Below, piece after piece: positions 1 through 63,214 of a stretch of 63,214 nucleotides of DNA. Numbering within the stretch: the stretch's first letter is position 1; the number at the start of each line of letters is the position of its first letter. This stretch comes from a virus (lineage: Duplodnaviria; Caudoviricetes), in the IMG/VR virus record IMGVR_UViG_3300009509_000021, positions 1-63,214 of that record. One strand, written 5' to 3'. The notes below the pieces were generated by a model. The model had not been told where the DNA came from. It worked only from the letters and a program-made list of their open reading frames with translations, and did not search any database. The translations under genes and the position numbers were made by a program.

Positions 1-41
1 ATAGCCGCCATGCTGCCTCAACCTCTGGCGTGGCGCATGAT
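1..41. repeat. 41-nt terminal direct repeat (left copy); circular assembly overlap
   Basis: ATAGCCGCCATGCTGCCTCAACCTCTGGCGTGGCGCATGAT is identical to 63174-63214. Confidence 0.95.
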
Positions 42-172
42 AGCGCGAAGTCCACCTGATTAACGGGGAACTTGTTGAGGAAAAACAGTCGATCCGTCAT
101 TGCAATCAACGTATTCCACAGATGTCGCTTATCATTAACACCTAAGCGTGTAGGGTTCTCAAGTTCTTCCAT
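1..172 (-). CDS. N-terminal 57 codons of the Nmad5-like gene that continues at 63174..62605 across the circular join
   Basis: ATG at 172 preceded by AAGGAGAAGGAG; MEELENPTRLGVNDKRHLW...AAWRL reads in frame into LVGEYKN at 63174. Confidence 0.85.
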   Translation of the reverse strand, partial: MEELENPTRLGVNDKRHLWNTLIAMTDRLFFLNKFPVNQVDFALSCATPEVEAAWRL

Positions 173-185
173 ACTCCTTCTCCTT

Positions 186-1340
186 CTATTGCCAACTCCT
201 TGAGTCGTGTACCTTGATGGGAATGGTGTCACCATGCGTTGCCACCTTGTCGGATGTGCATACCCAGATAACATGGTAGCCCGGAGGATTACCGTAATCC
301 GTGTAGCCGTCTGTCAAGATGATAAGCGCGTCGGGACGGATCGCCTCTTGTTCCAGCTTGTCGAAGATTGCTGGCATATGGGTGCCACCACCACCTTCAG
401 GCTTGTAGTCAAGCAACTCACCAATATCCTGCAACTCATGTGGACCGTGGGCTTCCGTATCGCACGAGCCAATGTATGCAGTCATAGGTTTAAGCTCAGT
501 CAGGATCGCGTGCATTTCACCAAAGAAGTGAGACATTTCTTGATCGCTAACGGAGCCGGACGTATCTACAAACATGGCGATAGTGCCAACTTGGTAGCTC
601 TCAGTACCCGGCCAGTAAACGTGTGGCGAAATAGCGAGCCGTCGCCTGTTAGGACGCGCCCATGTTGATGCGTCCTTACCAGCAGTACGGTGCAGCGCCA
701 GCTTGACGGCCTCTTTCCAGTCAACCTGCGGTTCGCAGATATCGTTGACAAGACGTTCCATACCAGCAGGGCAGTTGCCTTGCTGCTTGGCTACGTTGGC
801 CGCTGACTTGACAGCACGTTGTACCTGAGACTTAGCAGGCGGCGGTGCGTTGGGGTCAGGTGGCAAGTGAACATCCCAATTCTTATCGGCCTTGGGGTCA
901 TCAGGAACCTTGATGTAAACATCATCAGCTAGGTCATCAGCGCCGTAGTTAGGGTGATGTAGCCCACCCATCGGCATCCGACCCACGTTCGACTTGGCAA
1001 GCCAATCGTTGATGATGTAGTCAGTTGCTTGGTTCCATCGGTTGCCACTGAACTCCTTGAGGTCAGGCCCGACTCCACGATCCATATACATCTTCATGCG
1101 TGGTACGTGCTCGAAGATTACATGGCTTACCTCATGCGCGAGAACAAACACACGTTCGTCAATATCAAGTGGGTTGAACCACGTGGGATTGACGTACAAG
1201 TACTTGCCATTAGTTGCCGCTGTCGGAACAGAATCAGTTTCCTGAATCTCCAACAAATCCATCAGGATCACAGCAAAGAACGGCTGCGCATGAATGAGTC
1301 GAGACAAAGCCTCGCTCAGTTCATAGCTTCGTTTTCCCAT
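186..1340 (-). CDS. HExxH metallopeptidase-like + vWA domain protein (DUF2201-like)
   Basis: TAATNG, LAHEVSH (HExxH), C-terminal VDTSGS MIDAS motif, GGGGT, ILTDG. Confidence 0.85.
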   Translation of the reverse strand: MGKRSYELSEALSRLIHAQPFFAVILMDLLEIQETDSVPTAATNGKYLYVNPTWFNPLDIDERVFVLAHEVSHVIFEHVPRMKMYMDRGVGPDLKEFSGNRWNQATDYIINDWLAKSNVGRMPMGGLHHPNYGADDLADDVYIKVPDDPKADKNWDVHLPPDPNAPPPAKSQVQRAVKSAANVAKQQGNCPAGMERLVNDICEPQVDWKEAVKLALHRTAGKDASTWARPNRRRLAISPHVYWPGTESYQVGTIAMFVDTSGSVSDQEMSHFFGEMHAILTELKPMTAYIGSCDTEAHGPHELQDIGELLDYKPEGGGGTHMPAIFDKLEQEAIRPDALIILTDGYTDYGNPPGYHVIWVCTSDKVATHGDTIPIKVHDSRSWQ

Positions 1341-1355
1341 CTTCCTTCTCCTTTG

Positions 1356-2543
1356 TTATGCACTAAACATGAACTCATCTTCATCGAAGTCAGGTGCTTC
1401 CTGCTCCTCCTCAGACTCGTTCTCCTCATCTTCCGGTTCCTTCACACCTGCGGGGAGAATCTCTGTTGACAATGATGCCAAGAAGTTCATGTCATCTTGT
1501 GTCTGTTGATTCACCTCTGGCTGATCGTTTTCTTCCGTGACCGTAAACTCGGGGTCAATAGAATCAACGACTTGCACAGGCACTTCGCTTATTGACGTTG
1601 CGTTTGGATCTTTCAGTTCAACACCGATTGTCCACACATCATTGTCACGAACATCCTGAGCAATGGCTCTGGCCGATGACACAGCAGCGCCTGCCAAGCT
1701 CGCGTTGTCCTTGTAGGCATCAACTTCGTGCTGTAACAGGTGCGACTCAATCTTATCGGCAATCGCCTCGATCGCAGGGTTGTTGACAAAGTTCATGGAC
1801 CGAGCCATTTCTGTCAGGTGCTTGAGGTTACCGACCATAGACTTGAACAGTCTGGTCTTTTCACCAGCTACCACCTTGCTTAGCTGCGTGTCCATCCTCT
1901 CCAGTTCCTGCAATAAGCGCCGCTGCACATCCGAGAGAGCGTTCTCCATCTGTGCTGCCATGTTGCGCTCATACAAGTCCTTGAGACCAGTTGCCAGATC
2001 AGCCGGTATGTTGGTGAGCCGGTCAAAGTCTGTGGTCTCAGGAAGCGGAGTCAATGTCATTTCTGCTCCGAACAATGATGCGACCTGCGTGCGGTGCGGA
2101 TACTGTGACGGGTCGTACAGTGCACCGAGACTGACAGCAGATGCTTGGACAGCAGCGTCGTACTCATTCAAGAACTCGTTGAGTACTACTATCGCTTCAT
2201 TCTTCAGCTTGGCGAAGTCACTAAGAAAGGTGATTGACTTCACGGTTGATACAAGGCGATCACCTTTCATCGCCCCGACTGACGCAGTAGTCCACGGTGC
2301 CGTGTTCTCATAGAAGAAACTACGGATACGTGTAAACGCTGCGGCGGTCTCCTTCAGCTTAGCGTCATTGCCCGCCAGCAGATTCTTGACGACAGAAGCT
2401 GCGTTAGACACAGCACCCTTGTCGGCAAGCAGTTCCACGGTTGCGTTCTTGTCGGTCTTACGGCCCGACCAGATGCGAACGTGGAGCTTAGCCAGCATAT
2501 AGTTATTGGCAAGAGCTTCACCAATGTTGACTTTCTCATCCAT
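1356..2543 (-). CDS. Conserved helical phage protein (DUF3150-like) with acidic tail
   Basis: 395 aa, strong RBS, lies between MoxR ATPase and vWA genes; family call from context and memory only. Confidence 0.5.
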   Translation of the reverse strand: MDEKVNIGEALANNYMLAKLHVRIWSGRKTDKNATVELLADKGAVSNAASVVKNLLAGNDAKLKETAAAFTRIRSFFYENTAPWTTASVGAMKGDRLVSTVKSITFLSDFAKLKNEAIVVLNEFLNEYDAAVQASAVSLGALYDPSQYPHRTQVASLFGAEMTLTPLPETTDFDRLTNIPADLATGLKDLYERNMAAQMENALSDVQRRLLQELERMDTQLSKVVAGEKTRLFKSMVGNLKHLTEMARSMNFVNNPAIEAIADKIESHLLQHEVDAYKDNASLAGAAVSSARAIAQDVRDNDVWTIGVELKDPNATSISEVPVQVVDSIDPEFTVTEENDQPEVNQQTQDDMNFLASLSTEILPAGVKEPEDEENESEEEQEAPDFDEDEFMFSA

Positions 2544-2567
2544 AATGGACTCTCCTTTGTTGCAGGG

Positions 2568-3659
2568 TTAGTACGTGGTCTGAAGAACCAGCGCACGATT
2601 CTTGGCAATCCACTTGCCGAGCCTCGGGCTGTTGAGAAGCTGACCACCTGACTTCTCAAGCATGGACTTGGCAGCACTCGTCTGAAGTTCCAGCGGCAAG
2701 CGCTCAGTCCACTCCCAGATCGCGTCGATGTTCTTGGCATCAGCGTGGTGCAAGCACAACTGCACACCAGCGTATGCCGCGTCGAGTCGATCCGGTGCCT
2801 TGGCCTTCTTGGGGTCTTTCAGAATCTGCTCAATCGTGGGCAGATCATCAGCGACCTTGAGGAAGGCAAACAACTCTGTGGCAGCACCATCACCAATGTA
2901 CCCTCCCACGAACTCCTGACTAACATGGTCAGTCACGATCTTCATGTTGGGGTGCCCATCGGCATCAGTACCTGCCACGTTCTTGAGGAAGTCCCATGCC
3001 ATCGTGTAGGAACGTGGCGTGTTGTAGGGCTTCGGCTCAGACGGAACCTCCTTTGCAAAGATTCCGGGGTGTGCCTTGGCAAAGGCAATACCCATTGGGT
3101 GCATCTTGTGTTTCTCCCACCAGTGTGCCGACGAGTCGATATCAAAATCGACTTCGATGGTCACCTCGCGGTTGATAAGATGCATTGGTGGGCGAATGAC
3201 AGCACTCTTGTCAGAGAGTCGGTTACTTGTGGAAATAACACGCCACCCCGGTGGTAGCCGATGCTCTCCAAACTTGCCGTCAAGGACTACGGGACCAAGT
3301 GCAGTCTGTGTAAGCAACTGCGCCTGCGACCGTTCATCCAGCACCATGATTCCTCTTGGATGCTTGGCAAGATACTCCTCGCTCGGCATGATCGCCGGTC
3401 GTGTGAAGTAGCTGATACCTTTGCCGTCCTTGTCCTTGGATGGGACGAGAAACCCTCGTGCATCCGGCGCGTCGATGGTCGTGCAAACTTCTTCACGCTT
3501 ACCAAACTGCTCACCGAAGTGCTCAGACAGTATGCGCGGAAAGTCATGCAAGGCGACTGTCGTCTTGCCGCAACCCGGAGGACCGATCAAGTGGAGCGAG
3601 GTGTTGGACTCGTACCAGTTGACGATGGTCTGGGGTTTGTTGAGGTCTTTCATAAGCAT
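2568..3659 (-). CDS. MoxR/CbbQ-like AAA+ ATPase
   Basis: Walker A GPPGCGKT, Walker B MVLDE, TSNR, TPRS; start chosen at ATG 3659 after GGAAAAGGAG. Confidence 0.85.
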   Translation of the reverse strand: MLMKDLNKPQTIVNWYESNTSLHLIGPPGCGKTTVALHDFPRILSEHFGEQFGKREEVCTTIDAPDARGFLVPSKDKDGKGISYFTRPAIMPSEEYLAKHPRGIMVLDERSQAQLLTQTALGPVVLDGKFGEHRLPPGWRVISTSNRLSDKSAVIRPPMHLINREVTIEVDFDIDSSAHWWEKHKMHPMGIAFAKAHPGIFAKEVPSEPKPYNTPRSYTMAWDFLKNVAGTDADGHPNMKIVTDHVSQEFVGGYIGDGAATELFAFLKVADDLPTIEQILKDPKKAKAPDRLDAAYAGVQLCLHHADAKNIDAIWEWTERLPLELQTSAAKSMLEKSGGQLLNSPRLGKWIAKNRALVLQTTY

Positions 3660-3730
3660 AATGCTTCTCCTTTTCCATTGTGACCCGATGGGAATATTGA
3701 CGTTGGGTGGGTCATGTCTCAACGTCAACA

Positions 3731-3780
3731 GTGAGTATAACATACTCACATAGAATGTCTACTGACAAGGACTTGTCAGT
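3731..3780 (-). promoter_or_regulatory. sigma70-like promoter for the ATPase module overlapped by two palindromes
   Basis: Minus strand TAGACA-16nt-TATACT with extended TGn; inverted repeats GTGAGTAT-aac-ATACTCAC (3731-3749) and ACTGACAAG-ga-CTTGTCAGT (3761-3780). Confidence 0.55.
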
Positions 3781-3982
3781 GGTAGGTACGTACTTCAGCC
3801 ATCGCACGCACTACGTCAATAGCGGTGGCTGTATCCACGATGTATCCGTAGAACTCAAACTCTGCTTCGTTGTTCTCAATAGCTTGACGAGTAGCGATCT
3901 TAAACTCCGCTTCCATCTCGTCCGTCGCTATCGACAACATGCCCGTCTCGTTGTTGTAGATATCAGGCGGTTGGCTACTCAT
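3776..3982 (-). CDS. Hypothetical acidic protein
   Basis: 68 aa, ATGA overlap with upstream gene. Confidence 0.6.
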   Translation of the reverse strand: MSSQPPDIYNNETGMLSIATDEMEAEFKIATRQAIENNEAEFEFYGYIVDTATAIDVVRAMAEVRTYH

Positions 3983-4305
3983 CGCAACATCTCCCTCAAC
4001 TCCTCAAGGTCTAAATCCTCAAGTTTACGCTTGCTGTCCACGAACCTAGCATATGCTCGTAAGTCGTGCATCTCTTGGAAGCTGAGACCTTTGGATACCA
4101 TTTCCAAGAAGGCCAAGCGGTGTGCTGCGTACTTCACAGTATCAGCCAGATGCGCAAGACCTTGGCGACTCATATCCATCGCCAACCATTTCTCGCGGTC
4201 CCTGTCGTACTTCTCAAGCGCTTTGACAAGACGCTGATGTTCTTGAAAGCATCTCGTGACTAAGACGATACCCGCCTCGTCCGTAGAGTCCTTTGAAACA
4301 GCCAT
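3979..4305 (-). CDS. Hypothetical protein
   Basis: Start MAVSKD after GGAGATGGAGGAGGA. Confidence 0.6.
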   Translation of the reverse strand: MAVSKDSTDEAGIVLVTRCFQEHQRLVKALEKYDRDREKWLAMDMSRQGLAHLADTVKYAAHRLAFLEMVSKGLSFQEMHDLRAYARFVDSKRKLEDLDLEELREMLR

Positions 4306-4513
4306 GACGTTCCTCCTCCATCTCCTGACTACCACGTGGCAAGTCAGCGCAAGCACAATGCTCGGCTGGCGTGATAGCGCGTACTGACACGCGGGTGTCG
4401 CGTGCTTGCTCAATAGCCCACAGTATCCACAAGAATATAAGTGTGCCTCCAATCAATACACCAAGGGCTGCCAATCCCGGTGCTGTGAAATTGCGCCTGA
4501 ACCAATTAATCAT
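4214..4513 (-). CDS. Small membrane protein
   Basis: One hydrophobic segment GLAALGVLIGGTLIFLWILWAI; ATGA-coupled to upstream gene. Confidence 0.5.
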   Translation of the reverse strand: MINWFRRNFTAPGLAALGVLIGGTLIFLWILWAIEQARDTRVSVRAITPAEHCACADLPRGSQEMEEERHGCFKGLYGRGGYRLSHEMLSRTSASCQSA

Positions 4514-4743
4514 TGCATCCTCTCCATCATTTGTCCGTATGCTCCTGACTCAAAGCACTTGTTCTCACGCTTCATGTTCTCTCGCGTATCTTCTACCCAC
4601 ACTCCACCATTGCGAAGACACCATGCTTTGTGCTCACGTTCTTGCTGTCTTGCGTAATAGCGGTCCCATTGCTCTACGGTCTGGGGCGTTGTTGAACACG
4701 CACACAGTACTGCAAAGACGATAAGGCTACCTAACATCTTCAT
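4510..4743 (-). CDS. Putative lipoprotein
   Basis: MK + hydrophobic stretch + lipobox-like LCAC-S. Confidence 0.6.
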   Translation of the reverse strand: MKMLGSLIVFAVLCACSTTPQTVEQWDRYYARQQEREHKAWCLRNGGVWVEDTRENMKRENKCFESGAYGQMMERMQ

Positions 4744-5167
4744 CGTATAATCCCTCCCTCAAGGATCGAGTAAAACCGTGGTCTTTTCCCCACTCTCCAA
4801 TCATCTTATCGTGAGCGATCTGCTCATGGATGTGATCTGCTGATAATGCTTTCGCTCGCAGCCAATCGTTACTCTTGACGGCTCTGTCCAGCTCCATCGT
4901 GTAATTACGCTCTACTGCCAACATCCTGTAGACAAGTGCCAGTTCTTTGACAGCCTCATTTGTTGACACGAAGTTCCTGAGTTCTTCAGCCTCATCGTCA
5001 CTCAAGAGCGCATACACCCTCAGGTAGTTTTCCTGTTGCAGCATCTTGCGTGCTTCACGGAGCGTTGCCTGATAGTAGCGCACCTTACCCTCAAGCTCGG
5101 TGATTGATGCCAACAACTTGTCACGATAAGCACGCAGCTTGAGTACCTTGGCGTTTCGTCTAGCCAT
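4727..5167 (-). CDS. Hypothetical coiled-coil protein
   Basis: 146 aa, TAATG coupling, GGGAGGGAG RBS. Confidence 0.65.
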   Translation of the reverse strand: MARRNAKVLKLRAYRDKLLASITELEGKVRYYQATLREARKMLQQENYLRVYALLSDDEAEELRNFVSTNEAVKELALVYRMLAVERNYTMELDRAVKSNDWLRAKALSADHIHEQIAHDKMIGEWGKDHGFTRSLREGLYDEDVR

Positions 5168-5490
5168 TACTCCCTCCCGTATGTGCTGTTCTGAATGGCA
5201 AAGAGCAGCACGTTCCTACACTGGCGTACTTGTTCCACAGGCCAGCGATCTGGATTGTCAGGCAACTCATTGAGAACATCGAAGGTCTCCATGATTGCCT
5301 CGTGGTTACGACGTCGTTCGTCATCCAGTTTGTTCCATTGAGCCTTGATAGCCTCAAAGTTGGTAAGAGCCTCACGATACGCTTCGTGGGCCTTGTAAGC
5401 ACGTTCACGCCACAGCATCCACTTGTGAAAGCTGTACCCTATCGCAAGCCCCATTGCTGCGATTGCTATGCTGATTACATCCATCTCCAT
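5167..5490 (-). CDS. Membrane-anchored coiled-coil protein
   Basis: N-terminal TM segment; AAGGAG upstream; exact start uncertain. Confidence 0.6.
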   Translation of the reverse strand: MEMDVISIAIAAMGLAIGYSFHKWMLWRERAYKAHEAYREALTNFEAIKAQWNKLDDERRRNHEAIMETFDVLNELPDNPDRWPVEQVRQCRNVLLFAIQNSTYGRE

Positions 5491-5524
5491 CTCCTTGTTG
5501 ACAGCGAACAAATAAGGATTATTA

Positions 5525-5672
5525 AGATAAGAGCAGTTTACGGCTGGTTTTCAGAGGCCAGTCTCGCTCGCCAGTCATGCTCAGGACCGTGGGCCAATGC
5601 TGATGATACAAGCGCACCCGGCGGGTACACGTGGCCCTATACACCCGGCCTACCACTCCCAAATGAGTGGTG
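5525..5672 (-). ncRNA. Candidate structured intergenic RNA (hairpin plus two H-type pseudoknots)
   Basis: Pairings read by eye: ACCACUC/GAGUGGU; CGGGUGUAU/GUGUACCCG with loop GGGCCA pairing to UGGCCC; CGGUC/GACUG with loop GAGCA pairing to UGCUC. Confidence 0.45.
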
Positions 5673-5681
5673 CCTTGGTGA

Positions 5682-6116
5682 TTACGTCTTGCTTGAAGCG
5701 GTGCGGAACTCAGCAATGATTGCCAGCGCACGCTCCACATCTCCGAGGATGATCTCATCCTTCGCTTCCTCATACATCTCACGCAGCTTCTTGGCACGCT
5801 TGTCCCATGCTGCGAGCTTGGCATCAGCCGGTGCGACGTATGCCTTGCTCAAGACATCATCCAACTCGTTCATCAGGTGGTAGCTGATCTCGTGCGTCCA
5901 CCTGCCTCCGTCGCGCCTGATCTCAGCCTCGAACGCCGTGATAGCGCGTTTCACCAAGGCTGGTGTGACCTTGACCTTGCCAGTACGCATCAGTTCTGCC
6001 CTGCCGATCTTATCCGCGTCGGGATCTGGTTTCGGGCGTTCGCCAAGCACATTGTAGTATGCTTCCTGCAAACGGGTCAGCGCGTGATCCATCTGTGACT
6101 TCATCATTCTTGCCAT
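5682..6116 (-). CDS. Hypothetical protein
   Basis: Start MARMMK after GGAGAAGGAGAAAGGA. Confidence 0.65.
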   Translation of the reverse strand: MARMMKSQMDHALTRLQEAYYNVLGERPKPDPDADKIGRAELMRTGKVKVTPALVKRAITAFEAEIRRDGGRWTHEISYHLMNELDDVLSKAYVAPADAKLAAWDKRAKKLREMYEEAKDEIILGDVERALAIIAEFRTASSKT

Positions 6117-6172
6117 TTCCTTTCTCCTTCTCCATCGTCGTTGGTGAGCATACATTACTCACGTTAAGAACA

Positions 6173-6559
6173 CTAGACTCCATACCCACCTGTGCGCTTC
6201 TTGATGTGACGCATCTGTATGACGGTGCGTATCTCTCGCGGTGAAGCGCCGAGTAGGGATTGGTTGCCATACACCTCGTCAATGTAGACACCCGGATAAA
6301 CATGATAGTAGTCTTGCGGCCTGTACCCATGACCGCAATGCGTTTGATGTAGATTTGTTCCCAACCTCTTGGGAGGAAGGTTGGTGTATCGCTTGTTTCG
6401 CTCCTCTAGCTCGTCGTAGTTCTCCCCCCTTGCTTGAGGAGTGCCGATGTTTCTCTTGAAGCTCGCATCCATACACCCAAGCCAGATACTCACCCATGAA
6501 TCTATGGACGCTTGCGGGTCTGGTCGCTTGTATCCCACGGCGTATCCTCCTTGCTCCAC
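6173..6559 (-). CDS. Hypothetical protein
   Basis: Fills the gap in the early operon; start uncertain. Confidence 0.4.
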   Translation of the reverse strand: MEQGGYAVGYKRPDPQASIDSWVSIWLGCMDASFKRNIGTPQARGENYDELEERNKRYTNLPPKRLGTNLHQTHCGHGYRPQDYYHVYPGVYIDEVYGNQSLLGASPREIRTVIQMRHIKKRTGGYGV

Positions 6560-6714
6560 GCAATGATATTATCTTCATTGGCTCTGAGCCAGATCATAAA
6601 CTCTGGTTGGTGAATGAGAGTGCCGTTAGTGTTGACAAGGAGTTGTCTGACAGCACTCAGTTGTGCCCGGACTGGGAGTGTGCGCAGTTGTTTCCAGAAG
6701 TCCATGCTAGTCAC
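6502..6714 (-). CDS. Hypothetical protein
   Basis: 70 aa, overlaps upstream stop. Confidence 0.5.
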   Translation of the reverse strand: MTSMDFWKQLRTLPVRAQLSAVRQLLVNTNGTLIHQPEFMIWLRANEDNIIAWSKEDTPWDTSDQTRKRP

Positions 6715-7117
6715 CTCCCCATCGCTCAGTTAGTGCCACGACCCTGAGAAGATCACCACTCAGCGCCGCCCGCCTGATCTCACCGAGGTGCGAGTCCATT
6801 GTGGCCAAGCGTTTGCTCAGATCCTTGTGGAACTGCGCATTGCTGTGTGCTGTACGTTGCCACATGGATAGCTGCGCGGTCTTGTGCCTGATCTCTGCCT
6901 TCTGCCGCTTGACCTTTGCTCCCAAGCTCTTGGTGAGATCATACCACCTGTTCTCAGGCACGTGACGTATGATCTTGAGATACGCCTGTATCTCTTGCAG
7001 TTCGGTGGCCTGACGGTTGATACGCATGAGACAGTCCTGCAACAACGCTGTAAAGCCCGAGTTCTTGGAGCCATACATGGCCGACTGTATCCTGTCGGTC
7101 AGGCGGTCAGTAATCAC
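6707..7117 (-). CDS. Hypothetical coiled-coil protein
   Basis: 136 aa, GTGA coupling. Confidence 0.6.
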   Translation of the reverse strand: MITDRLTDRIQSAMYGSKNSGFTALLQDCLMRINRQATELQEIQAYLKIIRHVPENRWYDLTKSLGAKVKRQKAEIRHKTAQLSMWQRTAHSNAQFHKDLSKRLATMDSHLGEIRRAALSGDLLRVVALTERWGGD

Positions 7118-7338
7118 GAGTCATCGACCAACTCAAGCTGGTCGCCCCCGAGCCTGCGTATCACTGTGGTCTGCCCCATCTCAGGCTCCTGAGAAGTACA
7201 GGTATCACAGGCGCAGTAAGCGTCATCGAACTTGGTCTCGCCCGATGCCTCTGCCACCTTGAGAAGAAACATCACCAGTTCACAGTGATCTTCGTCGTCG
7301 TTATCCAACGCTATTGCGATGTCCTTGATCTTTCCCAT
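7114..7338 (-). CDS. Small Cys-containing acidic protein
   Basis: CACDTC motif; RBS AAGGAGAAGGAAG. Confidence 0.6.
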   Translation of the reverse strand: MGKIKDIAIALDNDDEDHCELVMFLLKVAEASGETKFDDAYCACDTCTSQEPEMGQTTVIRRLGGDQLELVDDS

Positions 7339-7358
7339 CTTCCTTCTCCTTGCTGTCG

Positions 7359-7805
7359 TTACTTGGTGCAGTACGGTGCACCAAGGCGTGAAGCAGCTTC
7401 GTAGATAGACTCGGATCGTGCTGCTCCACTATCCTGAATAGCCCTTCCCACGTGCCCGTATCCATGATTCAACTCCTCCTTGAGTGTCTCTGCCATGATG
7501 AGCGCAAGCGCTGCGTGCCCATCCTTGATGCGGTTGTGTATCCCGGTGGCGATGCGGTGCCACCGTTGCACCTGAGCATCCCGCATGATCGCAGACTTGC
7601 CAGCCCCCGGCGTGATAGCGCGCATCGGCTCACGCCAGTGTGCATTGGCCAGCTTGGTCTCAAGCTCACCAATACGCTCAGCCTGACGCTGGATGGTCTC
7701 GCGCATTTCGATAATCTGGCTTGAGGCATCTGCCAACATTTCTTCGATGGCTACACGTGCGTGCCTTAGTGCAGCTATGCCTTGGTCTTGCGTGATTTTA
7801 CCCAC
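7359..7805 (-). CDS. Hypothetical coiled-coil protein
   Basis: GTG start (MGKITQDQG) after AAGGAG. Confidence 0.6.
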   Translation of the reverse strand: MGKITQDQGIAALRHARVAIEEMLADASSQIIEMRETIQRQAERIGELETKLANAHWREPMRAITPGAGKSAIMRDAQVQRWHRIATGIHNRIKDGHAALALIMAETLKEELNHGYGHVGRAIQDSGAARSESIYEAASRLGAPYCTK

Positions 7806-7995
7806 AGTACTTCTCCTTGATGTCGTCGTCGTGATAGATGAAAAGCCACGCCATGTATGCGTAGCACTCTTGGTAATTACTTGTGGCCTTTGTCTCCAAT
7901 GTCTTGAGAGCATCGAGTGCATCTTCTTTGGAGAGGCGTCCGTCTGCGTACTGTGCATTGACGAGACGTACCATTTCGCAGATTGTCATGTTCAC
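7798..7995 (-). CDS. Hypothetical protein
   Basis: 65 aa, CAGGAG RBS. Confidence 0.55.
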   Translation of the reverse strand: MNMTICEMVRLVNAQYADGRLSKEDALDALKTLETKATSNYQECYAYMAWLFIYHDDDIKEKYCG

Positions 7996-8018
7996 ACACT
8001 CCTGTGAGCAAGGTATTT

Positions 8019-8369
8019 AAATGTCCGGACATTTGCCTTTAAATGTCCACGCCATTTCGTGCGCATGTTATTGATGTGACAGGTAGATTTGCTTAAATGT
8101 CCAAATGTCCACGTGTTTTTGAGAGAGTATAGGTAGTACTTCACGGTTATGCGGTTTTACGTGCGCACACATCACCGCTAGACCAACGCCAAAAACGTTA
8201 TCTCCCTTTTATTATTATGGACATTTGGACATTTAATAATAATAGGGCATTTTATTGCTATGATTTCAACAACTTGAAATGTCCACGCGGGTTGGACATT
8301 TCAGGGGGTCTGCTGGACATTTAAATTTTATACCTTTGGGGTCAGATACTTACACACGTTTAAATGTCC
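8019..8369. repeat. Array of 11 AAATGTCC/GGACATTT octamers; putative replication origin
   Basis: Exact copies at 8019, 8027, 8041, 8095, 8103, 8219, 8227, 8278, 8294, 8315, 8362 in both orientations, in AT-rich non-coding DNA. Confidence 0.8.
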
Positions 8370-8372
8370 AAG

Positions 8373-8441
8373 CGGTCTTGCGATGTACTCTCACCGTGGC
8401 AAGAGTACATCGCAAGACCGTGACACCATGATGGTGTCACG
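8373..8441. other. Two abutting perfect hairpins (terminator, RNase III site or cruciform)
   Basis: CGGTCTTGCGATGTACTC/GAGTACATCGCAAGACCG (18 bp) and CGTGACACCA/TGGTGTCACG (10 bp), just downstream of the stop at 8455. Confidence 0.7.
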
Positions 8442-8454
8442 ATCCTGTCTGACA

Positions 8455-8985
8455 TTACGATGCCAGCTTCGACTCGGCCTTCTCCACCGCTTTGTTGATA
8501 GCAGCGAACGACTTGCCGTTCTTCTGCGCGGTCTTGACAAGACGGAGTACTGCCTCGTCCAGATCCCACGATTTCGCAGGCGTGGACTTACCGAACACAT
8601 CTTCCTTCTCGAAGTACTCAACAAGCAGGGCCTCAAACTTGTGACCGACCGTACCGTCCTCGAACGTGTGGTCTGCCATCAGCTTGGCATACTTACCCTT
8701 CTGCTGCTTACCTGAGAACACACGGTCAGTGCCTGACCATGCGAAAGGAACCAGACTCGGCACTACGCGGGCGAACGTGCGATAGCGACCACACGCCAGC
8801 GATGCTTCAACCATGCGGTTGATGTGCGTCGTGTCGTTGGTCTCAATCGTGCGTGCGATAGCGTTTGCACACAGAGTCTTGAAGTGATCGAGTTGCTGCG
8901 GTCCAGTCTTGATAAGCCCAAGAACTTGGGACGAGAAAGAGCGATTGCTCAGGCGGTCGAACCGTACCAGTTTGATTGCTTCCAT
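8455..8985 (-). CDS. First gene of the leftward early arm; hypothetical protein
   Basis: Start MEAIKLV after CTGGAGATGGA. Confidence 0.7.
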   Translation of the reverse strand: MEAIKLVRFDRLSNRSFSSQVLGLIKTGPQQLDHFKTLCANAIARTIETNDTTHINRMVEASLACGRYRTFARVVPSLVPFAWSGTDRVFSGKQQKGKYAKLMADHTFEDGTVGHKFEALLVEYFEKEDVFGKSTPAKSWDLDEAVLRLVKTAQKNGKSFAAINKAVEKAESKLAS

Positions 8986-8989
8986 TGTT

Positions 8990-9390
8990 CCATCTCCAGT
9001 AAACGGTGCAGAATTGCACCCCAAAGCACCCGCGTCGCAGACGCTTTGGCGGTGGAATTCTCCACAGTTTCCTGCTGCCTTTCTTGGGCTGGTCCGATCG
9101 GACCCCCTCGCGCCGGGTTAAGCATATGTCTCCAACGGAGTGATGCGTGACCGACTGGCTGAGTCTAAGGCGTGAGCACTTTCTACGTGTCTGGTGTTAC
9201 CAGAGTAGGCTCCAAGTCTACCAACTACGGCAGAGTCCTTTAATCAACCCCCTTGCCGACTTCTGATCGCGTCGTCTCGGCGTCTTGCTCTCGCGTGACG
9301 CCTAACCGAACACAGCGGCCGTCAGGTTGAACCCTCCACAAGCACCTGACCGGGGCGACGTATCGCACATGCGTATCAGGTACTCATCTA
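8990..9390 (-). ncRNA. Candidate structured leader or ncRNA
   Basis: About 400 nt with no convincing ORF and many hairpins, e.g. GTCAGGT/ACCTGAC, GGCGTC/GACGCC, CGGCA/TGCCG, TCTGGT/ACCAGA, GGTCCGATCGGACC, CCAAAGC/GCTTTGG, GGTGCA/TGCACC. Confidence 0.4.
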
Positions 9391-9545
9391 TCGGATTATT
9401 AACAAACGACCCCCGGCATGGACAGGCCCACCCCCACACGGTCCGGCGCTCATCTAAGTCCCCCATAAGTAGTTGCAAAATATGAAATGAGGATGTAATC
9501 TACACCGCCTAACCGCAGCACCATGGAATTTCTAGCACTACGATA

Positions 9546-9857
9546 ATGAACATTCACTTCCGCTCGAATCAGCCAGTTCATCTCAATGCGACCATCATCT
9601 TCGTCGGCGGAGCCACCTATGCGTTCCAATGTCGCCTGACCGGTCAAAAATCAGTATGCGGTGTTCACACGATCGTGGGGAGAAAGCCATCCGACATCAA
9701 AGAGCTCTGGCTCGAATACGACGGCGTGAAATACCAGTATCCATTGGTCATGGATGGCAAGCGAGACGGTTTGGCGGTGATCGACATTTACGGCGGCCGG
9801 GATAAGTGGTCGGAGCTGCTCAGACGCAAGGCCATGGAGGTGCCGGTCGGTGAATAA
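9546..9857 (+). CDS. Hypothetical protein
   Basis: 103 aa; C-terminus GGRDKWSELLRRKAME is shared with the next ORF. Confidence 0.6.
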   Translation: MNIHFRSNQPVHLNATIIFVGGATYAFQCRLTGQKSVCGVHTIVGRKPSDIKELWLEYDGVKYQYPLVMDGKRDGLAVIDIYGGRDKWSELLRRKAMEVPVGE

Positions 9858-10215
9858 AACCATACGCGGCGGAATTCTGTGGATTGAAAATAGACATGAG
9901 TATTCTATCCATATAGAATGGGCTCAGTTCAATTCCTACGAGAATCCACGAACTTGGGACTTTCACGAAAAAGATCACAAACTCAGTCCGTACTTCGGGC
10001 CGAGCAATACCGCGAAACTGGCAATACCGGTGCGCGGCTCCGGGAGGGTGTGGATAAGGTATCAGACCGGGGGCGCTGCGGATCCTCACCTTACCACGTT
10101 CGATGTTACATACGATGCGCAGGGGGAGCCTTTCCCGTATATACTGGGCGGCGACAAGTGGAACGACTTACTCCGCCAAGCCGCAATGGATGCGCCTAAT
10201 GACGACTCTCAGTAA
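9850..10215 (+). CDS. Hypothetical protein
   Basis: GTG start after GGAGG; C-terminus GGDKWNDLLRQAAMD. Confidence 0.65.
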   Translation: MNKTIRGGILWIENRHEYSIHIEWAQFNSYENPRTWDFHEKDHKLSPYFGPSNTAKLAIPVRGSGRVWIRYQTGGAADPHLTTFDVTYDAQGEPFPYILGGDKWNDLLRQAAMDAPNDDSQ

Positions 10216-10507
10216 CACCTTCATACCAGAGCTGTGGAGTGAGCAGATCATCAAGGATTTCAAATTCAATCTCACTGGGGCAATTGTGCAGAAGCAGAGC
10301 AAGGGTACGCGCTTGTTGCGTGCGGCTGCTTTGGGTGTGCCTCAGGAAGAAATTGACAAAATCGACAACGAACCGGACTACGTGACAACAGGAGAACTGT
10401 ATGAGTACCTTAAGGACGAGTGGACTAACGACGCTGCTGATGCTCTGCGGTATGCTATTGATGCAGACATCATGGGCAACCTGTCCACCGGGGCACGAAC
10501 GAAATGA
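10199..10507 (+). CDS. Small protein with major-capsid-like motifs
   Basis: FIPELWSEQIIKDF vs capsid FIPQLWSGKIIEKF; WTNDAADALRYAIDADIM vs capsid WADDASEQMKIEIDTDVL. Confidence 0.6.
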   Translation: MTTLSNTFIPELWSEQIIKDFKFNLTGAIVQKQSKGTRLLRAAALGVPQEEIDKIDNEPDYVTTGELYEYLKDEWTNDAADALRYAIDADIMGNLSTGARTK

Positions 10508-11249
10508 CTCGTGCTCAGACGAAGCGGACAGCATCACGTCTAGCTCAACTGCGACCGCAGGAGCTACGTCGAATAGTGAAGCTACTGCAGGAGCAACCTC
10601 TACCGCCACTTCAAGTTCGGGCGGTAATAGCCAATCCGTCAGTATTACAAGCGATCACCCACGAACTACCACGATCCGTAATGTGGCGAGCCCGGATACG
10701 CCTAATCCGTACCCTACTGCCCCTTGTCGGGTTGGTGTTTCGGCGGGGTTATCTCTGGCAGGTGGTGCGCTGAGTGGCGGAGGCTCTGTCGAAGATACCG
10801 AGTGTACGCTCCGTGAAACCGCAAGGTCGTTTAAGGACTTGGGTGTACCGGAGCTTGGGCTTTATCTCCTTTGCACACAGAGCGACGTTGTCAATGGACG
10901 GCGCAATAAGAAGGGTGAACTTGAAGACGATCAGCCCCAGCCCATTGGGTCCGCTGAATGTCTACGACTCGTACGGCAATATCAAGGGAGTCCTGATGAG
11001 CATGTCAGTGAGCGAGGCGACGTTGAGGAGCTTAGGCGGCAAGTGGAAGTTCTACAAGAGCAGCTCGATCAGAGTGAGTCAGCGCATGAAACCCTTGCAT
11101 CCGAAGTCGCTGAAGTACGCGAACTCCGTAATCGTCCCGCTCCACGACCTGCCGCACCTCGGACTGAGATAATTCAGCAGGAATACATCACACCTGAGAA
11201 GCGAGCCAAGCTCGCCGCGCTCATTTCAGACGAAGATAGTCGGGAGTAA
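10401..11249 (+). CDS. Putative secreted/periplasmic Cys-containing protein with coiled-coil tail
   Basis: Signal-peptide-like N-terminus, S/T/A linker, C-x-G-rich-x-DxxC...LLC domain; AGGAG RBS. Confidence 0.65.
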   Translation: MSTLRTSGLTTLLMLCGMLLMQTSWATCPPGHERNDSCSDEADSITSSSTATAGATSNSEATAGATSTATSSSGGNSQSVSITSDHPRTTTIRNVASPDTPNPYPTAPCRVGVSAGLSLAGGALSGGGSVEDTECTLRETARSFKDLGVPELGLYLLCTQSDVVNGRRNKKGELEDDQPQPIGSAECLRLVRQYQGSPDEHVSERGDVEELRRQVEVLQEQLDQSESAHETLASEVAEVRELRNRPAPRPAAPRTEIIQQEYITPEKRAKLAALISDEDSRE

Positions 11250-11254
11250 AAATC

Positions 11255-11530
11255 ATGTGGGAGCAGATCAAAGAGTTCAAGGAAGTACTCACACTCATCA
11301 GCGGCGCGGCAATTGTGCTGATGGCCATTGGAGGCTATTTGATGGAGTGGCGGATCGACGTAAATGTGCGAGAGCAGGTGAATGCAGTCAATGCAATCAC
11401 ACCGCAACAGCTTGAAGTTGTTGTCACGAAGTTGGAGGCAATCAAGGGCGACGTGTCACAGCTGGAAGGGGCCAATTCTCGCTTGGAGGATAAGATCGAT
11501 CAGGTGATCGGTATTTTGCTGGAGGATTAA
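11255..11530 (+). CDS. Membrane-anchored coiled-coil protein
   Basis: One TM segment, then heptad repeats. Confidence 0.65.
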   Translation: MWEQIKEFKEVLTLISGAAIVLMAIGGYLMEWRIDVNVREQVNAVNAITPQQLEVVVTKLEAIKGDVSQLEGANSRLEDKIDQVIGILLED

Positions 11531-11537
11531 AAGGCGT

Positions 11538-11972
11538 ATGCTAAACTGGTTCTATAACTGGATTGATCCCAAGATCCTGAGATTAGAGAAATGGGTCAAC
11601 CGCAAAGTTGTGCAGGAAAACTTGATCGACATCGACTTGGACAAAATCAAGAAAGACGAGGTGCGTGAAAACAATATGTTTCGTCAACCGCCGAAAGACG
11701 GCTCATACGGACCTTTTCTCACAAACCTGCAGGATGGTGTTGTCACAGAGTACATGGTGGGCCCCAGCGAATTTGAAGCGTTCGCTAAAATTGAATGTCG
11801 GGGCGAAAATTGGTGGCGACACCGCGATGGCGGTACAACTGAGGATTTCCGCGAGGAAGCCTTTGACGACATGAAAGAGTTTTTCGAGTACGCAATAGGG
11901 GACACCCAGAAATATTGGGATTGTCAGTTACGAACCAAAGCCTTGAAGGAAGACGATGGACCTGAGAACTAG
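11538..11972 (+). CDS. Hypothetical protein
   Basis: 144 aa, GGAGG RBS. Confidence 0.6.
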   Translation: MLNWFYNWIDPKILRLEKWVNRKVVQENLIDIDLDKIKKDEVRENNMFRQPPKDGSYGPFLTNLQDGVVTEYMVGPSEFEAFAKIECRGENWWRHRDGGTTEDFREEAFDDMKEFFEYAIGDTQKYWDCQLRTKALKEDDGPEN

Positions 11973-12567
11973 ACGTGAAATTGAAGCCCGAAATCGTAAC
12001 GCTGAGTACCAAAGACGGAGGTCGGACGTGGCAGCCGGTACGTCTTGCAGGCATGAAATTGCTTTGCTTGCGCCTAAGGGTTGCGTTGGGGTCGAGTGTG
12101 GTGTTGACACTGGCCAGTTTTCTGAAAGGTTGTGGAATACCGGTCAGTTTTCGGCCTTTCATTCAGTTGATAAATGGGACGATATCGCGCATCCCGAGAC
12201 ACAGTATTGGGCTGCATGTGAAAAATTGATTCCTTACGAGGGGATTCGCGTATGGCATATGACGGCACAGCAGTTTGCGAAGATAGCGGGATATGCGAAC
12301 TTGAAGTTTGGGTTCATCTACATGGATTGCTACGCGCATACGGGGCAAGATTCTGGCGGAGTCTTGGAAGCGATGTGGCCACTTTTGGAAGATGGTGGGG
12401 TGTTTGCAGGAGATGATTACGATGAAAAACAATGGCCAGATAACTACCGGCTCGCAAACGAGTTCGCAGAGCGAGTGGGCAAAGCTATCTACCAATTCGA
12501 CGAACACCTCGGTGACAGTGACCGACCTAAGTACGATACCTACCCTAGCTGGATCATCCATAAGTAA
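11956..12567 (+). CDS. Class I SAM-dependent methyltransferase (Methyltransf_24-like)
   Basis: GVECGVDTG, SVDKW, FIYMD..H, LEDGGVFAGDDY. Confidence 0.85.
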   Translation: MDLRTRREIEARNRNAEYQRRRSDVAAGTSCRHEIALLAPKGCVGVECGVDTGQFSERLWNTGQFSAFHSVDKWDDIAHPETQYWAACEKLIPYEGIRVWHMTAQQFAKIAGYANLKFGFIYMDCYAHTGQDSGGVLEAMWPLLEDGGVFAGDDYDEKQWPDNYRLANEFAERVGKAIYQFDEHLGDSDRPKYDTYPSWIIHK

Positions 12568-12601
12568 TGGGTACTACTACGTAGACACTAGCGTGGGAAC
12601 C

Positions 12602-12778
12602 ATGACCGTCACTCCGCCACAACCTATGGGGTCCATGCTGACCCTGATGAAAACTGGTGATGGGGAGTTTGTTTTGTCTGGGCAGAACGCTCAACGTCTG
12701 TTGATGGAATATTTTGAGCAATCGCCTGAATTGTGGCTACGGCTCATGGCACTAAAAGTGGAGGAAAATGATGGCTAA
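12602..12778 (+). CDS. Hypothetical small protein
   Basis: Fills the gap; start uncertain. Confidence 0.35.
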   Translation: MTVTPPQPMGSMLTLMKTGDGEFVLSGQNAQRLLMEYFEQSPELWLRLMALKVEENDG

Positions 12779-12995
12779 GCCCCGTTCAGGGATGGTAAAG
12801 TCGAATTTGTTTATTGACCCAAAGGTCCAGAAAGGCATTCAATTTCTGGCTGAAAGGCGCGGTACGTCTTATTCGGCGCTGGTGCGAGAGGCCATGAGGT
12901 CTTTTCTCATTGAGGCACTCAAAGAGGAAAAGGAGATCGCACAGCTTGAGGAAGGGAGTGAGATAGTTGAGCACGCTGCCAGCGACAGTAGCTGA
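12768..12995 (+). CDS. Ribbon-helix-helix (CopG/Arc-like) DNA-binding protein
   Basis: beta strand KSNLFI then LAERRGTSYSALVREAMRSFL. Confidence 0.75.
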   Translation: MMAKPRSGMVKSNLFIDPKVQKGIQFLAERRGTSYSALVREAMRSFLIEALKEEKEIAQLEEGSEIVEHAASDSS

Positions 12996-13443
12996 CTTCA
13001 ATGCGATTTCTGATTCGGATTCTCGGCTCGCTGTTGAGATCGCAATCCAGATCCGCCCCGTTGCAGACATCTTGGGGGTATATAACCTCTCCCGGAAGGA
13101 CTTGGTACGTAAACTCAAAGACCCCATGTTCCGAGACATGGTCAAGCAAGCCAAATCGCTGTGGAGTAGTGATCTCTCTGTCAAAGAACGCATCCGACTC
13201 AAGTCGCAGGTTCTTGTCGAGGACTCCATGCTTGAAATCTTCTCAATCCTACACAATCGAGATAACGCAATCCCAGCCCGCCTCGATGCTTTCAAACAAC
13301 TCGCAAGAGTCGCAGAAGTGGATCAGCCTGAGCGCGGGAAAGGTGATTCGGGTTCAAGGTTCACCGTCTCAATCAATCTCGGAGATACAATCCAACCAGT
13401 CGTAATTGAGGGAACAAGTCATGGCGAAAATGAAACCGCATAA
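12967..13443 (+). CDS. Putative terminase small subunit
   Basis: Helical 158 aa with N-terminal HTH-like part and C-terminal FTVSINLG strand; upstream of TerL. Confidence 0.55.
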   Translation: MSTLPATVADFNAISDSDSRLAVEIAIQIRPVADILGVYNLSRKDLVRKLKDPMFRDMVKQAKSLWSSDLSVKERIRLKSQVLVEDSMLEIFSILHNRDNAIPARLDAFKQLARVAEVDQPERGKGDSGSRFTVSINLGDTIQPVVIEGTSHGENETA

Positions 13444-13573
13444 ACCCGCAAAGGTAAAATCTCCCATTCTTGAAAAAGCAAAGAAAGTGCCGCCCGGTGG
13501 TTCAAAGACTCCCGGCGCTAAGGGCACTTACCCGATGCCGAAGGCTAAGAAAAAAGCCCCGAGGAAGAAGTGA
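13421..13573 (+). CDS. Lys/Pro-rich 50-aa peptide (not in ORF track)
   Basis: MAKMKPHKPAKVKSPILEKAKK...KAKKKAPRKK; TGATG coupling to next gene. Confidence 0.6.
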   Translation: MAKMKPHKPAKVKSPILEKAKKVPPGGSKTPGAKGTYPMPKAKKKAPRKK

Positions 13574-13875
13574 TGGCCGAAGGTGGTGAAAAACGTTCTA
13601 AAACCGCTCATCGTACCCCTTCTCAAATCAAGCGCCATGGAAGAACGTATCAAGCGACGCCTAGCCAAAAGAAAAAACGAGCTAAGCGCAATGCTGCTCG
13701 TGCAAAAGTTGTCGCTGAACGAGGTGCGTCTGCTGTACGGGGAAAGGACGTCGGTCATAAGACCCCTCTTAGCAAGGGTGGGGGTAACAGTAGCAGCAAT
13801 CTTAAAGTCCAAAGCAAAAATAAAAATCGCGGCCACGGAATGACAAGGGGGAAGAAACCCAACAAAGGCAGGTGA
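13573..13875 (+). CDS. Basic HNH-endonuclease-like protein
   Basis: KDVGHKTPLSKGGGNSSSNL...NR; adjacent to terminase. Confidence 0.7.
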   Translation: MAEGGEKRSKTAHRTPSQIKRHGRTYQATPSQKKKRAKRNAARAKVVAERGASAVRGKDVGHKTPLSKGGGNSSSNLKVQSKNKNRGHGMTRGKKPNKGR

Positions 13876-13878
13876 TTT

Positions 13879-14067
13879 ATGAATTGCGAAGATTGTAGGT
13901 ATTTCGAGGCAAAAGAAAGCCGAGAACACGAAGGTTATTGCCATAGGAACCCACCGCTGCCGAGCGCATTTCCTGATCCACATGATGGTAGAGAATGTGT
14001 GACACAGTACATTCACGTAACCACTACAGATTCTAACTGGTGTGGTGAATGGAAGGCGATAATGTAA
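13879..14067 (+). CDS. Small four-Cys metal-binding protein
   Basis: CEDCRYF...GYCHRNPP...WCGEW. Confidence 0.7.
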   Translation: MNCEDCRYFEAKESREHEGYCHRNPPLPSAFPDPHDGRECVTQYIHVTTTDSNWCGEWKAIM

Positions 14068-14192
14068 TGCCAGCAAAAACGAAAAAGCAGCAACGCTTCA
14101 TGGGCATGTGCTCAACGACGAAAGGCCGTAAAAAGGCAAAGGGTAAATGCCCACCCAAAAAAGTGGCAAAAGAGTTTGCCCGTAAGAAATGA
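14067..14192 (+). CDS. Basic 41-aa peptide (not in ORF track)
   Basis: MPAKTKKQQRFMGMC...KVAKEFARKK; TAATG and ATGA coupling on both sides. Confidence 0.65.
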   Translation: MPAKTKKQQRFMGMCSTTKGRKKAKGKCPPKKVAKEFARKK

Positions 14193-15613
14193 AACTTGAC
14201 TTCACGCCAACACCAACCTGCCGAGATTTCATGCTCTCCAAAAAGAGAGTACGTTTCTTGGTCGGAGCTGTTGGATCGTCTAAAACAACGACATGCCTTT
14301 ATGAAATCCTCCGTAGGGCAGCTGAACAGGCTCCAGCGGAAGACGGGACTCGCTATACACGTTTTGCAATCATACGCAACACACTCGCGGCAATTAAGAG
14401 TACCGTACTTAAGGATATTCAGCAGATATTCGGCCCTATTATTGACTATCGGGTTTCGGAGTCTACGGTCTATATAAGACAGGGTGACATTCACTGTGAG
14501 ATATTGCTTATACCGTTGGACACTCCTGATGACCAAAAGCGCCTCCTGTCTTCGCAGCTCACGGGCGCTTACTTTAACGAATTTGTCGAAGTTGACCCTG
14601 TGTTTATTTCTGGAGCCCTTGGTCGTTGTGGTCGCTACCCTTCACAGCTCAGGGGTAAACCGACATGGTACGGTGTCTTTGCAGATTCAAACCCGGGGAC
14701 CGAGGACTCGCCCTATTATGAAATACTTAAGGTCGAATTACCGGAGTCCTACGGTTACTTCGAGCAACCGTCACCGCTACTGAGAGACGATGCTGGCAAC
14801 ATTACAGAGAACCCTGCTGCCGAGAATATTGAGAATCTGCCGGGTGGATTTGACTACTACTGGACACTACTCAATGGTGCTTCGCCAGAATGGTCTGAGC
14901 GGTTTGTATTCGGTCAGTGGGGTGAGTCCCTTGAAGGTCAGGCAGTTTTCAAAAACACGTTCACGGAGAGCTTTCATGTGGCGACATCTGAGCTTACTCC
15001 ATCGGCTGGTCACGCGCTTATCATTGGGATGGATTTTGCTCGTGCGCCTGCTGCAGTCATCTGTCAAGTGGACCACACTGGGCGTTTGCTGGTCTTGCAA
15101 GAAGCGTATGAAGAAAACATGGGCGTTGAAAAGTTTGTTCGTGACCGCCTCATGCCCATCGTGTTCAGCCCACGCTTTCAGGGGAAACCCATGTACATCG
15201 TCGGGGATCCTAGTGGTACGACCAAGTCACAAATCGGGGAACGATCCGTTTTCTCAATGATACGAGGTCTTGGTTTTGAGGCGGTTCCTGCACAAACGAA
15301 TCATATTAAACCTCGGTTGGATGCTGTGGAGAAATGGCTCCTCATGCAGCGAGAGGGTTCAGCGGCAATACTTTTTGACCCAGTCGGCTGTCCTGAGCTT
15401 ATTACTGCTCTTAAACACAAATATCGTTATCGAGCTCGTAAAGATGGAGAGCTGGAAGATAAGCCCCATAAGGTCCGTCCTTGGGCTGATCTTGCTGATG
15501 CTTTGCAGTACGCTTGTCTCGGCACTGCTCAGAACCTTATGGGTAAAGTGATGAGACGTATGCAACGAAGTCACGAGAAAAAACCCGATATGCCTGTAGG
15601 AGCATGGACATGA
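14189..15613 (+). CDS. terL: Terminase large subunit
   Basis: GAVGSSKT Walker A, YFNE Walker B, DSNP, nuclease IGMDF, GDPSG, DLADALQY. Confidence 0.92.
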   Translation: MKLDFTPTPTCRDFMLSKKRVRFLVGAVGSSKTTTCLYEILRRAAEQAPAEDGTRYTRFAIIRNTLAAIKSTVLKDIQQIFGPIIDYRVSESTVYIRQGDIHCEILLIPLDTPDDQKRLLSSQLTGAYFNEFVEVDPVFISGALGRCGRYPSQLRGKPTWYGVFADSNPGTEDSPYYEILKVELPESYGYFEQPSPLLRDDAGNITENPAAENIENLPGGFDYYWTLLNGASPEWSERFVFGQWGESLEGQAVFKNTFTESFHVATSELTPSAGHALIIGMDFARAPAAVICQVDHTGRLLVLQEAYEENMGVEKFVRDRLMPIVFSPRFQGKPMYIVGDPSGTTKSQIGERSVFSMIRGLGFEAVPAQTNHIKPRLDAVEKWLLMQREGSAAILFDPVGCPELITALKHKYRYRARKDGELEDKPHKVRPWADLADALQYACLGTAQNLMGKVMRRMQRSHEKKPDMPVGAWT

Positions 15614-16059
15614 TTATCACCCTAGAACGTTTTGCTTATCTTGACGACTGCACGAGAGGTGTGATGCATGTCGGTAACCAACAATTCCAGACCATTGAAA
15701 GACCTTGGGTTAAAAATCCAGCTGGCCCGGGCGGGATGCCGTTTCAGAGTTGTGTCCCGGATGGTACGTATCGTGTACGTGCTTACACACGCCCTTCTGG
15801 AAAGAAGGCATTTATCTTATCAAACCCTGATTTGGGAGTCTGGGAGCAGCAAGAAGACCGTGACTCTACCACGTGGGGGCGTTATCTGATTCTCATACAC
15901 CCCGGCAACACCGTCGAAGACGTAGTCGGGTGTATAGCTCCCGGCCTGACTGGATCGGATCGCTCCGTTGGCAATTCTCGCGCTGCGATGCTGAAGCTGC
16001 ATGAGCTTCTTGAAGGATACGAGCATGACCTCGCAATCCGGCCCAAGGGCACGAGCTAA
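15610..16059 (+). CDS. DUF5675-like protein (candidate endolysin)
   Basis: TIERPW, CVPDGTY, ILIHPGN...GCI. Confidence 0.75.
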   Translation: MIITLERFAYLDDCTRGVMHVGNQQFQTIERPWVKNPAGPGGMPFQSCVPDGTYRVRAYTRPSGKKAFILSNPDLGVWEQQEDRDSTTWGRYLILIHPGNTVEDVVGCIAPGLTGSDRSVGNSRAAMLKLHELLEGYEHDLAIRPKGTS

Positions 16060-16586
16060 CCATTCAGTCCGATAAACTTCGCTACCGTTAAGAGTTTCTT
16101 CTGCACCCACTCACCGAAGGTGCCGCTAGTGGTATGTCCGCTTATTGGCTCGTCCCACACCGCGTCTGCGATGTTGTCGAGGTCGCCTTGGCCGAGGGAC
16201 TGAGACTCGTTCCGGATCAGACCGGCTGAGTTCGTCGGAATCACTGTTACGAGGCTTGTCGGAACTAGGATCCCGTTTTCCACGTCGAATAAGTTGTTGT
16301 TTGATCCTTCCAACCTCACAGAGTATTGGCTTCCAGTGAACTGAAATTGGATGCTGAAACTGTTGATGAATTCAATTGTACGCGCATACGTCGTACCGGC
16401 TACAGTTACTTCCGTATTGTGCTGGTATGCGTCAGGTAGCCAGATATAAGGCTCGCTTGCCAGTAGAGTCATGACGTCTTTTCTGAACTGGTCTGTATCG
16501 AGTGAATACAGCGTACCAGTGACAAGCGTCAGGTCAGCCTGAGGAATCGTAATCAGGCGAGTTACTGGATCAAGATTGAGTGCCAT
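16056..16586 (-). CDS. Putative virion structural protein
   Basis: beta-rich; IADAVWDE...GTFG motif typical of virion proteins. Confidence 0.55.
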   Translation of the reverse strand: MALNLDPVTRLITIPQADLTLVTGTLYSLDTDQFRKDVMTLLASEPYIWLPDAYQHNTEVTVAGTTYARTIEFINSFSIQFQFTGSQYSVRLEGSNNNLFDVENGILVPTSLVTVIPTNSAGLIRNESQSLGQGDLDNIADAVWDEPISGHTTSGTFGEWVQKKLLTVAKFIGLNG

Positions 16587-16923
16587 CCACGTCTTCCGGA
16601 GTTGTGCTGCCGCCTGTAGCCAGCCAGCTTACACGTTCAATGTTCCACTGCTGCCGGAACTGATCGAGTTCTTTGCGCATGTTGCTGACCAAGTTGACGA
16701 GATGATTGTTCTGTGAAGAAACGTCATCAACCAGTGCTCGCAGGATCTTCATCTCATTCATGACCCCCTTGACCGTGGCTTGCTCACCCATGGTCATCTT
16801 GGCCTTATTGATATCCTGCATGGCACCACGAAGCTCAGCTTCCGTCATGCGTCTTTCTTCAGGCGGGCCACGATCAATAGGAACGCCGTCGATATCTTCG
16901 TCTGTACTGCCAAATGAGCTCAT
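16570..16923 (-). CDS. Coiled-coil protein
   Basis: 117 aa, TAATG coupling. Confidence 0.6.
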   Translation of the reverse strand: MSSFGSTDEDIDGVPIDRGPPEERRMTEAELRGAMQDINKAKMTMGEQATVKGVMNEMKILRALVDDVSSQNNHLVNLVSNMRKELDQFRQQWNIERVSWLATGGSTTPEDVDGTQS

Positions 16924-18791
16924 TATTCGTCCAATAGCATTAGTGCTGTGATGTCGCTACCTGCACTAGCATCAGTCACAGTCAGCGTTGATTGTCGGTA
17001 ATAGGGAGAACTTGTGCTCTTTCTCGCCCATCCTTTGAGACCTTGCGATGCTGGCCAAGTCTTTGAGGACTGTACCACACCGGTAGTACTGGTTGTCCCA
17101 TACAAGGCTACGTAAGAGAATATCGGTGTGCCACCTGCTGATGCAGATGCGCTTGCACTCACTGTATAGGTAAATTGGGTGGTTGAAGTTACTGTAATTT
17201 GAGCCACCTTGTTGTACAGCTCATCCCCTGCATTCCTGATGACAACGTAATCATTAGTTGCCAATCCATGCGCAACCGATGCTGTCAGAGTAGCTGTACC
17301 ACCAGTTTGCGTGAGTGTTGATACGCCAGCTTGATACGGGAAGCCTGAACCACCGCCATTGTCAGAAGTCTCAAGTAGTACTCTAGCAGAGGCTACTGCA
17401 CTGCCTGTTTCGTCAATTGTTGTCACTTTCGTGGTGACAGGATCAACTACTAACGTAACCGTGATACCAGCTGCATCGTCAACACCGACGTTTGACGTTG
17501 TTGCCGGAGAACCACCTACTGTGCAGCCAACAAGGTTCACATTGATGGAACCTGATGTAGCATCAAACCTGAGCGTGGCATCGTTTGCATCGGCTGTTGA
17601 ACTAAAGCCAGTGAAATCGATGCCAGTCAGGGTTAGGTCATGGGCTACATTGGCACCGAACCGGATAGCATGGTGGGCGTTTGTGCCCTTGCTGAATGTG
17701 CAGTTATCAAGCTCGGTGATGGAGGTCGCGCCAGAGGTAGTGCGATTGTCATATACCGCGCCCTCGTCAGCGGCTACGGTAGGTGTAAGAATTTGTGATC
17801 CTGAGATGTCAGCTTCGTTGAGAATAATCTGTCCTGAGCTTGTCCACTGGCTGTTAGTGCATGAACTTGAGCCGTTCGGGTTGAACGTGGTTGTGGCACA
17901 GCGGGAAAAACGATTGTTGTCCCCCGCGAATGTGCCTACGTTGAGTGTCAGTACAGCGGGGTAATTGGTGCCGAGATGCTGGATAGTAATACCGTCCCAT
18001 TCGACATTCGAGCTGGCATTCCTGATCTCGAATTCGTTGAAACCAGTTGGTAGAAAGATGTCATTGAGGACGACGATGTTTCTGTTCGAGTCGCGAAAGT
18101 CTACCGCTGTTCCTGTCAGGCCCATGACAAAGCAACCATGGAACTGGTAGCCACCAGCAACCGGCGTGAGGAGGCCCCAGCGACGTGTCGTAGCAGCGTC
18201 GAATGTGGCCGCGCCAAGGAAGGTGGCATAGCCACTGGTCACGTCACCGTTGGTGCATTGAATCTCACGCCCATGCCTGAAGGCATCGATGGCATTCGGT
18301 GAACCCTTCAGCGAGCCTGAGCCGAGAATCTTCCACTGTGCACCAAAATACGTAGTCGCCGTGGGTGTGCCAGTGCTGGTCGATGGTGTCTGCGTGGGAT
18401 CGACGGCATAGGTTACCCACGAGAGCAGGTCGCTACCTTCTACGTCTGAGCCATCCACGTAGAACTGGTCGTATGATCCTGTGCCATCACCGATCAGCAC
18501 CTGACCACCACCCGCTGCGGTCGTGTCCATCAGGTTGCGGTTGGCCTGCCTGAGCCAGATGAACAGCGCGTCACCGGACGTGATGGTGGTTGCACCAGCA
18601 CTGTAGATCATGCCGCGAGTGTTGGCCGTGAAGCCAGCCTTCGAGATACAGGCGTCACCTTGGATGTAGTAATCCGTTTCCGAGGCGAGACCAGACGCAC
18701 CACCACCGAGAGCCGTCCAGTTGGTTGTACCACCGGCTGTATCTACCACGTTAATGGTGGATAGGTCAGTTGTATAACTCGGCGCTGCCAT
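16923..18791 (-). CDS. Putative fibre/adhesin protein (beta-helix-like)
   Basis: 622 aa, T/S/G/A-rich; beta-helix-like middle; AHGLATNDYVVI module. Confidence 0.6.
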   Translation of the reverse strand: MAAPSYTTDLSTINVVDTAGGTTNWTALGGGASGLASETDYYIQGDACISKAGFTANTRGMIYSAGATTITSGDALFIWLRQANRNLMDTTAAGGGQVLIGDGTGSYDQFYVDGSDVEGSDLLSWVTYAVDPTQTPSTSTGTPTATTYFGAQWKILGSGSLKGSPNAIDAFRHGREIQCTNGDVTSGYATFLGAATFDAATTRRWGLLTPVAGGYQFHGCFVMGLTGTAVDFRDSNRNIVVLNDIFLPTGFNEFEIRNASSNVEWDGITIQHLGTNYPAVLTLNVGTFAGDNNRFSRCATTTFNPNGSSSCTNSQWTSSGQIILNEADISGSQILTPTVAADEGAVYDNRTTSGATSITELDNCTFSKGTNAHHAIRFGANVAHDLTLTGIDFTGFSSTADANDATLRFDATSGSINVNLVGCTVGGSPATTSNVGVDDAAGITVTLVVDPVTTKVTTIDETGSAVASARVLLETSDNGGGSGFPYQAGVSTLTQTGGTATLTASVAHGLATNDYVVIRNAGDELYNKVAQITVTSTTQFTYTVSASASASAGGTPIFSYVALYGTTSTTGVVQSSKTWPASQGLKGWARKSTSSPYYRQSTLTVTDASAGSDITALMLLDE

Positions 18792-18964
18792 TATTCAAGA
18801 GCCTCTACTTCAGCATCAGTGAGGTTTTCAAAAGGCCCTGATGGTCCTGATTCTTTCAAAACAGTTTCACCACAGGTACAGACTACTTCTTGTGGAACTG
18901 GATCACTAACGCTAAACCAGATCACATCCCCGCAGTTGCTACAACGTGTTGCTTTTCTTGCCAT
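18791..18964 (-). CDS. 57-aa zinc-ribbon protein (not in ORF track)
   Basis: MARKATRCSNCGDVI...VCTCG; TAATG coupling to the 622-aa gene. Confidence 0.65.
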   Translation of the reverse strand: MARKATRCSNCGDVIWFSVSDPVPQEVVCTCGETVLKESGPSGPFENLTDAEVEALE

Positions 18965-19398
18965 GTTGAACGTGGTCCATAGTGATCGTTGATAAGCGTC
19001 AGTTTGTAGACTGCTCGCATGTCATCTCTTAGCAGTTGCCAACCTACTCGTGAAGGGTCTGTATCACCTACTTTTCCCCAATCTGTAATGCGGGGATCTT
19101 CTTGCTTATCTACGCAAATGACATCAATGTCGATGACAGTATTCAGCATTTGTAGACAAGCAAGAGAGATATAAAATTGCCCGTGAAAGAACCTTTTTGG
19201 GTCGGATCTCCTGCACCAAGACCGCCACACATCTGGGGGGTTTCGTAGCGGGACTATTACATGTCTCCCTTCTATACGCCGAAGTAGTGAATCCCAATCC
19301 GTTGTAGTATGGATATGGTCTTTGATACCAAGGCGCTCTTTCAGAAACCGTGTCCCAGTGTGAGGCGCTGATACGATAATTGGATCAGGTGTCGTCAA
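18922..19398 (-). CDS. Sulfotransferase-like P-loop protein
   Basis: IIVSAPHTGTRFL (5'-PSB-like) and VPLRNPPDVWRSW (3'-PB-like). Confidence 0.6.
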   Translation of the reverse strand: MTTPDPIIVSAPHTGTRFLKERLGIKDHIHTTTDWDSLLRRIEGRHVIVPLRNPPDVWRSWCRRSDPKRFFHGQFYISLACLQMLNTVIDIDVICVDKQEDPRITDWGKVGDTDPSRVGWQLLRDDMRAVYKLTLINDHYGPRSTWQEKQHVVATAGM

Positions 19399-21706
19399 TG
19401 CGATTCACCGACGCCGTACCACCGGTATTGGTCATATCACCGGTTGTTTCAGCCGTCTTAATTGGCGTTGCTCCACCGTCACGTACTCGAACAAAATGTG
19501 TTCTGTCTGAGCTATAAACGTAGCTGAAGCTATCTGACGTAGTAGTAGCTGTGTAGTCAAGATAACCAACAAAAACGTTGTTACCGCCGGTTGCGTTGTT
19601 GGTGCTGAAGTCCGTCGATGGGATGGTGAATGTATCTGCCGTGGTATCAAATGCTGTATACCGATGCAGCGAATACAGACCATCATCTCGCTCAATTCTG
19701 ATCGAGCCCTTGGTGCCCGCTGAAGTTGGCGTATCTGACGGAACACCCGGGGCCGGGTTGATAGGCACCGATGTAACGTTAGTAGCCGACAGCGTAGAGT
19801 TCAACGCCATTTGTGTAAAGTTGATATCACCAGCGTTATCTTCAGTAACCAGTACATAGTCGCCGGAGATAAAGCCAGAGACTGTGAAGGTAACGTTATT
19901 CGGTGGGTTAATCGGGTTGTTACCCAGATCGAAGAAGGTATCTGCTGCCGAAGTATCTGCAGCCTCCATACCAAGACCGTAGGCACCGATAAGTGCAGAA
20001 CCAGTCGATACACCAACAAACGGCGTCGATACACTGTATGCCACTGAATCAGCACTCAACGTGTAGTACGCAGGGTGATTACCCGGATCATACAAACGAG
20101 TGTTATTCAGCGGAGCTACACCCTTGGTCAACTGACCGTAGATGTTGCCAGTTGCTCCTTGATCGTCCAGTGCAAAGATTGCGAGCTCGCCAGCGGCGTT
20201 CTGTATTTCTTCACCGGCAGGCGTAGCGGAGACCGTTGCCTGTGCTCCCGATGACTGACCCGTGAAGGTATCGGAGATCGTGACCGTACCGAATTCGATG
20301 TCGATGATGAGCGACGTATCCGTGCCATCAACACTCAGTACTCGACCTTTCCACGTTGGCGTGGCCGTGTCCTCATGGACTGCCTCACCTACCGTGAATG
20401 GGCCACCCGTGACTGCACCATGGTTGACGTAAGTACCGAACACCCACTTCTCGTTGGTGGCAGCGGCTGGCGTACCAGTTTCCGTGTCATAAGCCATCGA
20501 GTGGGTTACACCACGATGCAGCTCACCATTCTGTCCATTGAGCGTGGATGCCGAGCTGTCGGCTGACAACAACTTCATACGCTCATAGAACTGGTTGATG
20601 GTGTACGTGTCTCTGTTCCACTCCGAGTAGTATTCCTCATTCGTACCATCACCAGAGATGTCGATGAGTCTCAGACCTTCGGTATTGGTGATCGTAGACC
20701 AGCCATTTACCGTGGCGAATGCCGTAGTGTTATTGAGGTCACCACTATCGGACAGAGCCAATACGTTGTTACCCGGGGAGGTGCCGTTGATGGAAAACTC
20801 ACCGTAGGTATTGCCGTAACGACGATTAGTGCCCAGAAGACGTCGGCGTCCAATATCTACACCAAAATCACGGACTTTGACCATGAAGCGATGAGAAATA
20901 CCGGCACCTGCATTAGCGTTAATAGGCACTGCGATGTTGTACACATCAGCTGCTACCCAGTCGTTCGACGTACCACCATACAGTTCAGCTACTGTAATAG
21001 TAGTAGATGAATTTGCCGTGACAATTCCCTGTGAACCATCTGTAACATTGCGAATGGTATAGCCAACCCACTCGTCTGTCGTCCAGCTGGCCGTCGAGTC
21101 CGTGAGGACAGTCGTGCTGGTGCCACCTGAATGCGAGCCAGCTTGCCAGCCGTAGTTCCAATAGTCATCTGACAGAATTGCACCATTCTGAATGACCTGA
21201 ATGTGAACGTCGCTATTGCCGAAGTTTACGATACCGTCCCAGCGTTCCTGCGTTGGTCCAACGCCTTGCGTAATGGATCCATCATACAAATGCTCAATAG
21301 CGGTAGCATCCACGTTGAACCCATTGGTCAGCGTGATAATGTTATCCGTTGAACGAGCCGAAGGATCGCTAGAGATGATATCCAGCTCATCATCGCCTGC
21401 AAACTCAGGGTCATCGGCCAGAGCCTGCAACCATCTATGGAACTGAATGACTGTTGCATAAGACGCAGCTTGTGTAGCTACGCCAGTACCGGTTCCGGCA
21501 CCTGTTGCCTCGAAACGCAATCCAACAGTATTGCTGGCTGCACCTACGAGCGTGAAGTCAGTCGTACCGACTGATCGAATTTGGTAATAGTCACCAGTAA
21601 CAAAACTACCAGCGTTTACCGTTGTCGTTGGACTGTGGTCAAATCCGATATACCGTATATTTCCGGTTGCACGATCGACACTCCAGTCACCATCTACCAT
21701 TGGCAT
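19385..21706 (-). CDS. Putative virion structural/adhesin protein
   Basis: 773 aa, acidic, T/G-rich beta modules (TVLTDSTASWTTDEWVG; FTVGE...TFTGQSSGAQATV). Confidence 0.6.
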   Translation of the reverse strand: MPMVDGDWSVDRATGNIRYIGFDHSPTTTVNAGSFVTGDYYQIRSVGTTDFTLVGAASNTVGLRFEATGAGTGTGVATQAASYATVIQFHRWLQALADDPEFAGDDELDIISSDPSARSTDNIITLTNGFNVDATAIEHLYDGSITQGVGPTQERWDGIVNFGNSDVHIQVIQNGAILSDDYWNYGWQAGSHSGGTSTTVLTDSTASWTTDEWVGYTIRNVTDGSQGIVTANSSTTITVAELYGGTSNDWVAADVYNIAVPINANAGAGISHRFMVKVRDFGVDIGRRRLLGTNRRYGNTYGEFSINGTSPGNNVLALSDSGDLNNTTAFATVNGWSTITNTEGLRLIDISGDGTNEEYYSEWNRDTYTINQFYERMKLLSADSSASTLNGQNGELHRGVTHSMAYDTETGTPAAATNEKWVFGTYVNHGAVTGGPFTVGEAVHEDTATPTWKGRVLSVDGTDTSLIIDIEFGTVTISDTFTGQSSGAQATVSATPAGEEIQNAAGELAIFALDDQGATGNIYGQLTKGVAPLNNTRLYDPGNHPAYYTLSADSVAYSVSTPFVGVSTGSALIGAYGLGMEAADTSAADTFFDLGNNPINPPNNVTFTVSGFISGDYVLVTEDNAGDINFTQMALNSTLSATNVTSVPINPAPGVPSDTPTSAGTKGSIRIERDDGLYSLHRYTAFDTTADTFTIPSTDFSTNNATGGNNVFVGYLDYTATTTSDSFSYVYSSDRTHFVRVRDGGATPIKTAETTGDMTNTGGTASVNRIDDT

Positions 21707-21717
21707 GATTCAAGTCC

Positions 21718-22173
21718 CTATGAGTATGTTAATGAAGCTCGGTTATCCCAGATATTATCTCTGTTGCTGTTTCCGTCAGCCCATTCAGTAACCGAATCGG
21801 TATTGCCGCTACCATCAACAGTAAAGGTTATCCGCCTGATTCTCCAAGCGGCAGAGCTCGTCGTAGTTCCGGGCAGAGCGTCGCCAACATACAAAGTGTC
21901 GCCGCCGTTTTCTTCGTCTACTCGCTGAGCGTTTGACATTTTTTCAATTCCAAAGTCAGTTCTTACCCAAGACCCCGGCGTGGCGTCATCGGGCTTGATG
22001 ACATCGACTCCGTCGTCAGAACGGGCGTCTGTATCATCAAATATGAACCATCCTTCTTCATCGCCCACGAGCAATGAAGCAAGGTCATTGTGGACCGGCG
22101 CATCCAGTGCGCGCAACTCCGCGTATGTTCTTGCACGTAGCGTCGCGGATCGTTGGACTCTTTGGATGCCCAT
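21718..22173 (-). CDS. Putative virion-associated protein
   Basis: DDGVDVIKP..GSWVR and YVGDALPG..SSAAWRIRRI..WDNRASLTYS modules. Confidence 0.55.
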   Translation of the reverse strand: MGIQRVQRSATLRARTYAELRALDAPVHNDLASLLVGDEEGWFIFDDTDARSDDGVDVIKPDDATPGSWVRTDFGIEKMSNAQRVDEENGGDTLYVGDALPGTTTSSAAWRIRRITFTVDGSGNTDSVTEWADGNSNRDNIWDNRASLTYS

Positions 22174-22174
22174 T

Positions 22175-22609
22175 TCACGCGACTGCCTTTAGCATACGAG
22201 AGGCCCATGAGCTTTTCTTCCAGAGGTCATCTCCGGGATGCACACAGGCCATGAATGTTTCGAGATCGGGGTGTTCGATGTGTTGGTAGTCACCAAGACC
22301 ATCGATTGGAGGGGGTTGTTGCTTACAAATAACCAGAGCTTTGATTGTGTCGTGTCCAAGCTGTTGCCACGCTTCTACTCTGTTGTTCCCCATTGCAATG
22401 CGAAAGCGTGGGGGGTTTCCTGAGTCAACTTCAACAACAATAGGGTTTCTTAACCCGTTCTCCTTGATGTTTTCTTTAAGCGCTAAGAACTCGTCGAGAG
22501 GCATACCCCCAGTCTTCAAATCACCGTGTCTCATGTGACTGAAGTTGAGGATATTCAGCCTTGCTATCGGTAACTCCTCAAAGTAGTAAGCCCGGTAGCG
22601 GGAGTACAT
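22175..22609 (-). CDS. ParB/sulfiredoxin-like N-terminal domain protein
   Basis: LKENIKENGLRNPIVV...IAMGNNRVEA..LG..TIKALV. Confidence 0.7.
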   Translation of the reverse strand: MYSRYRAYYFEELPIARLNILNFSHMRHGDLKTGGMPLDEFLALKENIKENGLRNPIVVEVDSGNPPRFRIAMGNNRVEAWQQLGHDTIKALVICKQQPPPIDGLGDYQHIEHPDLETFMACVHPGDDLWKKSSWASRMLKAVA

Positions 22610-22633
22610 AGCACCAGTTCCTTGTGACTACTG

Positions 22634-22662
22634 TTGACACGAGCTTGTTTATAAACGATATT
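22634..22662 (+). promoter_or_regulatory. Putative sigma70 promoter for the portal/structural operon
   Basis: TTGACA-17nt-GATATT; spacer contains palindrome GTTTATAAAC; divergent 84-nt gap. Confidence 0.5.
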
Positions 22663-22693
22663 CCGCATACTAGCAACTTATTGCGGACATGAA

Positions 22694-24736
22694 ATGGCGG
22701 GTATTCTCCAAGTAGCTTCTCCTCAGCAAGTCGCTGACTATGAAGCCCGCGTCCGAGCTGAAAGGGAACCTCCAATTCAGCCAATGGAAATTGAAGGATT
22801 GGTGGCGCTGATTCGTCGCGAGTTCAACGATGCCCGCAATGCTCGATATACCAATGGTGTGTCTCAGAGGCTCATTGAAGCCCAACGCACTTATCGAGGC
22901 GAGTACTCTCCTGAGAAGCTCCGTGCTATCAAAGCGTTTGGCGGGTCAGATGTCTACTCCCGGGTCACACCCACCAAATGTCGCGGAGCCACTTCTGTCC
23001 TCAGGGACTTGTATCTATCCGGATCCGAGCCTCCATGGGAGCTCCAACCAACTCCCATACCTACGCTACCTGAGGACATTGCCGAGGCCGTAATAGGCCT
23101 CGTGCAGTCTGAGGTGCAGGCAGCCCAGCAGCAAGGGCTGACCGTTAACGAAGATATGATCCGGGATCGTATGAACCAGATGTATAACGCAGCACAGATG
23201 GCTGCTATACGTACATCAATCGAAGAAGCCAAGGATGCAAGTCGTCAGCTCAATGATGTATTAACCGAGGGTGGTTTTTACCGAGCGCTCAAAGAATTCC
23301 TCATTGACCTGCCGATTTTCCCTATCGCTTGTATCAAGGGCCCCACCGTGCGGCTCAAGACCAAGGTTCGATGGAAAAATGGAAAGCCATCCCGAGAGAC
23401 CGCCCCCAAGCTATTCTGGGATCGCGTCAGCCCCATGGACTTGTATTTCACCCCTGATGCTGGACATCTAGACGAGTCCTATATCATTGAACATGTTAGG
23501 TATTCTCGGCAGGAACTATACAATTTGATTGGCGTCCCGGGGTTCAAAGAGGACGAGATCAGAGCAGTACTGGCTGACTTCAAAGATAAAACTCAGTCCC
23601 GTCAGTGGAGGGACTGGTTTGATGAGGAAAGGGAAGACCTTGAGGACCGAGACCACTGGGAGTCCGCCCGTGGCCAGCTAATTGACGCTCTTGAGTGGCA
23701 TGGTTGCGTACAGGGACAGATGCTGCTGGACCACGGGTTTACCGAGAAAGACATCCCGGACCCTGAACAGGAATACATGGTTGATGCGTGGCTAGTTGAC
23801 CGCTATTGCATCAAAGCACAAATCTCTCCGGGCGTTACGCAACGTCCCAAGTACTACATCACCAGTTTTGAAAAGATCCCCGGATCCATTTGGGGCTATG
23901 GCTTACCAGACATTCTGCAAGATATCACGTCTGTCTGTAACACCACGATGCGCAGTATTGTCAACAACCTGTCAATAAGCTCCGGCCCGCAGGTTATTGT
24001 CAATCTCGATCGATTAGCTCAGACCGAGGATGCGAACACTCTCTACCCGTGGAAACGTTGGCATGTGGTAGATGATCCGTTGGGCAACAACACTCAGAAA
24101 CCTATCGAGTTCTACCAGCCCAACTCCAACGTTCAGGAGCTAATGGCCGTCTATGAGAAGTTTGCAAACATGGCGGACGAAGCATCGGCTCTCCCCAAGT
24201 ACCTCACCGGCTCGGGCGCAACTGGCGGCGCAGGCCGTACAGCGTCTGGTCTTGCGATGCTTATGGATAACGCATCTAAAGTTATGCAGAACGTCGCGGC
24301 GAATGTGGATGATGACATCCTCACACCTTCTATAGAGGGCTTGTACGAGATGGTCATGATGAGTTCGCAGGGGCCAGAACTCAGAGGCGACGAGACCATT
24401 GTTGTCAAGGGCGTGACAGTAGCCGTCCAGAAGGAAACGGACCGGATGCGCAAACTTGAGTTCTTGCAGATGACCGCGAACCCGATTGACATGCAAATCA
24501 TGGGTATCCCGGGCCGCGCTGCTGTACTCGAAGATGTTGCGGAAGAACTTGGTATGAAAGGGAAAAAGATAGTACCATCTCCCGAAGAACTTGGTGGCAT
24601 GGGGCAACCCCCACCGCCACAAGTAGGAGGAGCTCCGGGTGGGCCACAGGCAGCTCAAGCTCCGGAAGCAGGCCGTGACCCCGCTATGGCAGCGAGACAA
24701 GGCCAAGAAAATGTGACCCGAGGAGTCGTTCAATGA
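22694..24736 (+). CDS. Portal protein
   Basis: 680 aa; RVSPMDLYF, IWGYGLP, N..ISSGPQ, RTASGLAML; Q/P-rich tail; upstream of scaffold and capsid. Confidence 0.88.
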   Translation: MAGILQVASPQQVADYEARVRAEREPPIQPMEIEGLVALIRREFNDARNARYTNGVSQRLIEAQRTYRGEYSPEKLRAIKAFGGSDVYSRVTPTKCRGATSVLRDLYLSGSEPPWELQPTPIPTLPEDIAEAVIGLVQSEVQAAQQQGLTVNEDMIRDRMNQMYNAAQMAAIRTSIEEAKDASRQLNDVLTEGGFYRALKEFLIDLPIFPIACIKGPTVRLKTKVRWKNGKPSRETAPKLFWDRVSPMDLYFTPDAGHLDESYIIEHVRYSRQELYNLIGVPGFKEDEIRAVLADFKDKTQSRQWRDWFDEEREDLEDRDHWESARGQLIDALEWHGCVQGQMLLDHGFTEKDIPDPEQEYMVDAWLVDRYCIKAQISPGVTQRPKYYITSFEKIPGSIWGYGLPDILQDITSVCNTTMRSIVNNLSISSGPQVIVNLDRLAQTEDANTLYPWKRWHVVDDPLGNNTQKPIEFYQPNSNVQELMAVYEKFANMADEASALPKYLTGSGATGGAGRTASGLAMLMDNASKVMQNVAANVDDDILTPSIEGLYEMVMMSSQGPELRGDETIVVKGVTVAVQKETDRMRKLEFLQMTANPIDMQIMGIPGRAAVLEDVAEELGMKGKKIVPSPEELGGMGQPPPPQVGGAPGGPQAAQAPEAGRDPAMAARQGQENVTRGVVQ

Positions 24737-24906
24737 AGAACCTTAACTCATCGCTCGTTAAGAGGCATGGAAAGCCTCTGTCCTATACGGATGGCGAGCA
24801 TACCCAGTCGAAGACCAAAGGTGGCGGAAAGAACTCGTCCATCATGTCGAATCCAAACACCAAGTCGGATCGTTGCGGCTACGGCGTTAACGGCGTCGGC
24901 AAGTAA
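24733..24906 (+). CDS. Small basic protein (57 aa, not in ORF track)
   Basis: ATGA coupling with portal; AGGAG RBS. Confidence 0.55.
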   Translation: MKNLNSSLVKRHGKPLSYTDGEHTQSKTKGGGKNSSIMSNPNTKSDRCGYGVNGVGK

Positions 24907-24916
24907 GGGGGCAATC

Positions 24917-25192
24917 ATGGCCTACGAAACGTATCCGAAGAATGGCAAGACCGGTTCCCGACATGTGTTCAGTGGTGAAACCCACATGGACAGTTGGGCA
25001 TGGCGCGATGGTCGTGAGAAACGCGACGGCTATAAGCGCTCTGGCCGCGCTGAGTTCGCTGGCAAAGCCCAGTCGAGCGAGAAATTCCAAGTCGGTAAAG
25101 AATCTCCCGGCAACACGAGCAAGCGTGAGTATCCGAAGTCCGGACACAAAGGCGCGAAGTTCGGTTCTGTCAAGAAGCAGGGGAATCACTGA
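24917..25192 (+). CDS. Small basic protein
   Basis: Start MAYETYPK; YPK motif twice. Confidence 0.6.
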   Translation: MAYETYPKNGKTGSRHVFSGETHMDSWAWRDGREKRDGYKRSGRAEFAGKAQSSEKFQVGKESPGNTSKREYPKSGHKGAKFGSVKKQGNH

Positions 25193-25443
25193 TGTATTGC
25201 ACTGCCAACAAACGCGGAAAGAAGGCTAAGCGTCCCGGTACTGCTGGTACTGGTAAGGACGTGTCTCCTTCTACGATGTACAGCGCCGTTGAGTTTGGTG
25301 GCGGACGCCCAGATGGGTCTCGTCGTTTGACGAACAACTACGGCAAGACGGCTGGTAAACGCAATGAGTTCAAACCCGAAGTGGGTGACAACAGCAGGCG
25401 CACTGGCCGAATGTTCAACTGGATGAAGGGAGAGAGTTATTAA
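25192..25443 (+). CDS. Small basic protein
   Basis: 83 aa, TGATG coupling. Confidence 0.6.
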   Translation: MYCTANKRGKKAKRPGTAGTGKDVSPSTMYSAVEFGGGRPDGSRRLTNNYGKTAGKRNEFKPEVGDNSRRTGRMFNWMKGESY

Positions 25444-25678
25444 ACTCGATCAAGAAACTGCTGAGGCTATCGTTCGCTTAGCCAATAACAAGGACTTCAA
25501 GACGTTCCTTGATTGGTTTGACGATGCCCATGCGCTATTCGTCAATGGTGCTGTTATGGGGCACGACCCCAATTACAGCCCTGACGTACTACGTGGCCGT
25601 GCACAAGGGCTCTCCATTCTCAAAAATGAGATGGAAAAAGCACCTGAAGTTGCTGGCCGGATTCAGAGAATAAGCTAA
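25439..25678 (+). CDS. Small head-assembly-region protein with probable ATT start (not in ORF track)
   Basis: Open frame IKLDQETAEAIVRLANNKDFKTFLDWF...LRGRAQGL; AGGGAG upstream; no ATG/GTG/TTG near the 5' end. Confidence 0.6.
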   Translation: MKLDQETAEAIVRLANNKDFKTFLDWFDDAHALFVNGAVMGHDPNYSPDVLRGRAQGLSILKNEMEKAPEVAGRIQRIS

Positions 25679-25691
25679 GAGGAATACGCCC

Positions 25692-26768
25692 GTGGCGCTC
25701 CCAAAACAATTACGCGATCAGATTAAGCAAGGCAAAAATATCGAAGCAGAGCTTCGTAAGCAGCAGGCAGAGGCCGGTCAAACCGATACCTCTCAGCAGG
25801 AAATCGATGCGCTGCTTGCATCAGTAACTCCTGAGGAAGAAGCGCCGAAGGAGGAAAAGAAATCTGCCAGCGTAACTGAACTCCACCCAACGACTGATGA
25901 AGGAGGTGATCCGGCATCTACGCCCGAGGTCAAGCCCGAACGTACCGACTGGAAGCAGAAGTACTCGGTATTGAAAGGCAAGTATGATGCGGAAGTTCCT
26001 CGCCTGTCGTCAGATTTACGGGATGCCCACAATCGAATCAGTAGGCTGGAAGATAAGCTCACTGAGGTAGCGGCAAAACCGGTCACGCAGCCTGAGGAAA
26101 CCAAACCTCGGACGGACTTTACGCCTGAAGAAATCGCTGATTACGGTGAGGATCTTCTGGACGTAATGGGGCGTAAGGCACGCTCAATTGTGGAGGCTGA
26201 ATATCTCCCGCGTATCGATTCGCTCAATGCAGAAATCAATTCACTCAAGCACCAGCTTGGTGAGACCGGCCAAAGAGTCGGCAAGTTTGAAACCAATAGT
26301 GTGTTCGCTCAGCTCGATCAAGAAGTCGAAAACTGGCGAAACATCAACGTAGATCCAGAGTTTCACGAGTGGCTGGATAACGTAGACCCGTACACGGGTG
26401 AAACTCGTAAAGAGCTCATGTTGAAAGCCTTTAACCAAAAAGACGCCCACCGGGTTAAAGCATTCTTCGTGAACTACAAGAAGGAAAACGCTGCTGTAAT
26501 GCCAACATCAGCCGATCCAACACCCTCTGGGCAAGGGGGAATGGAATCCGGATCGAGACTGGAACTTGGCGATTACGTATCCCCCGGTACGCCAAAGGGC
26601 GGGGGTAATGCGGGCGCTCCTAGAGAAAAACGTCAATGGACTTCTCGGGAAATTGGTGCGTTCTACTCTGATGTACAGAAGGGTAGGTATCGTAGCCGAC
26701 CTGAGGATAAGGCCAGAATCGAGGCAGACATTGTTGCTGCCACACGAGAAGGGCGTGTAACTGCTTAA
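25692..26768 (+). CDS. Capsid scaffolding protein
   Basis: Acidic coiled coil, WKQKYSVLKGKY, C-terminal EADIVAATREGRV; directly before capsid. Confidence 0.8.
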   Translation: MALPKQLRDQIKQGKNIEAELRKQQAEAGQTDTSQQEIDALLASVTPEEEAPKEEKKSASVTELHPTTDEGGDPASTPEVKPERTDWKQKYSVLKGKYDAEVPRLSSDLRDAHNRISRLEDKLTEVAAKPVTQPEETKPRTDFTPEEIADYGEDLLDVMGRKARSIVEAEYLPRIDSLNAEINSLKHQLGETGQRVGKFETNSVFAQLDQEVENWRNINVDPEFHEWLDNVDPYTGETRKELMLKAFNQKDAHRVKAFFVNYKKENAAVMPTSADPTPSGQGGMESGSRLELGDYVSPGTPKGGGNAGAPREKRQWTSREIGAFYSDVQKGRYRSRPEDKARIEADIVAATREGRVTA

Positions 26769-26785
26769 TTTTGGAGTGACCTGAA

Positions 26786-27736
26786 ATGGCAACAATTTTT
26801 CCACAAGTAGCCAGTGCTGGCGCGAGTGCGTTTAACTCGCTCCCCGCAACGGACTACAGCGGGGTCTTTATCCCGCAGCTTTGGTCTGGAAAGATCATCG
26901 AGAAGTTCTACGATGCGACTGTCCTCGCGGCTATCGCAAATACGGACTACGAAGGTGAGATTACCAGTTATGGCGACAAGGTTACGATTCGTACCAAGCC
27001 GAAAATCACCATCAACGACTACCTCGCATACAGCCCGCTGACGACTGAAACGCCGTCCAGTACTGCTGTAGAGCTGCTCATCGACCAAGGTAAATATTGG
27101 TCTACGGCTCTTGACGATGTCATGGAAGTCCAGTCGGACCTCGACCACTTCAGCCTGTGGGCAGACGATGCCTCTGAGCAGATGAAGATCGAGATCGACA
27201 CCGACGTCCTCGCTGGCATCCCGGCAGGTGTGTCTGCTAACAACCAAGGCGGCACCGCAGGTGTTCAGAATGGCACGTCGATTGACCTCGGCGCAGCCGC
27301 TGCACCGGTTACTGTTAGCGCAACCAATGTGATCGAGAAGATCATTCAGTGTGGCCAGATCCTTGACGAGAACAACATCCCTGAGACGGGTCGTTGGATT
27401 GTTATCCCTGCGTGGATGGCAGCTCTCATCAAGACGTCTGACCTGAAGGACGCTTCGCTGACTGGCGATGGCGTTTCGATGCTGCGCAACGGCCGTCTGG
27501 GTATGATTGACCGATTCACGCTGTATGCGTCGAACCTGCTTCCGTGGAATGCATCGGATTCGGCCAACACGATTATCTTCGGTCATTCGCACGGCCTGAC
27601 GTTTGCTTCGCAGCTGACGAAGGTTGAGACGCTTCGTGCAGAAAGCACCTTTGGTACGATCCTGCGTGGTTTGCAGGTCTTCGGCTACAAGGTTGTAGAC
27701 GGCACGGCTCTCGGTCTCCTGTACGCAACGCGGTAA
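26786..27736 (+). CDS. Major capsid protein (HK97 fold)
   Basis: FIPQLWS, DYEGEI..GDKVTI, LDENNIP..GRW, G.LGMIDRF.LY.SN, GLQVFGYKV. Confidence 0.92.
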   Translation: MATIFPQVASAGASAFNSLPATDYSGVFIPQLWSGKIIEKFYDATVLAAIANTDYEGEITSYGDKVTIRTKPKITINDYLAYSPLTTETPSSTAVELLIDQGKYWSTALDDVMEVQSDLDHFSLWADDASEQMKIEIDTDVLAGIPAGVSANNQGGTAGVQNGTSIDLGAAAAPVTVSATNVIEKIIQCGQILDENNIPETGRWIVIPAWMAALIKTSDLKDASLTGDGVSMLRNGRLGMIDRFTLYASNLLPWNASDSANTIIFGHSHGLTFASQLTKVETLRAESTFGTILRGLQVFGYKVVDGTALGLLYATR

Positions 27737-27755
27737 TAGTCAGGAGCTCTGACAA

Positions 27756-27784
27756 GGGAGGGGGGCTTTCCCCCTCCCATTTTG
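27756..27784 (+). terminator. Rho-independent terminator after capsid gene
   Basis: GGGAGGGGG-gcttt-CCCCCTCCC then ATTTTT. Confidence 0.8.
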
Positions 27785-27797
27785 ACTGGGACTAAAC

Positions 27798-28091
27798 ATG
27801 GCAGCGAAGTACATTCAATCTGTGGTAACTGGTGTTGTGCATGGCTACAACGAACCGGCACTGAAGTGTAAGGATTTCCGTCTGATGACCCCTGCCGAAT
27901 GTGCAGAATATGAGGTATCGCTGGGAATCTCTCGCTCTGAGCCTGAAGTTGTTGCTGAGCCGGAACCGGTGTTTGAGGAAGTTGTTGTAACGACCTCGTT
28001 TACGCCGGAGCCTGAGCCGGAAGCAGAACCTGAGCCGGAAGCAGACGACACCGAAACTGACAAGGTACTGGCAGCACTTGAGGTTGAGTAA
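27798..28091 (+). CDS. Acidic Glu/Pro-rich protein
   Basis: EPEPEAEPEPE repeats. Confidence 0.65.
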   Translation: MAAKYIQSVVTGVVHGYNEPALKCKDFRLMTPAECAEYEVSLGISRSEPEVVAEPEPVFEEVVVTTSFTPEPEPEAEPEPEADDTETDKVLAALEVE

Positions 28092-28441
28092 TGCCAAAGT
28101 CTATTGACGATATCCTGACTGATGCTCGCGTCATTTTGAATGACGAGCTGGGAGATCGTTACACAGATGCAGAACTGATTTCAGATTTGAACAGCGCCAT
28201 CTCAATGACGAAGATGATCCGACCGGACATTTTCATTTTGGGGGAAGCGCTGCCTGAATTTACGACTGCGGATCTTGGACAGGTTCCAGCTACTGACTTC
28301 CCGCTGCCTGAAGTCGTATACCAGAGCTTTGTGTATTACCTCGCAGGTAATGCTGAGCTACGGGATGATGAGTTCGCAGTTGATGGTAGGGCAATGACTT
28401 TGCTTGCTGCTTACAGGAGGAACCTTACCGGAACTGCATAA
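28091..28441 (+). CDS. Head-tail adaptor-like protein
   Basis: ARVILND...RYTDAELI..LN.A...RPD. Confidence 0.6.
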   Translation: MPKSIDDILTDARVILNDELGDRYTDAELISDLNSAISMTKMIRPDIFILGEALPEFTTADLGQVPATDFPLPEVVYQSFVYYLAGNAELRDDEFAVDGRAMTLLAAYRRNLTGTA

Positions 28442-28453
28442 TAGGAGAATCCA

Positions 28454-29134
28454 ATGCCGCAAAGTGGCTTTGAAGAAGGTTTTGTTGTTGCTACGAGTGG
28501 CTCTCTCGATGAATGGGTCAAGGAGATCCATGCTAAGGTTCCGGGTGCTATCGAGGGATACATTTACGATCAGCTCAAGCTGGTCATTAAGGATTTCTTC
28601 CAGCGAACGAAATCATGGCGGGCGTTCATTGGCCCGTTTACCGTCCCTGCCAATGATGGGACATACTGCCTCAACCCTGTTGACGCTTACTCCAATGTGA
28701 TCCAAGTACTCAACGTAGTACGCAACGGGTCAGCTCTTACGCACATGCCTGAGAAGGCAGTACCATTCCAGTTTGCTACTGAGTCGTCAGCACGAACTGC
28801 GTCTCGGTTCTATCTGTCACCTTACGACACGATAATTTTATTTCCTACACCTGTTGAAGACATCGATGAGGTCTACGCAACTGTTGCATTGACCCCTAGG
28901 CTACGCTCTGACAACAGGATCCATCAGTGGATTATTGACCAGCACTACGAGGTTATTAAAGCCGGTGTGTTGGCAAGACTGTACGAAGAACCCGGTAAAA
29001 TTTACACGAACACCGAAGCTGCCAAACTATGGGGCGGCCGTTATCGTTCAGAGATGGTCCGTTCTCGCTCTGCTGCTATCAAAAACTATGGTGAGATGGC
29101 GGGGCCGTGGAGCTATAACTCATGGGTGATGTAA
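28454..29134 (+). CDS. Tail adaptor/tubular protein A-like
   Basis: DFFQRTKSWR, IILFPTP, I.AGVLARL..PGK.Y. Confidence 0.6.
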   Translation: MPQSGFEEGFVVATSGSLDEWVKEIHAKVPGAIEGYIYDQLKLVIKDFFQRTKSWRAFIGPFTVPANDGTYCLNPVDAYSNVIQVLNVVRNGSALTHMPEKAVPFQFATESSARTASRFYLSPYDTIILFPTPVEDIDEVYATVALTPRLRSDNRIHQWIIDQHYEVIKAGVLARLYEEPGKIYTNTEAAKLWGGRYRSEMVRSRSAAIKNYGEMAGPWSYNSWVM

Positions 29135-29668
29135 ATGCCAATACCAGCATACGTAGACACATCACTCTACCTACCCCTTGGAGGCGTCAATGGATTTGAA
29201 GTCAATGGCTTCGACGTCAACGGGGTCGGATTGGTTGACAGCCCGTTCGCAGGAGTTGAATTCAGACTTGACCCATACCGGTCGGTACTTTCGCTGGATC
29301 GGTCGGAAGTGGATATGGTCGCCATCTTTCCAACGCTGCTTAATCCTGAGTCTTTCGTTTCTGTACAAAGAGGCGAAACATTGGAGGCAGAGGTTTGGGC
29401 TGCGCGTGGCGAAAGCACAGTGGACAGCGAAAGAAATGAAACGGAACTCGCAGCTACGCAGATGGCGCTGGTCAATGAAGTGGAAAGCATTTCTGTCGTC
29501 CGTACCGAGTACCGCACATCGTATGTATTGGCGTCACATCCTGCGTCACTATCCGAGGATAGAGCAATTTCGGATGTGGACAAATTACCGCTCAGTTATG
29601 AACCGGATACAGTCGATGTCTCCGTCGTCCCAGCTGAAGATAGAACAACGAAAGTCCGGAGAATCTGA
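29135..29668 (+). CDS. Putative virion protein
   Basis: VNGFEVNGFDVNG repeat; within tail operon. Confidence 0.5.
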   Translation: MPIPAYVDTSLYLPLGGVNGFEVNGFDVNGVGLVDSPFAGVEFRLDPYRSVLSLDRSEVDMVAIFPTLLNPESFVSVQRGETLEAEVWAARGESTVDSERNETELAATQMALVNEVESISVVRTEYRTSYVLASHPASLSEDRAISDVDKLPLSYEPDTVDVSVVPAEDRTTKVRRI

Positions 29669-29982
29669 TGGCATTACTTGACCGTTTCGTTAAACAACCA
29701 GCAGAGATCAAGAAGTATCAGATTGATTACTCTGAATGGCTGCCTACTGGCGAAACTGTTACATCAGTCGTCACGGCAGTAACCGTACTGAATCCTGCAG
29801 ATGGAGATGTCGGTGAACCAACTCTGACAATAGGTACTACGCAGATTGTTGGTGGTACTGTTTATGAGTATTACGTGAGTTCCGGTACAGATGGAAAGCG
29901 CTACAAAGTAACTTACCAAGCAAGCACAAGCGATTCTCAAACTGTTGAGAGCGAGATTGAATTTAAGGTGACTGACACATGA
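29668..29982 (+). CDS. Fibre-tail adaptor-like protein
   Basis: KQPAE..KY.IDYSEWL, GTDGKRYKVT. Confidence 0.65.
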   Translation: MALLDRFVKQPAEIKKYQIDYSEWLPTGETVTSVVTAVTVLNPADGDVGEPTLTIGTTQIVGGTVYEYYVSSGTDGKRYKVTYQASTSDSQTVESEIEFKVTDT

Positions 29983-30983
29983 CCATTCTTTTTAAAAATA
30001 ATGCATCAGCCACTCTCAGTGTGCAGGCTGAGATTGCGCACACTACTCTCACTCTACAAACAAATGAGGGGGATCTGTTCCCAGCACCCGGAGCAGGAGA
30101 GTTCTTTTATGTAACTCTGGAAGATACCAGCGGCAACATTGAGATTTGTCGATGCACTGGTAACTCTGCTGATGTGCTGACAGTAACTCGTGCACAAGAA
30201 AACACCACTGCAAAAATATTCCCCACTGGCTCCAAGGTAGAGCAACGTACCACTGCTGCGACGTTCGATGAGTTTGTACAGGTATCTGGCGATGCCATGT
30301 CGGGTGACCTCGACATGAATGGTAACAATGTAGTTGATCCAGTTCTTACCAGTACTGGAGCTGCAGCTATCAAGGGTGTACCAATGCAGGGCGCTGATGG
30401 TGGTACGGCTAATCAGCTTCAGGTGCCCTCCGCTGGAGGAGCGCCGACTATTGGTTCTGGCACAATCTGGCATTCTGCTAATGACGGAGCAAGTTCAGGG
30501 CTCGATGCGGATTTGCTCGATGGGCAGCAAGGATCCTATTACGCCACAGATGCTAATGCTGCTAGTGCGTCATACCTGACAACGGGTACTGTAGCCAATG
30601 CACGACTCGATGCCACAGTTGCTCTGCATAATCAGAAGAACGTGTGGACTGCCGGTGAATATACCGCTGAAGATACAAATGCAGCTACAGCTACATTCGA
30701 TATCGATGCAGACGTATCAAACGCCCACCATATAACGATGGGTGCAAATATCACTACCTTGACTCTCAGCAACATGGATTCTGGGCAGTCAATAGTAGTG
30801 TTGTTTGAGCAGGATGGGGTAGGTAGCAAGACTTGTGCTTTCCCCGCTGCATGGGTGTGGAAGAACGGCTCAGTGCCTACGTTGTCAACGGCACCGAACT
30901 CACTGGATGTTCTGACACTGGTTCAATTTACTGTAAGTGCGACGCCGACTGTGTTTGCGTCGCTGACTAAAGCATTCTCATAA
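29979..30983 (+). CDS. Tail fibre protein
   Basis: FKNNA...LTVTRAQENTTA N-domain; GLDADLLDG; QDGVGS..FP..W...P.LST...DVL C-domain. Confidence 0.7.
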   Translation: MTILFKNNASATLSVQAEIAHTTLTLQTNEGDLFPAPGAGEFFYVTLEDTSGNIEICRCTGNSADVLTVTRAQENTTAKIFPTGSKVEQRTTAATFDEFVQVSGDAMSGDLDMNGNNVVDPVLTSTGAAAIKGVPMQGADGGTANQLQVPSAGGAPTIGSGTIWHSANDGASSGLDADLLDGQQGSYYATDANAASASYLTTGTVANARLDATVALHNQKNVWTAGEYTAEDTNAATATFDIDADVSNAHHITMGANITTLTLSNMDSGQSIVVLFEQDGVGSKTCAFPAAWVWKNGSVPTLSTAPNSLDVLTLVQFTVSATPTVFASLTKAFS

Positions 30984-31583
30984 ATGGCACTGATTGTTTT
31001 TGAAAATAATAGCAATGGGACGCTGGCTGCAGATATTAACGACACGCAGACCACGATCACATTGGTTGGCGGCCATGGGAACAACTTTCCCAGTATTACT
31101 GCGCCTGATGAAATCTTTTTTATCACGCTACAGAACTACGCCGCCCAGCTTATTGAGATTTGTCGTGTTACAGACCGTATGGGTGACGTCCTCACTGTTA
31201 CTCGTGGCCAAGATGGTACTACGCCGCAGAGTTGGGCAGCGGCTACAACTGCGTTACAACTCCGTGTTACGAAGGAGACGCTTGAGGCTTTTGTACAAAA
31301 GGCTACCTCCCTTACTGCGGGGGAGCTTGTTACAGTAAATTCATTGGGGCAGCTGACACCGCTTAGCGATGGGCTACCGCAAACGTGGGAGTACTTCACT
31401 TCTACTGAGGGGCAGGCAGTGTTTAACACTTCTGCGACTTTGCCTGACACAGACAATAGAGTGCAGGCGTTTATTAACGGAGTGCGCCAGTTTCCACCGG
31501 ATCATTTCGCAGTCACAGGGACTCAACAGCTCACATTTACCGAGGGCTTAGCTGAGGGTGACTATGTAGCCATAGGGATTTGA
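30984..31583 (+). CDS. Short tail-fibre-like protein, N-domain paralogous to previous gene
   Basis: FENN...LTVTRGQDGTT; C-terminal GQAVF...FINGVRQ...LTFTEGL module. Confidence 0.65.
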   Translation: MALIVFENNSNGTLAADINDTQTTITLVGGHGNNFPSITAPDEIFFITLQNYAAQLIEICRVTDRMGDVLTVTRGQDGTTPQSWAAATTALQLRVTKETLEAFVQKATSLTAGELVTVNSLGQLTPLSDGLPQTWEYFTSTEGQAVFNTSATLPDTDNRVQAFINGVRQFPPDHFAVTGTQQLTFTEGLAEGDYVAIGI

Positions 31584-31584
31584 C

Positions 31585-31746
31585 ATGAAGTTCACTATTA
31601 ACAACCCGCTCGTACTCATCTCAGCCAAAGTGTTCGGTATTGGCATTGAGTTGAGCCTTCACCACGTAGATAACAAGTGGTCACTTTGCTTTCAGGTTGA
31701 AGCAGTAGCATGGAGCTACTGCAAGGAGTGGTCTCGTGTTAGGTGA
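31585..31746 (+). CDS. Hypothetical 53-aa protein (not in ORF track)
   Basis: MKFTINNPLVLISAKVFG...; fills the gap exactly. Confidence 0.4.
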   Translation: MKFTINNPLVLISAKVFGIGIELSLHHVDNKWSLCFQVEAVAWSYCKEWSRVR

Positions 31747-32188
31747 TCTCGTAAAGGGGGCACTTGGCCCTATTCTGGATGGAGTGCTTCGTTTCATTCC
31801 AGATAAGAACGCACGCGCTGAAGCCAAGGAGCAGTTTGAAGGGCAGATGCTTTCTGCCATGACGAACTTGGTTCAGGGCCAGCTTAAGATCAACGAAGTA
31901 CAGGCACAGCACGGCTCAATTTTTGTGGCTGGTGCGCGCCCATTTATTATGTGGGTATGTGGAGTAGCTCTTGGTTGGAATTATCTCCTACAGCCAATTT
32001 TTAACTGGGGCGTTTACGTCCTCGTGTTACAAGGGTCGATAGATATGACTGTGGCCGAAACGCTACAAGCACCAACCTTAGACACAGGAGAGCTGACAAC
32101 CATTCTATTGGGAATGCTCGGACTTGGGGGGTTGCGCACTTATGAAAAACGACTCGGCGTTGCACGAAACGATATCAAAAAGGGATGA
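31736..32188 (+). CDS. Holin (3TM, GTA-holin-like)
   Basis: FVAGARPFIMWVC, LLGMLGLGGLRTYEK. Confidence 0.8.
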   Translation: MLGDLVKGALGPILDGVLRFIPDKNARAEAKEQFEGQMLSAMTNLVQGQLKINEVQAQHGSIFVAGARPFIMWVCGVALGWNYLLQPIFNWGVYVLVLQGSIDMTVAETLQAPTLDTGELTTILLGMLGLGGLRTYEKRLGVARNDIKKG

Positions 32189-32194
32189 GGAAAA

Positions 32195-32407
32195 ATGTCA
32201 ATCGACCCCGTATCCCTGTTATCCGTGGCCTTCGGTCTCTGGGCGAGTGTTGTTGCATGGGGAGTCCGTCGCATCACTGGTCAACTCGAAGGAATCTCGA
32301 AAGACCTCAGAGAAGAAGCGAAAAAACTCAATTCATACATTGTTCAAACTGAAGCTCGTTTGGCCGTTTTGGAATCACACACAGGAGTAAGAAATGGGAA
32401 ACGCTAG
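32195..32407 (+). CDS. Small membrane-anchored coiled-coil protein
   Basis: TM segment plus RLAVLE. Confidence 0.6.
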   Translation: MSIDPVSLLSVAFGLWASVVAWGVRRITGQLEGISKDLREEAKKLNSYIVQTEARLAVLESHTGVRNGKR

Positions 32408-32753
32408 TCAGGCACATAAACTCAGAACTCGGGGATACAATTCTCTGGGTGAGAGAAAAGCCCTACAGTATATTCAACGGCAGCATGGGTCTGATACCTT
32501 GCCAGCAGTGATTGTGCTTGAAGGGCGTTGGAGCGGCACCGATACCGTTACGGCAACTGTCAATATCGGTGCTGGTAATTTAACACCAGCTTATTCGCCT
32601 TCTGGCGATGAGGATGCTGTAGCAGCAGCTGCTGGGCTTGCAACGCAAATCGCGCTGGAAACCGATGTTTCTGCTACGAGCGCTGCAAATCTTGTATACG
32701 TCACCAAGTCAACTGCGGGGACGGTAGACATCGTTAGTGTAGTTATTACGTAA
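32394..32753 (+). CDS. Putative virion protein
   Basis: 119 aa, A/T-rich, ACAGGAG RBS. Confidence 0.5.
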   Translation: MGNASQAHKLRTRGYNSLGERKALQYIQRQHGSDTLPAVIVLEGRWSGTDTVTATVNIGAGNLTPAYSPSGDEDAVAAAAGLATQIALETDVSATSAANLVYVTKSTAGTVDIVSVVIT

Positions 32754-35398
32754 TGCTCATTCATCTCAAAGACTTCGGAGGGTTAGTCCCGAAGCTGTCT
32801 GACCGTTCATTGCCACCCAACTCGGCAAAGACGGCTCAGAATACTCAGTTGTATTCTGGGGAAGTTCGTGGTCTCAGGCAGCCGCTGGAAGTAGCTGACC
32901 TTACCGCAGAAGTATTTACTGTCTTACGGGCCTATCGGCTTAATGACGGATCAACTTCTATTGCTGATGCAACAGGAGATTGGATTGCTTTTGATGATGA
33001 GGAAGTAAACTTCATCCGAGGTGCTTTGAAGAATGATTCATTCGATCGTTACTATGCTGCGGGAGGTACGCAAGCGCCTGTCGTTGCCGAGGCAACCGAA
33101 TGGGCTGCTGGGAATACACCACACGACCTTGGAGTACCGGCTCCGACAGCGCCTCCTACCGTTACGCCGCCAGCGTCTGGGACTGTTGATGAGACGCGGG
33201 CCTACGTATATACGTTTGTTAACGAGTGGGGTGAGGAGTCAGCTCCGTCGCCTGCATCGACGGTTGCAACGGGCGATATCGGTGGCACATGGCAACTGAC
33301 TGGTATTGCTACGACGTATCCGGCGGGGCTTACAAACCCAAATCCTATAGACAAAGTTCGTATCTATCGTACTGTAACTGGTACGAACTCTGTGGATTAC
33401 AGGTTTGTAGCCGAACTCGATCCGCCAGCGGCAACTTACAATGACCTTATTTCTTCTGACACTGTTAGTCTTAACGAGTCTCTTGAATCTCTTGGTTGGG
33501 ATATACCTCCTTCTGGGCTTCAAGGAATCGTCAACATGGCGAACGGGATCATGGTCGGGTTCGTCGGGAGGGATATCTATTTTAGTGAGGCTTATCGTCC
33601 TCATGCTTGGCCTGCTGATTATATTCGTTCAGTCGAGAACGATATTGTTGGCCTTGGAGTTTATCAATCAGGTGTGGTTGTCTGCACAACCTCAAACCCT
33701 TATGTAGCAACAGGCGTCAGTCCTGCGAGCGTAGCGCTTACTCGTATTGATGATGTCGAACCATGTCAATCATTCCGCAGTATCATCAACGGACTGGATG
33801 GCGTTTCGTACGCTTCTCAGAACGGCATGATCCTTGTCAATCAGGAAGGCGCACGTAACCTGACGCAGCCACTGATTACTCGTAACGAGTGGCGAGATGA
33901 ATATTTCCCCAGCGATGTATCCGCCGCCGCTGATGGGTCTCGCACCATTGCATTCTACAGCACCAGTTCAGGATGGATGTTCCAGCCAATGGAACCGCTT
34001 GGCCATTTAGTAGACCTGACTGGCTTCGCTGATGTGGCAACTGTACAGACTGACCAGTTCACTGGTGAGACTTACATCATTTCACGTGATGTAGTTTATC
34101 TCTGGAACCCCATTGCTACTGCGCCACAGTCATACGTGTGGGAGTCCAAACAATTTGAACTTCCATATCCAGTCAACATGGGTGCTTATCGTCTACAGTA
34201 TGAAGATGTTATTACTGGGCAAGACTATGCACCGGGGTATGACTATACCAATTACAATACTTCTCGTTACACCGCTACAGACGTTACTGCGGAAATTGTC
34301 GATCCTCCTACGATTTACGATGACGTGCTGTTTCAAGCTGACCTTGAAGGCACGAACGGCAGCACTACGTACACGGAAGAATCACCGTATGCCAGAACGG
34401 GTACGTTTACCGGCACTGCTACGATATCAACAGGTTCTCCAATCTTTAATACTTCCTCGTTGGATACAGGGGGTACTGGGTCCGGTAATAACTTAACGTT
34501 TACAGTAGCTGATACGGGTGACCGTATTGATTGGGACGCAACAGGGCGTTGCCTTACCATGGAGATTGGTTTTAGCCTTGATTCAATACATACATCTGGT
34601 GATAGGTATCTGTGTTTACTAGCTAGTGATGATGTGCCATTTGGTAGGTTTTCTCATTATATTACTGGCGGCACTCATTCAATACGCTATGGCTTTGGCA
34701 CAACTGCAACACTTCAGCCGATCACTGCTTTAACAACTGGCGTTGATTACTTTCTCATTGTTGAAGCTGATTATACGGCTGGCGCTGGCAGTGGTGTTGA
34801 AAGAGCATGGTTAGGAACCGTATCAGGCGGAACTTGCACGCTGATTGGGACAAGAACTGGACTAACAGCCCCGCCGTATACGCAGTTCGAGGAACCCTAC
34901 AGCGATATCCGTCTGGGTGCATTGTCAGCAACTGCATTCAATTTGGACGGCAGAATTGACCACGTACGTATTACCAACTCGGCTACTAACCGCTTTGGTA
35001 CTGGAAGCACAGTCGCAATTGACACTGCTTATACAACTACTCCCGGTGGCGGCACCAGTACGATTGCTACAAACCCGCTGAACACTTTGAATCTATACCC
35101 TATCAATGGGGTACGCACCGAGACGGGGGTAACGGAGTCTCCGCCTGTGGTGCAATGGACTATGTCTGTTGGAGGCAGCCCTTTGGTTCCTACGGAGCCA
35201 ACGACCATCCGTGACAGTATCCGTGTGCAAATATACGGAGATGATGTACTGAGATATGATCGAGAGATCACAAGCAATGATGTGATGCGCCTTCCCAGCG
35301 GGTACAAAGCTGACAAGTGGCGTGTCCGACTGACGACGGCGCAAAACATCTATTCATTCAAAATGGCAGGCACAGCTAAGGAACTTGCAAAAGCATGA
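32753..35398 (+). CDS. Tail nozzle/stabilisation protein with inserted lectin-like domain
   Basis: DFGGLVP, RAYVYTFV..WGEES.PSP, FSE.Y.PHAWP, WESKQF, MRLPSG. Confidence 0.75.
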   Translation: MLIHLKDFGGLVPKLSDRSLPPNSAKTAQNTQLYSGEVRGLRQPLEVADLTAEVFTVLRAYRLNDGSTSIADATGDWIAFDDEEVNFIRGALKNDSFDRYYAAGGTQAPVVAEATEWAAGNTPHDLGVPAPTAPPTVTPPASGTVDETRAYVYTFVNEWGEESAPSPASTVATGDIGGTWQLTGIATTYPAGLTNPNPIDKVRIYRTVTGTNSVDYRFVAELDPPAATYNDLISSDTVSLNESLESLGWDIPPSGLQGIVNMANGIMVGFVGRDIYFSEAYRPHAWPADYIRSVENDIVGLGVYQSGVVVCTTSNPYVATGVSPASVALTRIDDVEPCQSFRSIINGLDGVSYASQNGMILVNQEGARNLTQPLITRNEWRDEYFPSDVSAAADGSRTIAFYSTSSGWMFQPMEPLGHLVDLTGFADVATVQTDQFTGETYIISRDVVYLWNPIATAPQSYVWESKQFELPYPVNMGAYRLQYEDVITGQDYAPGYDYTNYNTSRYTATDVTAEIVDPPTIYDDVLFQADLEGTNGSTTYTEESPYARTGTFTGTATISTGSPIFNTSSLDTGGTGSGNNLTFTVADTGDRIDWDATGRCLTMEIGFSLDSIHTSGDRYLCLLASDDVPFGRFSHYITGGTHSIRYGFGTTATLQPITALTTGVDYFLIVEADYTAGAGSGVERAWLGTVSGGTCTLIGTRTGLTAPPYTQFEEPYSDIRLGALSATAFNLDGRIDHVRITNSATNRFGTGSTVAIDTAYTTTPGGGTSTIATNPLNTLNLYPINGVRTETGVTESPPVVQWTMSVGGSPLVPTEPTTIRDSIRVQIYGDDVLRYDREITSNDVMRLPSGYKADKWRVRLTTAQNIYSFKMAGTAKELAKA

Positions 35399-35793
35399 CG
35401 ATCCAACAACGCCCTATTGCTATTCCAGAGCCAGTCAATCAGGTAGATGCCCTGTGGCGTACCTGTCAGGCTCTTAAGGAAGCTGTTGAAGTGTTGCAAG
35501 GGCAACGCGGAAACCGTGCGGCTGCGTTGGTTACTCAACTGAATAGTGAGATTGCTTACCTGCAGAGGCAGATAGCAAACATTACTACTGGTGGTGGAGT
35601 ACCAAGTAGCGACCATCCTCATACGGGGGAAGTAACAGGTACTACCGCTTTGGCAGTACAACCTCTTGCCATTACGAATAAAACAGATGTCGTTGCAGAC
35701 TCTGCTGACGATGTAATGATTTCAGATGACTCAGATTCGGGGAGTCTGAAAAAAGTAAACTTGAGTTCCATCACGGATGCTGGATATTTTTAG
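35395..35793 (+). CDS. Small tail protein
   Basis: ALKEAVEVLQGQRG; ends DAGYF. Confidence 0.6.
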   Translation: MTIQQRPIAIPEPVNQVDALWRTCQALKEAVEVLQGQRGNRAAALVTQLNSEIAYLQRQIANITTGGGVPSSDHPHTGEVTGTTALAVQPLAITNKTDVVADSADDVMISDDSDSGSLKKVNLSSITDAGYF

Positions 35794-35806
35794 AGGGAAT
35801 TAACAA

Positions 35807-37570
35807 ATGGCGAACACAATTAGGATCGCGAGATCCGCTTCGACAAACACTCCGAGCTCTCTGGCTCAAGGTGAGTTGGCGAACTCCGAAGTGGGTTCGC
35901 CTAATGGTATTAACGAATTATTCGTTGGCACCACTGGCCCAACAGTATTCAAGCTGATTCGTAACAGCAATGGGGCACCTGCCGAACCAACTGCTGGACT
36001 GGCTGGCGCTACGCCAGTCACTTCTGACTATATGGTGTTTGAAGATGTCACTGACAGCACCGGTAAGCGCGTACTGTTCAGTGCCACACCGCTCAGTATC
36101 TTTAATGACGACCTGACTTATGTTGGTTCGTTTACAGCTGGTGTCGGCCTCATCAATAATGGCACGGCTTCTGCACCTGACGTCGCTTTGGATTTCTCTG
36201 AGCTAACCGACATGACCGGTGCCATCAGTGGCACCACGGAGTTTATTCTCCAAGATGGAGCAACTGAAAGTCGCAAGGCCGCAAGTGAGATCGATCTCAG
36301 TAACTTCTTGAACACCACACTGGTTGAAACCATCACGGCTGGCACCGGTCTGGTTGGCTCTGGCACGACCACGGTCACGCTTGATCTGGACTTTTCAGAG
36401 CTAACGGATATGACCGGAGCTATCTCCGGTACAACTGAGTTCATCCTGCAAGACGGCGCAACCGAAAGCAGAAAGGCTGCTTCCGAGATTGATCTGAGTG
36501 CCATGAATAATGACATTCAGAACATCATGGGTACATATGCGTTTGACGCAACCACTACAGCAGGTGACCCCGGTGCCGGAGCGATCCGTTTCAACAACGC
36601 AACCCCGGCTAGTGTCACGAACTTGTACATCGATGATCTTGAAGACAACGGCAATGACTGGGGATGGATCCTTAGCAACCTCGCCTCGAACGACATCCTT
36701 GTCATTAAGAGCCATGTGGATGCGGCTGACTACTTGATCGTACAGGTCAACTCGGGTCCGACTGATAACACGGGCTACTGGACAGTCCCTGTCACAGTAC
36801 TGTTTTCTGGGGCGTTACCTACAGCAACTGATCTACTCAATATTGAAGTGCAGTGGTTCAGTCAGGGTACAGCAGGTACGGTGACCTCGGTCACGGCTGG
36901 CACGGGTCTGGTCAACAGCGGCTCTGCCTCGGCAGTTGTGCTGGACTTCGACTTCAGTGAACTCACAGATATGACTGGATCGATCAGCGGCACGACTGAG
37001 TTCATCCTTCAGGATGGCACTACGGAAAGTCGAAAGGCTGCGAGTGAGATTCAGCTTCAGTTTTTCGACAACTCGATAGCTGAGTTCGTCAGCGAGAACG
37101 ACACGCTGGTGGTTGCCGACTGGAACTGGGTGTTGGATGAAGACACGCTGGTATCCAACTCGGATGTCCATGTGCCGACCCAGCAGTCCGTCAAGGCATA
37201 CGTTGACTCGGCAGTATCGTCGGCACTGACCTATCAGGGTGGCTACAACGCGGCGACCGATACCCCGGCTCTGGACACGGGTAGCCCAACGATCTCGGTC
37301 GGTGATACCTACGTGGTCACGGCAGCTGGCAACTTCTTCACGGAAGCCGTCGAAATCGGTGACATGCTGATCTCGGTGGTCGATTCGTCGGATGCTGCGG
37401 CGCTGTCTGACTGGACCATTGTGCAAACCAACATCGGGGCTGCATCTGAGACATCACCGGGTTACATCGAGATCGCAACGCAGGCAGAAGTTGACGGTGC
37501 TTCAGACACTACCCGAGCTGTTGTATCGGCATATCTGCATAACACAACGTTTGATGGTGGCACCTTCTAA
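35807..37570 (+). CDS. Tail fibre protein with three internal repeats
   Basis: MANTIRIARS..LAQGELA; 3x DFSELTDMTGxISGTTEFILQDGxTESRKAASEI; VPTQQSVKAYVD; ends DGGTF. Confidence 0.78.
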   Translation: MANTIRIARSASTNTPSSLAQGELANSEVGSPNGINELFVGTTGPTVFKLIRNSNGAPAEPTAGLAGATPVTSDYMVFEDVTDSTGKRVLFSATPLSIFNDDLTYVGSFTAGVGLINNGTASAPDVALDFSELTDMTGAISGTTEFILQDGATESRKAASEIDLSNFLNTTLVETITAGTGLVGSGTTTVTLDLDFSELTDMTGAISGTTEFILQDGATESRKAASEIDLSAMNNDIQNIMGTYAFDATTTAGDPGAGAIRFNNATPASVTNLYIDDLEDNGNDWGWILSNLASNDILVIKSHVDAADYLIVQVNSGPTDNTGYWTVPVTVLFSGALPTATDLLNIEVQWFSQGTAGTVTSVTAGTGLVNSGSASAVVLDFDFSELTDMTGSISGTTEFILQDGTTESRKAASEIQLQFFDNSIAEFVSENDTLVVADWNWVLDEDTLVSNSDVHVPTQQSVKAYVDSAVSSALTYQGGYNAATDTPALDTGSPTISVGDTYVVTAAGNFFTEAVEIGDMLISVVDSSDAAALSDWTIVQTNIGAASETSPGYIEIATQAEVDGASDTTRAVVSAYLHNTTFDGGTF

Positions 37571-37579
37571 GGGAAGTAC

Positions 37580-40360
37580 GTGGCCAACACTATTCAAATA
37601 AAAAGAAGCTCCACTGCGAGTAATGTCCCTACAGCTGGTGAATTAGCTGAGGGCGAACTTGCGATCAACACCAATCCTGCTGACCGTGCCCTCTACTCGA
37701 AAGACTCAGGGGGTACGGTTTTTCAGATTGGTGCTGGCACCATCGGTGGCACGATCTCTGACAATCAGGTTGCTGTTGGTGCTGCCGTTGGCAACACCAT
37801 TGAGGGCAGTGCGAACCTGACGTGGGATGGCAGTCAGTTCCTGCTGCCTTTAGAGAACGACGCTGTTACGCCGACGCTGGCTTTTGGCGATGGTGACAGC
37901 GGCTTCTATGAGCTGTCGGATGACACGATCCGCATGGCTATTGCTGGTGTGGCAGAATACCAATTTTCTTCATCCTATATCACTGGTGCTAGCAGCGCAT
38001 CGTTTCATTGCGACAATGGTACTGCATCCCGCACCGTTGCGACGATAGGCCCAAGGCGCGGCAACTCAGGCTTTGGTGCGCAGGACACCACCGAAATGTC
38101 GATCATCCTGTCTGGCACAGAGATGATCCGATTCATCGATAATGGCACCTACAACGCCATCCTGCCGCAGTTCGGATTGTTTATTGCAGAAAGAGCAGCT
38201 GCCGATGTTGACATTGCTGCTTATGGTCAAATCTGGGTTGAAAACGACGCTCCCAACAGAGTGAAATTCACGGACGATGCTGGCGCAGACTGGCCACTAC
38301 AGTCAGTCCATGAGGCTGAGTACGCCTATAGCTCGACCGTGACAGCCGGTGACCCGGGTGCATATACGTTGCGTTTTGACAGCGTCACCATTGGTTCGAT
38401 CGCCAACATGTACATCGATGACCTGTCCCGATCCGAAGACTGGGACTGGGTGTTGTCGAATCTTGCTGATGGAGACCTCATCAGCATTAAGTCTGCTCTC
38501 GATCCTGCCGACTACATCATAGCTACAGTCAACGGCACACCGACCGATGGCACTGGCTACTGGACCGTACCGCTGACACTGGTCCATACGGGAACGATCT
38601 TTACCAATGGTGATCCCCTGCGCGTTTCGATCCAATGGTTCTCGCAGGCGGGGGGAGGCGGCACTATCGGTGGCTCGATCACTGACAACCAGATTGCGAT
38701 CGGTGCATCCACTTCCAATAGTATCGAGGGTAGCGCAAACTTTACGTTTGACGTGTCAACAGGAACAATAGCTCTTTACGATAGTCTTGGAACGTCACTT
38801 TCCGACATACAGCGAACTGCCACGACGCTTGAGTTTGATCTCGACGTTGCCACCGATGACTACATCTTCCGCACTGCCGGTGCATCACGGATGCAGATTC
38901 TCGGCAACTCGACCATTGAGTTGCAGCTCAACACGAATGTTTCAGGAACGCTGGCGGCAACCACGGTCACGGGAGCGAATGTCACCAGCGGTGTTGATCC
39001 GGGCCACACACATACTGCTTATCAAGCTGCTGGCTCATACCTATCCAATGTTGTAGAGGATACGACTCCGCAACTTGGCGGCGTCCTCGATATGCAGACG
39101 TACAGAATCACTGGTAACAACGGTGGTTCAACCGGAGCAAGTACAGCGACACTACAAGCCTCTGGTGTCGGCACTACAATTAACGCTGGTACGTATGCGA
39201 GCTTTTATCGTACGTATTCCGCTGGTGCAACCGGTATCGGTAACAATGTCTACGTAGATTCAGACGATATTGTCGCTGGACAAGTACGATACGCGGCAAC
39301 TCATGCCTCACTTGGCCATACAGCTTATGAGTTGTCCGGTGGTAATCACTACTGGTACGGAGATAGCGCCAGCGTAACAGCCGATGCAATCGTCACTAAG
39401 AAAGAGCTGATGAGATTAAGCCATAGTGGTAGTGGTCTTACAGTTTATGACGACGCTGGGGCTGACTCGTTGACTTTTTCCGCGTCAACCACTGACGGCA
39501 AGATAACATCTACACAGCATGTTTGGATGAGTCCAGCAGCAGGGCACTCTATTTACGGTTACACGAGCGGGCAAACTGTAGCGATAGGAGTGTATGACGG
39601 CTCTGGCGTTGACTCATTCTTTATGAAGGATGATGGCTCTATTGCGTACTTGGAAGCGAATAACAATAATATTTATCTACGGACGAACGCGACAAACGTC
39701 GCGTGGGCGAATACAAACGGTGACTTTTACGCTGGTGCCAACCTCATACTGAATACCAATAACACAGGTATTTATGGTCGTGACTCTGGTGGAACGGTTC
39801 GCAAGGTATTTTCCGTAACCAATATTGATGACATTCAAATAGGTGATGTCAACCTATCTGAGATTGTTTTTTACAACCAGCTCAAGTTGCAGGAGAAGAC
39901 CGCAGCAAGCGCAGACAGCTCAGCCTTCGGTCAGATCTGGGTCAAAGACGACGCGCCTAACACGCTCTGGTTCACGGATGACACCGGAGTTGATTACCCT
40001 GTTGGAACTGGCGCGTACAAGCTGAAGGGCAACGCATCGTTCAACATGACAACTGCGTCTGTTGCCGAGCAGATGGTCAACGCCATCTGGTATAAGACCA
40101 ACACCACGGCCTACACGCTGACACTAGAGACGTCGAGTACGACCAACTTCCCGGCTGGCGCACAACTGACGATCGTCAATGCAGGCTCCTCGGGTAATCT
40201 GACCATAACTGACCAGACAACCAACACCTGTTATGTATTGGATGGATCGTCCAAGACGGACATCGCGGGAACTGCAACCATCGCCCCCGGTGGCTACGCG
40301 ACGTTGATTCGTATTAGCACTACGGAAACGTGGTTGATGGGGTCAGGAATCACGGCATGA
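37580..40360 (+). CDS. Long tail fibre / receptor-binding protein
   Basis: Mtd-N-like MANTIQIKRS..LAEGELAINT; VVEDTTPQLGG.LD; internal duplications. Confidence 0.78.
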   Translation: MANTIQIKRSSTASNVPTAGELAEGELAINTNPADRALYSKDSGGTVFQIGAGTIGGTISDNQVAVGAAVGNTIEGSANLTWDGSQFLLPLENDAVTPTLAFGDGDSGFYELSDDTIRMAIAGVAEYQFSSSYITGASSASFHCDNGTASRTVATIGPRRGNSGFGAQDTTEMSIILSGTEMIRFIDNGTYNAILPQFGLFIAERAAADVDIAAYGQIWVENDAPNRVKFTDDAGADWPLQSVHEAEYAYSSTVTAGDPGAYTLRFDSVTIGSIANMYIDDLSRSEDWDWVLSNLADGDLISIKSALDPADYIIATVNGTPTDGTGYWTVPLTLVHTGTIFTNGDPLRVSIQWFSQAGGGGTIGGSITDNQIAIGASTSNSIEGSANFTFDVSTGTIALYDSLGTSLSDIQRTATTLEFDLDVATDDYIFRTAGASRMQILGNSTIELQLNTNVSGTLAATTVTGANVTSGVDPGHTHTAYQAAGSYLSNVVEDTTPQLGGVLDMQTYRITGNNGGSTGASTATLQASGVGTTINAGTYASFYRTYSAGATGIGNNVYVDSDDIVAGQVRYAATHASLGHTAYELSGGNHYWYGDSASVTADAIVTKKELMRLSHSGSGLTVYDDAGADSLTFSASTTDGKITSTQHVWMSPAAGHSIYGYTSGQTVAIGVYDGSGVDSFFMKDDGSIAYLEANNNNIYLRTNATNVAWANTNGDFYAGANLILNTNNTGIYGRDSGGTVRKVFSVTNIDDIQIGDVNLSEIVFYNQLKLQEKTAASADSSAFGQIWVKDDAPNTLWFTDDTGVDYPVGTGAYKLKGNASFNMTTASVAEQMVNAIWYKTNTTAYTLTLETSSTTNFPAGAQLTIVNAGSSGNLTITDQTTNTCYVLDGSSKTDIAGTATIAPGGYATLIRISTTETWLMGSGITA

Positions 40361-40896
40361 TTTTTGTACCCAAAAAGAATATCTGGACACCCCCGAGAAA
40401 CTGGGGGATGCCTAAGTACCAGAAGGGAGTATTGCATCCCGCTGGATTTTGGGCCGCCGCTGGATCGTCTGATGTCGTCACTCTTTCTGGCGAGTTTGTT
40501 AACGTCCAGCCTAACTGGGAAGATGTTGCTGGTATCTATGTGTACGGCACTGGCACCTACGTAGGTAAAATACGCAAACGTGAAGGGACTACGTATACGG
40601 TCATTGATGGTACTACCGATTGGGTCATCCCCAATTCTTCTGGATCGGATACAAACTATGACATCAAGTGCACCATTACAGCAGATGTTGGCGGCTCCTC
40701 TGGATTCACTATCAACTCTGGTACTGGGACATGGCTACAGCTGGGCGGGTTTACCAGATCGTGGGGCGTCCAAGCTGACGGTCCATATGGTGCTGACAGC
40801 CGTGATATTACATTTACGCTAGAAATTTCTGATGACGGTGGCAGTACCACACTCGACTCTGCCTCATACCAAGTCAGATCAGCAGGAGACGTTTGA
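40357..40896 (+). CDS. Fibre-associated protein
   Basis: ATGA coupling; paralogous to next gene (VTL.G..VNV, TDWVIP, YGADS). Confidence 0.6.
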   Translation: MIFVPKKNIWTPPRNWGMPKYQKGVLHPAGFWAAAGSSDVVTLSGEFVNVQPNWEDVAGIYVYGTGTYVGKIRKREGTTYTVIDGTTDWVIPNSSGSDTNYDIKCTITADVGGSSGFTINSGTGTWLQLGGFTRSWGVQADGPYGADSRDITFTLEISDDGGSTTLDSASYQVRSAGDV

Positions 40897-41342
40897 TGAG
40901 TTTGTTCGGGGCACCGCCGTTTTTTGATGGGGGACCAAGTGGTGATGTGACCCTGACTGGGTTCTCTGTCAATGTGTTGTGGACTCAGTATGCTGGCATT
41001 ACTGTCGGCTCCAATGGGTACATCTACAAGATTGATGACACGGGCACCAATCTGGTCAATACCAGCACGGACTGGGTTATCCCGCACGGAGATAATGACG
41101 GACTGTACGAGGTCCGGGTAACTAATGTTGTTGACACAGGAGGTGTCGGCGGGGACTGGGACACCAAGCCCACAACGGACGATACGTGGATAGCGATATC
41201 GTCCAACCGTACATGGCAAGTCAAGGGAGTGGCTGAGTATGGGGCAGACTCCATGGGCAGGGATTTTGACATGGAGATTAGATATGATGGAGGGCCGGTC
41301 TTGGCGACCGCTTCATTTAGTCTATTTTCAGGAGGCTCATAG
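40896..41342 (+). CDS. Fibre-associated protein
   Basis: Paralogue of previous gene. Confidence 0.6.
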   Translation: MSLFGAPPFFDGGPSGDVTLTGFSVNVLWTQYAGITVGSNGYIYKIDDTGTNLVNTSTDWVIPHGDNDGLYEVRVTNVVDTGGVGGDWDTKPTTDDTWIAISSNRTWQVKGVAEYGADSMGRDFDMEIRYDGGPVLATASFSLFSGGS

Positions 41343-41587
41343 TGGCTCAGATACTTAACGAACAATACAACGCTGTACTTGGCAAAAGTCTTCAGGTTCT
41401 CAGCGATGGCAGGGTACTTATCCCCGCTGATGGCAACGACGCTATTGCAGATTTGAAAAACCTTTTGCGGCTGTTGATGAGTATGCAGGTTTTGCTGATT
41501 GAAAAACCGCAAGAGGACCAGCAGAGACCGGAAGGCCCCAAGGCCGTACCAAACAATGGGAAGAAAAAGGCAAGTGCTTCCGAATAG
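41342..41587 (+). CDS. Hypothetical protein
   Basis: GTG start after AGGAGG. Confidence 0.55.
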   Translation: MAQILNEQYNAVLGKSLQVLSDGRVLIPADGNDAIADLKNLLRLLMSMQVLLIEKPQEDQQRPEGPKAVPNNGKKKASASE

Positions 41588-42035
41588 TACCGACATTGAC
41601 ATCCTTGGACCGTGGGCATGGGCCCAGATCGGTCAGGGAATGTGGTATCCGGAAGGAAAGTCGGGGATGGGGTACATCCATCCCCTGACCAAGAAGCCCA
41701 CGTGGGCGGTCATCTTTGATGACTACGAGGAGTTCGGGAGTATCAAGATGCACGTGGCATTGACTACTCCCAAGTGCGTGACAAGACGAGCAATTCAGGC
41801 AGTTTTCGAGTATCCTTTTTCTCAACTTGGTGTGAAGAAGGTACTGGCCACTGTCAACAGTGAAAATCACGCTGCCCTTTCATTTGATCTCAGGCTCGGC
41901 TTCAAGGTAGAGGCCGTGATTAAAGATGCGTATGAAAGGGGTGATATGTACATACTTTCTATGACACCTGAGCAGTGTCGCTGGATACGAGGAAAGACAC
42001 ATGGGAAGTGCGAAGAAAGCTCCGCCGCCGCCTGA
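41574..42035 (+). CDS. GNAT-fold protein preceding the ejection genes
   Basis: FEYPFSQLGVKKV...N.AAL....RLGFKVE. Confidence 0.75.
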   Translation: MLPNSTDIDILGPWAWAQIGQGMWYPEGKSGMGYIHPLTKKPTWAVIFDDYEEFGSIKMHVALTTPKCVTRRAIQAVFEYPFSQLGVKKVLATVNSENHAALSFDLRLGFKVEAVIKDAYERGDMYILSMTPEQCRWIRGKTHGKCEESSAAA

Positions 42036-43092
42036 TACCAGCAAGTACTCAGACGCGGCATACGCGCAAGGACAGCAGTCCAGCGAATGGGCCAAGACGA
42101 TGTGGGACATGGGCCAGCAAGAGTGGGGCCGCCTGCAGCAGTGGGGTCAGGACATTATTGGCAAGGCCTTCCCAGCAATGGAGGACATGTACGACTGGGC
42201 TAGGCAGCAGAAGGATAACTACGAGCAGTATGCTATCCCCGCCATGCAGAGCCTGTTTTCCGAGGCAGAGCTGTATGCCTCGAAAGAGGAGGAGTCCCGC
42301 CAGAGAGCCTCTGCCGTACAGGATGTCAAGTCTGCCACTGAAGCTCAGCGGCAGGCCAACCTTCGCAAACTTGAGAGCTACGGTGTAGACCCCTCAGAGG
42401 GTCGGTATCAGGCGCTCGATAAGCAGGCTGGGGTAGCCGAGGCCGCCATGAGTGCTCTCGCTGCCAACCAAGCTGGTGAGCGTACCAAGCAGATTGGCCG
42501 TGACTTGAGAGAAAAGGCCATCGGCGTGGGTCAGACCATGGCTCAGAACTACCTGAATGCCAGCCAGCTCGCTGGCAACACCGGCACAGCGGCTATTGGT
42601 GCGGCCACAGGAGCCAACGTAGCAGGCTCTCAGATGGCGCAGGGCGCGTTGCCGTATATCCAAGGGGCATACGGAGGGTACGACCTCGGTGCAGGCATCG
42701 TGGACACCTCGTATGGCCGTACGCTCGATCAGATCGAGCAGAACAATGCCGCTTCCCAGCAGAATTTCAACCAGATGATGGAGGTCGGCAAGGGCATCGG
42801 TGGCATGATCCCCGGTCTCCCCAAGGCCGCTGAAGGTGGCCCGATCTCAGCTCCCGGAGGCCCCACCGCAGATCGTGGAGCGATCACCATCAGTGACGGC
42901 GAGTACGTGATCCCGGCTGATGTTGTCAGGAAGTTGGGGACAAACCACTTCGACAAGATGATTGAGAAAGAGACTGGACGGCCACCTCCTGCCACTAAGC
43001 AGGCAGTACCAGTTGATCCTAATGCCTCACCGCCACAGGCTGCGGGGATGGCACCACAAGGCTACGCCTCCCAAGCAGGAGTACTTCGATGA
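42001..43092 (+). CDS. DNA ejection/internal virion protein
   Basis: MGSAKKAPPPPD, Q/A-rich helices, AEGG...DGEYVIPADVV motif. Confidence 0.65.
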   Translation: MGSAKKAPPPPDTSKYSDAAYAQGQQSSEWAKTMWDMGQQEWGRLQQWGQDIIGKAFPAMEDMYDWARQQKDNYEQYAIPAMQSLFSEAELYASKEEESRQRASAVQDVKSATEAQRQANLRKLESYGVDPSEGRYQALDKQAGVAEAAMSALAANQAGERTKQIGRDLREKAIGVGQTMAQNYLNASQLAGNTGTAAIGAATGANVAGSQMAQGALPYIQGAYGGYDLGAGIVDTSYGRTLDQIEQNNAASQQNFNQMMEVGKGIGGMIPGLPKAAEGGPISAPGGPTADRGAITISDGEYVIPADVVRKLGTNHFDKMIEKETGRPPPATKQAVPVDPNASPPQAAGMAPQGYASQAGVLR

Positions 43093-44531
43093 TTGGTGGA
43101 GTTTTAGGCGCAATCGCCGGGGGCACACAGGGTTATAGCGAAGGTCGGGTACGTGAGGAGGAGCTTGCTACCTCCCGGTCCCAGCGCAGAATCAACGAGG
43201 CAGTTGAAGGGCGCAATGCCGATAGGCATAAATGGGTTCAGGATATGGCACGAGACTTTGAACTACGTGGCATGATTGAAGACCCCGCTCAGTTCCAGCA
43301 GTGGCAGCGGTTCTTCTCAGGCGCTGGACCTGTAGCTGCGCAGCCTATCGCTGCCCCTACCCCAGTGCAGGCAGTGCTTCCGGGCCTTCAGACCATCCAG
43401 AATATGCCTCAGCAACTGCCGAAGTTCGCCATGGGCGGGCAGGCTGTCGTACCTGAGGAGGAGCAGCAGGCACTGCCAGCTCAGCCAGCTCCGCAGCAGG
43501 CACCGGCTCCACAGCAGGCACCGGCTCCGCAGCAGGCACCTATGCCTAAGACCACTCGCCGGGATAGATACAACGAGTGGTACAACCGTGCCGCCCGTAA
43601 CGCCGTCTTGAACGGCGGGCTTGAGGGCTACCAGAAGTTTCAGGAGATGGAGAATGCAACGTCGCGTCGTCAAGTTCTTGGGTACGCACTTCAAGCAGTC
43701 CGTGCTATGGACGAAGGCAACGTCGGGGAAGCTATGCGGGCAGGTAATGCTGCGCTTGAGGTCACGCCCTTCGATACAGGGCTGAAGTTCGAGGCACAGA
43801 ACGGCAAGCTCTACATGGTAGGGCAGGATGGCCAAGCAGGTAAGCCCCTCGATGCCAATATGCTCCGGGCCTTCACGGAAGATCACATGAAGACGCCTGA
43901 GAACTATCTGGACTGGAAATCACAGTACGAAGAAGAACGTTCCAACATGGCCACTGAAGGTATCCGCAGGACAGAGGCCGAGACATCTCGCAGGCAGGCA
44001 GATCAGTGGGTTAAGGAAGGTCCGGGCCGTGACTTGCTCCGCAAAGCTCAAGCCTACAACGCTTTGGCTAGTGGCGAGGCAGCTCTTACGAGGGCAGACG
44101 ATGCCGGAGAAGAAGGAGGGCTCGCTTGGAATGAAAACAACATCCTCAAGATCGAAGAAATGGAACAGACTGCTATGGATGGTGGCCTTGGGTTTGGGGG
44201 TGAATGGATGGGTGAAGGCGCTCGCAACACGCAGCTTCATAGCAATGCGATTGCGGCTGCTGTAGAAACAAGAGTCGCTAATCCGCCGAACGCTATGACG
44301 CATAACGACGCAGCAACGTTGGCACGCATGGCTTACTTCCCTGACTTGAAAGACGCGAAAGGTAATCCTGTGCCACCGCAGACAGGTATGCTTGATCTTC
44401 TTAATGAGACCAAGGTATTTACGGACGACAACGGTAACTACATGGTCAATTACAAAGGTAAGAACCTGCTAGTACCGCCGCATGTCGGATCAAAAATTCA
44501 TAGCAACAAGCGCAATGTACCGGCTGAGTAA
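43089..44531 (+). CDS. DNA ejection/internal virion protein
   Basis: Gly-rich amphipathic N-terminus, FAMGG, QQAPAP repeats. Confidence 0.6.
   Translation: MIGGVLGAIAGGTQGYSEGRVREEELATSRSQRRINEAVEGRNADRHKWVQDMARDFELRGMIEDPAQFQQWQRFFSGAGPVAAQPIAAPTPVQAVLPGLQTIQNMPQQLPKFAMGGQAVVPEEEQQALPAQPAPQQAPAPQQAPAPQQAPMPKTTRRDRYNEWYNRAARNAVLNGGLEGYQKFQEMENATSRRQVLGYALQAVRAMDEGNVGEAMRAGNAALEVTPFDTGLKFEAQNGKLYMVGQDGQAGKPLDANMLRAFTEDHMKTPENYLDWKSQYEEERSNMATEGIRRTEAETSRRQADQWVKEGPGRDLLRKAQAYNALASGEAALTRADDAGEEGGLAWNENNILKIEEMEQTAMDGGLGFGGEWMGEGARNTQLHSNAIAAAVETRVANPPNAMTHNDAATLARMAYFPDLKDAKGNPVPPQTGMLDLLNETKVFTDDNGNYMVNYKGKNLLVPPHVGSKIHSNKRNVPAE
43488..43540 (+). repeat. 18-nt tandem repeat x3 (APQQAP)
   Basis: GCTCC(G/A)CAGCAGGCACCG units. 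Confidence 0.85.
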
Positions 44532-44536
44532 TGTAG

Positions 44537-47500
44537 ATGGCATGGCGAGAGCTGACACAAGAAGACGAGGTAAAACAGACCCCGCCTGAGAGCAATCAAG
44601 GGTTCGCCCTGCCTGTTCCTCAGGATCCTGAATTTACTGACCTCAAAAAATCGCTCTTTGAGGAAGTCAAAGCTGGTATCCAAGGGGCTGAAGACCCGCG
44701 TTTCGCTCGGCTCCGCTTCGGCCCACGGGACAGGCAGGGCGGCGGTGGTGAGGGAGCGCTGCCTCCTGAAGAACCGACACAGTGGCGTCAGCTTGAAGAC
44801 CCACCGCCTGCACCAAAACCAAAAGAAGAAATGGGTGTCTGGGACCGTCTCGTTGATTGGACCAGTCGTAGCGTAATTGAACAGATGGCTGGCGGTGCCC
44901 GAGAGATGGGACAACGCTTTGCTTTCGAGTCAGCTACCGAGACCGGCAAGGAACTACAGCAAGTACGCGATCTTGAAGGCCAGCCTGAAGGACAAACTGG
45001 ATACTTCGGCCCTCGTAGTCTTGGCGATATGATGCGCCACCCCTTCAAGTACATGAACCCTGTTGACGCACTCGCCAAGATGGGGCTGTCGGCAACTGAA
45101 GAAGGGCGACAGGTACTCGAAGCCAAGCTGCTTGAGGAGATGCAGGGGAAGCTGGACAAGGCTAAAAAGTATGCTGAAGGCGCTGAGATGCGTCCCTTCT
45201 CCAAAGTTACACAACAGTTTTTGAATCCTGAGTCTGAAAATTCAGCTTGGGAAGACTTTATGGCCGACCCGGTGACCATTGTTGCCGAGCTGGGAACTCG
45301 GTCACTCCCCAATATGGCACCGGGTATGGCCCTCGGTGTGGCCGGTGGTACAGCTGCCGGTCTCCCCGGCTTCTCCGCAGGTATGGGTGCTGGTTCAGCT
45401 CGTGTTGAGTATGCAGCCACCATTATGGATGAACTGCAGAAGCAAAAGATTGATGTCTATAACGCCGAAGAACTTATGGGGGTTCTCGGTAATAGTGAAT
45501 TGATGGATGAAATCCATCAGAAAGCAGTCACTCGCTCTAAGAATATCGGCGGTGCTGACGCAGCAGCAGGTGCCCTTGGCGGAACAGTTCTCGTCAAGAA
45601 ACTGGGCGGCCCTGTCATTACGAAGCTGACAGAAGCAATTGCTCAGATGGGTACGCAGGGAACGCTCGGTGGTCTTGGTGAAGCCCTTGCTATGGAGGCT
45701 ACTGGTGAAGCAGATAGCCTCTGGGAAGCTGCACAAACTCGTGATGTTCTTGCTGAAGTTGCTGGTGAGGCTGTTACGGCTCCGATTGATGTGGCCGCTG
45801 CAACCATCTCAGGAGTACGTGAGCAGCGTGCTGGCAAGACCGTACCAATAGCAGAGACAGACATTGATCCTGATACTGGTAAGCCAGTCATCCGTAAAGA
45901 ACCAGAGGTCGAGGTCACGCCTGACGTACAGGCTGAGACCAGAGCCCCAGCATTTGAAACGCCCGAAGATGGTATGTCTGAAGCTGAACGTGCAGGTATT
46001 GAAGCTGCACTTGATGAGCAGGCGCAACCAGAACAAAGTACACTCGATCTTCCCCCGCAGGAAGGGCAACCGGCACCACCAACCCCTGAGCCTACGCAAG
46101 CGACGCCGACGCCTCCTGCGGGGGAGACTCAAACAGCTCCGGTAGAAGACCAAGTAATCACTGAAGAAGACTTGGTTAATGAGCCTTCGCTCCCGGATAT
46201 GAATGAGTCCACAGCAACTCCTGAGGATGTTGCTGCTATTACTCAGCGAGAAGAAGACCTTGCAGAGCCTGCTCCTGCTCCAGTAGAGGAAGCGCAGCCT
46301 GTAGAGAGCCCAATGATCGACAAGAAAGAAGTCGAGACTGGGTTCCGTGATCTCAATAAGCGTACTAAAAAAGGTATGCCGGGTATTCGTAGGGCTATCC
46401 GCGAGCTAGGCACTGCCATTCAAGCTGTTTTCCCTGACGCTAAGCTGCCCTCCTTGAAGGGGACGATTGGGCCAAAGCGTATAGCAGACTTTTTCGCCAC
46501 GCTGGACGAGCAGGTTGTCATTGATGATGTCCTGCCTAACCTCAAGGAGTATCTGCGTGCCGTACTGGAAAGTCCTGATGCAGCTACTGCTGTGCAGAAT
46601 TTCAACAGCCTCAAAGAATACGTACAGAATAGTGGTGTCGGTGTTGTATCGGAGGGTGCGAAGACTCCATACTTACAGCAGGCTACTAAGGGCATAACCG
46701 CCTACGATACCTATGAAGCTGAGCGAACTTCTAAAAAACAGAAATACAAAACTGTCGATAAGAACAAGAAGTCTCCGACCTACGGTAAGGTGGTTGAAAG
46801 AGAGCGACTCACAGGTCCAAAGAATCGACTGGCTAACCGTGCAGTGGCAGTTGATGAACTTGCTACGACGGTTACGTCGCTTACTGAAAGAGCTACGGAA
46901 CTTGGCATTAGCGTCCCTGCTGAGGTTAACGAGACAGTACGTAGGGCCCGCTCTTACCGTGAGAGCTCTCAGATCGCAAAACCCAGAACTCTTAAAGGCG
47001 GGGCAGGATCGACTGTCACGCCTCAAAAGTTTAGCGCAAAGAATCTCAACGAAGTCGGCGGGAAATTACGGGCAGCGGCCCAAACTCTAGTCGAACAAAT
47101 CGCTGCAGCAGAGGCTGAAGCCCCGAAAAAGCCTAAGGTAGAGGCTAAGGTCGAGGCGAAAAAGCCCGTTACAGAGGCTCCTGCGAAGCCGAAAAAAGCT
47201 GAAGCAGCCAAAAAGACCTCAAAAGCCAAGGCTGAGAAGAAGGCAGCTCCTGAGAAGCCCGCTGCCAAGAAGGAGCAAGCTCCTGCGCTGAAGGCTTACA
47301 ACGAGCTACGTCAGCGTGCTAAAGAACTTGGTGTCAAGTCTACTGGCAAGAAGGAGGAGCTCGCTGCCCGCGTTGCTGAAGCAGAACAAGCCCGTGGTGA
47401 GGTAAAAGTTGAGAAACAAGTCAAGGTCACCAAGAAGGGTAAGCCCAAGAAGGTTGAGACTGTCAAGGCTGCTCCGGATCCTGAAGCAGTCATCGAGGTT

Positions 47501-50500
47501 GCACCTGTACCCACCCGTGGTAAGCAGGCTGGCAAGGTGGTCGAGGAGCTGGGCTTTGAAGCGGGCACTTCGCTGGCGGAAGCCTTAGAAGAATCAGGCA
47601 TTGACAAGAAATCTGCCGACCGTGTTCGTGGCCTCATTGCACAGGCTGATGAGGAAGGGCAGAAGAAAATCATTCAGGCCATCCGGAACTACAAGGGTGC
47701 TGATGACATGGTCAACTTCGTCGCTACTGTCAACGATGCACTGGGAGGGCAGGTTGATAACGTAGCGATGATGGATGTTCTCAAGTTCGTAGAGACAATG
47801 GCTGAACGTAAAGCCATGACTCTTGATGAGCAGAACAGAAGCGCCTCGCAGGAAGCCTTGGCTGAAGAAGCAGCGGCGCAAGGTATGTCTGTCGAGGACT
47901 ACAAGTTCATCTTGGAGGAGACTGGGCAGTACAACGAGGAGATGGAGCAGGCTGAGACTCCATGGAGCGATGAGTTCCATGATATGTCAGTCGATGAGTT
48001 TGAGAACTCGCAGTTCATGACCTCAGACAGTGTGCCTCAGGGTGCGCTGGATAGCATGAAAGACATCGTCCGCGCCATGATGAAGAAGGGTGGACTGATC
48101 GACTTCATGTACCGGTTCACCAAGCAGCGCGGTAAGCCGGACCCCGGTCCCATGACTGTCAATGGTCTGCTGGAAGCCATCATTACAGCATTGCCTGAAA
48201 ACAACAGGTATGTTCCGTTGGCTCGCAGGCTGCTACAGCTTGACCTCGATATCCCCGTATACCTGTACGATGATTCTCCGTCACTGTCTGATGGTCGCAA
48301 GGTCTTGGGATCATACTATCCGGGCAACGAGTTTGACCCATCGACTCGCCGGATCAGGCTGTACTGGGGTGAGGACACCGACAAGCGTCGGGTGATTGCC
48401 ACCGCCTTGCATGAGATTGTCCATGCCGCAACGCTGGCAGGCTACCACTCTGACCCGGTGTTCCGCTCAGAGATTGATGCCCTGTATGACCAAGCTGTTG
48501 AAGCAATGGATCAACAGGAACCGAACTGGCGTGACATGAATGTCCAGAAGACCGCGAAGTACTACGGTCTGACAGATCAGCTTGAATTCATTGCTGAAGC
48601 CTTGACTAACCCAGAGTTTCAACAGTGGCTGTCGCAGATACCAAGCGGCAAGGAACAAAGGCAGACTTCCGTTGCTGGCACGATGTCTGGACTTATGCGT
48701 TCATTCATCAACTCCATCAAGAAATACCTTGGGTACTCCATCCGTAATTCTGTGCTGGAAGATGTCCTGATTCTTGTTGATGCTAACCTGCAGACAGAAG
48801 AAGACGTTTTGATCTCGCAGCAGAAGCTGCAAGTCCAGCATCGCAGAGCAAAGGAAAGGCTGAAGGCAGAAGACACAGTAGTGTCTGAACGTAATGAAGT
48901 ACTTGATACCCAGAAGGAATTGGGTACAACTCTCCGTAGTAAGATCAAACAAATCTTGGGTATGACCAATGACTTGGCACAGAGGGGTAACCTTGGCCTG
49001 AGCAATCTTGATGTAATGGAGAGGGATTTCCGTGCCCTGTTCGATAAGGCAGCAGCGACAATCAAGAAAGCTAACCCGCTCACAGCGTACACCAAGGCGA
49101 AGAACTCGGCCTCAGCGCTGGCTCGCAAGTATGAGAAGCAGGCTTATCAACTCTTAAGAAAACTTCAGAAAGTCGATAACGCTGTGCGCTCAAAGATGGA
49201 AACCATCATGCGAGATGTCACGCTGTCGAACATTGACCCGACGCAGCCGCTGAATAGCGCAGCCAATGCTCACATCTGGACGAAGGGTGGCAAGAAAACA
49301 CCGCCTCGCATATCCAAGAAGTATGCTGACAAGGCACCAAAGGCACGGCAGAACTGGATCAATTTCCAGAAAGCTCATCCGGAAGAAGCAGCACTGCTTC
49401 AGGAGATGGCCGCACTTACTCGTAAGATTCATGATACGAAGGTGAGGTCAGCGCTGTTCGCACTTGGCGAGATGTTTGAACTACCAAGCTCGATGATCTC
49501 AGCGTTGCAAGCCGCCACTGAAGCAGCTGACATTGACAAGATTATCCATCCCGATGCTGTTGAAGTGCTTGAGAAGAAACTCGAAGGCGCAGATAAGAAG
49601 ACCAAGAAAGCTATTGAGAAACTCATAGCACAAGCAGAGGCTCATGCAGAAGTGGCTAAGAGCGCTAAGAAGATACTGCATGAGTCCTCAATCAAGGGAT
49701 GGTATTTCCCGCTGCGTCGTTACGGTGATTTCGTTGTCTCCACTGAGCCCGACGTAACGGGTTCTGACAGGTATGTCTCGTTCCATCAGACACAGGAAGA
49801 AGCCAACCGCATAGCCGCTGCTCTCAACGCCAAGTACCCGGATAACCCGGTTACTGTGTCGCTCAAGTTGCAGAAGGCGGCAAGCACAGCTGATGTCAAG
49901 TCAGTTGTCGGTGACCTGACACGCAGGTTCCGTGGCGAAGGTAACAAAGCTACTCGTGACAGGCTCCGTGCTGCCATGGCAGAAGTACTAGCAGCCAATG
50001 CTGCGTACCAGAGCCAACTCACTCGTCAGAATGTGGATGGTGTAGCTGCATCTGACATGGCCCGAGGGTTCGAGGAGTACGTACACGTATCCAAGTTCAC
50101 TATCGGTGACTTGCTGGTATCACACAGGATTGCTGATGCTATCAATGACCTGAATGATTTGCAGGCAAATGCGACTGGTGTCACTGATAACGAACGGATC
50201 CAGATCGGCCGTGTTGTTAACGAAATCAAGAAGCGTAATGTCAGTGATGCTAATGATCGTCAGATCAGTAAGTTCCAACGAGCTGTTGGTCTGATAGGCT
50301 TCTTTAACTACCTCGGTGCTCCCTCATACTGGGCGCTCAATGCTACCCAGACATACACTGTCACCGTGCCATACATCACGGCTAAGTTTGGTATCAAAGC
50401 ACCGGTTGTTCTTGCTAATGCTCAAGGTACAGTCTTGAAGGCTGTTGCTAAGGCACTCGCAAGTAACGACAAGTCATACGAAGGGTTCAAGGCACAACTC

Positions 50501-51823
50501 CCACCTGAAGCGCAGATGATTGTTGAGCAACTGGAAGCTGACAACATCATTCAGTCCACTATTGCTCACGAGTTTGGTGACATGCTCTCACCAAATGCAA
50601 TGAACAAGATGCGTAAGCACGCACTTGGGATGCCTGTTGCACGTACCGCAGAGCTCGCGGTGCAGGTAATGGAGAAGGTTCCGGAAGCAGTCGAACACTT
50701 TAACCGTATCAGTACTGCGCTGGCTATCTACAACCTGACAAAAGGCAACATGCAAGCAGTCACTGACGGCGTGCAGGCAACACAGTTCAATTACGATACG
50801 GGTAACCGGGCTCGTCTCCTCAAAGAGCTACCCGGAGGACATGGTGGTCGTCTTCTTATCACTCCGGTCATGATGTTCAAGACATACGGTATTGGTATTG
50901 CTCGACTGTTATACGGTGCAATGATTGATGTCGTACGCAAGGAAGGCGGGAGAGCTGAAGCGGCTAAGCTGGCGGCGGGGCTCATCACTTCGCATACCTT
51001 GTTCGGCGGTGTGGCTGGTGGCTTGATGATGGCACCGGTCATGGCGATTCAAGCAGCAGCCAACGCTGTGTTCAGTGAGGCTGGTGACGAGTGGGATTTG
51101 GAAGATGCTGTAGAGGAATGGGCACGAGAGATTAGTGGTGACACGTTCGCAACCATGGCTCGTCGTGGCATACCAGCTGCAGTACTTGGCACCGATATGA
51201 GTCGTTCAATCAATCTTGGCAACTTGTTGTGGATGAGTGATGACAGGTTGGACCCCACCAAATATGGCGAGCTTGAGCAGATGATCTTCAGGACAGTAGG
51301 TGGCCCCATTGCCAGCTACGGTGCCAATACGTGGCGTGAGGGGGCGAGGTTGATAGATGAAGGTGGTAGGAATTGGCCTGAGTTCTTGGAGGCAGCGATA
51401 CCACTGAAGGCTTATCGTGGTGTATCTCAGGCGGTGCGTTACAACACGCAGGGGATAGAGACTCGGGGTGAGCTTGAGTTCGTGAAGCCAGAGGAGTTCA
51501 AGCATATGTTCCAGACATTGCTTGGGTTCCAGTCGTCACAGAAGACAACGGTGCAGGATGAGTACTACTCTGAGCAAGCTCGTCAGATGAGAAGGTCTGA
51601 TCGCAGGGGTCAGTTAATGAACTGGGCCAACGAAGCAATACGCGATGGAGACTACGATGCTCTTGCCAAGGTCATGAATGACATTGAGAAGTTCAACGAG
51701 TCAATTGCCACACGCCCAGAGGATAGGCAGTACCGTGTTACGCCACGAGACTTGGCCATGCTCAGGTCACGCAGACGCACGGCTCAGCGAGAGTACGACA
51801 AGAAGTTCCGCTACTCTGACTGA
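44537..51823 (+). CDS. Giant internal virion / polyvalent protein
   Basis: 2428 aa; Gly/Ala hydrophobic N-region, PAKK-rich linker, SAP-like motif, LHEIVH zincin motif, YFPLRRYG (PLxRFG-like). Confidence 0.75.
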   Translation: MAWRELTQEDEVKQTPPESNQGFALPVPQDPEFTDLKKSLFEEVKAGIQGAEDPRFARLRFGPRDRQGGGGEGALPPEEPTQWRQLEDPPPAPKPKEEMGVWDRLVDWTSRSVIEQMAGGAREMGQRFAFESATETGKELQQVRDLEGQPEGQTGYFGPRSLGDMMRHPFKYMNPVDALAKMGLSATEEGRQVLEAKLLEEMQGKLDKAKKYAEGAEMRPFSKVTQQFLNPESENSAWEDFMADPVTIVAELGTRSLPNMAPGMALGVAGGTAAGLPGFSAGMGAGSARVEYAATIMDELQKQKIDVYNAEELMGVLGNSELMDEIHQKAVTRSKNIGGADAAAGALGGTVLVKKLGGPVITKLTEAIAQMGTQGTLGGLGEALAMEATGEADSLWEAAQTRDVLAEVAGEAVTAPIDVAAATISGVREQRAGKTVPIAETDIDPDTGKPVIRKEPEVEVTPDVQAETRAPAFETPEDGMSEAERAGIEAALDEQAQPEQSTLDLPPQEGQPAPPTPEPTQATPTPPAGETQTAPVEDQVITEEDLVNEPSLPDMNESTATPEDVAAITQREEDLAEPAPAPVEEAQPVESPMIDKKEVETGFRDLNKRTKKGMPGIRRAIRELGTAIQAVFPDAKLPSLKGTIGPKRIADFFATLDEQVVIDDVLPNLKEYLRAVLESPDAATAVQNFNSLKEYVQNSGVGVVSEGAKTPYLQQATKGITAYDTYEAERTSKKQKYKTVDKNKKSPTYGKVVERERLTGPKNRLANRAVAVDELATTVTSLTERATELGISVPAEVNETVRRARSYRESSQIAKPRTLKGGAGSTVTPQKFSAKNLNEVGGKLRAAAQTLVEQIAAAEAEAPKKPKVEAKVEAKKPVTEAPAKPKKAEAAKKTSKAKAEKKAAPEKPAAKKEQAPALKAYNELRQRAKELGVKSTGKKEELAARVAEAEQARGEVKVEKQVKVTKKGKPKKVETVKAAPDPEAVIEVAPVPTRGKQAGKVVEELGFEAGTSLAEALEESGIDKKSADRVRGLIAQADEEGQKKIIQAIRNYKGADDMVNFVATVNDALGGQVDNVAMMDVLKFVETMAERKAMTLDEQNRSASQEALAEEAAAQGMSVEDYKFILEETGQYNEEMEQAETPWSDEFHDMSVDEFENSQFMTSDSVPQGALDSMKDIVRAMMKKGGLIDFMYRFTKQRGKPDPGPMTVNGLLEAIITALPENNRYVPLARRLLQLDLDIPVYLYDDSPSLSDGRKVLGSYYPGNEFDPSTRRIRLYWGEDTDKRRVIATALHEIVHAATLAGYHSDPVFRSEIDALYDQAVEAMDQQEPNWRDMNVQKTAKYYGLTDQLEFIAEALTNPEFQQWLSQIPSGKEQRQTSVAGTMSGLMRSFINSIKKYLGYSIRNSVLEDVLILVDANLQTEEDVLISQQKLQVQHRRAKERLKAEDTVVSERNEVLDTQKELGTTLRSKIKQILGMTNDLAQRGNLGLSNLDVMERDFRALFDKAAATIKKANPLTAYTKAKNSASALARKYEKQAYQLLRKLQKVDNAVRSKMETIMRDVTLSNIDPTQPLNSAANAHIWTKGGKKTPPRISKKYADKAPKARQNWINFQKAHPEEAALLQEMAALTRKIHDTKVRSALFALGEMFELPSSMISALQAATEAADIDKIIHPDAVEVLEKKLEGADKKTKKAIEKLIAQAEAHAEVAKSAKKILHESSIKGWYFPLRRYGDFVVSTEPDVTGSDRYVSFHQTQEEANRIAAALNAKYPDNPVTVSLKLQKAASTADVKSVVGDLTRRFRGEGNKATRDRLRAAMAEVLAANAAYQSQLTRQNVDGVAASDMARGFEEYVHVSKFTIGDLLVSHRIADAINDLNDLQANATGVTDNERIQIGRVVNEIKKRNVSDANDRQISKFQRAVGLIGFFNYLGAPSYWALNATQTYTVTVPYITAKFGIKAPVVLANAQGTVLKAVAKALASNDKSYEGFKAQLPPEAQMIVEQLEADNIIQSTIAHEFGDMLSPNAMNKMRKHALGMPVARTAELAVQVMEKVPEAVEHFNRISTALAIYNLTKGNMQAVTDGVQATQFNYDTGNRARLLKELPGGHGGRLLITPVMMFKTYGIGIARLLYGAMIDVVRKEGGRAEAAKLAAGLITSHTLFGGVAGGLMMAPVMAIQAAANAVFSEAGDEWDLEDAVEEWAREISGDTFATMARRGIPAAVLGTDMSRSINLGNLLWMSDDRLDPTKYGELEQMIFRTVGGPIASYGANTWREGARLIDEGGRNWPEFLEAAIPLKAYRGVSQAVRYNTQGIETRGELEFVKPEEFKHMFQTLLGFQSSQKTTVQDEYYSEQARQMRRSDRRGQLMNWANEAIRDGDYDALAKVMNDIEKFNESIATRPEDRQYRVTPRDLAMLRSRRRTAQREYDKKFRYSD

Positions 51824-54564
51824 TCTTCAAGGAGTTCGATGAAGGCTACATCGTCCAGCGTGATGTCTATGCACGGCGCACGTGTTTGTACTGCGTTGTC
51901 AATACCAACGGTGACTGATGCCTTACGCTCGACGCATCCCTGAGCTCTCAGAGCCTCAACAAGTCGGGTGTGAGGTTCCTTATGGTGCTCGTACACCCAC
52001 TCGACAAACGGGGCACGCTTTATCCTCACCTTCTTGTCCTCTTTGGCGTAGACACCAAGAATCTCGCCCCGAGGTAGTGGTGAGCGCAGGCTGCCCACTG
52101 ATGCTACGCCCTTCCCTGATAGGTGGTCGAACACTACGATCTGATCTTTATGTATGTCCAAGAATTGGAACAGGTATTTCTTGGCCCGGATCTCGATAGG
52201 ATCAAAGTCCATTGTCTGCTCCGCACGGCTCCTGCGGAACTCCTTAACCAGCCAGCTCGTGAACTCATCAATGTTGATAGCAGTCCAGCCCTGCTTGTTG
52301 GTGATGATGGCGGCGGTGAGTAGCGTGCTGCAAGTAGCAACCCAGAAGCGTTCAGCTGAATCAGCATGAACTTTCTCTGAGAAAGACCGTTTAACTTTCT
52401 CCAACAAAGGGGGGAGCTTTTCTTGGTTACGTACCATCCACTCCGCGTACTCACCGCCAATGATTCCGAAGTTCGTATCAAGGGCAGCAGCCATAGCGTC
52501 GATGTCCTGACGCCGCTGCAAATAAGGAACCGTGACCTCGAACACACGCAACAGCCCTGCATCCGTCCCGTGTACCAGATGACGTACGTGATCTGTGATG
52601 GACTCATTCGAGGCCACGGTAATCAGTGTATTCCAAGTACCCACGTGCTGCGTGGTGATGTTTGAACGAAGGCGGGAACGCTCCTTGCCTTGGCTCACTT
52701 GGAACATAAGCAGGACGAATTTTTCGACCTGCTCTTTCATTCTTAGTTCGTCCCAAAACGCAGGTAAATTATTGAGCTTACCCATACGATTAGCGACAGA
52801 TAGGGGGGTATCATCAAGAGCATTAACACCACGACGAGGATCACCCCATACTGCCTGCGCAGTTCTAAGGGCAGTTGACTTACCCGTGCCACTTTTATCA
52901 GATACCAACGCCAGAACACAACCATTCACTCCTGTGAATGTGATGAGCGGGGCCGCGAACGCGGATAGTATTCCTGCCGTAACTGCATGGCGGTCTTCGC
53001 TTGTAAGGTAATGAGCAAGTCTGGTCCAAGCCTCTTTATCTCCCTGTGGTGTGAAGTCCTTGACAAATTCTCGATCAAGAAATGTAACTTCCTTATCACC
53101 CGAGCTCTTAGTAATTGTCCGGTCAATAATCGTAAATGCTGGTTCGTTATCAATTTTTGTCCACCCCAAAGCTAAGGTAGGTTGCCCCACTTGTTTAGCT
53201 TGCACCATCTTGTCGGCCCACGTTGTCATGAGCTTAACGAACTCCGGATATTCATGCGGTTGTAACGGTACATCAGCATTCGAGAGTTCGACAAGTAGCT
53301 TCCGCTTGTCAGCCAACGCAGAGGTCGTAAAGGTTGCCTGCTTTGCTCCGTACTTGTCCACGGTGAATCTAAATACCATTCCCTGACTTGGGTCCGGTGA
53401 GCTAAACAGTTGGAAGTCTTCAATAGCAAAAGACACAACCTTGACAGCTTTGCTTTCAACTTCACCGTTCTCATTCTCTTTGTTCTCTAATCTGTAGATT
53501 GCCTTGTCGTCTTGTTTGTACGGAAACGGTATTTCAGTACCATCAGTCTCGCGGCCAAGAACAATCGGACTCTTGATCCGTCCACTAAATCGACAAGTTT
53601 TGCACTTCTCGGGGAGATACATACCCAGAGTTTTACAAAGCGGTGGGCCAAATTTGCCCGACTCTTTGACACGAAGCCGCTGAGCGTACTTCTTCTCCGT
53701 ACGTTGGTAATCATATCCCGGGTGCTGATCCGAAAGAGAATGGATGTACTCGCTGCCATCAACCGCATATGCCATGAGTGATAGCTGAGCCATCCAGAGT
53801 GGTTCGACTTGTCCCGCCCCGCCAGTTTCGTAAGTGTGCTTAAGGACGTTGCAACGCTCGATGATTTTCCGTCCGAAGAAGGGAAGCCCATCGCTTGTAG
53901 CCGCGAAGTCAGTGTCCATCTCCTGCGCCATAGCGCCGAGTCTTTCGAGTGCCTGAGACTTCGTGGTAGCCAGCTTCTCGTTGAGTGTCGTCGGAGAATA
54001 TTCTTGGGTAGTGGCATGTATTACTTTGACTTCGCGTGGCGCGTCACCCTTTTGATTGTAGGTGCCGGGGACTCTGAGGATTCTGGCGGCGTCGGCTGTG
54101 ACGGTTGGGTCTGCTCCAAACTCATGGACTTCGCACAGTTCTTTAAGTGCTGTTGCCATCGGGATCCATGCTTCAACTGATACATCCTTGTTGAATGTCC
54201 AGTACGCATGGATGCCACCACCTGAATCTACCAGTATCGACGGTCGGACGAAGTGTTCGTCGCAGAAACTGTATAGTTCCTTGATAGCAGACTTCTTATC
54301 TGGATATAACTTTCCGAGTCCGCAGTCGATATCAAGATAGAGTGCTCGCTTGTATTCACAATCGTGTTGGGTACGCTGTTCAGCAAAGCTGCCAGTCGCA
54401 AAGTAAACGTCGCACTTTTTTCCCTGACATTTATTCGCAAAAGATACGAGTGCGTCGAGGTCTCGTAATTTGTGTTGAGAAAATCCTCTACGTGTAACGA
54501 GTGCTCCGTAGAGTGTGTGGCCTGAGCTTGGTAGGGTGCGTTGCAGGAATTCTTTGGCATCCAT
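51811..54564 (-). CDS. Primase-helicase fusion (AEP/RepB-like primase + DUF927-like helicase)
   Basis: YLDID, SGGGIHAYW, RILRVPGT, Cys cluster, SGTGKST Walker A, FWDE. Confidence 0.85.
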   Translation of the reverse strand: MDAKEFLQRTLPSSGHTLYGALVTRRGFSQHKLRDLDALVSFANKCQGKKCDVYFATGSFAEQRTQHDCEYKRALYLDIDCGLGKLYPDKKSAIKELYSFCDEHFVRPSILVDSGGGIHAYWTFNKDVSVEAWIPMATALKELCEVHEFGADPTVTADAARILRVPGTYNQKGDAPREVKVIHATTQEYSPTTLNEKLATTKSQALERLGAMAQEMDTDFAATSDGLPFFGRKIIERCNVLKHTYETGGAGQVEPLWMAQLSLMAYAVDGSEYIHSLSDQHPGYDYQRTEKKYAQRLRVKESGKFGPPLCKTLGMYLPEKCKTCRFSGRIKSPIVLGRETDGTEIPFPYKQDDKAIYRLENKENENGEVESKAVKVVSFAIEDFQLFSSPDPSQGMVFRFTVDKYGAKQATFTTSALADKRKLLVELSNADVPLQPHEYPEFVKLMTTWADKMVQAKQVGQPTLALGWTKIDNEPAFTIIDRTITKSSGDKEVTFLDREFVKDFTPQGDKEAWTRLAHYLTSEDRHAVTAGILSAFAAPLITFTGVNGCVLALVSDKSGTGKSTALRTAQAVWGDPRRGVNALDDTPLSVANRMGKLNNLPAFWDELRMKEQVEKFVLLMFQVSQGKERSRLRSNITTQHVGTWNTLITVASNESITDHVRHLVHGTDAGLLRVFEVTVPYLQRRQDIDAMAAALDTNFGIIGGEYAEWMVRNQEKLPPLLEKVKRSFSEKVHADSAERFWVATCSTLLTAAIITNKQGWTAINIDEFTSWLVKEFRRSRAEQTMDFDPIEIRAKKYLFQFLDIHKDQIVVFDHLSGKGVASVGSLRSPLPRGEILGVYAKEDKKVRIKRAPFVEWVYEHHKEPHTRLVEALRAQGCVERKASVTVGIDNAVQTRAPCIDITLDDVAFIELLEDQSE

Positions 54565-54581
54565 GTACCTTCATCTCCGAT

Positions 54582-54613
54582 AGGGCCGGAGCGTCCATCA
54601 CCACTCCGGCCCT
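54582..54613. other. GC-rich hairpin between SSB-like and primase genes
   Basis: AGGGCCGGAG-12nt-CTCCGGCCCT; no U-tract. Confidence 0.55.
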
Positions 54614-54627
54614 TCAGATTATTACAA

Positions 54628-55593
54628 TCAATCGAGGTTGTCGAGAGACCCGAGGATGTCCTCCAACTCTGAATCAAGAGCGTCGTCGGACTCGTCCGTA
54701 GCCTCTACTTTTTCTTCCGGTTTGGCTTCGGCTTTCGCTTCAGGCTTCGGATCAGCAGGGGCTTTGGCCGGTGCTTTGGCAGCAGTTTTTTGCTGTACCT
54801 TGGGGGGTTCTTCAAAGAGATTCTCCTCCGCATCGGTGTCGCTGTCAGCCACAGGAACTACCTCCAAGTCCTTGGCCAGCACAGCCTCGATCTTATCGGA
54901 GAATTCATGGTCGTTCAGCAGCTTGATAATGTCGTCAGCTTCCTCGTCAGTGAGAGGACGGACAGCATTGAACTCCAGCTTAGGGAAGCTGACCGTGTGG
55001 TCAAAACTTATCCGGGTAACGATGGTGTTGTAGGGGAAGCCCCTGTTCTTCATCTTCTTGCCGAACTGCGACAGATTGGACAGAGACGATGCCGGTATCC
55101 GGAGGAGCATTGGCCCTCCATACACTTCGTTCTTGAAGTCGCCTTCAGGTATAACCGCAATGCGCCGACTGTCACCGCAAGCCTTGACTTTCTTACCCGC
55201 GTCCGTGACCCGACTGCCAAAGACATTCTTCGGACAAGCTGCGCAACTCGGAGCCTGCTTATCTGCTGCTGGATCTGGGTGGATGCCGTCGATAGACCAG
55301 CACGTAGGTGCCTCGTTAGCACCTTCCTCGTAGCCGCCAGAGTAATAGTTCTTGCTGACATTGGGGCTGGCTTTAAGGAGGACCACACGGAGGGATCCAA
55401 CTGGATCACCACTCGTGGGGTCAGTGATCGTGGTTTCTTCATCACCCACCTTCACATGCCAACGTGAGCCACGGATTGATAGCACACTGTAACCACCACG
55501 GACGCCAGAGGAGAGGTCGTCGTTGTCTCCCTGAAATGCGTCCACCAATTTCTGAGGGACTTTACCCCCTGTGAATTGAGCAACTTCGCCCAT
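54628..55593 (-). CDS. Putative ssDNA-binding protein
   Basis: CWS.DG..P, CAACPKN.FGS, KAC...RRIA, LRIPASSL; acidic C-tail; in replication module. Confidence 0.6.
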   Translation of the reverse strand: MGEVAQFTGGKVPQKLVDAFQGDNDDLSSGVRGGYSVLSIRGSRWHVKVGDEETTITDPTSGDPVGSLRVVLLKASPNVSKNYYSGGYEEGANEAPTCWSIDGIHPDPAADKQAPSCAACPKNVFGSRVTDAGKKVKACGDSRRIAVIPEGDFKNEVYGGPMLLRIPASSLSNLSQFGKKMKNRGFPYNTIVTRISFDHTVSFPKLEFNAVRPLTDEEADDIIKLLNDHEFSDKIEAVLAKDLEVVPVADSDTDAEENLFEEPPKVQQKTAAKAPAKAPADPKPEAKAEAKPEEKVEATDESDDALDSELEDILGSLDNLD

Positions 55594-55595
55594 GT

Positions 55596-55994
55596 TTATC
55601 TCCTGATCCTGACCACTTTGGTCTCTTGATAGTTCACGCCCGGGACAACCTCTCCTGTTTCTTCGAGGTAATCCTTGACTACGGATTTCGAGACACGGTT
55701 CTCAAGTAAGTCCCACATCTCGTTCTTGATTATGAAATCGAACAGGGCATCCCTGTCCTTGACTGTCGCTGCCGCCACAGTTGACACGTATGCTGTGCCT
55801 TCCTTCGTCTTCTGGCTCTCCACTTTGCGTGTTTGGAGGTCACGAAGCAACCAGTTTTCCAGCAGGGTCATTTTCTCTGTGATCGGGCGCAACGCCTCGG
55901 CTTGCTCCCTTTTCATTTCGTTCTTACGGTCACGGAGTTTGATGTATCCGCGTACTACTTCATCAACGGTTGGTTGTCCCATATCCTGCTCCAT
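55596..55994 (-). CDS. Conserved phage replication-module protein
   Basis: YIKLRD, KT..GT, DLLENRV, VPGV. Confidence 0.6.
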   Translation of the reverse strand: MEQDMGQPTVDEVVRGYIKLRDRKNEMKREQAEALRPITEKMTLLENWLLRDLQTRKVESQKTKEGTAYVSTVAAATVKDRDALFDFIIKNEMWDLLENRVSKSVVKDYLEETGEVVPGVNYQETKVVRIRR

Positions 55995-56023
55995 GTGTTT
56001 TTTCGGATTTTAAGATGCGCCTA

Positions 56024-57574
56024 TTATACACCTAGTTTCTGATCTTTGAATAGGCTCAAAAGCACACCCATGATCTTCTCGTTCCTTGCCAGTTTCTTGA
56101 ATATCCTCCTTTCGATCGGTGTTCCGGTTAGGTGAATGATGTTCATGTGCTGTTTCTGCCCCGGACGAGTAATGCGAGCATTCGCCTGCATATACGTTTC
56201 AAGTGAGTGAGTCGGGGTGTACCAGATGATAGTAGACGCGCATTGGAGATTGATACCGTGGGCCATGCAGCCGGGATGAGCGACCAAAATTCGGTGGGAC
56301 TCAGAGCCTCTGAATAGTGCAATGGATTTATCACGCTCCCCTTTGGGGGTAGCTCCTGTAATGGCCAGCGGAGAGCCAACGTGATTGAGAACACGCTCAA
56401 GCATAGCCACAGCCCATTTGTAGCACGCAAAAACAATAACCTTTCCCTCGGCTTCGGATACGAGGTCAAGTGTCGTCTTGAGCCTGTTCCGGGCGTCCAG
56501 ATACTCACCCTTCCCATCCTTGGTGTATGCGAAACCGGCCCCGACTTGGATGAGCTTGTTGATTCTCGATGCTTCGTTGACAACGGTGATTACCCCCGCT
56601 TTTTTGCTCTCCATAGCATACTCATTCATTAGTTGCTTGTACGCCTTCTTTTGTCGTGGTGACAACGTGACATCACGGGAAGATACGGTAATAGGCGGTA
56701 GGTCGTGGCAATCCTCTAGGGAGAACCGCACAGAAGGCTGCATGGCCTCATGGACGATATCGTTAGCCTCCTCCCGAGGCACCCACTTGAACTGAGTGAT
56801 TTGTCGCATCGTCTGCTGTTGGAAAGCACGAAACGACATGCGCATACGCTCTGGTGTCAGGAGCTTCACCTGACCGTAGGCATCTGTTGGCCCGTTCGGT
56901 GTGGGTGCCCCGGTTAATCCCCATGCATATTTCGCGTTCTGCACGATGGGACGCAGGGCCTTCCAGCGATTTGTTCTTCGATTTCTGTAGACAGCCAGCT
57001 CATCAATAACGATGCAGTCAAACTTCTTAGCAAGAAGCTCCTTCTGTATAGTAGTAATCCCATCGTGATTGATAACATAGATGTGGTGGTCTTCCCCCAA
57101 GACGCTAAGCCTCTTTGCACGAGTTCCATGGAGCACTCCTACAGAGAGATGGTGGAAAGTCTCGAAAGTCTCGCCTTCCCATACTGGCGCAAGCGTACTC
57201 AGGGGAGCCACCACAAGACAGTTGCTCACAACTCCCTGTGATCTTAGGAAGTCGTAGCTGAATAAGGCGGCCCGGGTTTTTCCCACTCCCATACTAGACA
57301 ATACATACGCACGCTTGGAGGTCGTAAGTAGTGCGGCGGTTTCCCGCTGAGAGTCAAACGGGATCATCCCGGGCCAGTTGTACTTGTTGAGGATCGGGGC
57401 AGGGGTCTCTATCCCCATGTTGTTGAGGAGACGAACTTCGTCTACCCCGTAGGTAATCTTAAGGTATTCCTTACCGTTGTGGTCAAACGGTAAGGCGGTT
57501 GGCAGGATAGTGTGAACATCCTGTCTGTATGGAATCACTATCGCATCGTGCTTAGGCGAAATCAGTACAGCCAC
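56024..57574 (-). CDS. SNF2-like SF2 helicase
   Basis: MGVGKT, VIDELA, LTGAP, HGINLQ, QANARITRPGQ. Confidence 0.88.
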   Translation of the reverse strand: MAVLISPKHDAIVIPYRQDVHTILPTALPFDHNGKEYLKITYGVDEVRLLNNMGIETPAPILNKYNWPGMIPFDSQRETAALLTTSKRAYVLSSMGVGKTRAALFSYDFLRSQGVVSNCLVVAPLSTLAPVWEGETFETFHHLSVGVLHGTRAKRLSVLGEDHHIYVINHDGITTIQKELLAKKFDCIVIDELAVYRNRRTNRWKALRPIVQNAKYAWGLTGAPTPNGPTDAYGQVKLLTPERMRMSFRAFQQQTMRQITQFKWVPREEANDIVHEAMQPSVRFSLEDCHDLPPITVSSRDVTLSPRQKKAYKQLMNEYAMESKKAGVITVVNEASRINKLIQVGAGFAYTKDGKGEYLDARNRLKTTLDLVSEAEGKVIVFACYKWAVAMLERVLNHVGSPLAITGATPKGERDKSIALFRGSESHRILVAHPGCMAHGINLQCASTIIWYTPTHSLETYMQANARITRPGQKQHMNIIHLTGTPIERRIFKKLARNEKIMGVLLSLFKDQKLGV

Positions 57575-57852
57575 AGACGTAGCTCCTCGTACTGTATGGG
57601 ATCGCCAGCAATGACAAACACTTTCATTCCTGCTTTCTCCATTTCCCTGATGATAGCCAGTTGTCGTACTGTCGGATGCTTCCCCGGTGCTTTAGTCTCA
57701 ATAGCAAAAGCCCTACCCCGACTGCTGCCGAGATAATCAAGCGTGGGCGAACCATAGCCGGTTTGTACTGGCATGAAGTAATACACTTCCGGAGAGTGTT
57801 TAAGGATGAACGATACACGGCGCTTGACCTTACCTTCTGGGGTGTCTGCCAT
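57562..57852 (-). CDS. VRR-NUC domain nuclease
   Basis: TPEGKVK, LD, IETKAPG..PT.RQ. Confidence 0.8.
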   Translation of the reverse strand: MADTPEGKVKRRVSFILKHSPEVYYFMPVQTGYGSPTLDYLGSSRGRAFAIETKAPGKHPTVRQLAIIREMEKAGMKVFVIAGDPIQYEELRLWLY

Positions 57853-57853
57853 A

Positions 57854-58531
57854 TCACTCTCCGTGGTGTGGACATTTGGATACTGGGCAATACTTCTTGC
57901 ATAGATAGCTCGGACGCGCAGGAAAAGACTCCTCTCTGTGAGCCTTCTCATAACGCTTCAAACGCGGCATCAACTCCACAACGATCCTCTTGATATCGTC
58001 GCGAACCAAAGGAACTTCATCCCTCGTCAGCTTTTTCTCCTTTGTCCACAAGTAACAGAGATCAACTGTTTGAATCTCTGGCTCATGTAGCATCAGCAAC
58101 GTCCCTGCCAGCCGTAGCTGTGTGAAATCGTCACTGATCTTTCCTGTTTTGTAATCGACAACGACAGCCTTGGGGCCATTGACGATTGCGAGGTCAATAA
58201 TAGCACGACACCATGTATCTTTCGAGAACCAGTCACACGGTTGGAACATATTGTCGATAGCAAGTTGTTGCTCGGTCAGCTTCTCCCCTGCTGCATCGGA
58301 CAGCTTGGCTGCGTATTTCTCCAAGTGACGCAAGTTCATGGGGAGTTTGGCCCCCTTGCCTACGCGATTTTCCAATGCCTTGTGAACAATTTTTCCATAC
58401 CGCATTTGTTCTGACTCTTGAAACGGTATGTCCTTGCGAACTGACTCATGCCAGAACTTTTTAGGGCAAGTCTCAAAGCTGTTTAGTCGGCTATACGACC
58501 ATGCGGCTTGTTTAGCCTTTTTTGTTGGCAC
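57854..58531 (-). CDS. PD-(D/E)XK Cas4/RecB-like exonuclease
   Basis: WSYSRL..F..CP, IDL, DYKTGK, QL, C-terminal CKKYCPV..C. Confidence 0.85.
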   Translation of the reverse strand: MPTKKAKQAAWSYSRLNSFETCPKKFWHESVRKDIPFQESEQMRYGKIVHKALENRVGKGAKLPMNLRHLEKYAAKLSDAAGEKLTEQQLAIDNMFQPCDWFSKDTWCRAIIDLAIVNGPKAVVVDYKTGKISDDFTQLRLAGTLLMLHEPEIQTVDLCYLWTKEKKLTRDEVPLVRDDIKRIVVELMPRLKRYEKAHREESFPARPSYLCKKYCPVSKCPHHGE

Positions 58532-58751
58532 TACGTCGCTCCATTTCAGTTACACAGAATTCAATAACGTTTCGTATGCCAACTTCATTAACTAATATGT
58601 CAGCCACTTCCTTGCTGTTGACGTACTGGTCTGCTGTCCGATACATACCAATGATTTTTGGCCATGCCGAACATTTAGCTAATCGCTCTGCGAGAAATGC
58701 ATCTTCTGTCATTTCAAACAGGTCACTTTGCTTCTCCATAATTGTCTCCAA
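58512..58751 (-). CDS. Hypothetical protein
   Basis: 79 aa between polymerase and nuclease. Confidence 0.5.
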   Translation of the reverse strand: METIMEKQSDLFEMTEDAFLAERLAKCSAWPKIIGMYRTADQYVNSKEVADILVNEVGIRNVIEFCVTEMERRSANKKG

Positions 58752-60567
58752 CTCCTATCTCACAGTTGACTGGTAGGTTAGGCATCCACGGCACAGGAGC
58801 CGTTAGCGCCATACGTAATGCTTTGACGAATGTCGTTACCTGATCTTCACGAATAACGTACACAAGTTCGTCATGGACAGATAACGCAGCGGTTACGCCT
58901 GCTCTTGCTAACCGCAGCTCTGCTGTCGTCATAACAATTCTGGCAAGTGCTTGGACAACATTCTCTGTCAGCTTGCCACCATAGATATCACGCCATTCCT
59001 TACCGAATTTGTATTTGTAGCGGCCGTTGGCGTTAGTGAGTTCCGGATACGTCAGGAACATGCCGTTTGGTAGCAATATCTGGCCAAGAAGAACATCTAT
59101 CGGCCCAAGACTAAATCCTTGGCCTGACAACATGCACTGTTTGATGTGTTCCATCTTGCCCCAAAGATCGACTATCTTGGTGAAGGAGGAACGGTAGGTC
59201 TGCACGACTGCTTGGGCATCTGGGTAGGTAAAGTCTTCGACGCCGAAGGCGAGCATACTGTCGTAGAACTTCTGAGCACCCGATTGATAACCCAAGGAGA
59301 GGACGCCGGTCTTAGCGACGAACCTTTCAGTCTCATGTTTCTTAGTGATTGTTCTAGCGTATACCTTGTCACCAAATTCGCAGTAAACGTCACGATCACC
59401 CGCAGGGATCGCGTCGTAATACCTAAATAGTTCGACAAGATCATCCTGCCCTGCAAGACAGGCTGTGATACGCGCTTCGATCTGTGACAAATCCCCTGCC
59501 ACCACCTTGTAACCGGGCGGTGCGATGATAGCGCGGCGCAGCGGAGACTTACGCCCAAGATTTTGCAGATTGAGCTTATCCAATCCGGAAAAACGGCCCG
59601 GGTGTGCGCCGTAGTATAGCAATGGACATGCCAGCCACGATTCGGCTGTTGCGTTGGCGACTGCGGAAAATCTTTCAAGGCGGGTTTCTTCGATGGTGGA
59701 TTTGAATTTGAGGCGTGCATTGACCAAGTTCCTGACATTAGGGTTGTCATGCCGTAGAAGGCGTGTGAACTGGGGATCGCTCTTTGCAAAGGCAAAGGTT
59801 TGCTCACCCGTTGTTGGTGATAGTTTGGTGGGAGGTTCTATGCCGTACTTACGCAAAAGATCAGCAAATTTCGGGTTGGACATTAACGGGCTAGGATCAT
59901 CAAGCCCTGTCTTGGCAAGGGTTTCAGCCTTGTCAGCTTTAACTTCCCGCAGAGCTTGGTCAACAATAGTCTTATCAACTCTGAGCTTGGGGCGAGTAAA
60001 TTTTTTGACGGTGAGGTCGATCAGCCTGACCTCATCCTTAGGGAATTGGGGGTATAGCTTTTGGAAGACGCGAGAAGTGATAGCAACGTCTTGTATACAG
60101 TAGGCTGCGTAACGAAGTAGCTGTTCCTTATCGAAATCTCTCCGCCGCATACCCGAGACGTTATGAACTTCAGTACCCTTATCGCCACAGTTCAGTCGTC
60201 GAGAAACTGAATCAAGGTTCATCTGCCCTGTGTATGGTGTAACAAAAGGACGCGCCCCCATCATCGTGCAGAAGTAGCGCCACGGTTTGATACCTAGTTT
60301 CCATTCGAGTATCGCCCCATCAAACATGGCGTTATGAGCGACACAAATCGTTCCCTTCTCCTCAAGATCATAAGCAGATAAGAACGCGGAAACATCGAGT
60401 AGGCTGTCAGCCGAATGCCATCTTGGTTCGCCGCCATTAACAGATACGGCAAGACCAATAATCTCGAAACGCGGATCGTTAATATACTGTGCAGTCGTGA
60501 TGTCTTTAAGCGAGAAAGACTTAGCATCATAATAAGTCTCAAAATCAATCGTTACGAATTTTGCCAT
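58723..60567 (-). CDS. DNA polymerase, family A, with 3'-5' exonuclease
   Basis: DFET, AHNAMFD, YCIQD, NLQNL, DLSQIEAR (A), R..AK...L..GY (B), VHDE (C). Confidence 0.92.
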   Translation of the reverse strand: MAKFVTIDFETYYDAKSFSLKDITTAQYINDPRFEIIGLAVSVNGGEPRWHSADSLLDVSAFLSAYDLEEKGTICVAHNAMFDGAILEWKLGIKPWRYFCTMMGARPFVTPYTGQMNLDSVSRRLNCGDKGTEVHNVSGMRRRDFDKEQLLRYAAYCIQDVAITSRVFQKLYPQFPKDEVRLIDLTVKKFTRPKLRVDKTIVDQALREVKADKAETLAKTGLDDPSPLMSNPKFADLLRKYGIEPPTKLSPTTGEQTFAFAKSDPQFTRLLRHDNPNVRNLVNARLKFKSTIEETRLERFSAVANATAESWLACPLLYYGAHPGRFSGLDKLNLQNLGRKSPLRRAIIAPPGYKVVAGDLSQIEARITACLAGQDDLVELFRYYDAIPAGDRDVYCEFGDKVYARTITKKHETERFVAKTGVLSLGYQSGAQKFYDSMLAFGVEDFTYPDAQAVVQTYRSSFTKIVDLWGKMEHIKQCMLSGQGFSLGPIDVLLGQILLPNGMFLTYPELTNANGRYKYKFGKEWRDIYGGKLTENVVQALARIVMTTAELRLARAGVTAALSVHDELVYVIREDQVTTFVKALRMALTAPVPWMPNLPVNCEIGVGDNYGEAK

Positions 60568-60751
60568 GACCAGCCGCTTCCAAAAATATGTCTTTCTTAA
60601 AGTTGTCGTTTACCAATGCGAAGTGTGCTGCCATAGTCTCAGCGAAATCGTCCATCGCCTCTGATTCGATGCGATAGGTTTCGTGCATCCGTTCTCGTTG
60701 CGCTTTGATAGCTTTCGCCACGAGTTCGTAATCCTTTTTGGTCATAGCCAT
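60545..60751 (-). CDS. Hypothetical protein
   Basis: MTKKDYELVAKAI...NDNF....FLEAA. Confidence 0.6.
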   Translation of the reverse strand: MAMTKKDYELVAKAIKAQRERMHETYRIESEAMDDFAETMAAHFALVNDNFKKDIFLEAAGHGKIRND

Positions 60752-60884
60752 GTTCCGTCTCCATTGCCCACTTAAGGGTTTCGTTTTCTTTTCGTAGTCT
60801 CCTGTTCTCACGTTTGAGACAGTCAACCTTATTCTGCAAGCGTTGGATGCGATCACCCAACACTTCGTACGTTGTGCGTGTCAT
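60639..60884 (-). CDS. Small coiled-coil protein
   Basis: LKRENRRLRKENETL; TAATG coupling. Confidence 0.45.
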   Translation of the reverse strand: MTRTTYEVLGDRIQRLQNKVDCLKRENRRLRKENETLKWAMETEHGYDQKGLRTRGESYQSATRTDARNLSHRIRGDGRFR

Positions 60885-61180
60885 TACGCCACCAATGCGA
60901 TTGCTGCGCGTACCTTGTCACTAAGATATGGCATGTTGCGTGCCATAGTCGGTTCGTCCACCCACCCTAATGTCATTGCTAAATGAAAGTCGATGGGGAT
61001 AAGCGGTGCCCCAAGGTTATTGCGGTAGAAACTTTCAAGCCCCCCACAATAACGTTGAGGATGCATGTTGCCTACTGGCTCATCATCGTACACCACTTCC
61101 CCATCGTGGGGCAGGTAGAAGAAGTAAAGCGCTTTCCTATAAGTAGGAGACACATTGTTTTCTTCAATCTGCCACATCAT
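60884..61180 (-). CDS. Hypothetical protein
   Basis: 98 aa, TAATG coupling. Confidence 0.55.
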   Translation of the reverse strand: MMWQIEENNVSPTYRKALYFFYLPHDGEVVYDDEPVGNMHPQRYCGGLESFYRNNLGAPLIPIDFHLAMTLGWVDEPTMARNMPYLSDKVRAAIALVA

Positions 61181-61728
61181 TACTTCACCAGTGTCAGCTT
61201 AGCCTTGCCGGAGTGGACAGCATTGACGTTGTTAATCATATGCATGAACGCTTCGGACGAATTGAGCCAACGCCCATCGTCTGACTTCATTGCACCCATA
61301 GCATGAAGGGCCTTGTGACATTCCTCAAGTTCCTTGCCGGTGAGTGTGAAGTTGATCTGATGATGGTCAATAGCTTCGATGCGATTCTGGATCGCACGTA
61401 TACCGATCTTGTCGTTGATCTTCGGAAGCACATCACACATATGCGTGAGGCCGAAACGCTTAAGCAATTCGACTGCTTCGTGCTTGAGATATTTGAGTCG
61501 CCGGAAGTGGCGATACATCGAAGCGTACTTGAAGCCAGTGGAAGGCGTGTACGTTAGTTCTTCTTCGATAAGGTGGGTCATGGAGTTGTACTCAAGTAGC
61601 TCGTACAGCTTGCCATGTTGGATAGACGACAAGATGGAACCCATGTCGTAGTAAGCCTCTACTGTCTGATAGTCCAACTCTTTCAGACGGTCGAGGAGTT
61701 TGGCGGCATACGCTTTATCTGTTGCCAT
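61180..61728 (-). CDS. Hypothetical protein (possible DNA-binding)
   Basis: Start MATDKAY after AAGGAG. Confidence 0.6.
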   Translation of the reverse strand: MATDKAYAAKLLDRLKELDYQTVEAYYDMGSILSSIQHGKLYELLEYNSMTHLIEEELTYTPSTGFKYASMYRHFRRLKYLKHEAVELLKRFGLTHMCDVLPKINDKIGIRAIQNRIEAIDHHQINFTLTGKELEECHKALHAMGAMKSDDGRWLNSSEAFMHMINNVNAVHSGKAKLTLVK

Positions 61729-61924
61729 TGTTTTCTCCTTTATGATCGTCGGGGTAGCGGTCAAGTATCTCGCTCCTCACGATATTAACGTCCTTGGGGG
61801 CGTCGAAACCTACGCGGATTTCTGTCCCTGTCGGACCCTGAGCCGATAGGTAGGTCACAACAACATCCCCTGCGGGATGCTTGATTACTACACTATCGCC
61901 AATCCTTCTCGTTAATATGAGCAT
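61715..61924 (-). CDS. csrA: CsrA/RsmA-family RNA-binding translational regulator
   Basis: MLILTRRIGDSVVI...IRVGFDAPKDVNIVRSEI. Confidence 0.9.
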   Translation of the reverse strand: MLILTRRIGDSVVIKHPAGDVVVTYLSAQGPTGTEIRVGFDAPKDVNIVRSEILDRYPDDHKGENNGNR

Positions 61925-61947
61925 CCTATACTCCTTTTATCACTCAT

Positions 61948-62589
61948 TCAAATTTTCTGTCGCAAAACCAAGCTAACATCGAGTCCTTTCCGTCGCTCGG
62001 GGCTGAGCGTCCCCAGTGCCAGCACGTTCGCCAACTGCTCCATACGTTCGTCATTAGGAGTGAAGTCGCGTGGGATACGCGACGCTCTCTCTGCATCTGC
62101 AAGCGTACTTGTGAAGTAGTTGGGAACAAACCGGATGATATCGTCAGTAAGCACGCGCTTGATCTGACCAACAGAGTGACACTGGTTAACGCAGTACTCC
62201 AACCAACTCATCGCATCACGTAAGTTCTGCATCGCTTCGTACTGATCGTCACAGTACTTGAGGATAGCTTCGTGAGTAGGATGCTCTAGTGGAACAGGCA
62301 TATCCTCATAGGGAATCTTCTCATCTATTGACAGCCTGTATTCGTACAAGTCGCCACGAATTTTGAAATGACTGTTATACCCACCAGTCATTCGTATGAG
62401 ATTCTTCTGCTTCTCTTTGAGGTAAAGCCAGCGGTCTCGTATATCTTCAGGAAGTAGCGAGTATGTCCACTCTTTGAAATCATCTTTCGCAACTGGAAAG
62501 ACTTGGTTATTAAGCGACTGTCTTGCTACTGCATGGAACCGACTAGCAATCTGGTTACGATCATTGTCGGTAATTCTTGCTGTTGCCAT
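61948..62589 (-). CDS. Nmad5-like protein
   Basis: RITDNDRNQI N-terminus and C.SVGQIKRV....I.FVP; family assignment from memory; paralogue of next gene. Confidence 0.45.
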   Translation of the reverse strand: MATARITDNDRNQIASRFHAVARQSLNNQVFPVAKDDFKEWTYSLLPEDIRDRWLYLKEKQKNLIRMTGGYNSHFKIRGDLYEYRLSIDEKIPYEDMPVPLEHPTHEAILKYCDDQYEAMQNLRDAMSWLEYCVNQCHSVGQIKRVLTDDIIRFVPNYFTSTLADAERASRIPRDFTPNDERMEQLANVLALGTLSPERRKGLDVSLVLRQKI

Positions 62590-62604
62590 TCCTTTCTCCT
62601 TTTC

Positions 62605-63174
62605 CTATAGCTCTAGCCGACGAAAGTCTGACTTGTCGAACTTCTTGGTACGTGGAAATTGGGCTATGTGGTAGGACGTATTCCCCCACTTAGGCCGGTT
62701 TTGATACTCCTGTTCTGCCGTATGTATTGGTTGCAATGCAGCATACGCCAAAGTCGCCATTGTTGTCTCGATTTCTTCCGGCTCGCAGCCGATAGCTGGA
62801 TACGGTGACGACTTGGTGTAGTCCTTGAGAGCAAGCCTGTACTTCTCTGGCAAGAACGTGAGTAGGTCGGGGCTGACACGCTTATACTGCCCCACGGTGT
62901 TGCAGCTATGGACGATAGACTTGATGACTTTATTTGCCCTCAATATCTGGTCCTCAAGCCTTACTTGCCGTTGTGCCCACTCCCCCACGGGGTCTTGGAA
63001 ACGGTTACCCTTTGGTATCTTATATGGGGAACCAATGTTCATGAACACACGGTCTTGATAGTATGTGCGGCCGTCAAGCTCCTCTCTGTATAGATGAAGC
63101 CTAAACACATGGTCATTACATACAAAGTAGTTGTCAGAAACTGGTGACAAACTGTTCTTGTATTCTCCGACCAA
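62605..63174 (-). CDS. Nmad5-like protein, C-terminal part (246 aa in total with 172..1)
   Basis: CNTVGQYKRVSPDLLTFLP; continues across the join. Confidence 0.55.
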   Translation of the reverse strand: MVGEYKNSLSPVSDNYFVCNDHVFRLHLYREELDGRTYYQDRVFMNIGSPYKIPKGNRFQDPVGEWAQRQVRLEDQILRANKVIKSIVHSCNTVGQYKRVSPDLLTFLPEKYRLALKDYTKSSPYPAIGCEPEEIETTMATLAYAALQPIHTAEQEYQNRPKWGNTSYHIAQFPRTKKFDKSDFRRLEL

Positions 63175-63214
63175 TAGCCGCCATGCTGCCTCAACCTCTG
63201 GCGTGGCGCATGAT
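63174..63214. repeat. 41-nt terminal direct repeat (right copy)
   Basis: Identical to 1-41. Confidence 0.95.

Follow-up and report, generated by a model that had tools for sequence, protein, structure and literature searches.

Major capsid proteins (MCPs) of the HK97 fold comprise an N-arm, an E-loop, a P-domain with its spine helix and an A-domain, and the complete fold takes up ~270-350 aa. Members with PDB entries include gp33 of cyanopodophage A4 (9JWB; PMC12002296) and gp6 of mycobacteriophage Che8 (8E16; bioRxiv 10.1101/2022.09.09.507160), both of them capsid proteins. Small helical elements acting at the capsid N-arm surface, namely, the C-terminal 'helix-and-hook' of the 80alpha scaffolding protein and CpmB of SaPI1, are described in PMC5644958 as altering assembly. 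The DNA analysed here (63,214 nucleotides, referred to as the window) harbors a 102-aa ORF, P0001 (the mini ORF), which the initial annotation had called a 'mini-capsid'. The mini ORF shares with HK97-fold MCPs (PF25209 Phage_capsid_4/phrog_267) the arm motif FIPELWS, followed by an amphipathic helix, and then the helix motif (T)xEV...DAxxALxxxxDxDhL, with the order kept; the latter (DAxxALxxxIDxDhL) lies at the inferred place of the spine helix. At 102 aa it does not qualify as a complete HK97 fold: it lacks any stretch from which the E-loop hairpin, the A-domain or the remaining P-domain could be built, and unlike the MCPs it has an added motif, RSKGxxLLR[DA]AALG.

The mini ORF is the third gene in a tightly overlapping run consisting of ORF1, ORF2, the mini ORF and a gene for a secreted protein (Table 1), and its start ATG lies in a 17-base overlap with the end of ORF2. 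The rightward block that holds it opens with ORF1 and includes small ORFs, a methyltransferase, an RHH protein and the large terminase subunit (TerL). Portal, scaffold, MCP and internal virion protein are encoded in a second rightward block further on, which places the capsid gene 16 kb away from the mini ORF, and the replication genes are on the opposite strand. ORF1 showed no match in Pfam or PHROG. ORF2 was found to be a paralogue of ORF1 on alignment of both; it gave nothing in Pfam at E <= 1 and a single PHROG row at E 0.2. The product of the downstream gene consists of a signal peptide, a Cys motif, a Ser/Thr-rich linker, a conserved Cys-containing core and a C-terminal coiled coil; it has 77 homologues, matches phrog_20531 of unknown function (E 2.3e-6), and its gene adjoins the mini ORF in every locus seen. 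A scan of 8900-11700 for sigma-70 promoters and terminators gave no more sites than shuffled sequences, and no Rfam family or tRNA was detected. Contigs of the RNA run X18 were identical to the window at 9734-10454 and 10696-10937; these were not counted as expression, as DNA is possible in RNA libraries and a contig does not in itself demonstrate transcription.

Table 1. Positions in the window of the mini ORF, its motifs, neighboring genes and compared sequences.
Feature	Position	Strand	Remarks
Upstream ORF1	9546..9857	+	103 aa; C-terminus GGRDKWSELLRRKAME
Upstream ORF2	9850..10215	+	121 aa; C-terminus GGDKWNDLLRQAAMD
Mini-capsid ORF (P0001)	10199..10507	+	102 aa
N-arm-like motif FIPELWSEQIIKDF	10220..10261	+	Mini residues 8-21; predicted start of helix 10-28
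Central motif KQSKGTRLLRAAALG	10295..10336	+	Mini residues 33-46; RSKGxxLLR[DA]AALG
Shine-Dalgarno AGGAGA for ATG 10401	10390..10395	+	Inside conserved GELY codons of the mini ORF
Dual-coding stretch	10401..10507	+	Last 35 codons of the mini ORF; first 35 codons of the downstream gene, +1 frame
C-terminal helix motif WTNDAADALRYAIDADIMGNL	10421..10483	+	Mini residues 75-95; within the overlap with the next gene
Downstream secreted-protein gene	10401..11249	+	282 aa
TerL gene	14189..15613		phrog_2, E 2.6e-25
ADALQYA	15494..15514		In the TerL gene
MCP gene	26786..27736	+	316 aa; full-length relative of the mini ORF; phrog_267, E 7.7e-54; PF25209, E 2.1e-9
MCP counterpart of FIPELWSEQIIKDF: FIPQLWSGKIIEKF	26867..26908		In the MCP gene
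MCP counterpart of WTNDAADALRYAIDADIMGNL: WADDASEQMKIEIDTDVLAGI	27158..27220		In the MCP gene

The capsid likeness had been proposed from two short matches, and both strings were found where claimed. Mini residues 8-21 are identical to capsid residues 28-41 at 9/14 positions, and residues 75-95, collinear with the first match, to capsid residues 125-145 at 6/21. The shorter distance between the motifs was also borne out, the spacing in the mini ORF being ~30 residues under that of the capsid protein in the hhalign alignment. BLASTP of the mini protein against the MCP of its own window aligned residues 2-21 with 22-41 (E 2e-5) and, in collinear order, residues 75-98 with 125-148 (E 9e-4). Against a foreign MCP (L002:1575-2504), a single gapped HSP was obtained between residues 5-92 and 17-132, with 34/116 identical (E 3e-9). 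By these sequence comparisons, both collinear capsid matches were confirmed to exceed chance.

Comparison at the level of profiles, which the initial annotation had suggested as a check, gave a consistent picture. When an HMM of the family (38 members) was run on all stop-to-stop frames of at least 70 aa within the window (n=343), the capsid ORF was the sole non-self match below E 0.05, scoring E 4.7e-4 in two collinear stretches. The 38-member family alignment matched 18 MCPs in hhalign at 96.7-97.4% (E 3.3e-10 to 4.8e-11); the full alignment spanned mini residues 3-99 and MCP residues 23-149, and the top local segment paired residues 70-96 with 120-146 (96.7%, E 3.3e-10), the latter corresponding, going by HK97 topology, to what may be the spine helix. 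Controls stayed low, with 0.1% for the reversed MCP, 0.1% for the secreted protein and 0.0% for the scaffold, and all 20 column-shuffled MCP alignments at E 0.065 or worse. Conversely, an MCP HMM matched 35 of the 38 family members at E <= 0.01, in 16 of them over two collinear stretches, with HMM positions 18-51 aligned to mini residues 3-35; the best E for reversed members was 1.1. The family profile returned four rows at E <= 10 from 177,635 PDB sequences. The top two were the capsid proteins 9jwb_A (E 0.0032, two collinear stretches) and 8e16_I (E 0.032), the entries likewise matched by the MCP of the window, and the remaining two were chance. In other phage records, the sole match of the family profile was the N-terminus of an MCP-sized frame in four out of five.

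A scan of 37 members against PHROG matched phrog_267 in six, phrog_283 in one and phrog_3437 in one, all of them 'major head protein'; the six phrog_267 matches were weak (best E 7.6e-5), and P0001 was not among them. P0001 matched no Pfam family at E <= 1, and at E <= 0.1 the 37 members gave no match to the capsid families of Pfam. The profile search of the whole protein library recovered no full-length MCP at E <= 1e-3, and the homology therefore rests on the targeted comparisons. Four large matches from the library search were set aside as repeat proteins, two of the four being judged by eye. Taken as a statement of descent, the name 'mini-capsid' is supported, with homology to the N-terminal ~130 residues of HK97-type MCPs found by BLASTP, hhalign, HMM and PDB searches. 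The mini family in all likelihood descends from this N-terminal third of an HK97-fold MCP.

At E <= 1e-3, the family search yielded 37 representative clusters, 33 of them small proteins of 58-134 aa. The three closest homologues (104-105 aa) were 69-75% identical to the mini ORF, and the motifs persisted in members down to 25% identity. Both the MCP N-arm motif FIPELWS and the long-helix motif DAAxALxxAIDxDI are retained in the family. FIPELWS was missing from 5 of the 37 aligned members (P0090, P0097, P0100, P0113, and P0119), possibly owing to short gene calls. Conservation within the family peaks in RSKGxxLLR[DA]AALG, for which the capsid protein has no counterpart: in the family alignment R41 and A44 are invariant, and R33, G36, L40, A43, and G46 are conserved at 90% or more, as is W13 of the N-arm. 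Synteny and the start of the mini ORF were conserved across five metagenome loci (L005-L009), and the order ORF1(/ORF2), mini ORF, secreted protein and transmembrane (TM) protein was kept in the window and in all sufficiently long loci.

No Pfam or PHROG family covers the mini family, and its database relatives are unnamed or labeled 'hypothetical protein'. The closest cultured relatives by MCP are Rhizobium phages (57% identity), in which the mini gene is absent; hence, this capsid type can do without it. The GenBank phage collection gave no DNA match for 9500-11500, and tblastn against GenBank phages gave eight records for P0001, all at E >= 4, and none for P0095. Scans of IMG/VR returned capsid genes only with P0001, nothing with alignment A5, nothing with the downstream protein and one cut contig with the downstream-protein alignment. 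The same database scanned with TerL gave five close relatives, with every contig ending short of the mini-ORF region. Scans of GTDB genomes with alignments A5 and A2 found nothing.

Over the 69 non-overlapped codons, pN/pS was 0.34 in the mini frame as against 1.00 and 1.47 in the other two frames. The dN/dS of the mini ORF was 0.24-0.40 in the six divergent pairs with estimable dS (15 pairs in total, dS not being estimable in eight), and the sole near-identical pair, L006/L007, gave 0.71 from just 14 differences, which is weak evidence of constraint. The decayed fragment or non-significant alignment that the initial annotation had named as refuting its proposal does not agree with the homologues, the synteny, the 33 clusters and the pN/pS of 0.34. 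The mini ORF is thus very likely a real, conserved protein-coding gene under purifying selection. The caution that its 3' part overlaps the next gene was correct, ORF 10401-11249 sharing the last 107 bases of the mini ORF in the +1 frame, and these 35 codons of the downstream gene encode the signal peptide and CPPGHERN. The homologue search and selection check of both frames, as had been suggested, pointed to signs of constraint in both frames of this overlap. Among the differences listed between the window and one relative, at least 1 fell in 10455-10514 and at least 36 in 10515-10662. Inspection of 10401-10507 by eye revealed no slippery heptamer for a programmed frameshift into the downstream frame. 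Similar to other overlapping phage gene pairs, the mini ORF has an out-of-frame overlap with signs of constraint in both frames; here, however, a cytoplasmic protein of probable capsid descent is joined to the signal peptide of a secreted protein.

Tertiary structure prediction with AF2 from 37 sequences showed the mini protein as four helices, two of them at residues 10-28 and 64-96, with no strands. The mean pLDDT was 70.6 and the pTM only 0.30, and the packing of the four helices is therefore not established. An earlier run with eight sequences (pLDDT 55) was too poor for use. Foldseek of the AF2 model against the PDB gave no match at E <= 10, and VIA-align returned generic long helices only (Z 5.2 or less). 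Prediction of a complex between the mini family and the scaffold C-terminus (residues 225-358) scored 0.00 in two runs, which gives no answer either way.

The explanation that fits best overall, and which can be held only tentatively, is that the mini ORF is a real gene, derived from the capsid gene, whose product is a putative mimic in head assembly. Two capsid elements would have been retained, the N-arm helix (FIPELWS...) and the long helix that follows the E-loop (..TATEV.., DAAxALxxAIDxDIL), and the ~80 capsid residues between them, including the E-loop, would have been replaced by a segment of ~50 residues around RSKGxxLLR[DA]AALG. With neither the A-domain nor the remainder of the P-domain, the protein cannot form a capsid shell. 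It could instead be a soluble four-helix mimic of the inward-facing, scaffold-facing surface that the MCP presents with its N-arm and spine helix. Such a mimic would bind one of the partners of this surface (the scaffolding protein, the portal or the capsid protein itself) and may thereby tune or block the assembly of procapsids, either those of its own phage or those of a related phage infecting the same cell. Among the roles put forward by the initial annotation (decoy, assembly modulator or inhibitor of competitors), assembly modulator would best fit the anatomy. An assembly-related mechanism is possible but doubtful. The likeness to the 80alpha scaffold and CpmB lies in the mode of working only, as proposed for the mini protein; at the interface they imitate the scaffold, whereas the mini protein would imitate the capsid, and the PDB profile search listed no sequence relation of the family to CpmB, Sid or similar proteins. 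The non-capsid motif RSKGxxLLR[DA]AALG is left unexplained by the mimic model.

It could be argued that the mini ORF is kept open only because its 3' end holds the ribosome-binding site, start codon and signal peptide of the next gene and because its translation brings ribosomes to that start codon; it would then be a leader, serve in coupling or have arisen merely through overprinting. AGGAGA and ATG 10401 do sit within its GELY codons, and L005 carries GGAGAG at the matching place, as deduced from the translation. Between the window and L005, the overlap evolved according to the downstream frame (pN/pS 7.0 in the mini frame and 0.28 in the downstream frame), and the C-terminal helix motif is degraded in L005 and L007 and therefore dispensable in some lineages. 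However, the constraint described above was measured on upstream codons free of same-strand overlap, specific motifs are maintained across distant members, and between the window and L008 the C-terminal 20 codons were conserved in the mini frame (pS 0.74, pN 0.27) and not in the downstream frame (pS 0.23, pN 0.41), which makes a mere leader very unlikely. A different origin, with the C-terminal part taken from the TerL nuclease domain and the mini ORF a capsid/terminase chimera, is suggested by the resemblance of ADALRYA to ADALQYA of TerL that had been pointed out earlier. The identity of six letters in seven holds; the match itself was no better than chance (BLASTP E 0.085; family HMM E 7.3, away from the ADALQYA site; hhalign 0.4% against a TerL alignment of only four close sequences). 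A stretch with 7/9 identical residues between the mini protein and TerL and a match of P0001 to phrog_6672, 'terminase large subunit', at E 0.1 would favor the chimera. The language-model neighbors in the nearest Atlas clusters were small viral proteins, 14-19% of them with terminase C-terminal domains (Terminase_3C/6C; score 0.92, few shared features); this hint at terminase fragments was rejected on the hhalign value and on Pfam, as none of the 37 members matched terminase families (including the Terminase_3C/Terminase_6C nuclease domain) at E <= 0.1. A TerL PHROG was matched by one of the 37 (E 0.088). Against the capsid profile, the ADALRYA segment reached E 3.3e-10, and a chimera is extremely improbable.

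More weight attaches to the possibility that the capsid likeness reflects ancestry only and that the working part is the central motif, which recurs at the C-termini of ORF1 and ORF2 (GGRDKWSELLRRKAM and GGDKWNDLLRQAAM). The three co-translated proteins would then share a partner in the phage or host and act outside head assembly, together with the secreted and the small membrane protein, for example, in envelope remodeling, superinfection exclusion or the timing of lysis. This is in agreement with the central motif being the most conserved part of the family, with the conserved gene order, with the four genes overlapping or abutting, which suggests coupled translation, and with hhalign of the family against seven upstream-ORF sequences, in which exactly this motif was aligned (76%, E 2.3e-5), a weak resemblance. 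The cluster of a distant member (P0244, grouped with P0120) and a homologue of the secreted protein (P0065) are each listed from a contig of 41,333 bases, an agreement in length only. Yet that match is short and its probability modest, the neighboring genes carry no functional assignment in Pfam or PHROG, and the N-arm motif is nearly as conserved, which would be odd for a relic; a motif-centered function is conceivable, though we would not call it probable. Defense proteins that sense capsids, such as CapRel, are known, and counter-defense genes are often patchy in their distribution. The mini protein, as a soluble copy of part of the capsid protein, might accordingly act as a decoy or blocker, a free N-terminal fragment that binds CapRel-, Lit- or STAND/Avs-type sensors and titrates or occupies them without triggering. 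Its gene is accessory, being patchy and absent from the nearest cultured relatives. However, no link from the mini ORF to any defense system was found here, the gene sits among packaging genes rather than typical early genes, and, unless it blocks, a fragment bearing the epitope that is sensed should set the sensor off, not blunt it; an anti-defense role is therefore considered unlikely. A literature search on truncated or decoy capsid paralogues, covering papers without supplementary files, returned nothing on such a family; one candidate paper used the word 'decoy' in the mass-spectrometry sense only.

Returning to the capsid-derived mimic, a broader reading, which is rather unlikely, is that phages have repeatedly excised, as a small separate gene, the inward-facing surface that N-arm and spine helix form in the capsid protein. 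The mini family would be the first recognized 'capsid-side' mimic. By binding the scaffold or a host capsid sensor, it would either act in a dominant-negative manner on co-infecting relatives that use the same capsid type or shield the phage from immunity triggered by capsids. Most small ORFs of phages lack annotation, and the mini ORF is one of this type with a traceable origin, a defined piece of capsid protein that probably became a gene of its own across many uncultured phages. The mini ORF and its downstream gene are also a clean case of a conserved overlap in which one stretch encodes part of a cytoplasmic protein and, in another frame, a signal peptide. If the mini protein acts on head assembly or capsid sensing, it would define a new class of factors for assembly or conflict, made from the capsid's side of its interface with the scaffold, and would offer a short, testable way into that interface.

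The window represents a complete virus record of 63,214 bp with direct terminal repeats. DNA nearly identical to it was found in metagenome runs from marine sediment, estuary and mangrove (several studies), a DNA-level search of GenBank phages revealed no close relative, and by the major capsid protein (MCP) the closest cultured relatives belong to the RHph_TM3_14A group of Rhizobium phages (56.8% identity). At both ends, the minus strand carries the replication genes (polymerase, helicases and primase). The plus strand has a block at 9546–16059 that combines small ORFs with the genes of a methyltransferase, a ribbon-helix-helix protein, the large terminase subunit (TerL) and a phrog_36773 protein, followed by a minus-strand stretch and then a block running from portal to virion protein. 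The mini ORF, encoding the 102-aa protein P0001, is positioned at the head of the first block; the two rightward blocks jointly hold the packaging and head genes. Five IMG/VR contigs with a TerL 88–91% identical to that of the window all end inside TerL or up to a few kb upstream of it, leaving the mini-ORF region uncovered; the breakpoints may mark a variable or repeat-bounded region on which assemblers fail.

Coordinates of the features considered in the window
Feature	Position	Strand	Remarks
Conserved non-coding element	9411-9428 and about 9470-9500	+	in the 520-base gap upstream of ORF1
ORF1	9546-9857	+	103 aa
ORF2	9850-10215	+	121 aa; overlaps ORF1
Mini ORF	10199-10507	+	
Secreted-protein gene	10401-11249	+	
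91-aa protein	11255-11530	+	hydrophobic N-terminal stretch; after secreted-protein gene
TerL	14189-15613	+	first plus-strand block
Portal	22694-24736	+	
Scaffold-like protein	25692-26768	+	
MCP	26786-27736	+	phrog_267 E 7.7e-54; PF25209 E 2.1e-9
Internal virion protein		+	after MCP
2428-aa ORF	44537-51823	+	end of structural block; no PHROG match at E <= 1e-5

The short capsid and terminase strings quoted in the initial annotation were all present at their places. BLASTP of P0001 against the MCP of the window gave two collinear HSPs, 2–21 against 22–41 (11/20 identical, E 2e-5) and 75–98 against 125–148 (7/24 identical, E 9e-4). An HMM of 38 family members was run against all 343 stop-to-stop frames of at least 70 aa in the window, which allows for the genome-wide scanning behind the initial annotation; the MCP frame was the best after the mini ORF itself (E 4.7e-4, two collinear stretches) and the next frame had an E of 0.055.

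A word-indexed search with P0001 identified three homologues of 104–105 aa (69–75% identity), and a metagenome scan added relatives at 41–58% identity in five loci (L005–L009). HMMER with an 8-sequence profile against 1.84 billion representative proteins returned 37 matches at E <= 1e-3, 33 of them small proteins of 58–134 aa and four very large proteins, two of which were inspected and rejected as repeat junk. P0001 matched no Pfam family at E <= 1 and had a single PHROG row at E 0.1, and the annotation looked up in ten member clusters gave nothing beyond "hypothetical protein". The family alignment (A4) showed four motifs, namely, F[IV]PELWS with an amphipathic stretch after it, (K)RSKGxxLLR[DA]AALG, a TATE[VI] or TTGELY stretch, and DAAxALxxAIDxDIL. 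The second is the best conserved, with R41 and A44 invariant and R33, G36, L40, A43 and G46 at >= 90%. The AlphaFold2 model built on a 37-sequence alignment comprised four helices (10–28, 35–45, 49–56 and 64–96) with a mean pLDDT of 70.6 and a pTM of only 0.30, so that helix packing is not established by it. Some of the distant members P0099, P0101, P0109, P0116, P0117 and P0118 carry the TATE(V/I) helix motif N-terminal to FIPELWS, not after the central motif. P0109, P0114 and P0118 possess a C-terminal GD(T/N)(V/I)x(L/I)...(F/L)T(I/V)(T/V)V stretch, which by eye recalls the capsid GDxV strand; hhalign sets that strand beside the RSKG of the family.

The capsid likeness extended beyond the window. 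BLASTP of P0001 against a foreign MCP (L002:1575-2504) gave a single gapped alignment, 5–92 against 17–132, with 34/116 identical (E 3e-9). Comparison of the 38 family members with 18 MCPs by hhalign gave a probability of 96.7% (E 3.3e-10), the strongest local segment pairing mini 70–96 with MCP 120–146 and the extended alignment mini 3–99 with MCP 23–149; global mode gave 97.4% (E 4.8e-11). The reversed MCP scored 0.1%, the alignments of TerL, secreted protein and scaffold 0.4, 0.1 and 0.0%, and the top score among 20 column-shuffled MCP alignments was 17.4 (E 0.065) against the real 65.4. An MCP HMM detected 35/38 members at E <= 0.01; in 16/38, both of two collinear stretches reached that threshold, and its best E on reversed family sequences was 1.1. 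The family profile against all PDB sequences produced four entries at E <= 10, headed by two capsid proteins, 9jwb_A (E 0.0032; 6–29 to 22–45 and 63–90 to 111–138) and 8e16_I (E 0.032), exactly the two that the MCP of the window matched; they are identified as cyanopodophage A4 gp33 and mycobacteriophage Che8 (PMC12002296; bioRxiv 10.1101/2022.09.09.507160). In 4/5 other phage records, the single match of the profile was the N-terminus of an MCP-sized frame, and a complete Rhizobium phage genome checked with it lacked the mini ORF. The PHROG scan of 37 members hit major head protein families phrog_267 (6/37), phrog_283 (1/37) and phrog_3437 (1/37), as well as phrog_332 weakly (3/37). The library-wide search retrieved no full-length MCP at E <= 1e-3, so the capsid case rests on the targeted comparisons with their controls. 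From these sequence comparisons, the origin of the mini family is concluded to be the N-terminal third of a capsid protein of the HK97 type; its members seem to represent several distinct truncated forms of the capsid N-terminus.

The first capsid-like segment corresponds to the capsid N-arm. The second, predicted by AlphaFold2 as a long helix, would, from fold topology, take the place of the long HK97-fold spine helix after the E-loop. Between them, about 30 capsid residues are missing and the remainder is replaced by the RSKG...LLRDAALG segment in the hhalign alignment. The mini protein fails the Pfam threshold of the capsid family and lacks the greater part of the fold; it is a fragment derived from a capsid protein, not a member of that family. 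Literature searches returned no account of a family of such fragments.

The mini ORF overlaps the secreted-protein gene by 107 bases, the latter in the +1 frame. The ATG of the secreted-protein gene at 10401 lies six bases past an AGGAGA (10390–10395) situated inside the GELY codons of the mini ORF, and the frame from this ATG plausibly encodes a signal peptide; automatic gene calling (P0007) places the start later, at 10452. Between the window and L005, pN/pS over 69 non-overlapped codons was 0.34 in the mini frame, 1.00 in +1 and 1.47 in +2, and within the overlap 7.0, 0.28 (the frame of the downstream gene) and 1.20, respectively. The reverse pattern was observed against L008 in a small sample of 20 C-terminal-motif codons (mini frame pS 0.74, pN 0.27; downstream frame pS 0.23, pN 0.41). 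Whole-ORF dN/dS was 0.24–0.40 in six divergent pairs with estimable dS, which was near saturation, and 0.71 in the sole near-identical pair (L006/L007), from only 14 differences; dS was not estimable in 8/15 pairs. Among the best-supported rows listed for contigs of a P0004/P0005-like relative, one difference from the window fell in 10455–10514 (10462 T>C, silent in the mini frame) and 36 in 10515–10662, a boundary that coincides with the start of the fast-evolving Ser/Thr-rich linker of the secreted protein. The mini protein is under purifying selection, and the overlap is constrained by both frames. To judge from sequence, many lineages have retained the C-terminal helix motif, and in some (L005, L007) it has decayed. 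The homologue search and two-frame selection check suggested in the initial annotation describe a gene family, not a scar. Contigs of one metatranscriptome run were identical to the window over 9734–10454 and 10696–10937; such contigs do not demonstrate transcription and were not counted as expression.

In all five loci, the mini ORF starts at the same place, immediately ahead of FIPELWS, and is preceded by one or two small ORFs ending GGRD(K/H)WSxLLRxxA(L/M). A secreted protein of about 270–320 aa overlaps its 3' end in the three contigs long enough (L005, L007 and L008), and in L007 and L008, which extend far enough, a small membrane protein follows and then a protein starting MLNWFYNW. ORF1 and ORF2 are paralogues, each with a beta-rich body that ends in a GG(R)DKW(S/N)xLLRxxAM helix; their homologues lie upstream of the mini ORF in L005–L009, they matched no Pfam family and a sole PHROG row at E 0.2, and their C-terminal motif resembles the central LLR[DA]AALG of the mini family (hhalign 76%, E 2.3e-5). 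The secreted-protein family occurs commonly in metagenomes, with 77 homologues at E <= 1e-3, and matched only phrog_20531, of unknown function. Its proteins begin with a variable signal peptide and a Cys motif, which reads CPPGHERNDSC in close relatives; a Ser/Thr-rich linker then leads to a highly conserved core (IRNVASPDTPNPYPTAPCRVGVS...ECTLRETARSFKDLGVPE), and a coiled coil makes up the C-terminal end. In the gap upstream of ORF1, L008 and L009 share the stretch CCCCGGCATGGACAGGCC exactly with the window, and L005 differs from it at one position. A promoter-like GTTGCA, 16 bases, TGTAAT comes next; a simple sigma-70 scan did not report it and Rfam gave no match.

Capsid descent upholds half of the interpretation in the initial annotation; the likeness to TerL was rejected as chance. 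It amounted to 7/9 identical residues (BLASTP E 0.085), the 38-member HMM reached TerL only at E 7.3 and away from the ADALQYA site, a TerL PHROG was hit by 1/37 members (E 0.088) and no terminase family by any of the 37 in Pfam, leaving a terminase origin a negligible probability. A pure leader or overprinting role is disfavored by the selection pattern and very improbable. The putative role as a decoy of host sensors, also raised initially, is unlikely.

The N-arm and spine helices, kept alone, could present the inward-facing capsid surface in soluble form. The mini protein might then bind a partner of that surface and so modulate procapsid assembly, the favored though tentative explanation, which the position at the block head fits. 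As its main rival, the non-capsid central motif could possibly be the working part, as the two upstream paralogues terminate in a motif resembling it and the mini gene always accompanies the secreted-protein module in the loci that extend far enough. For the assembly role, a small-protein action at the capsid–scaffold interface is proposed that would be comparable to that of the 80alpha scaffold C-terminus and SaPI1 CpmB (PMC5644958). Unlike these, a mini protein acting at this interface would do so from the capsid side.
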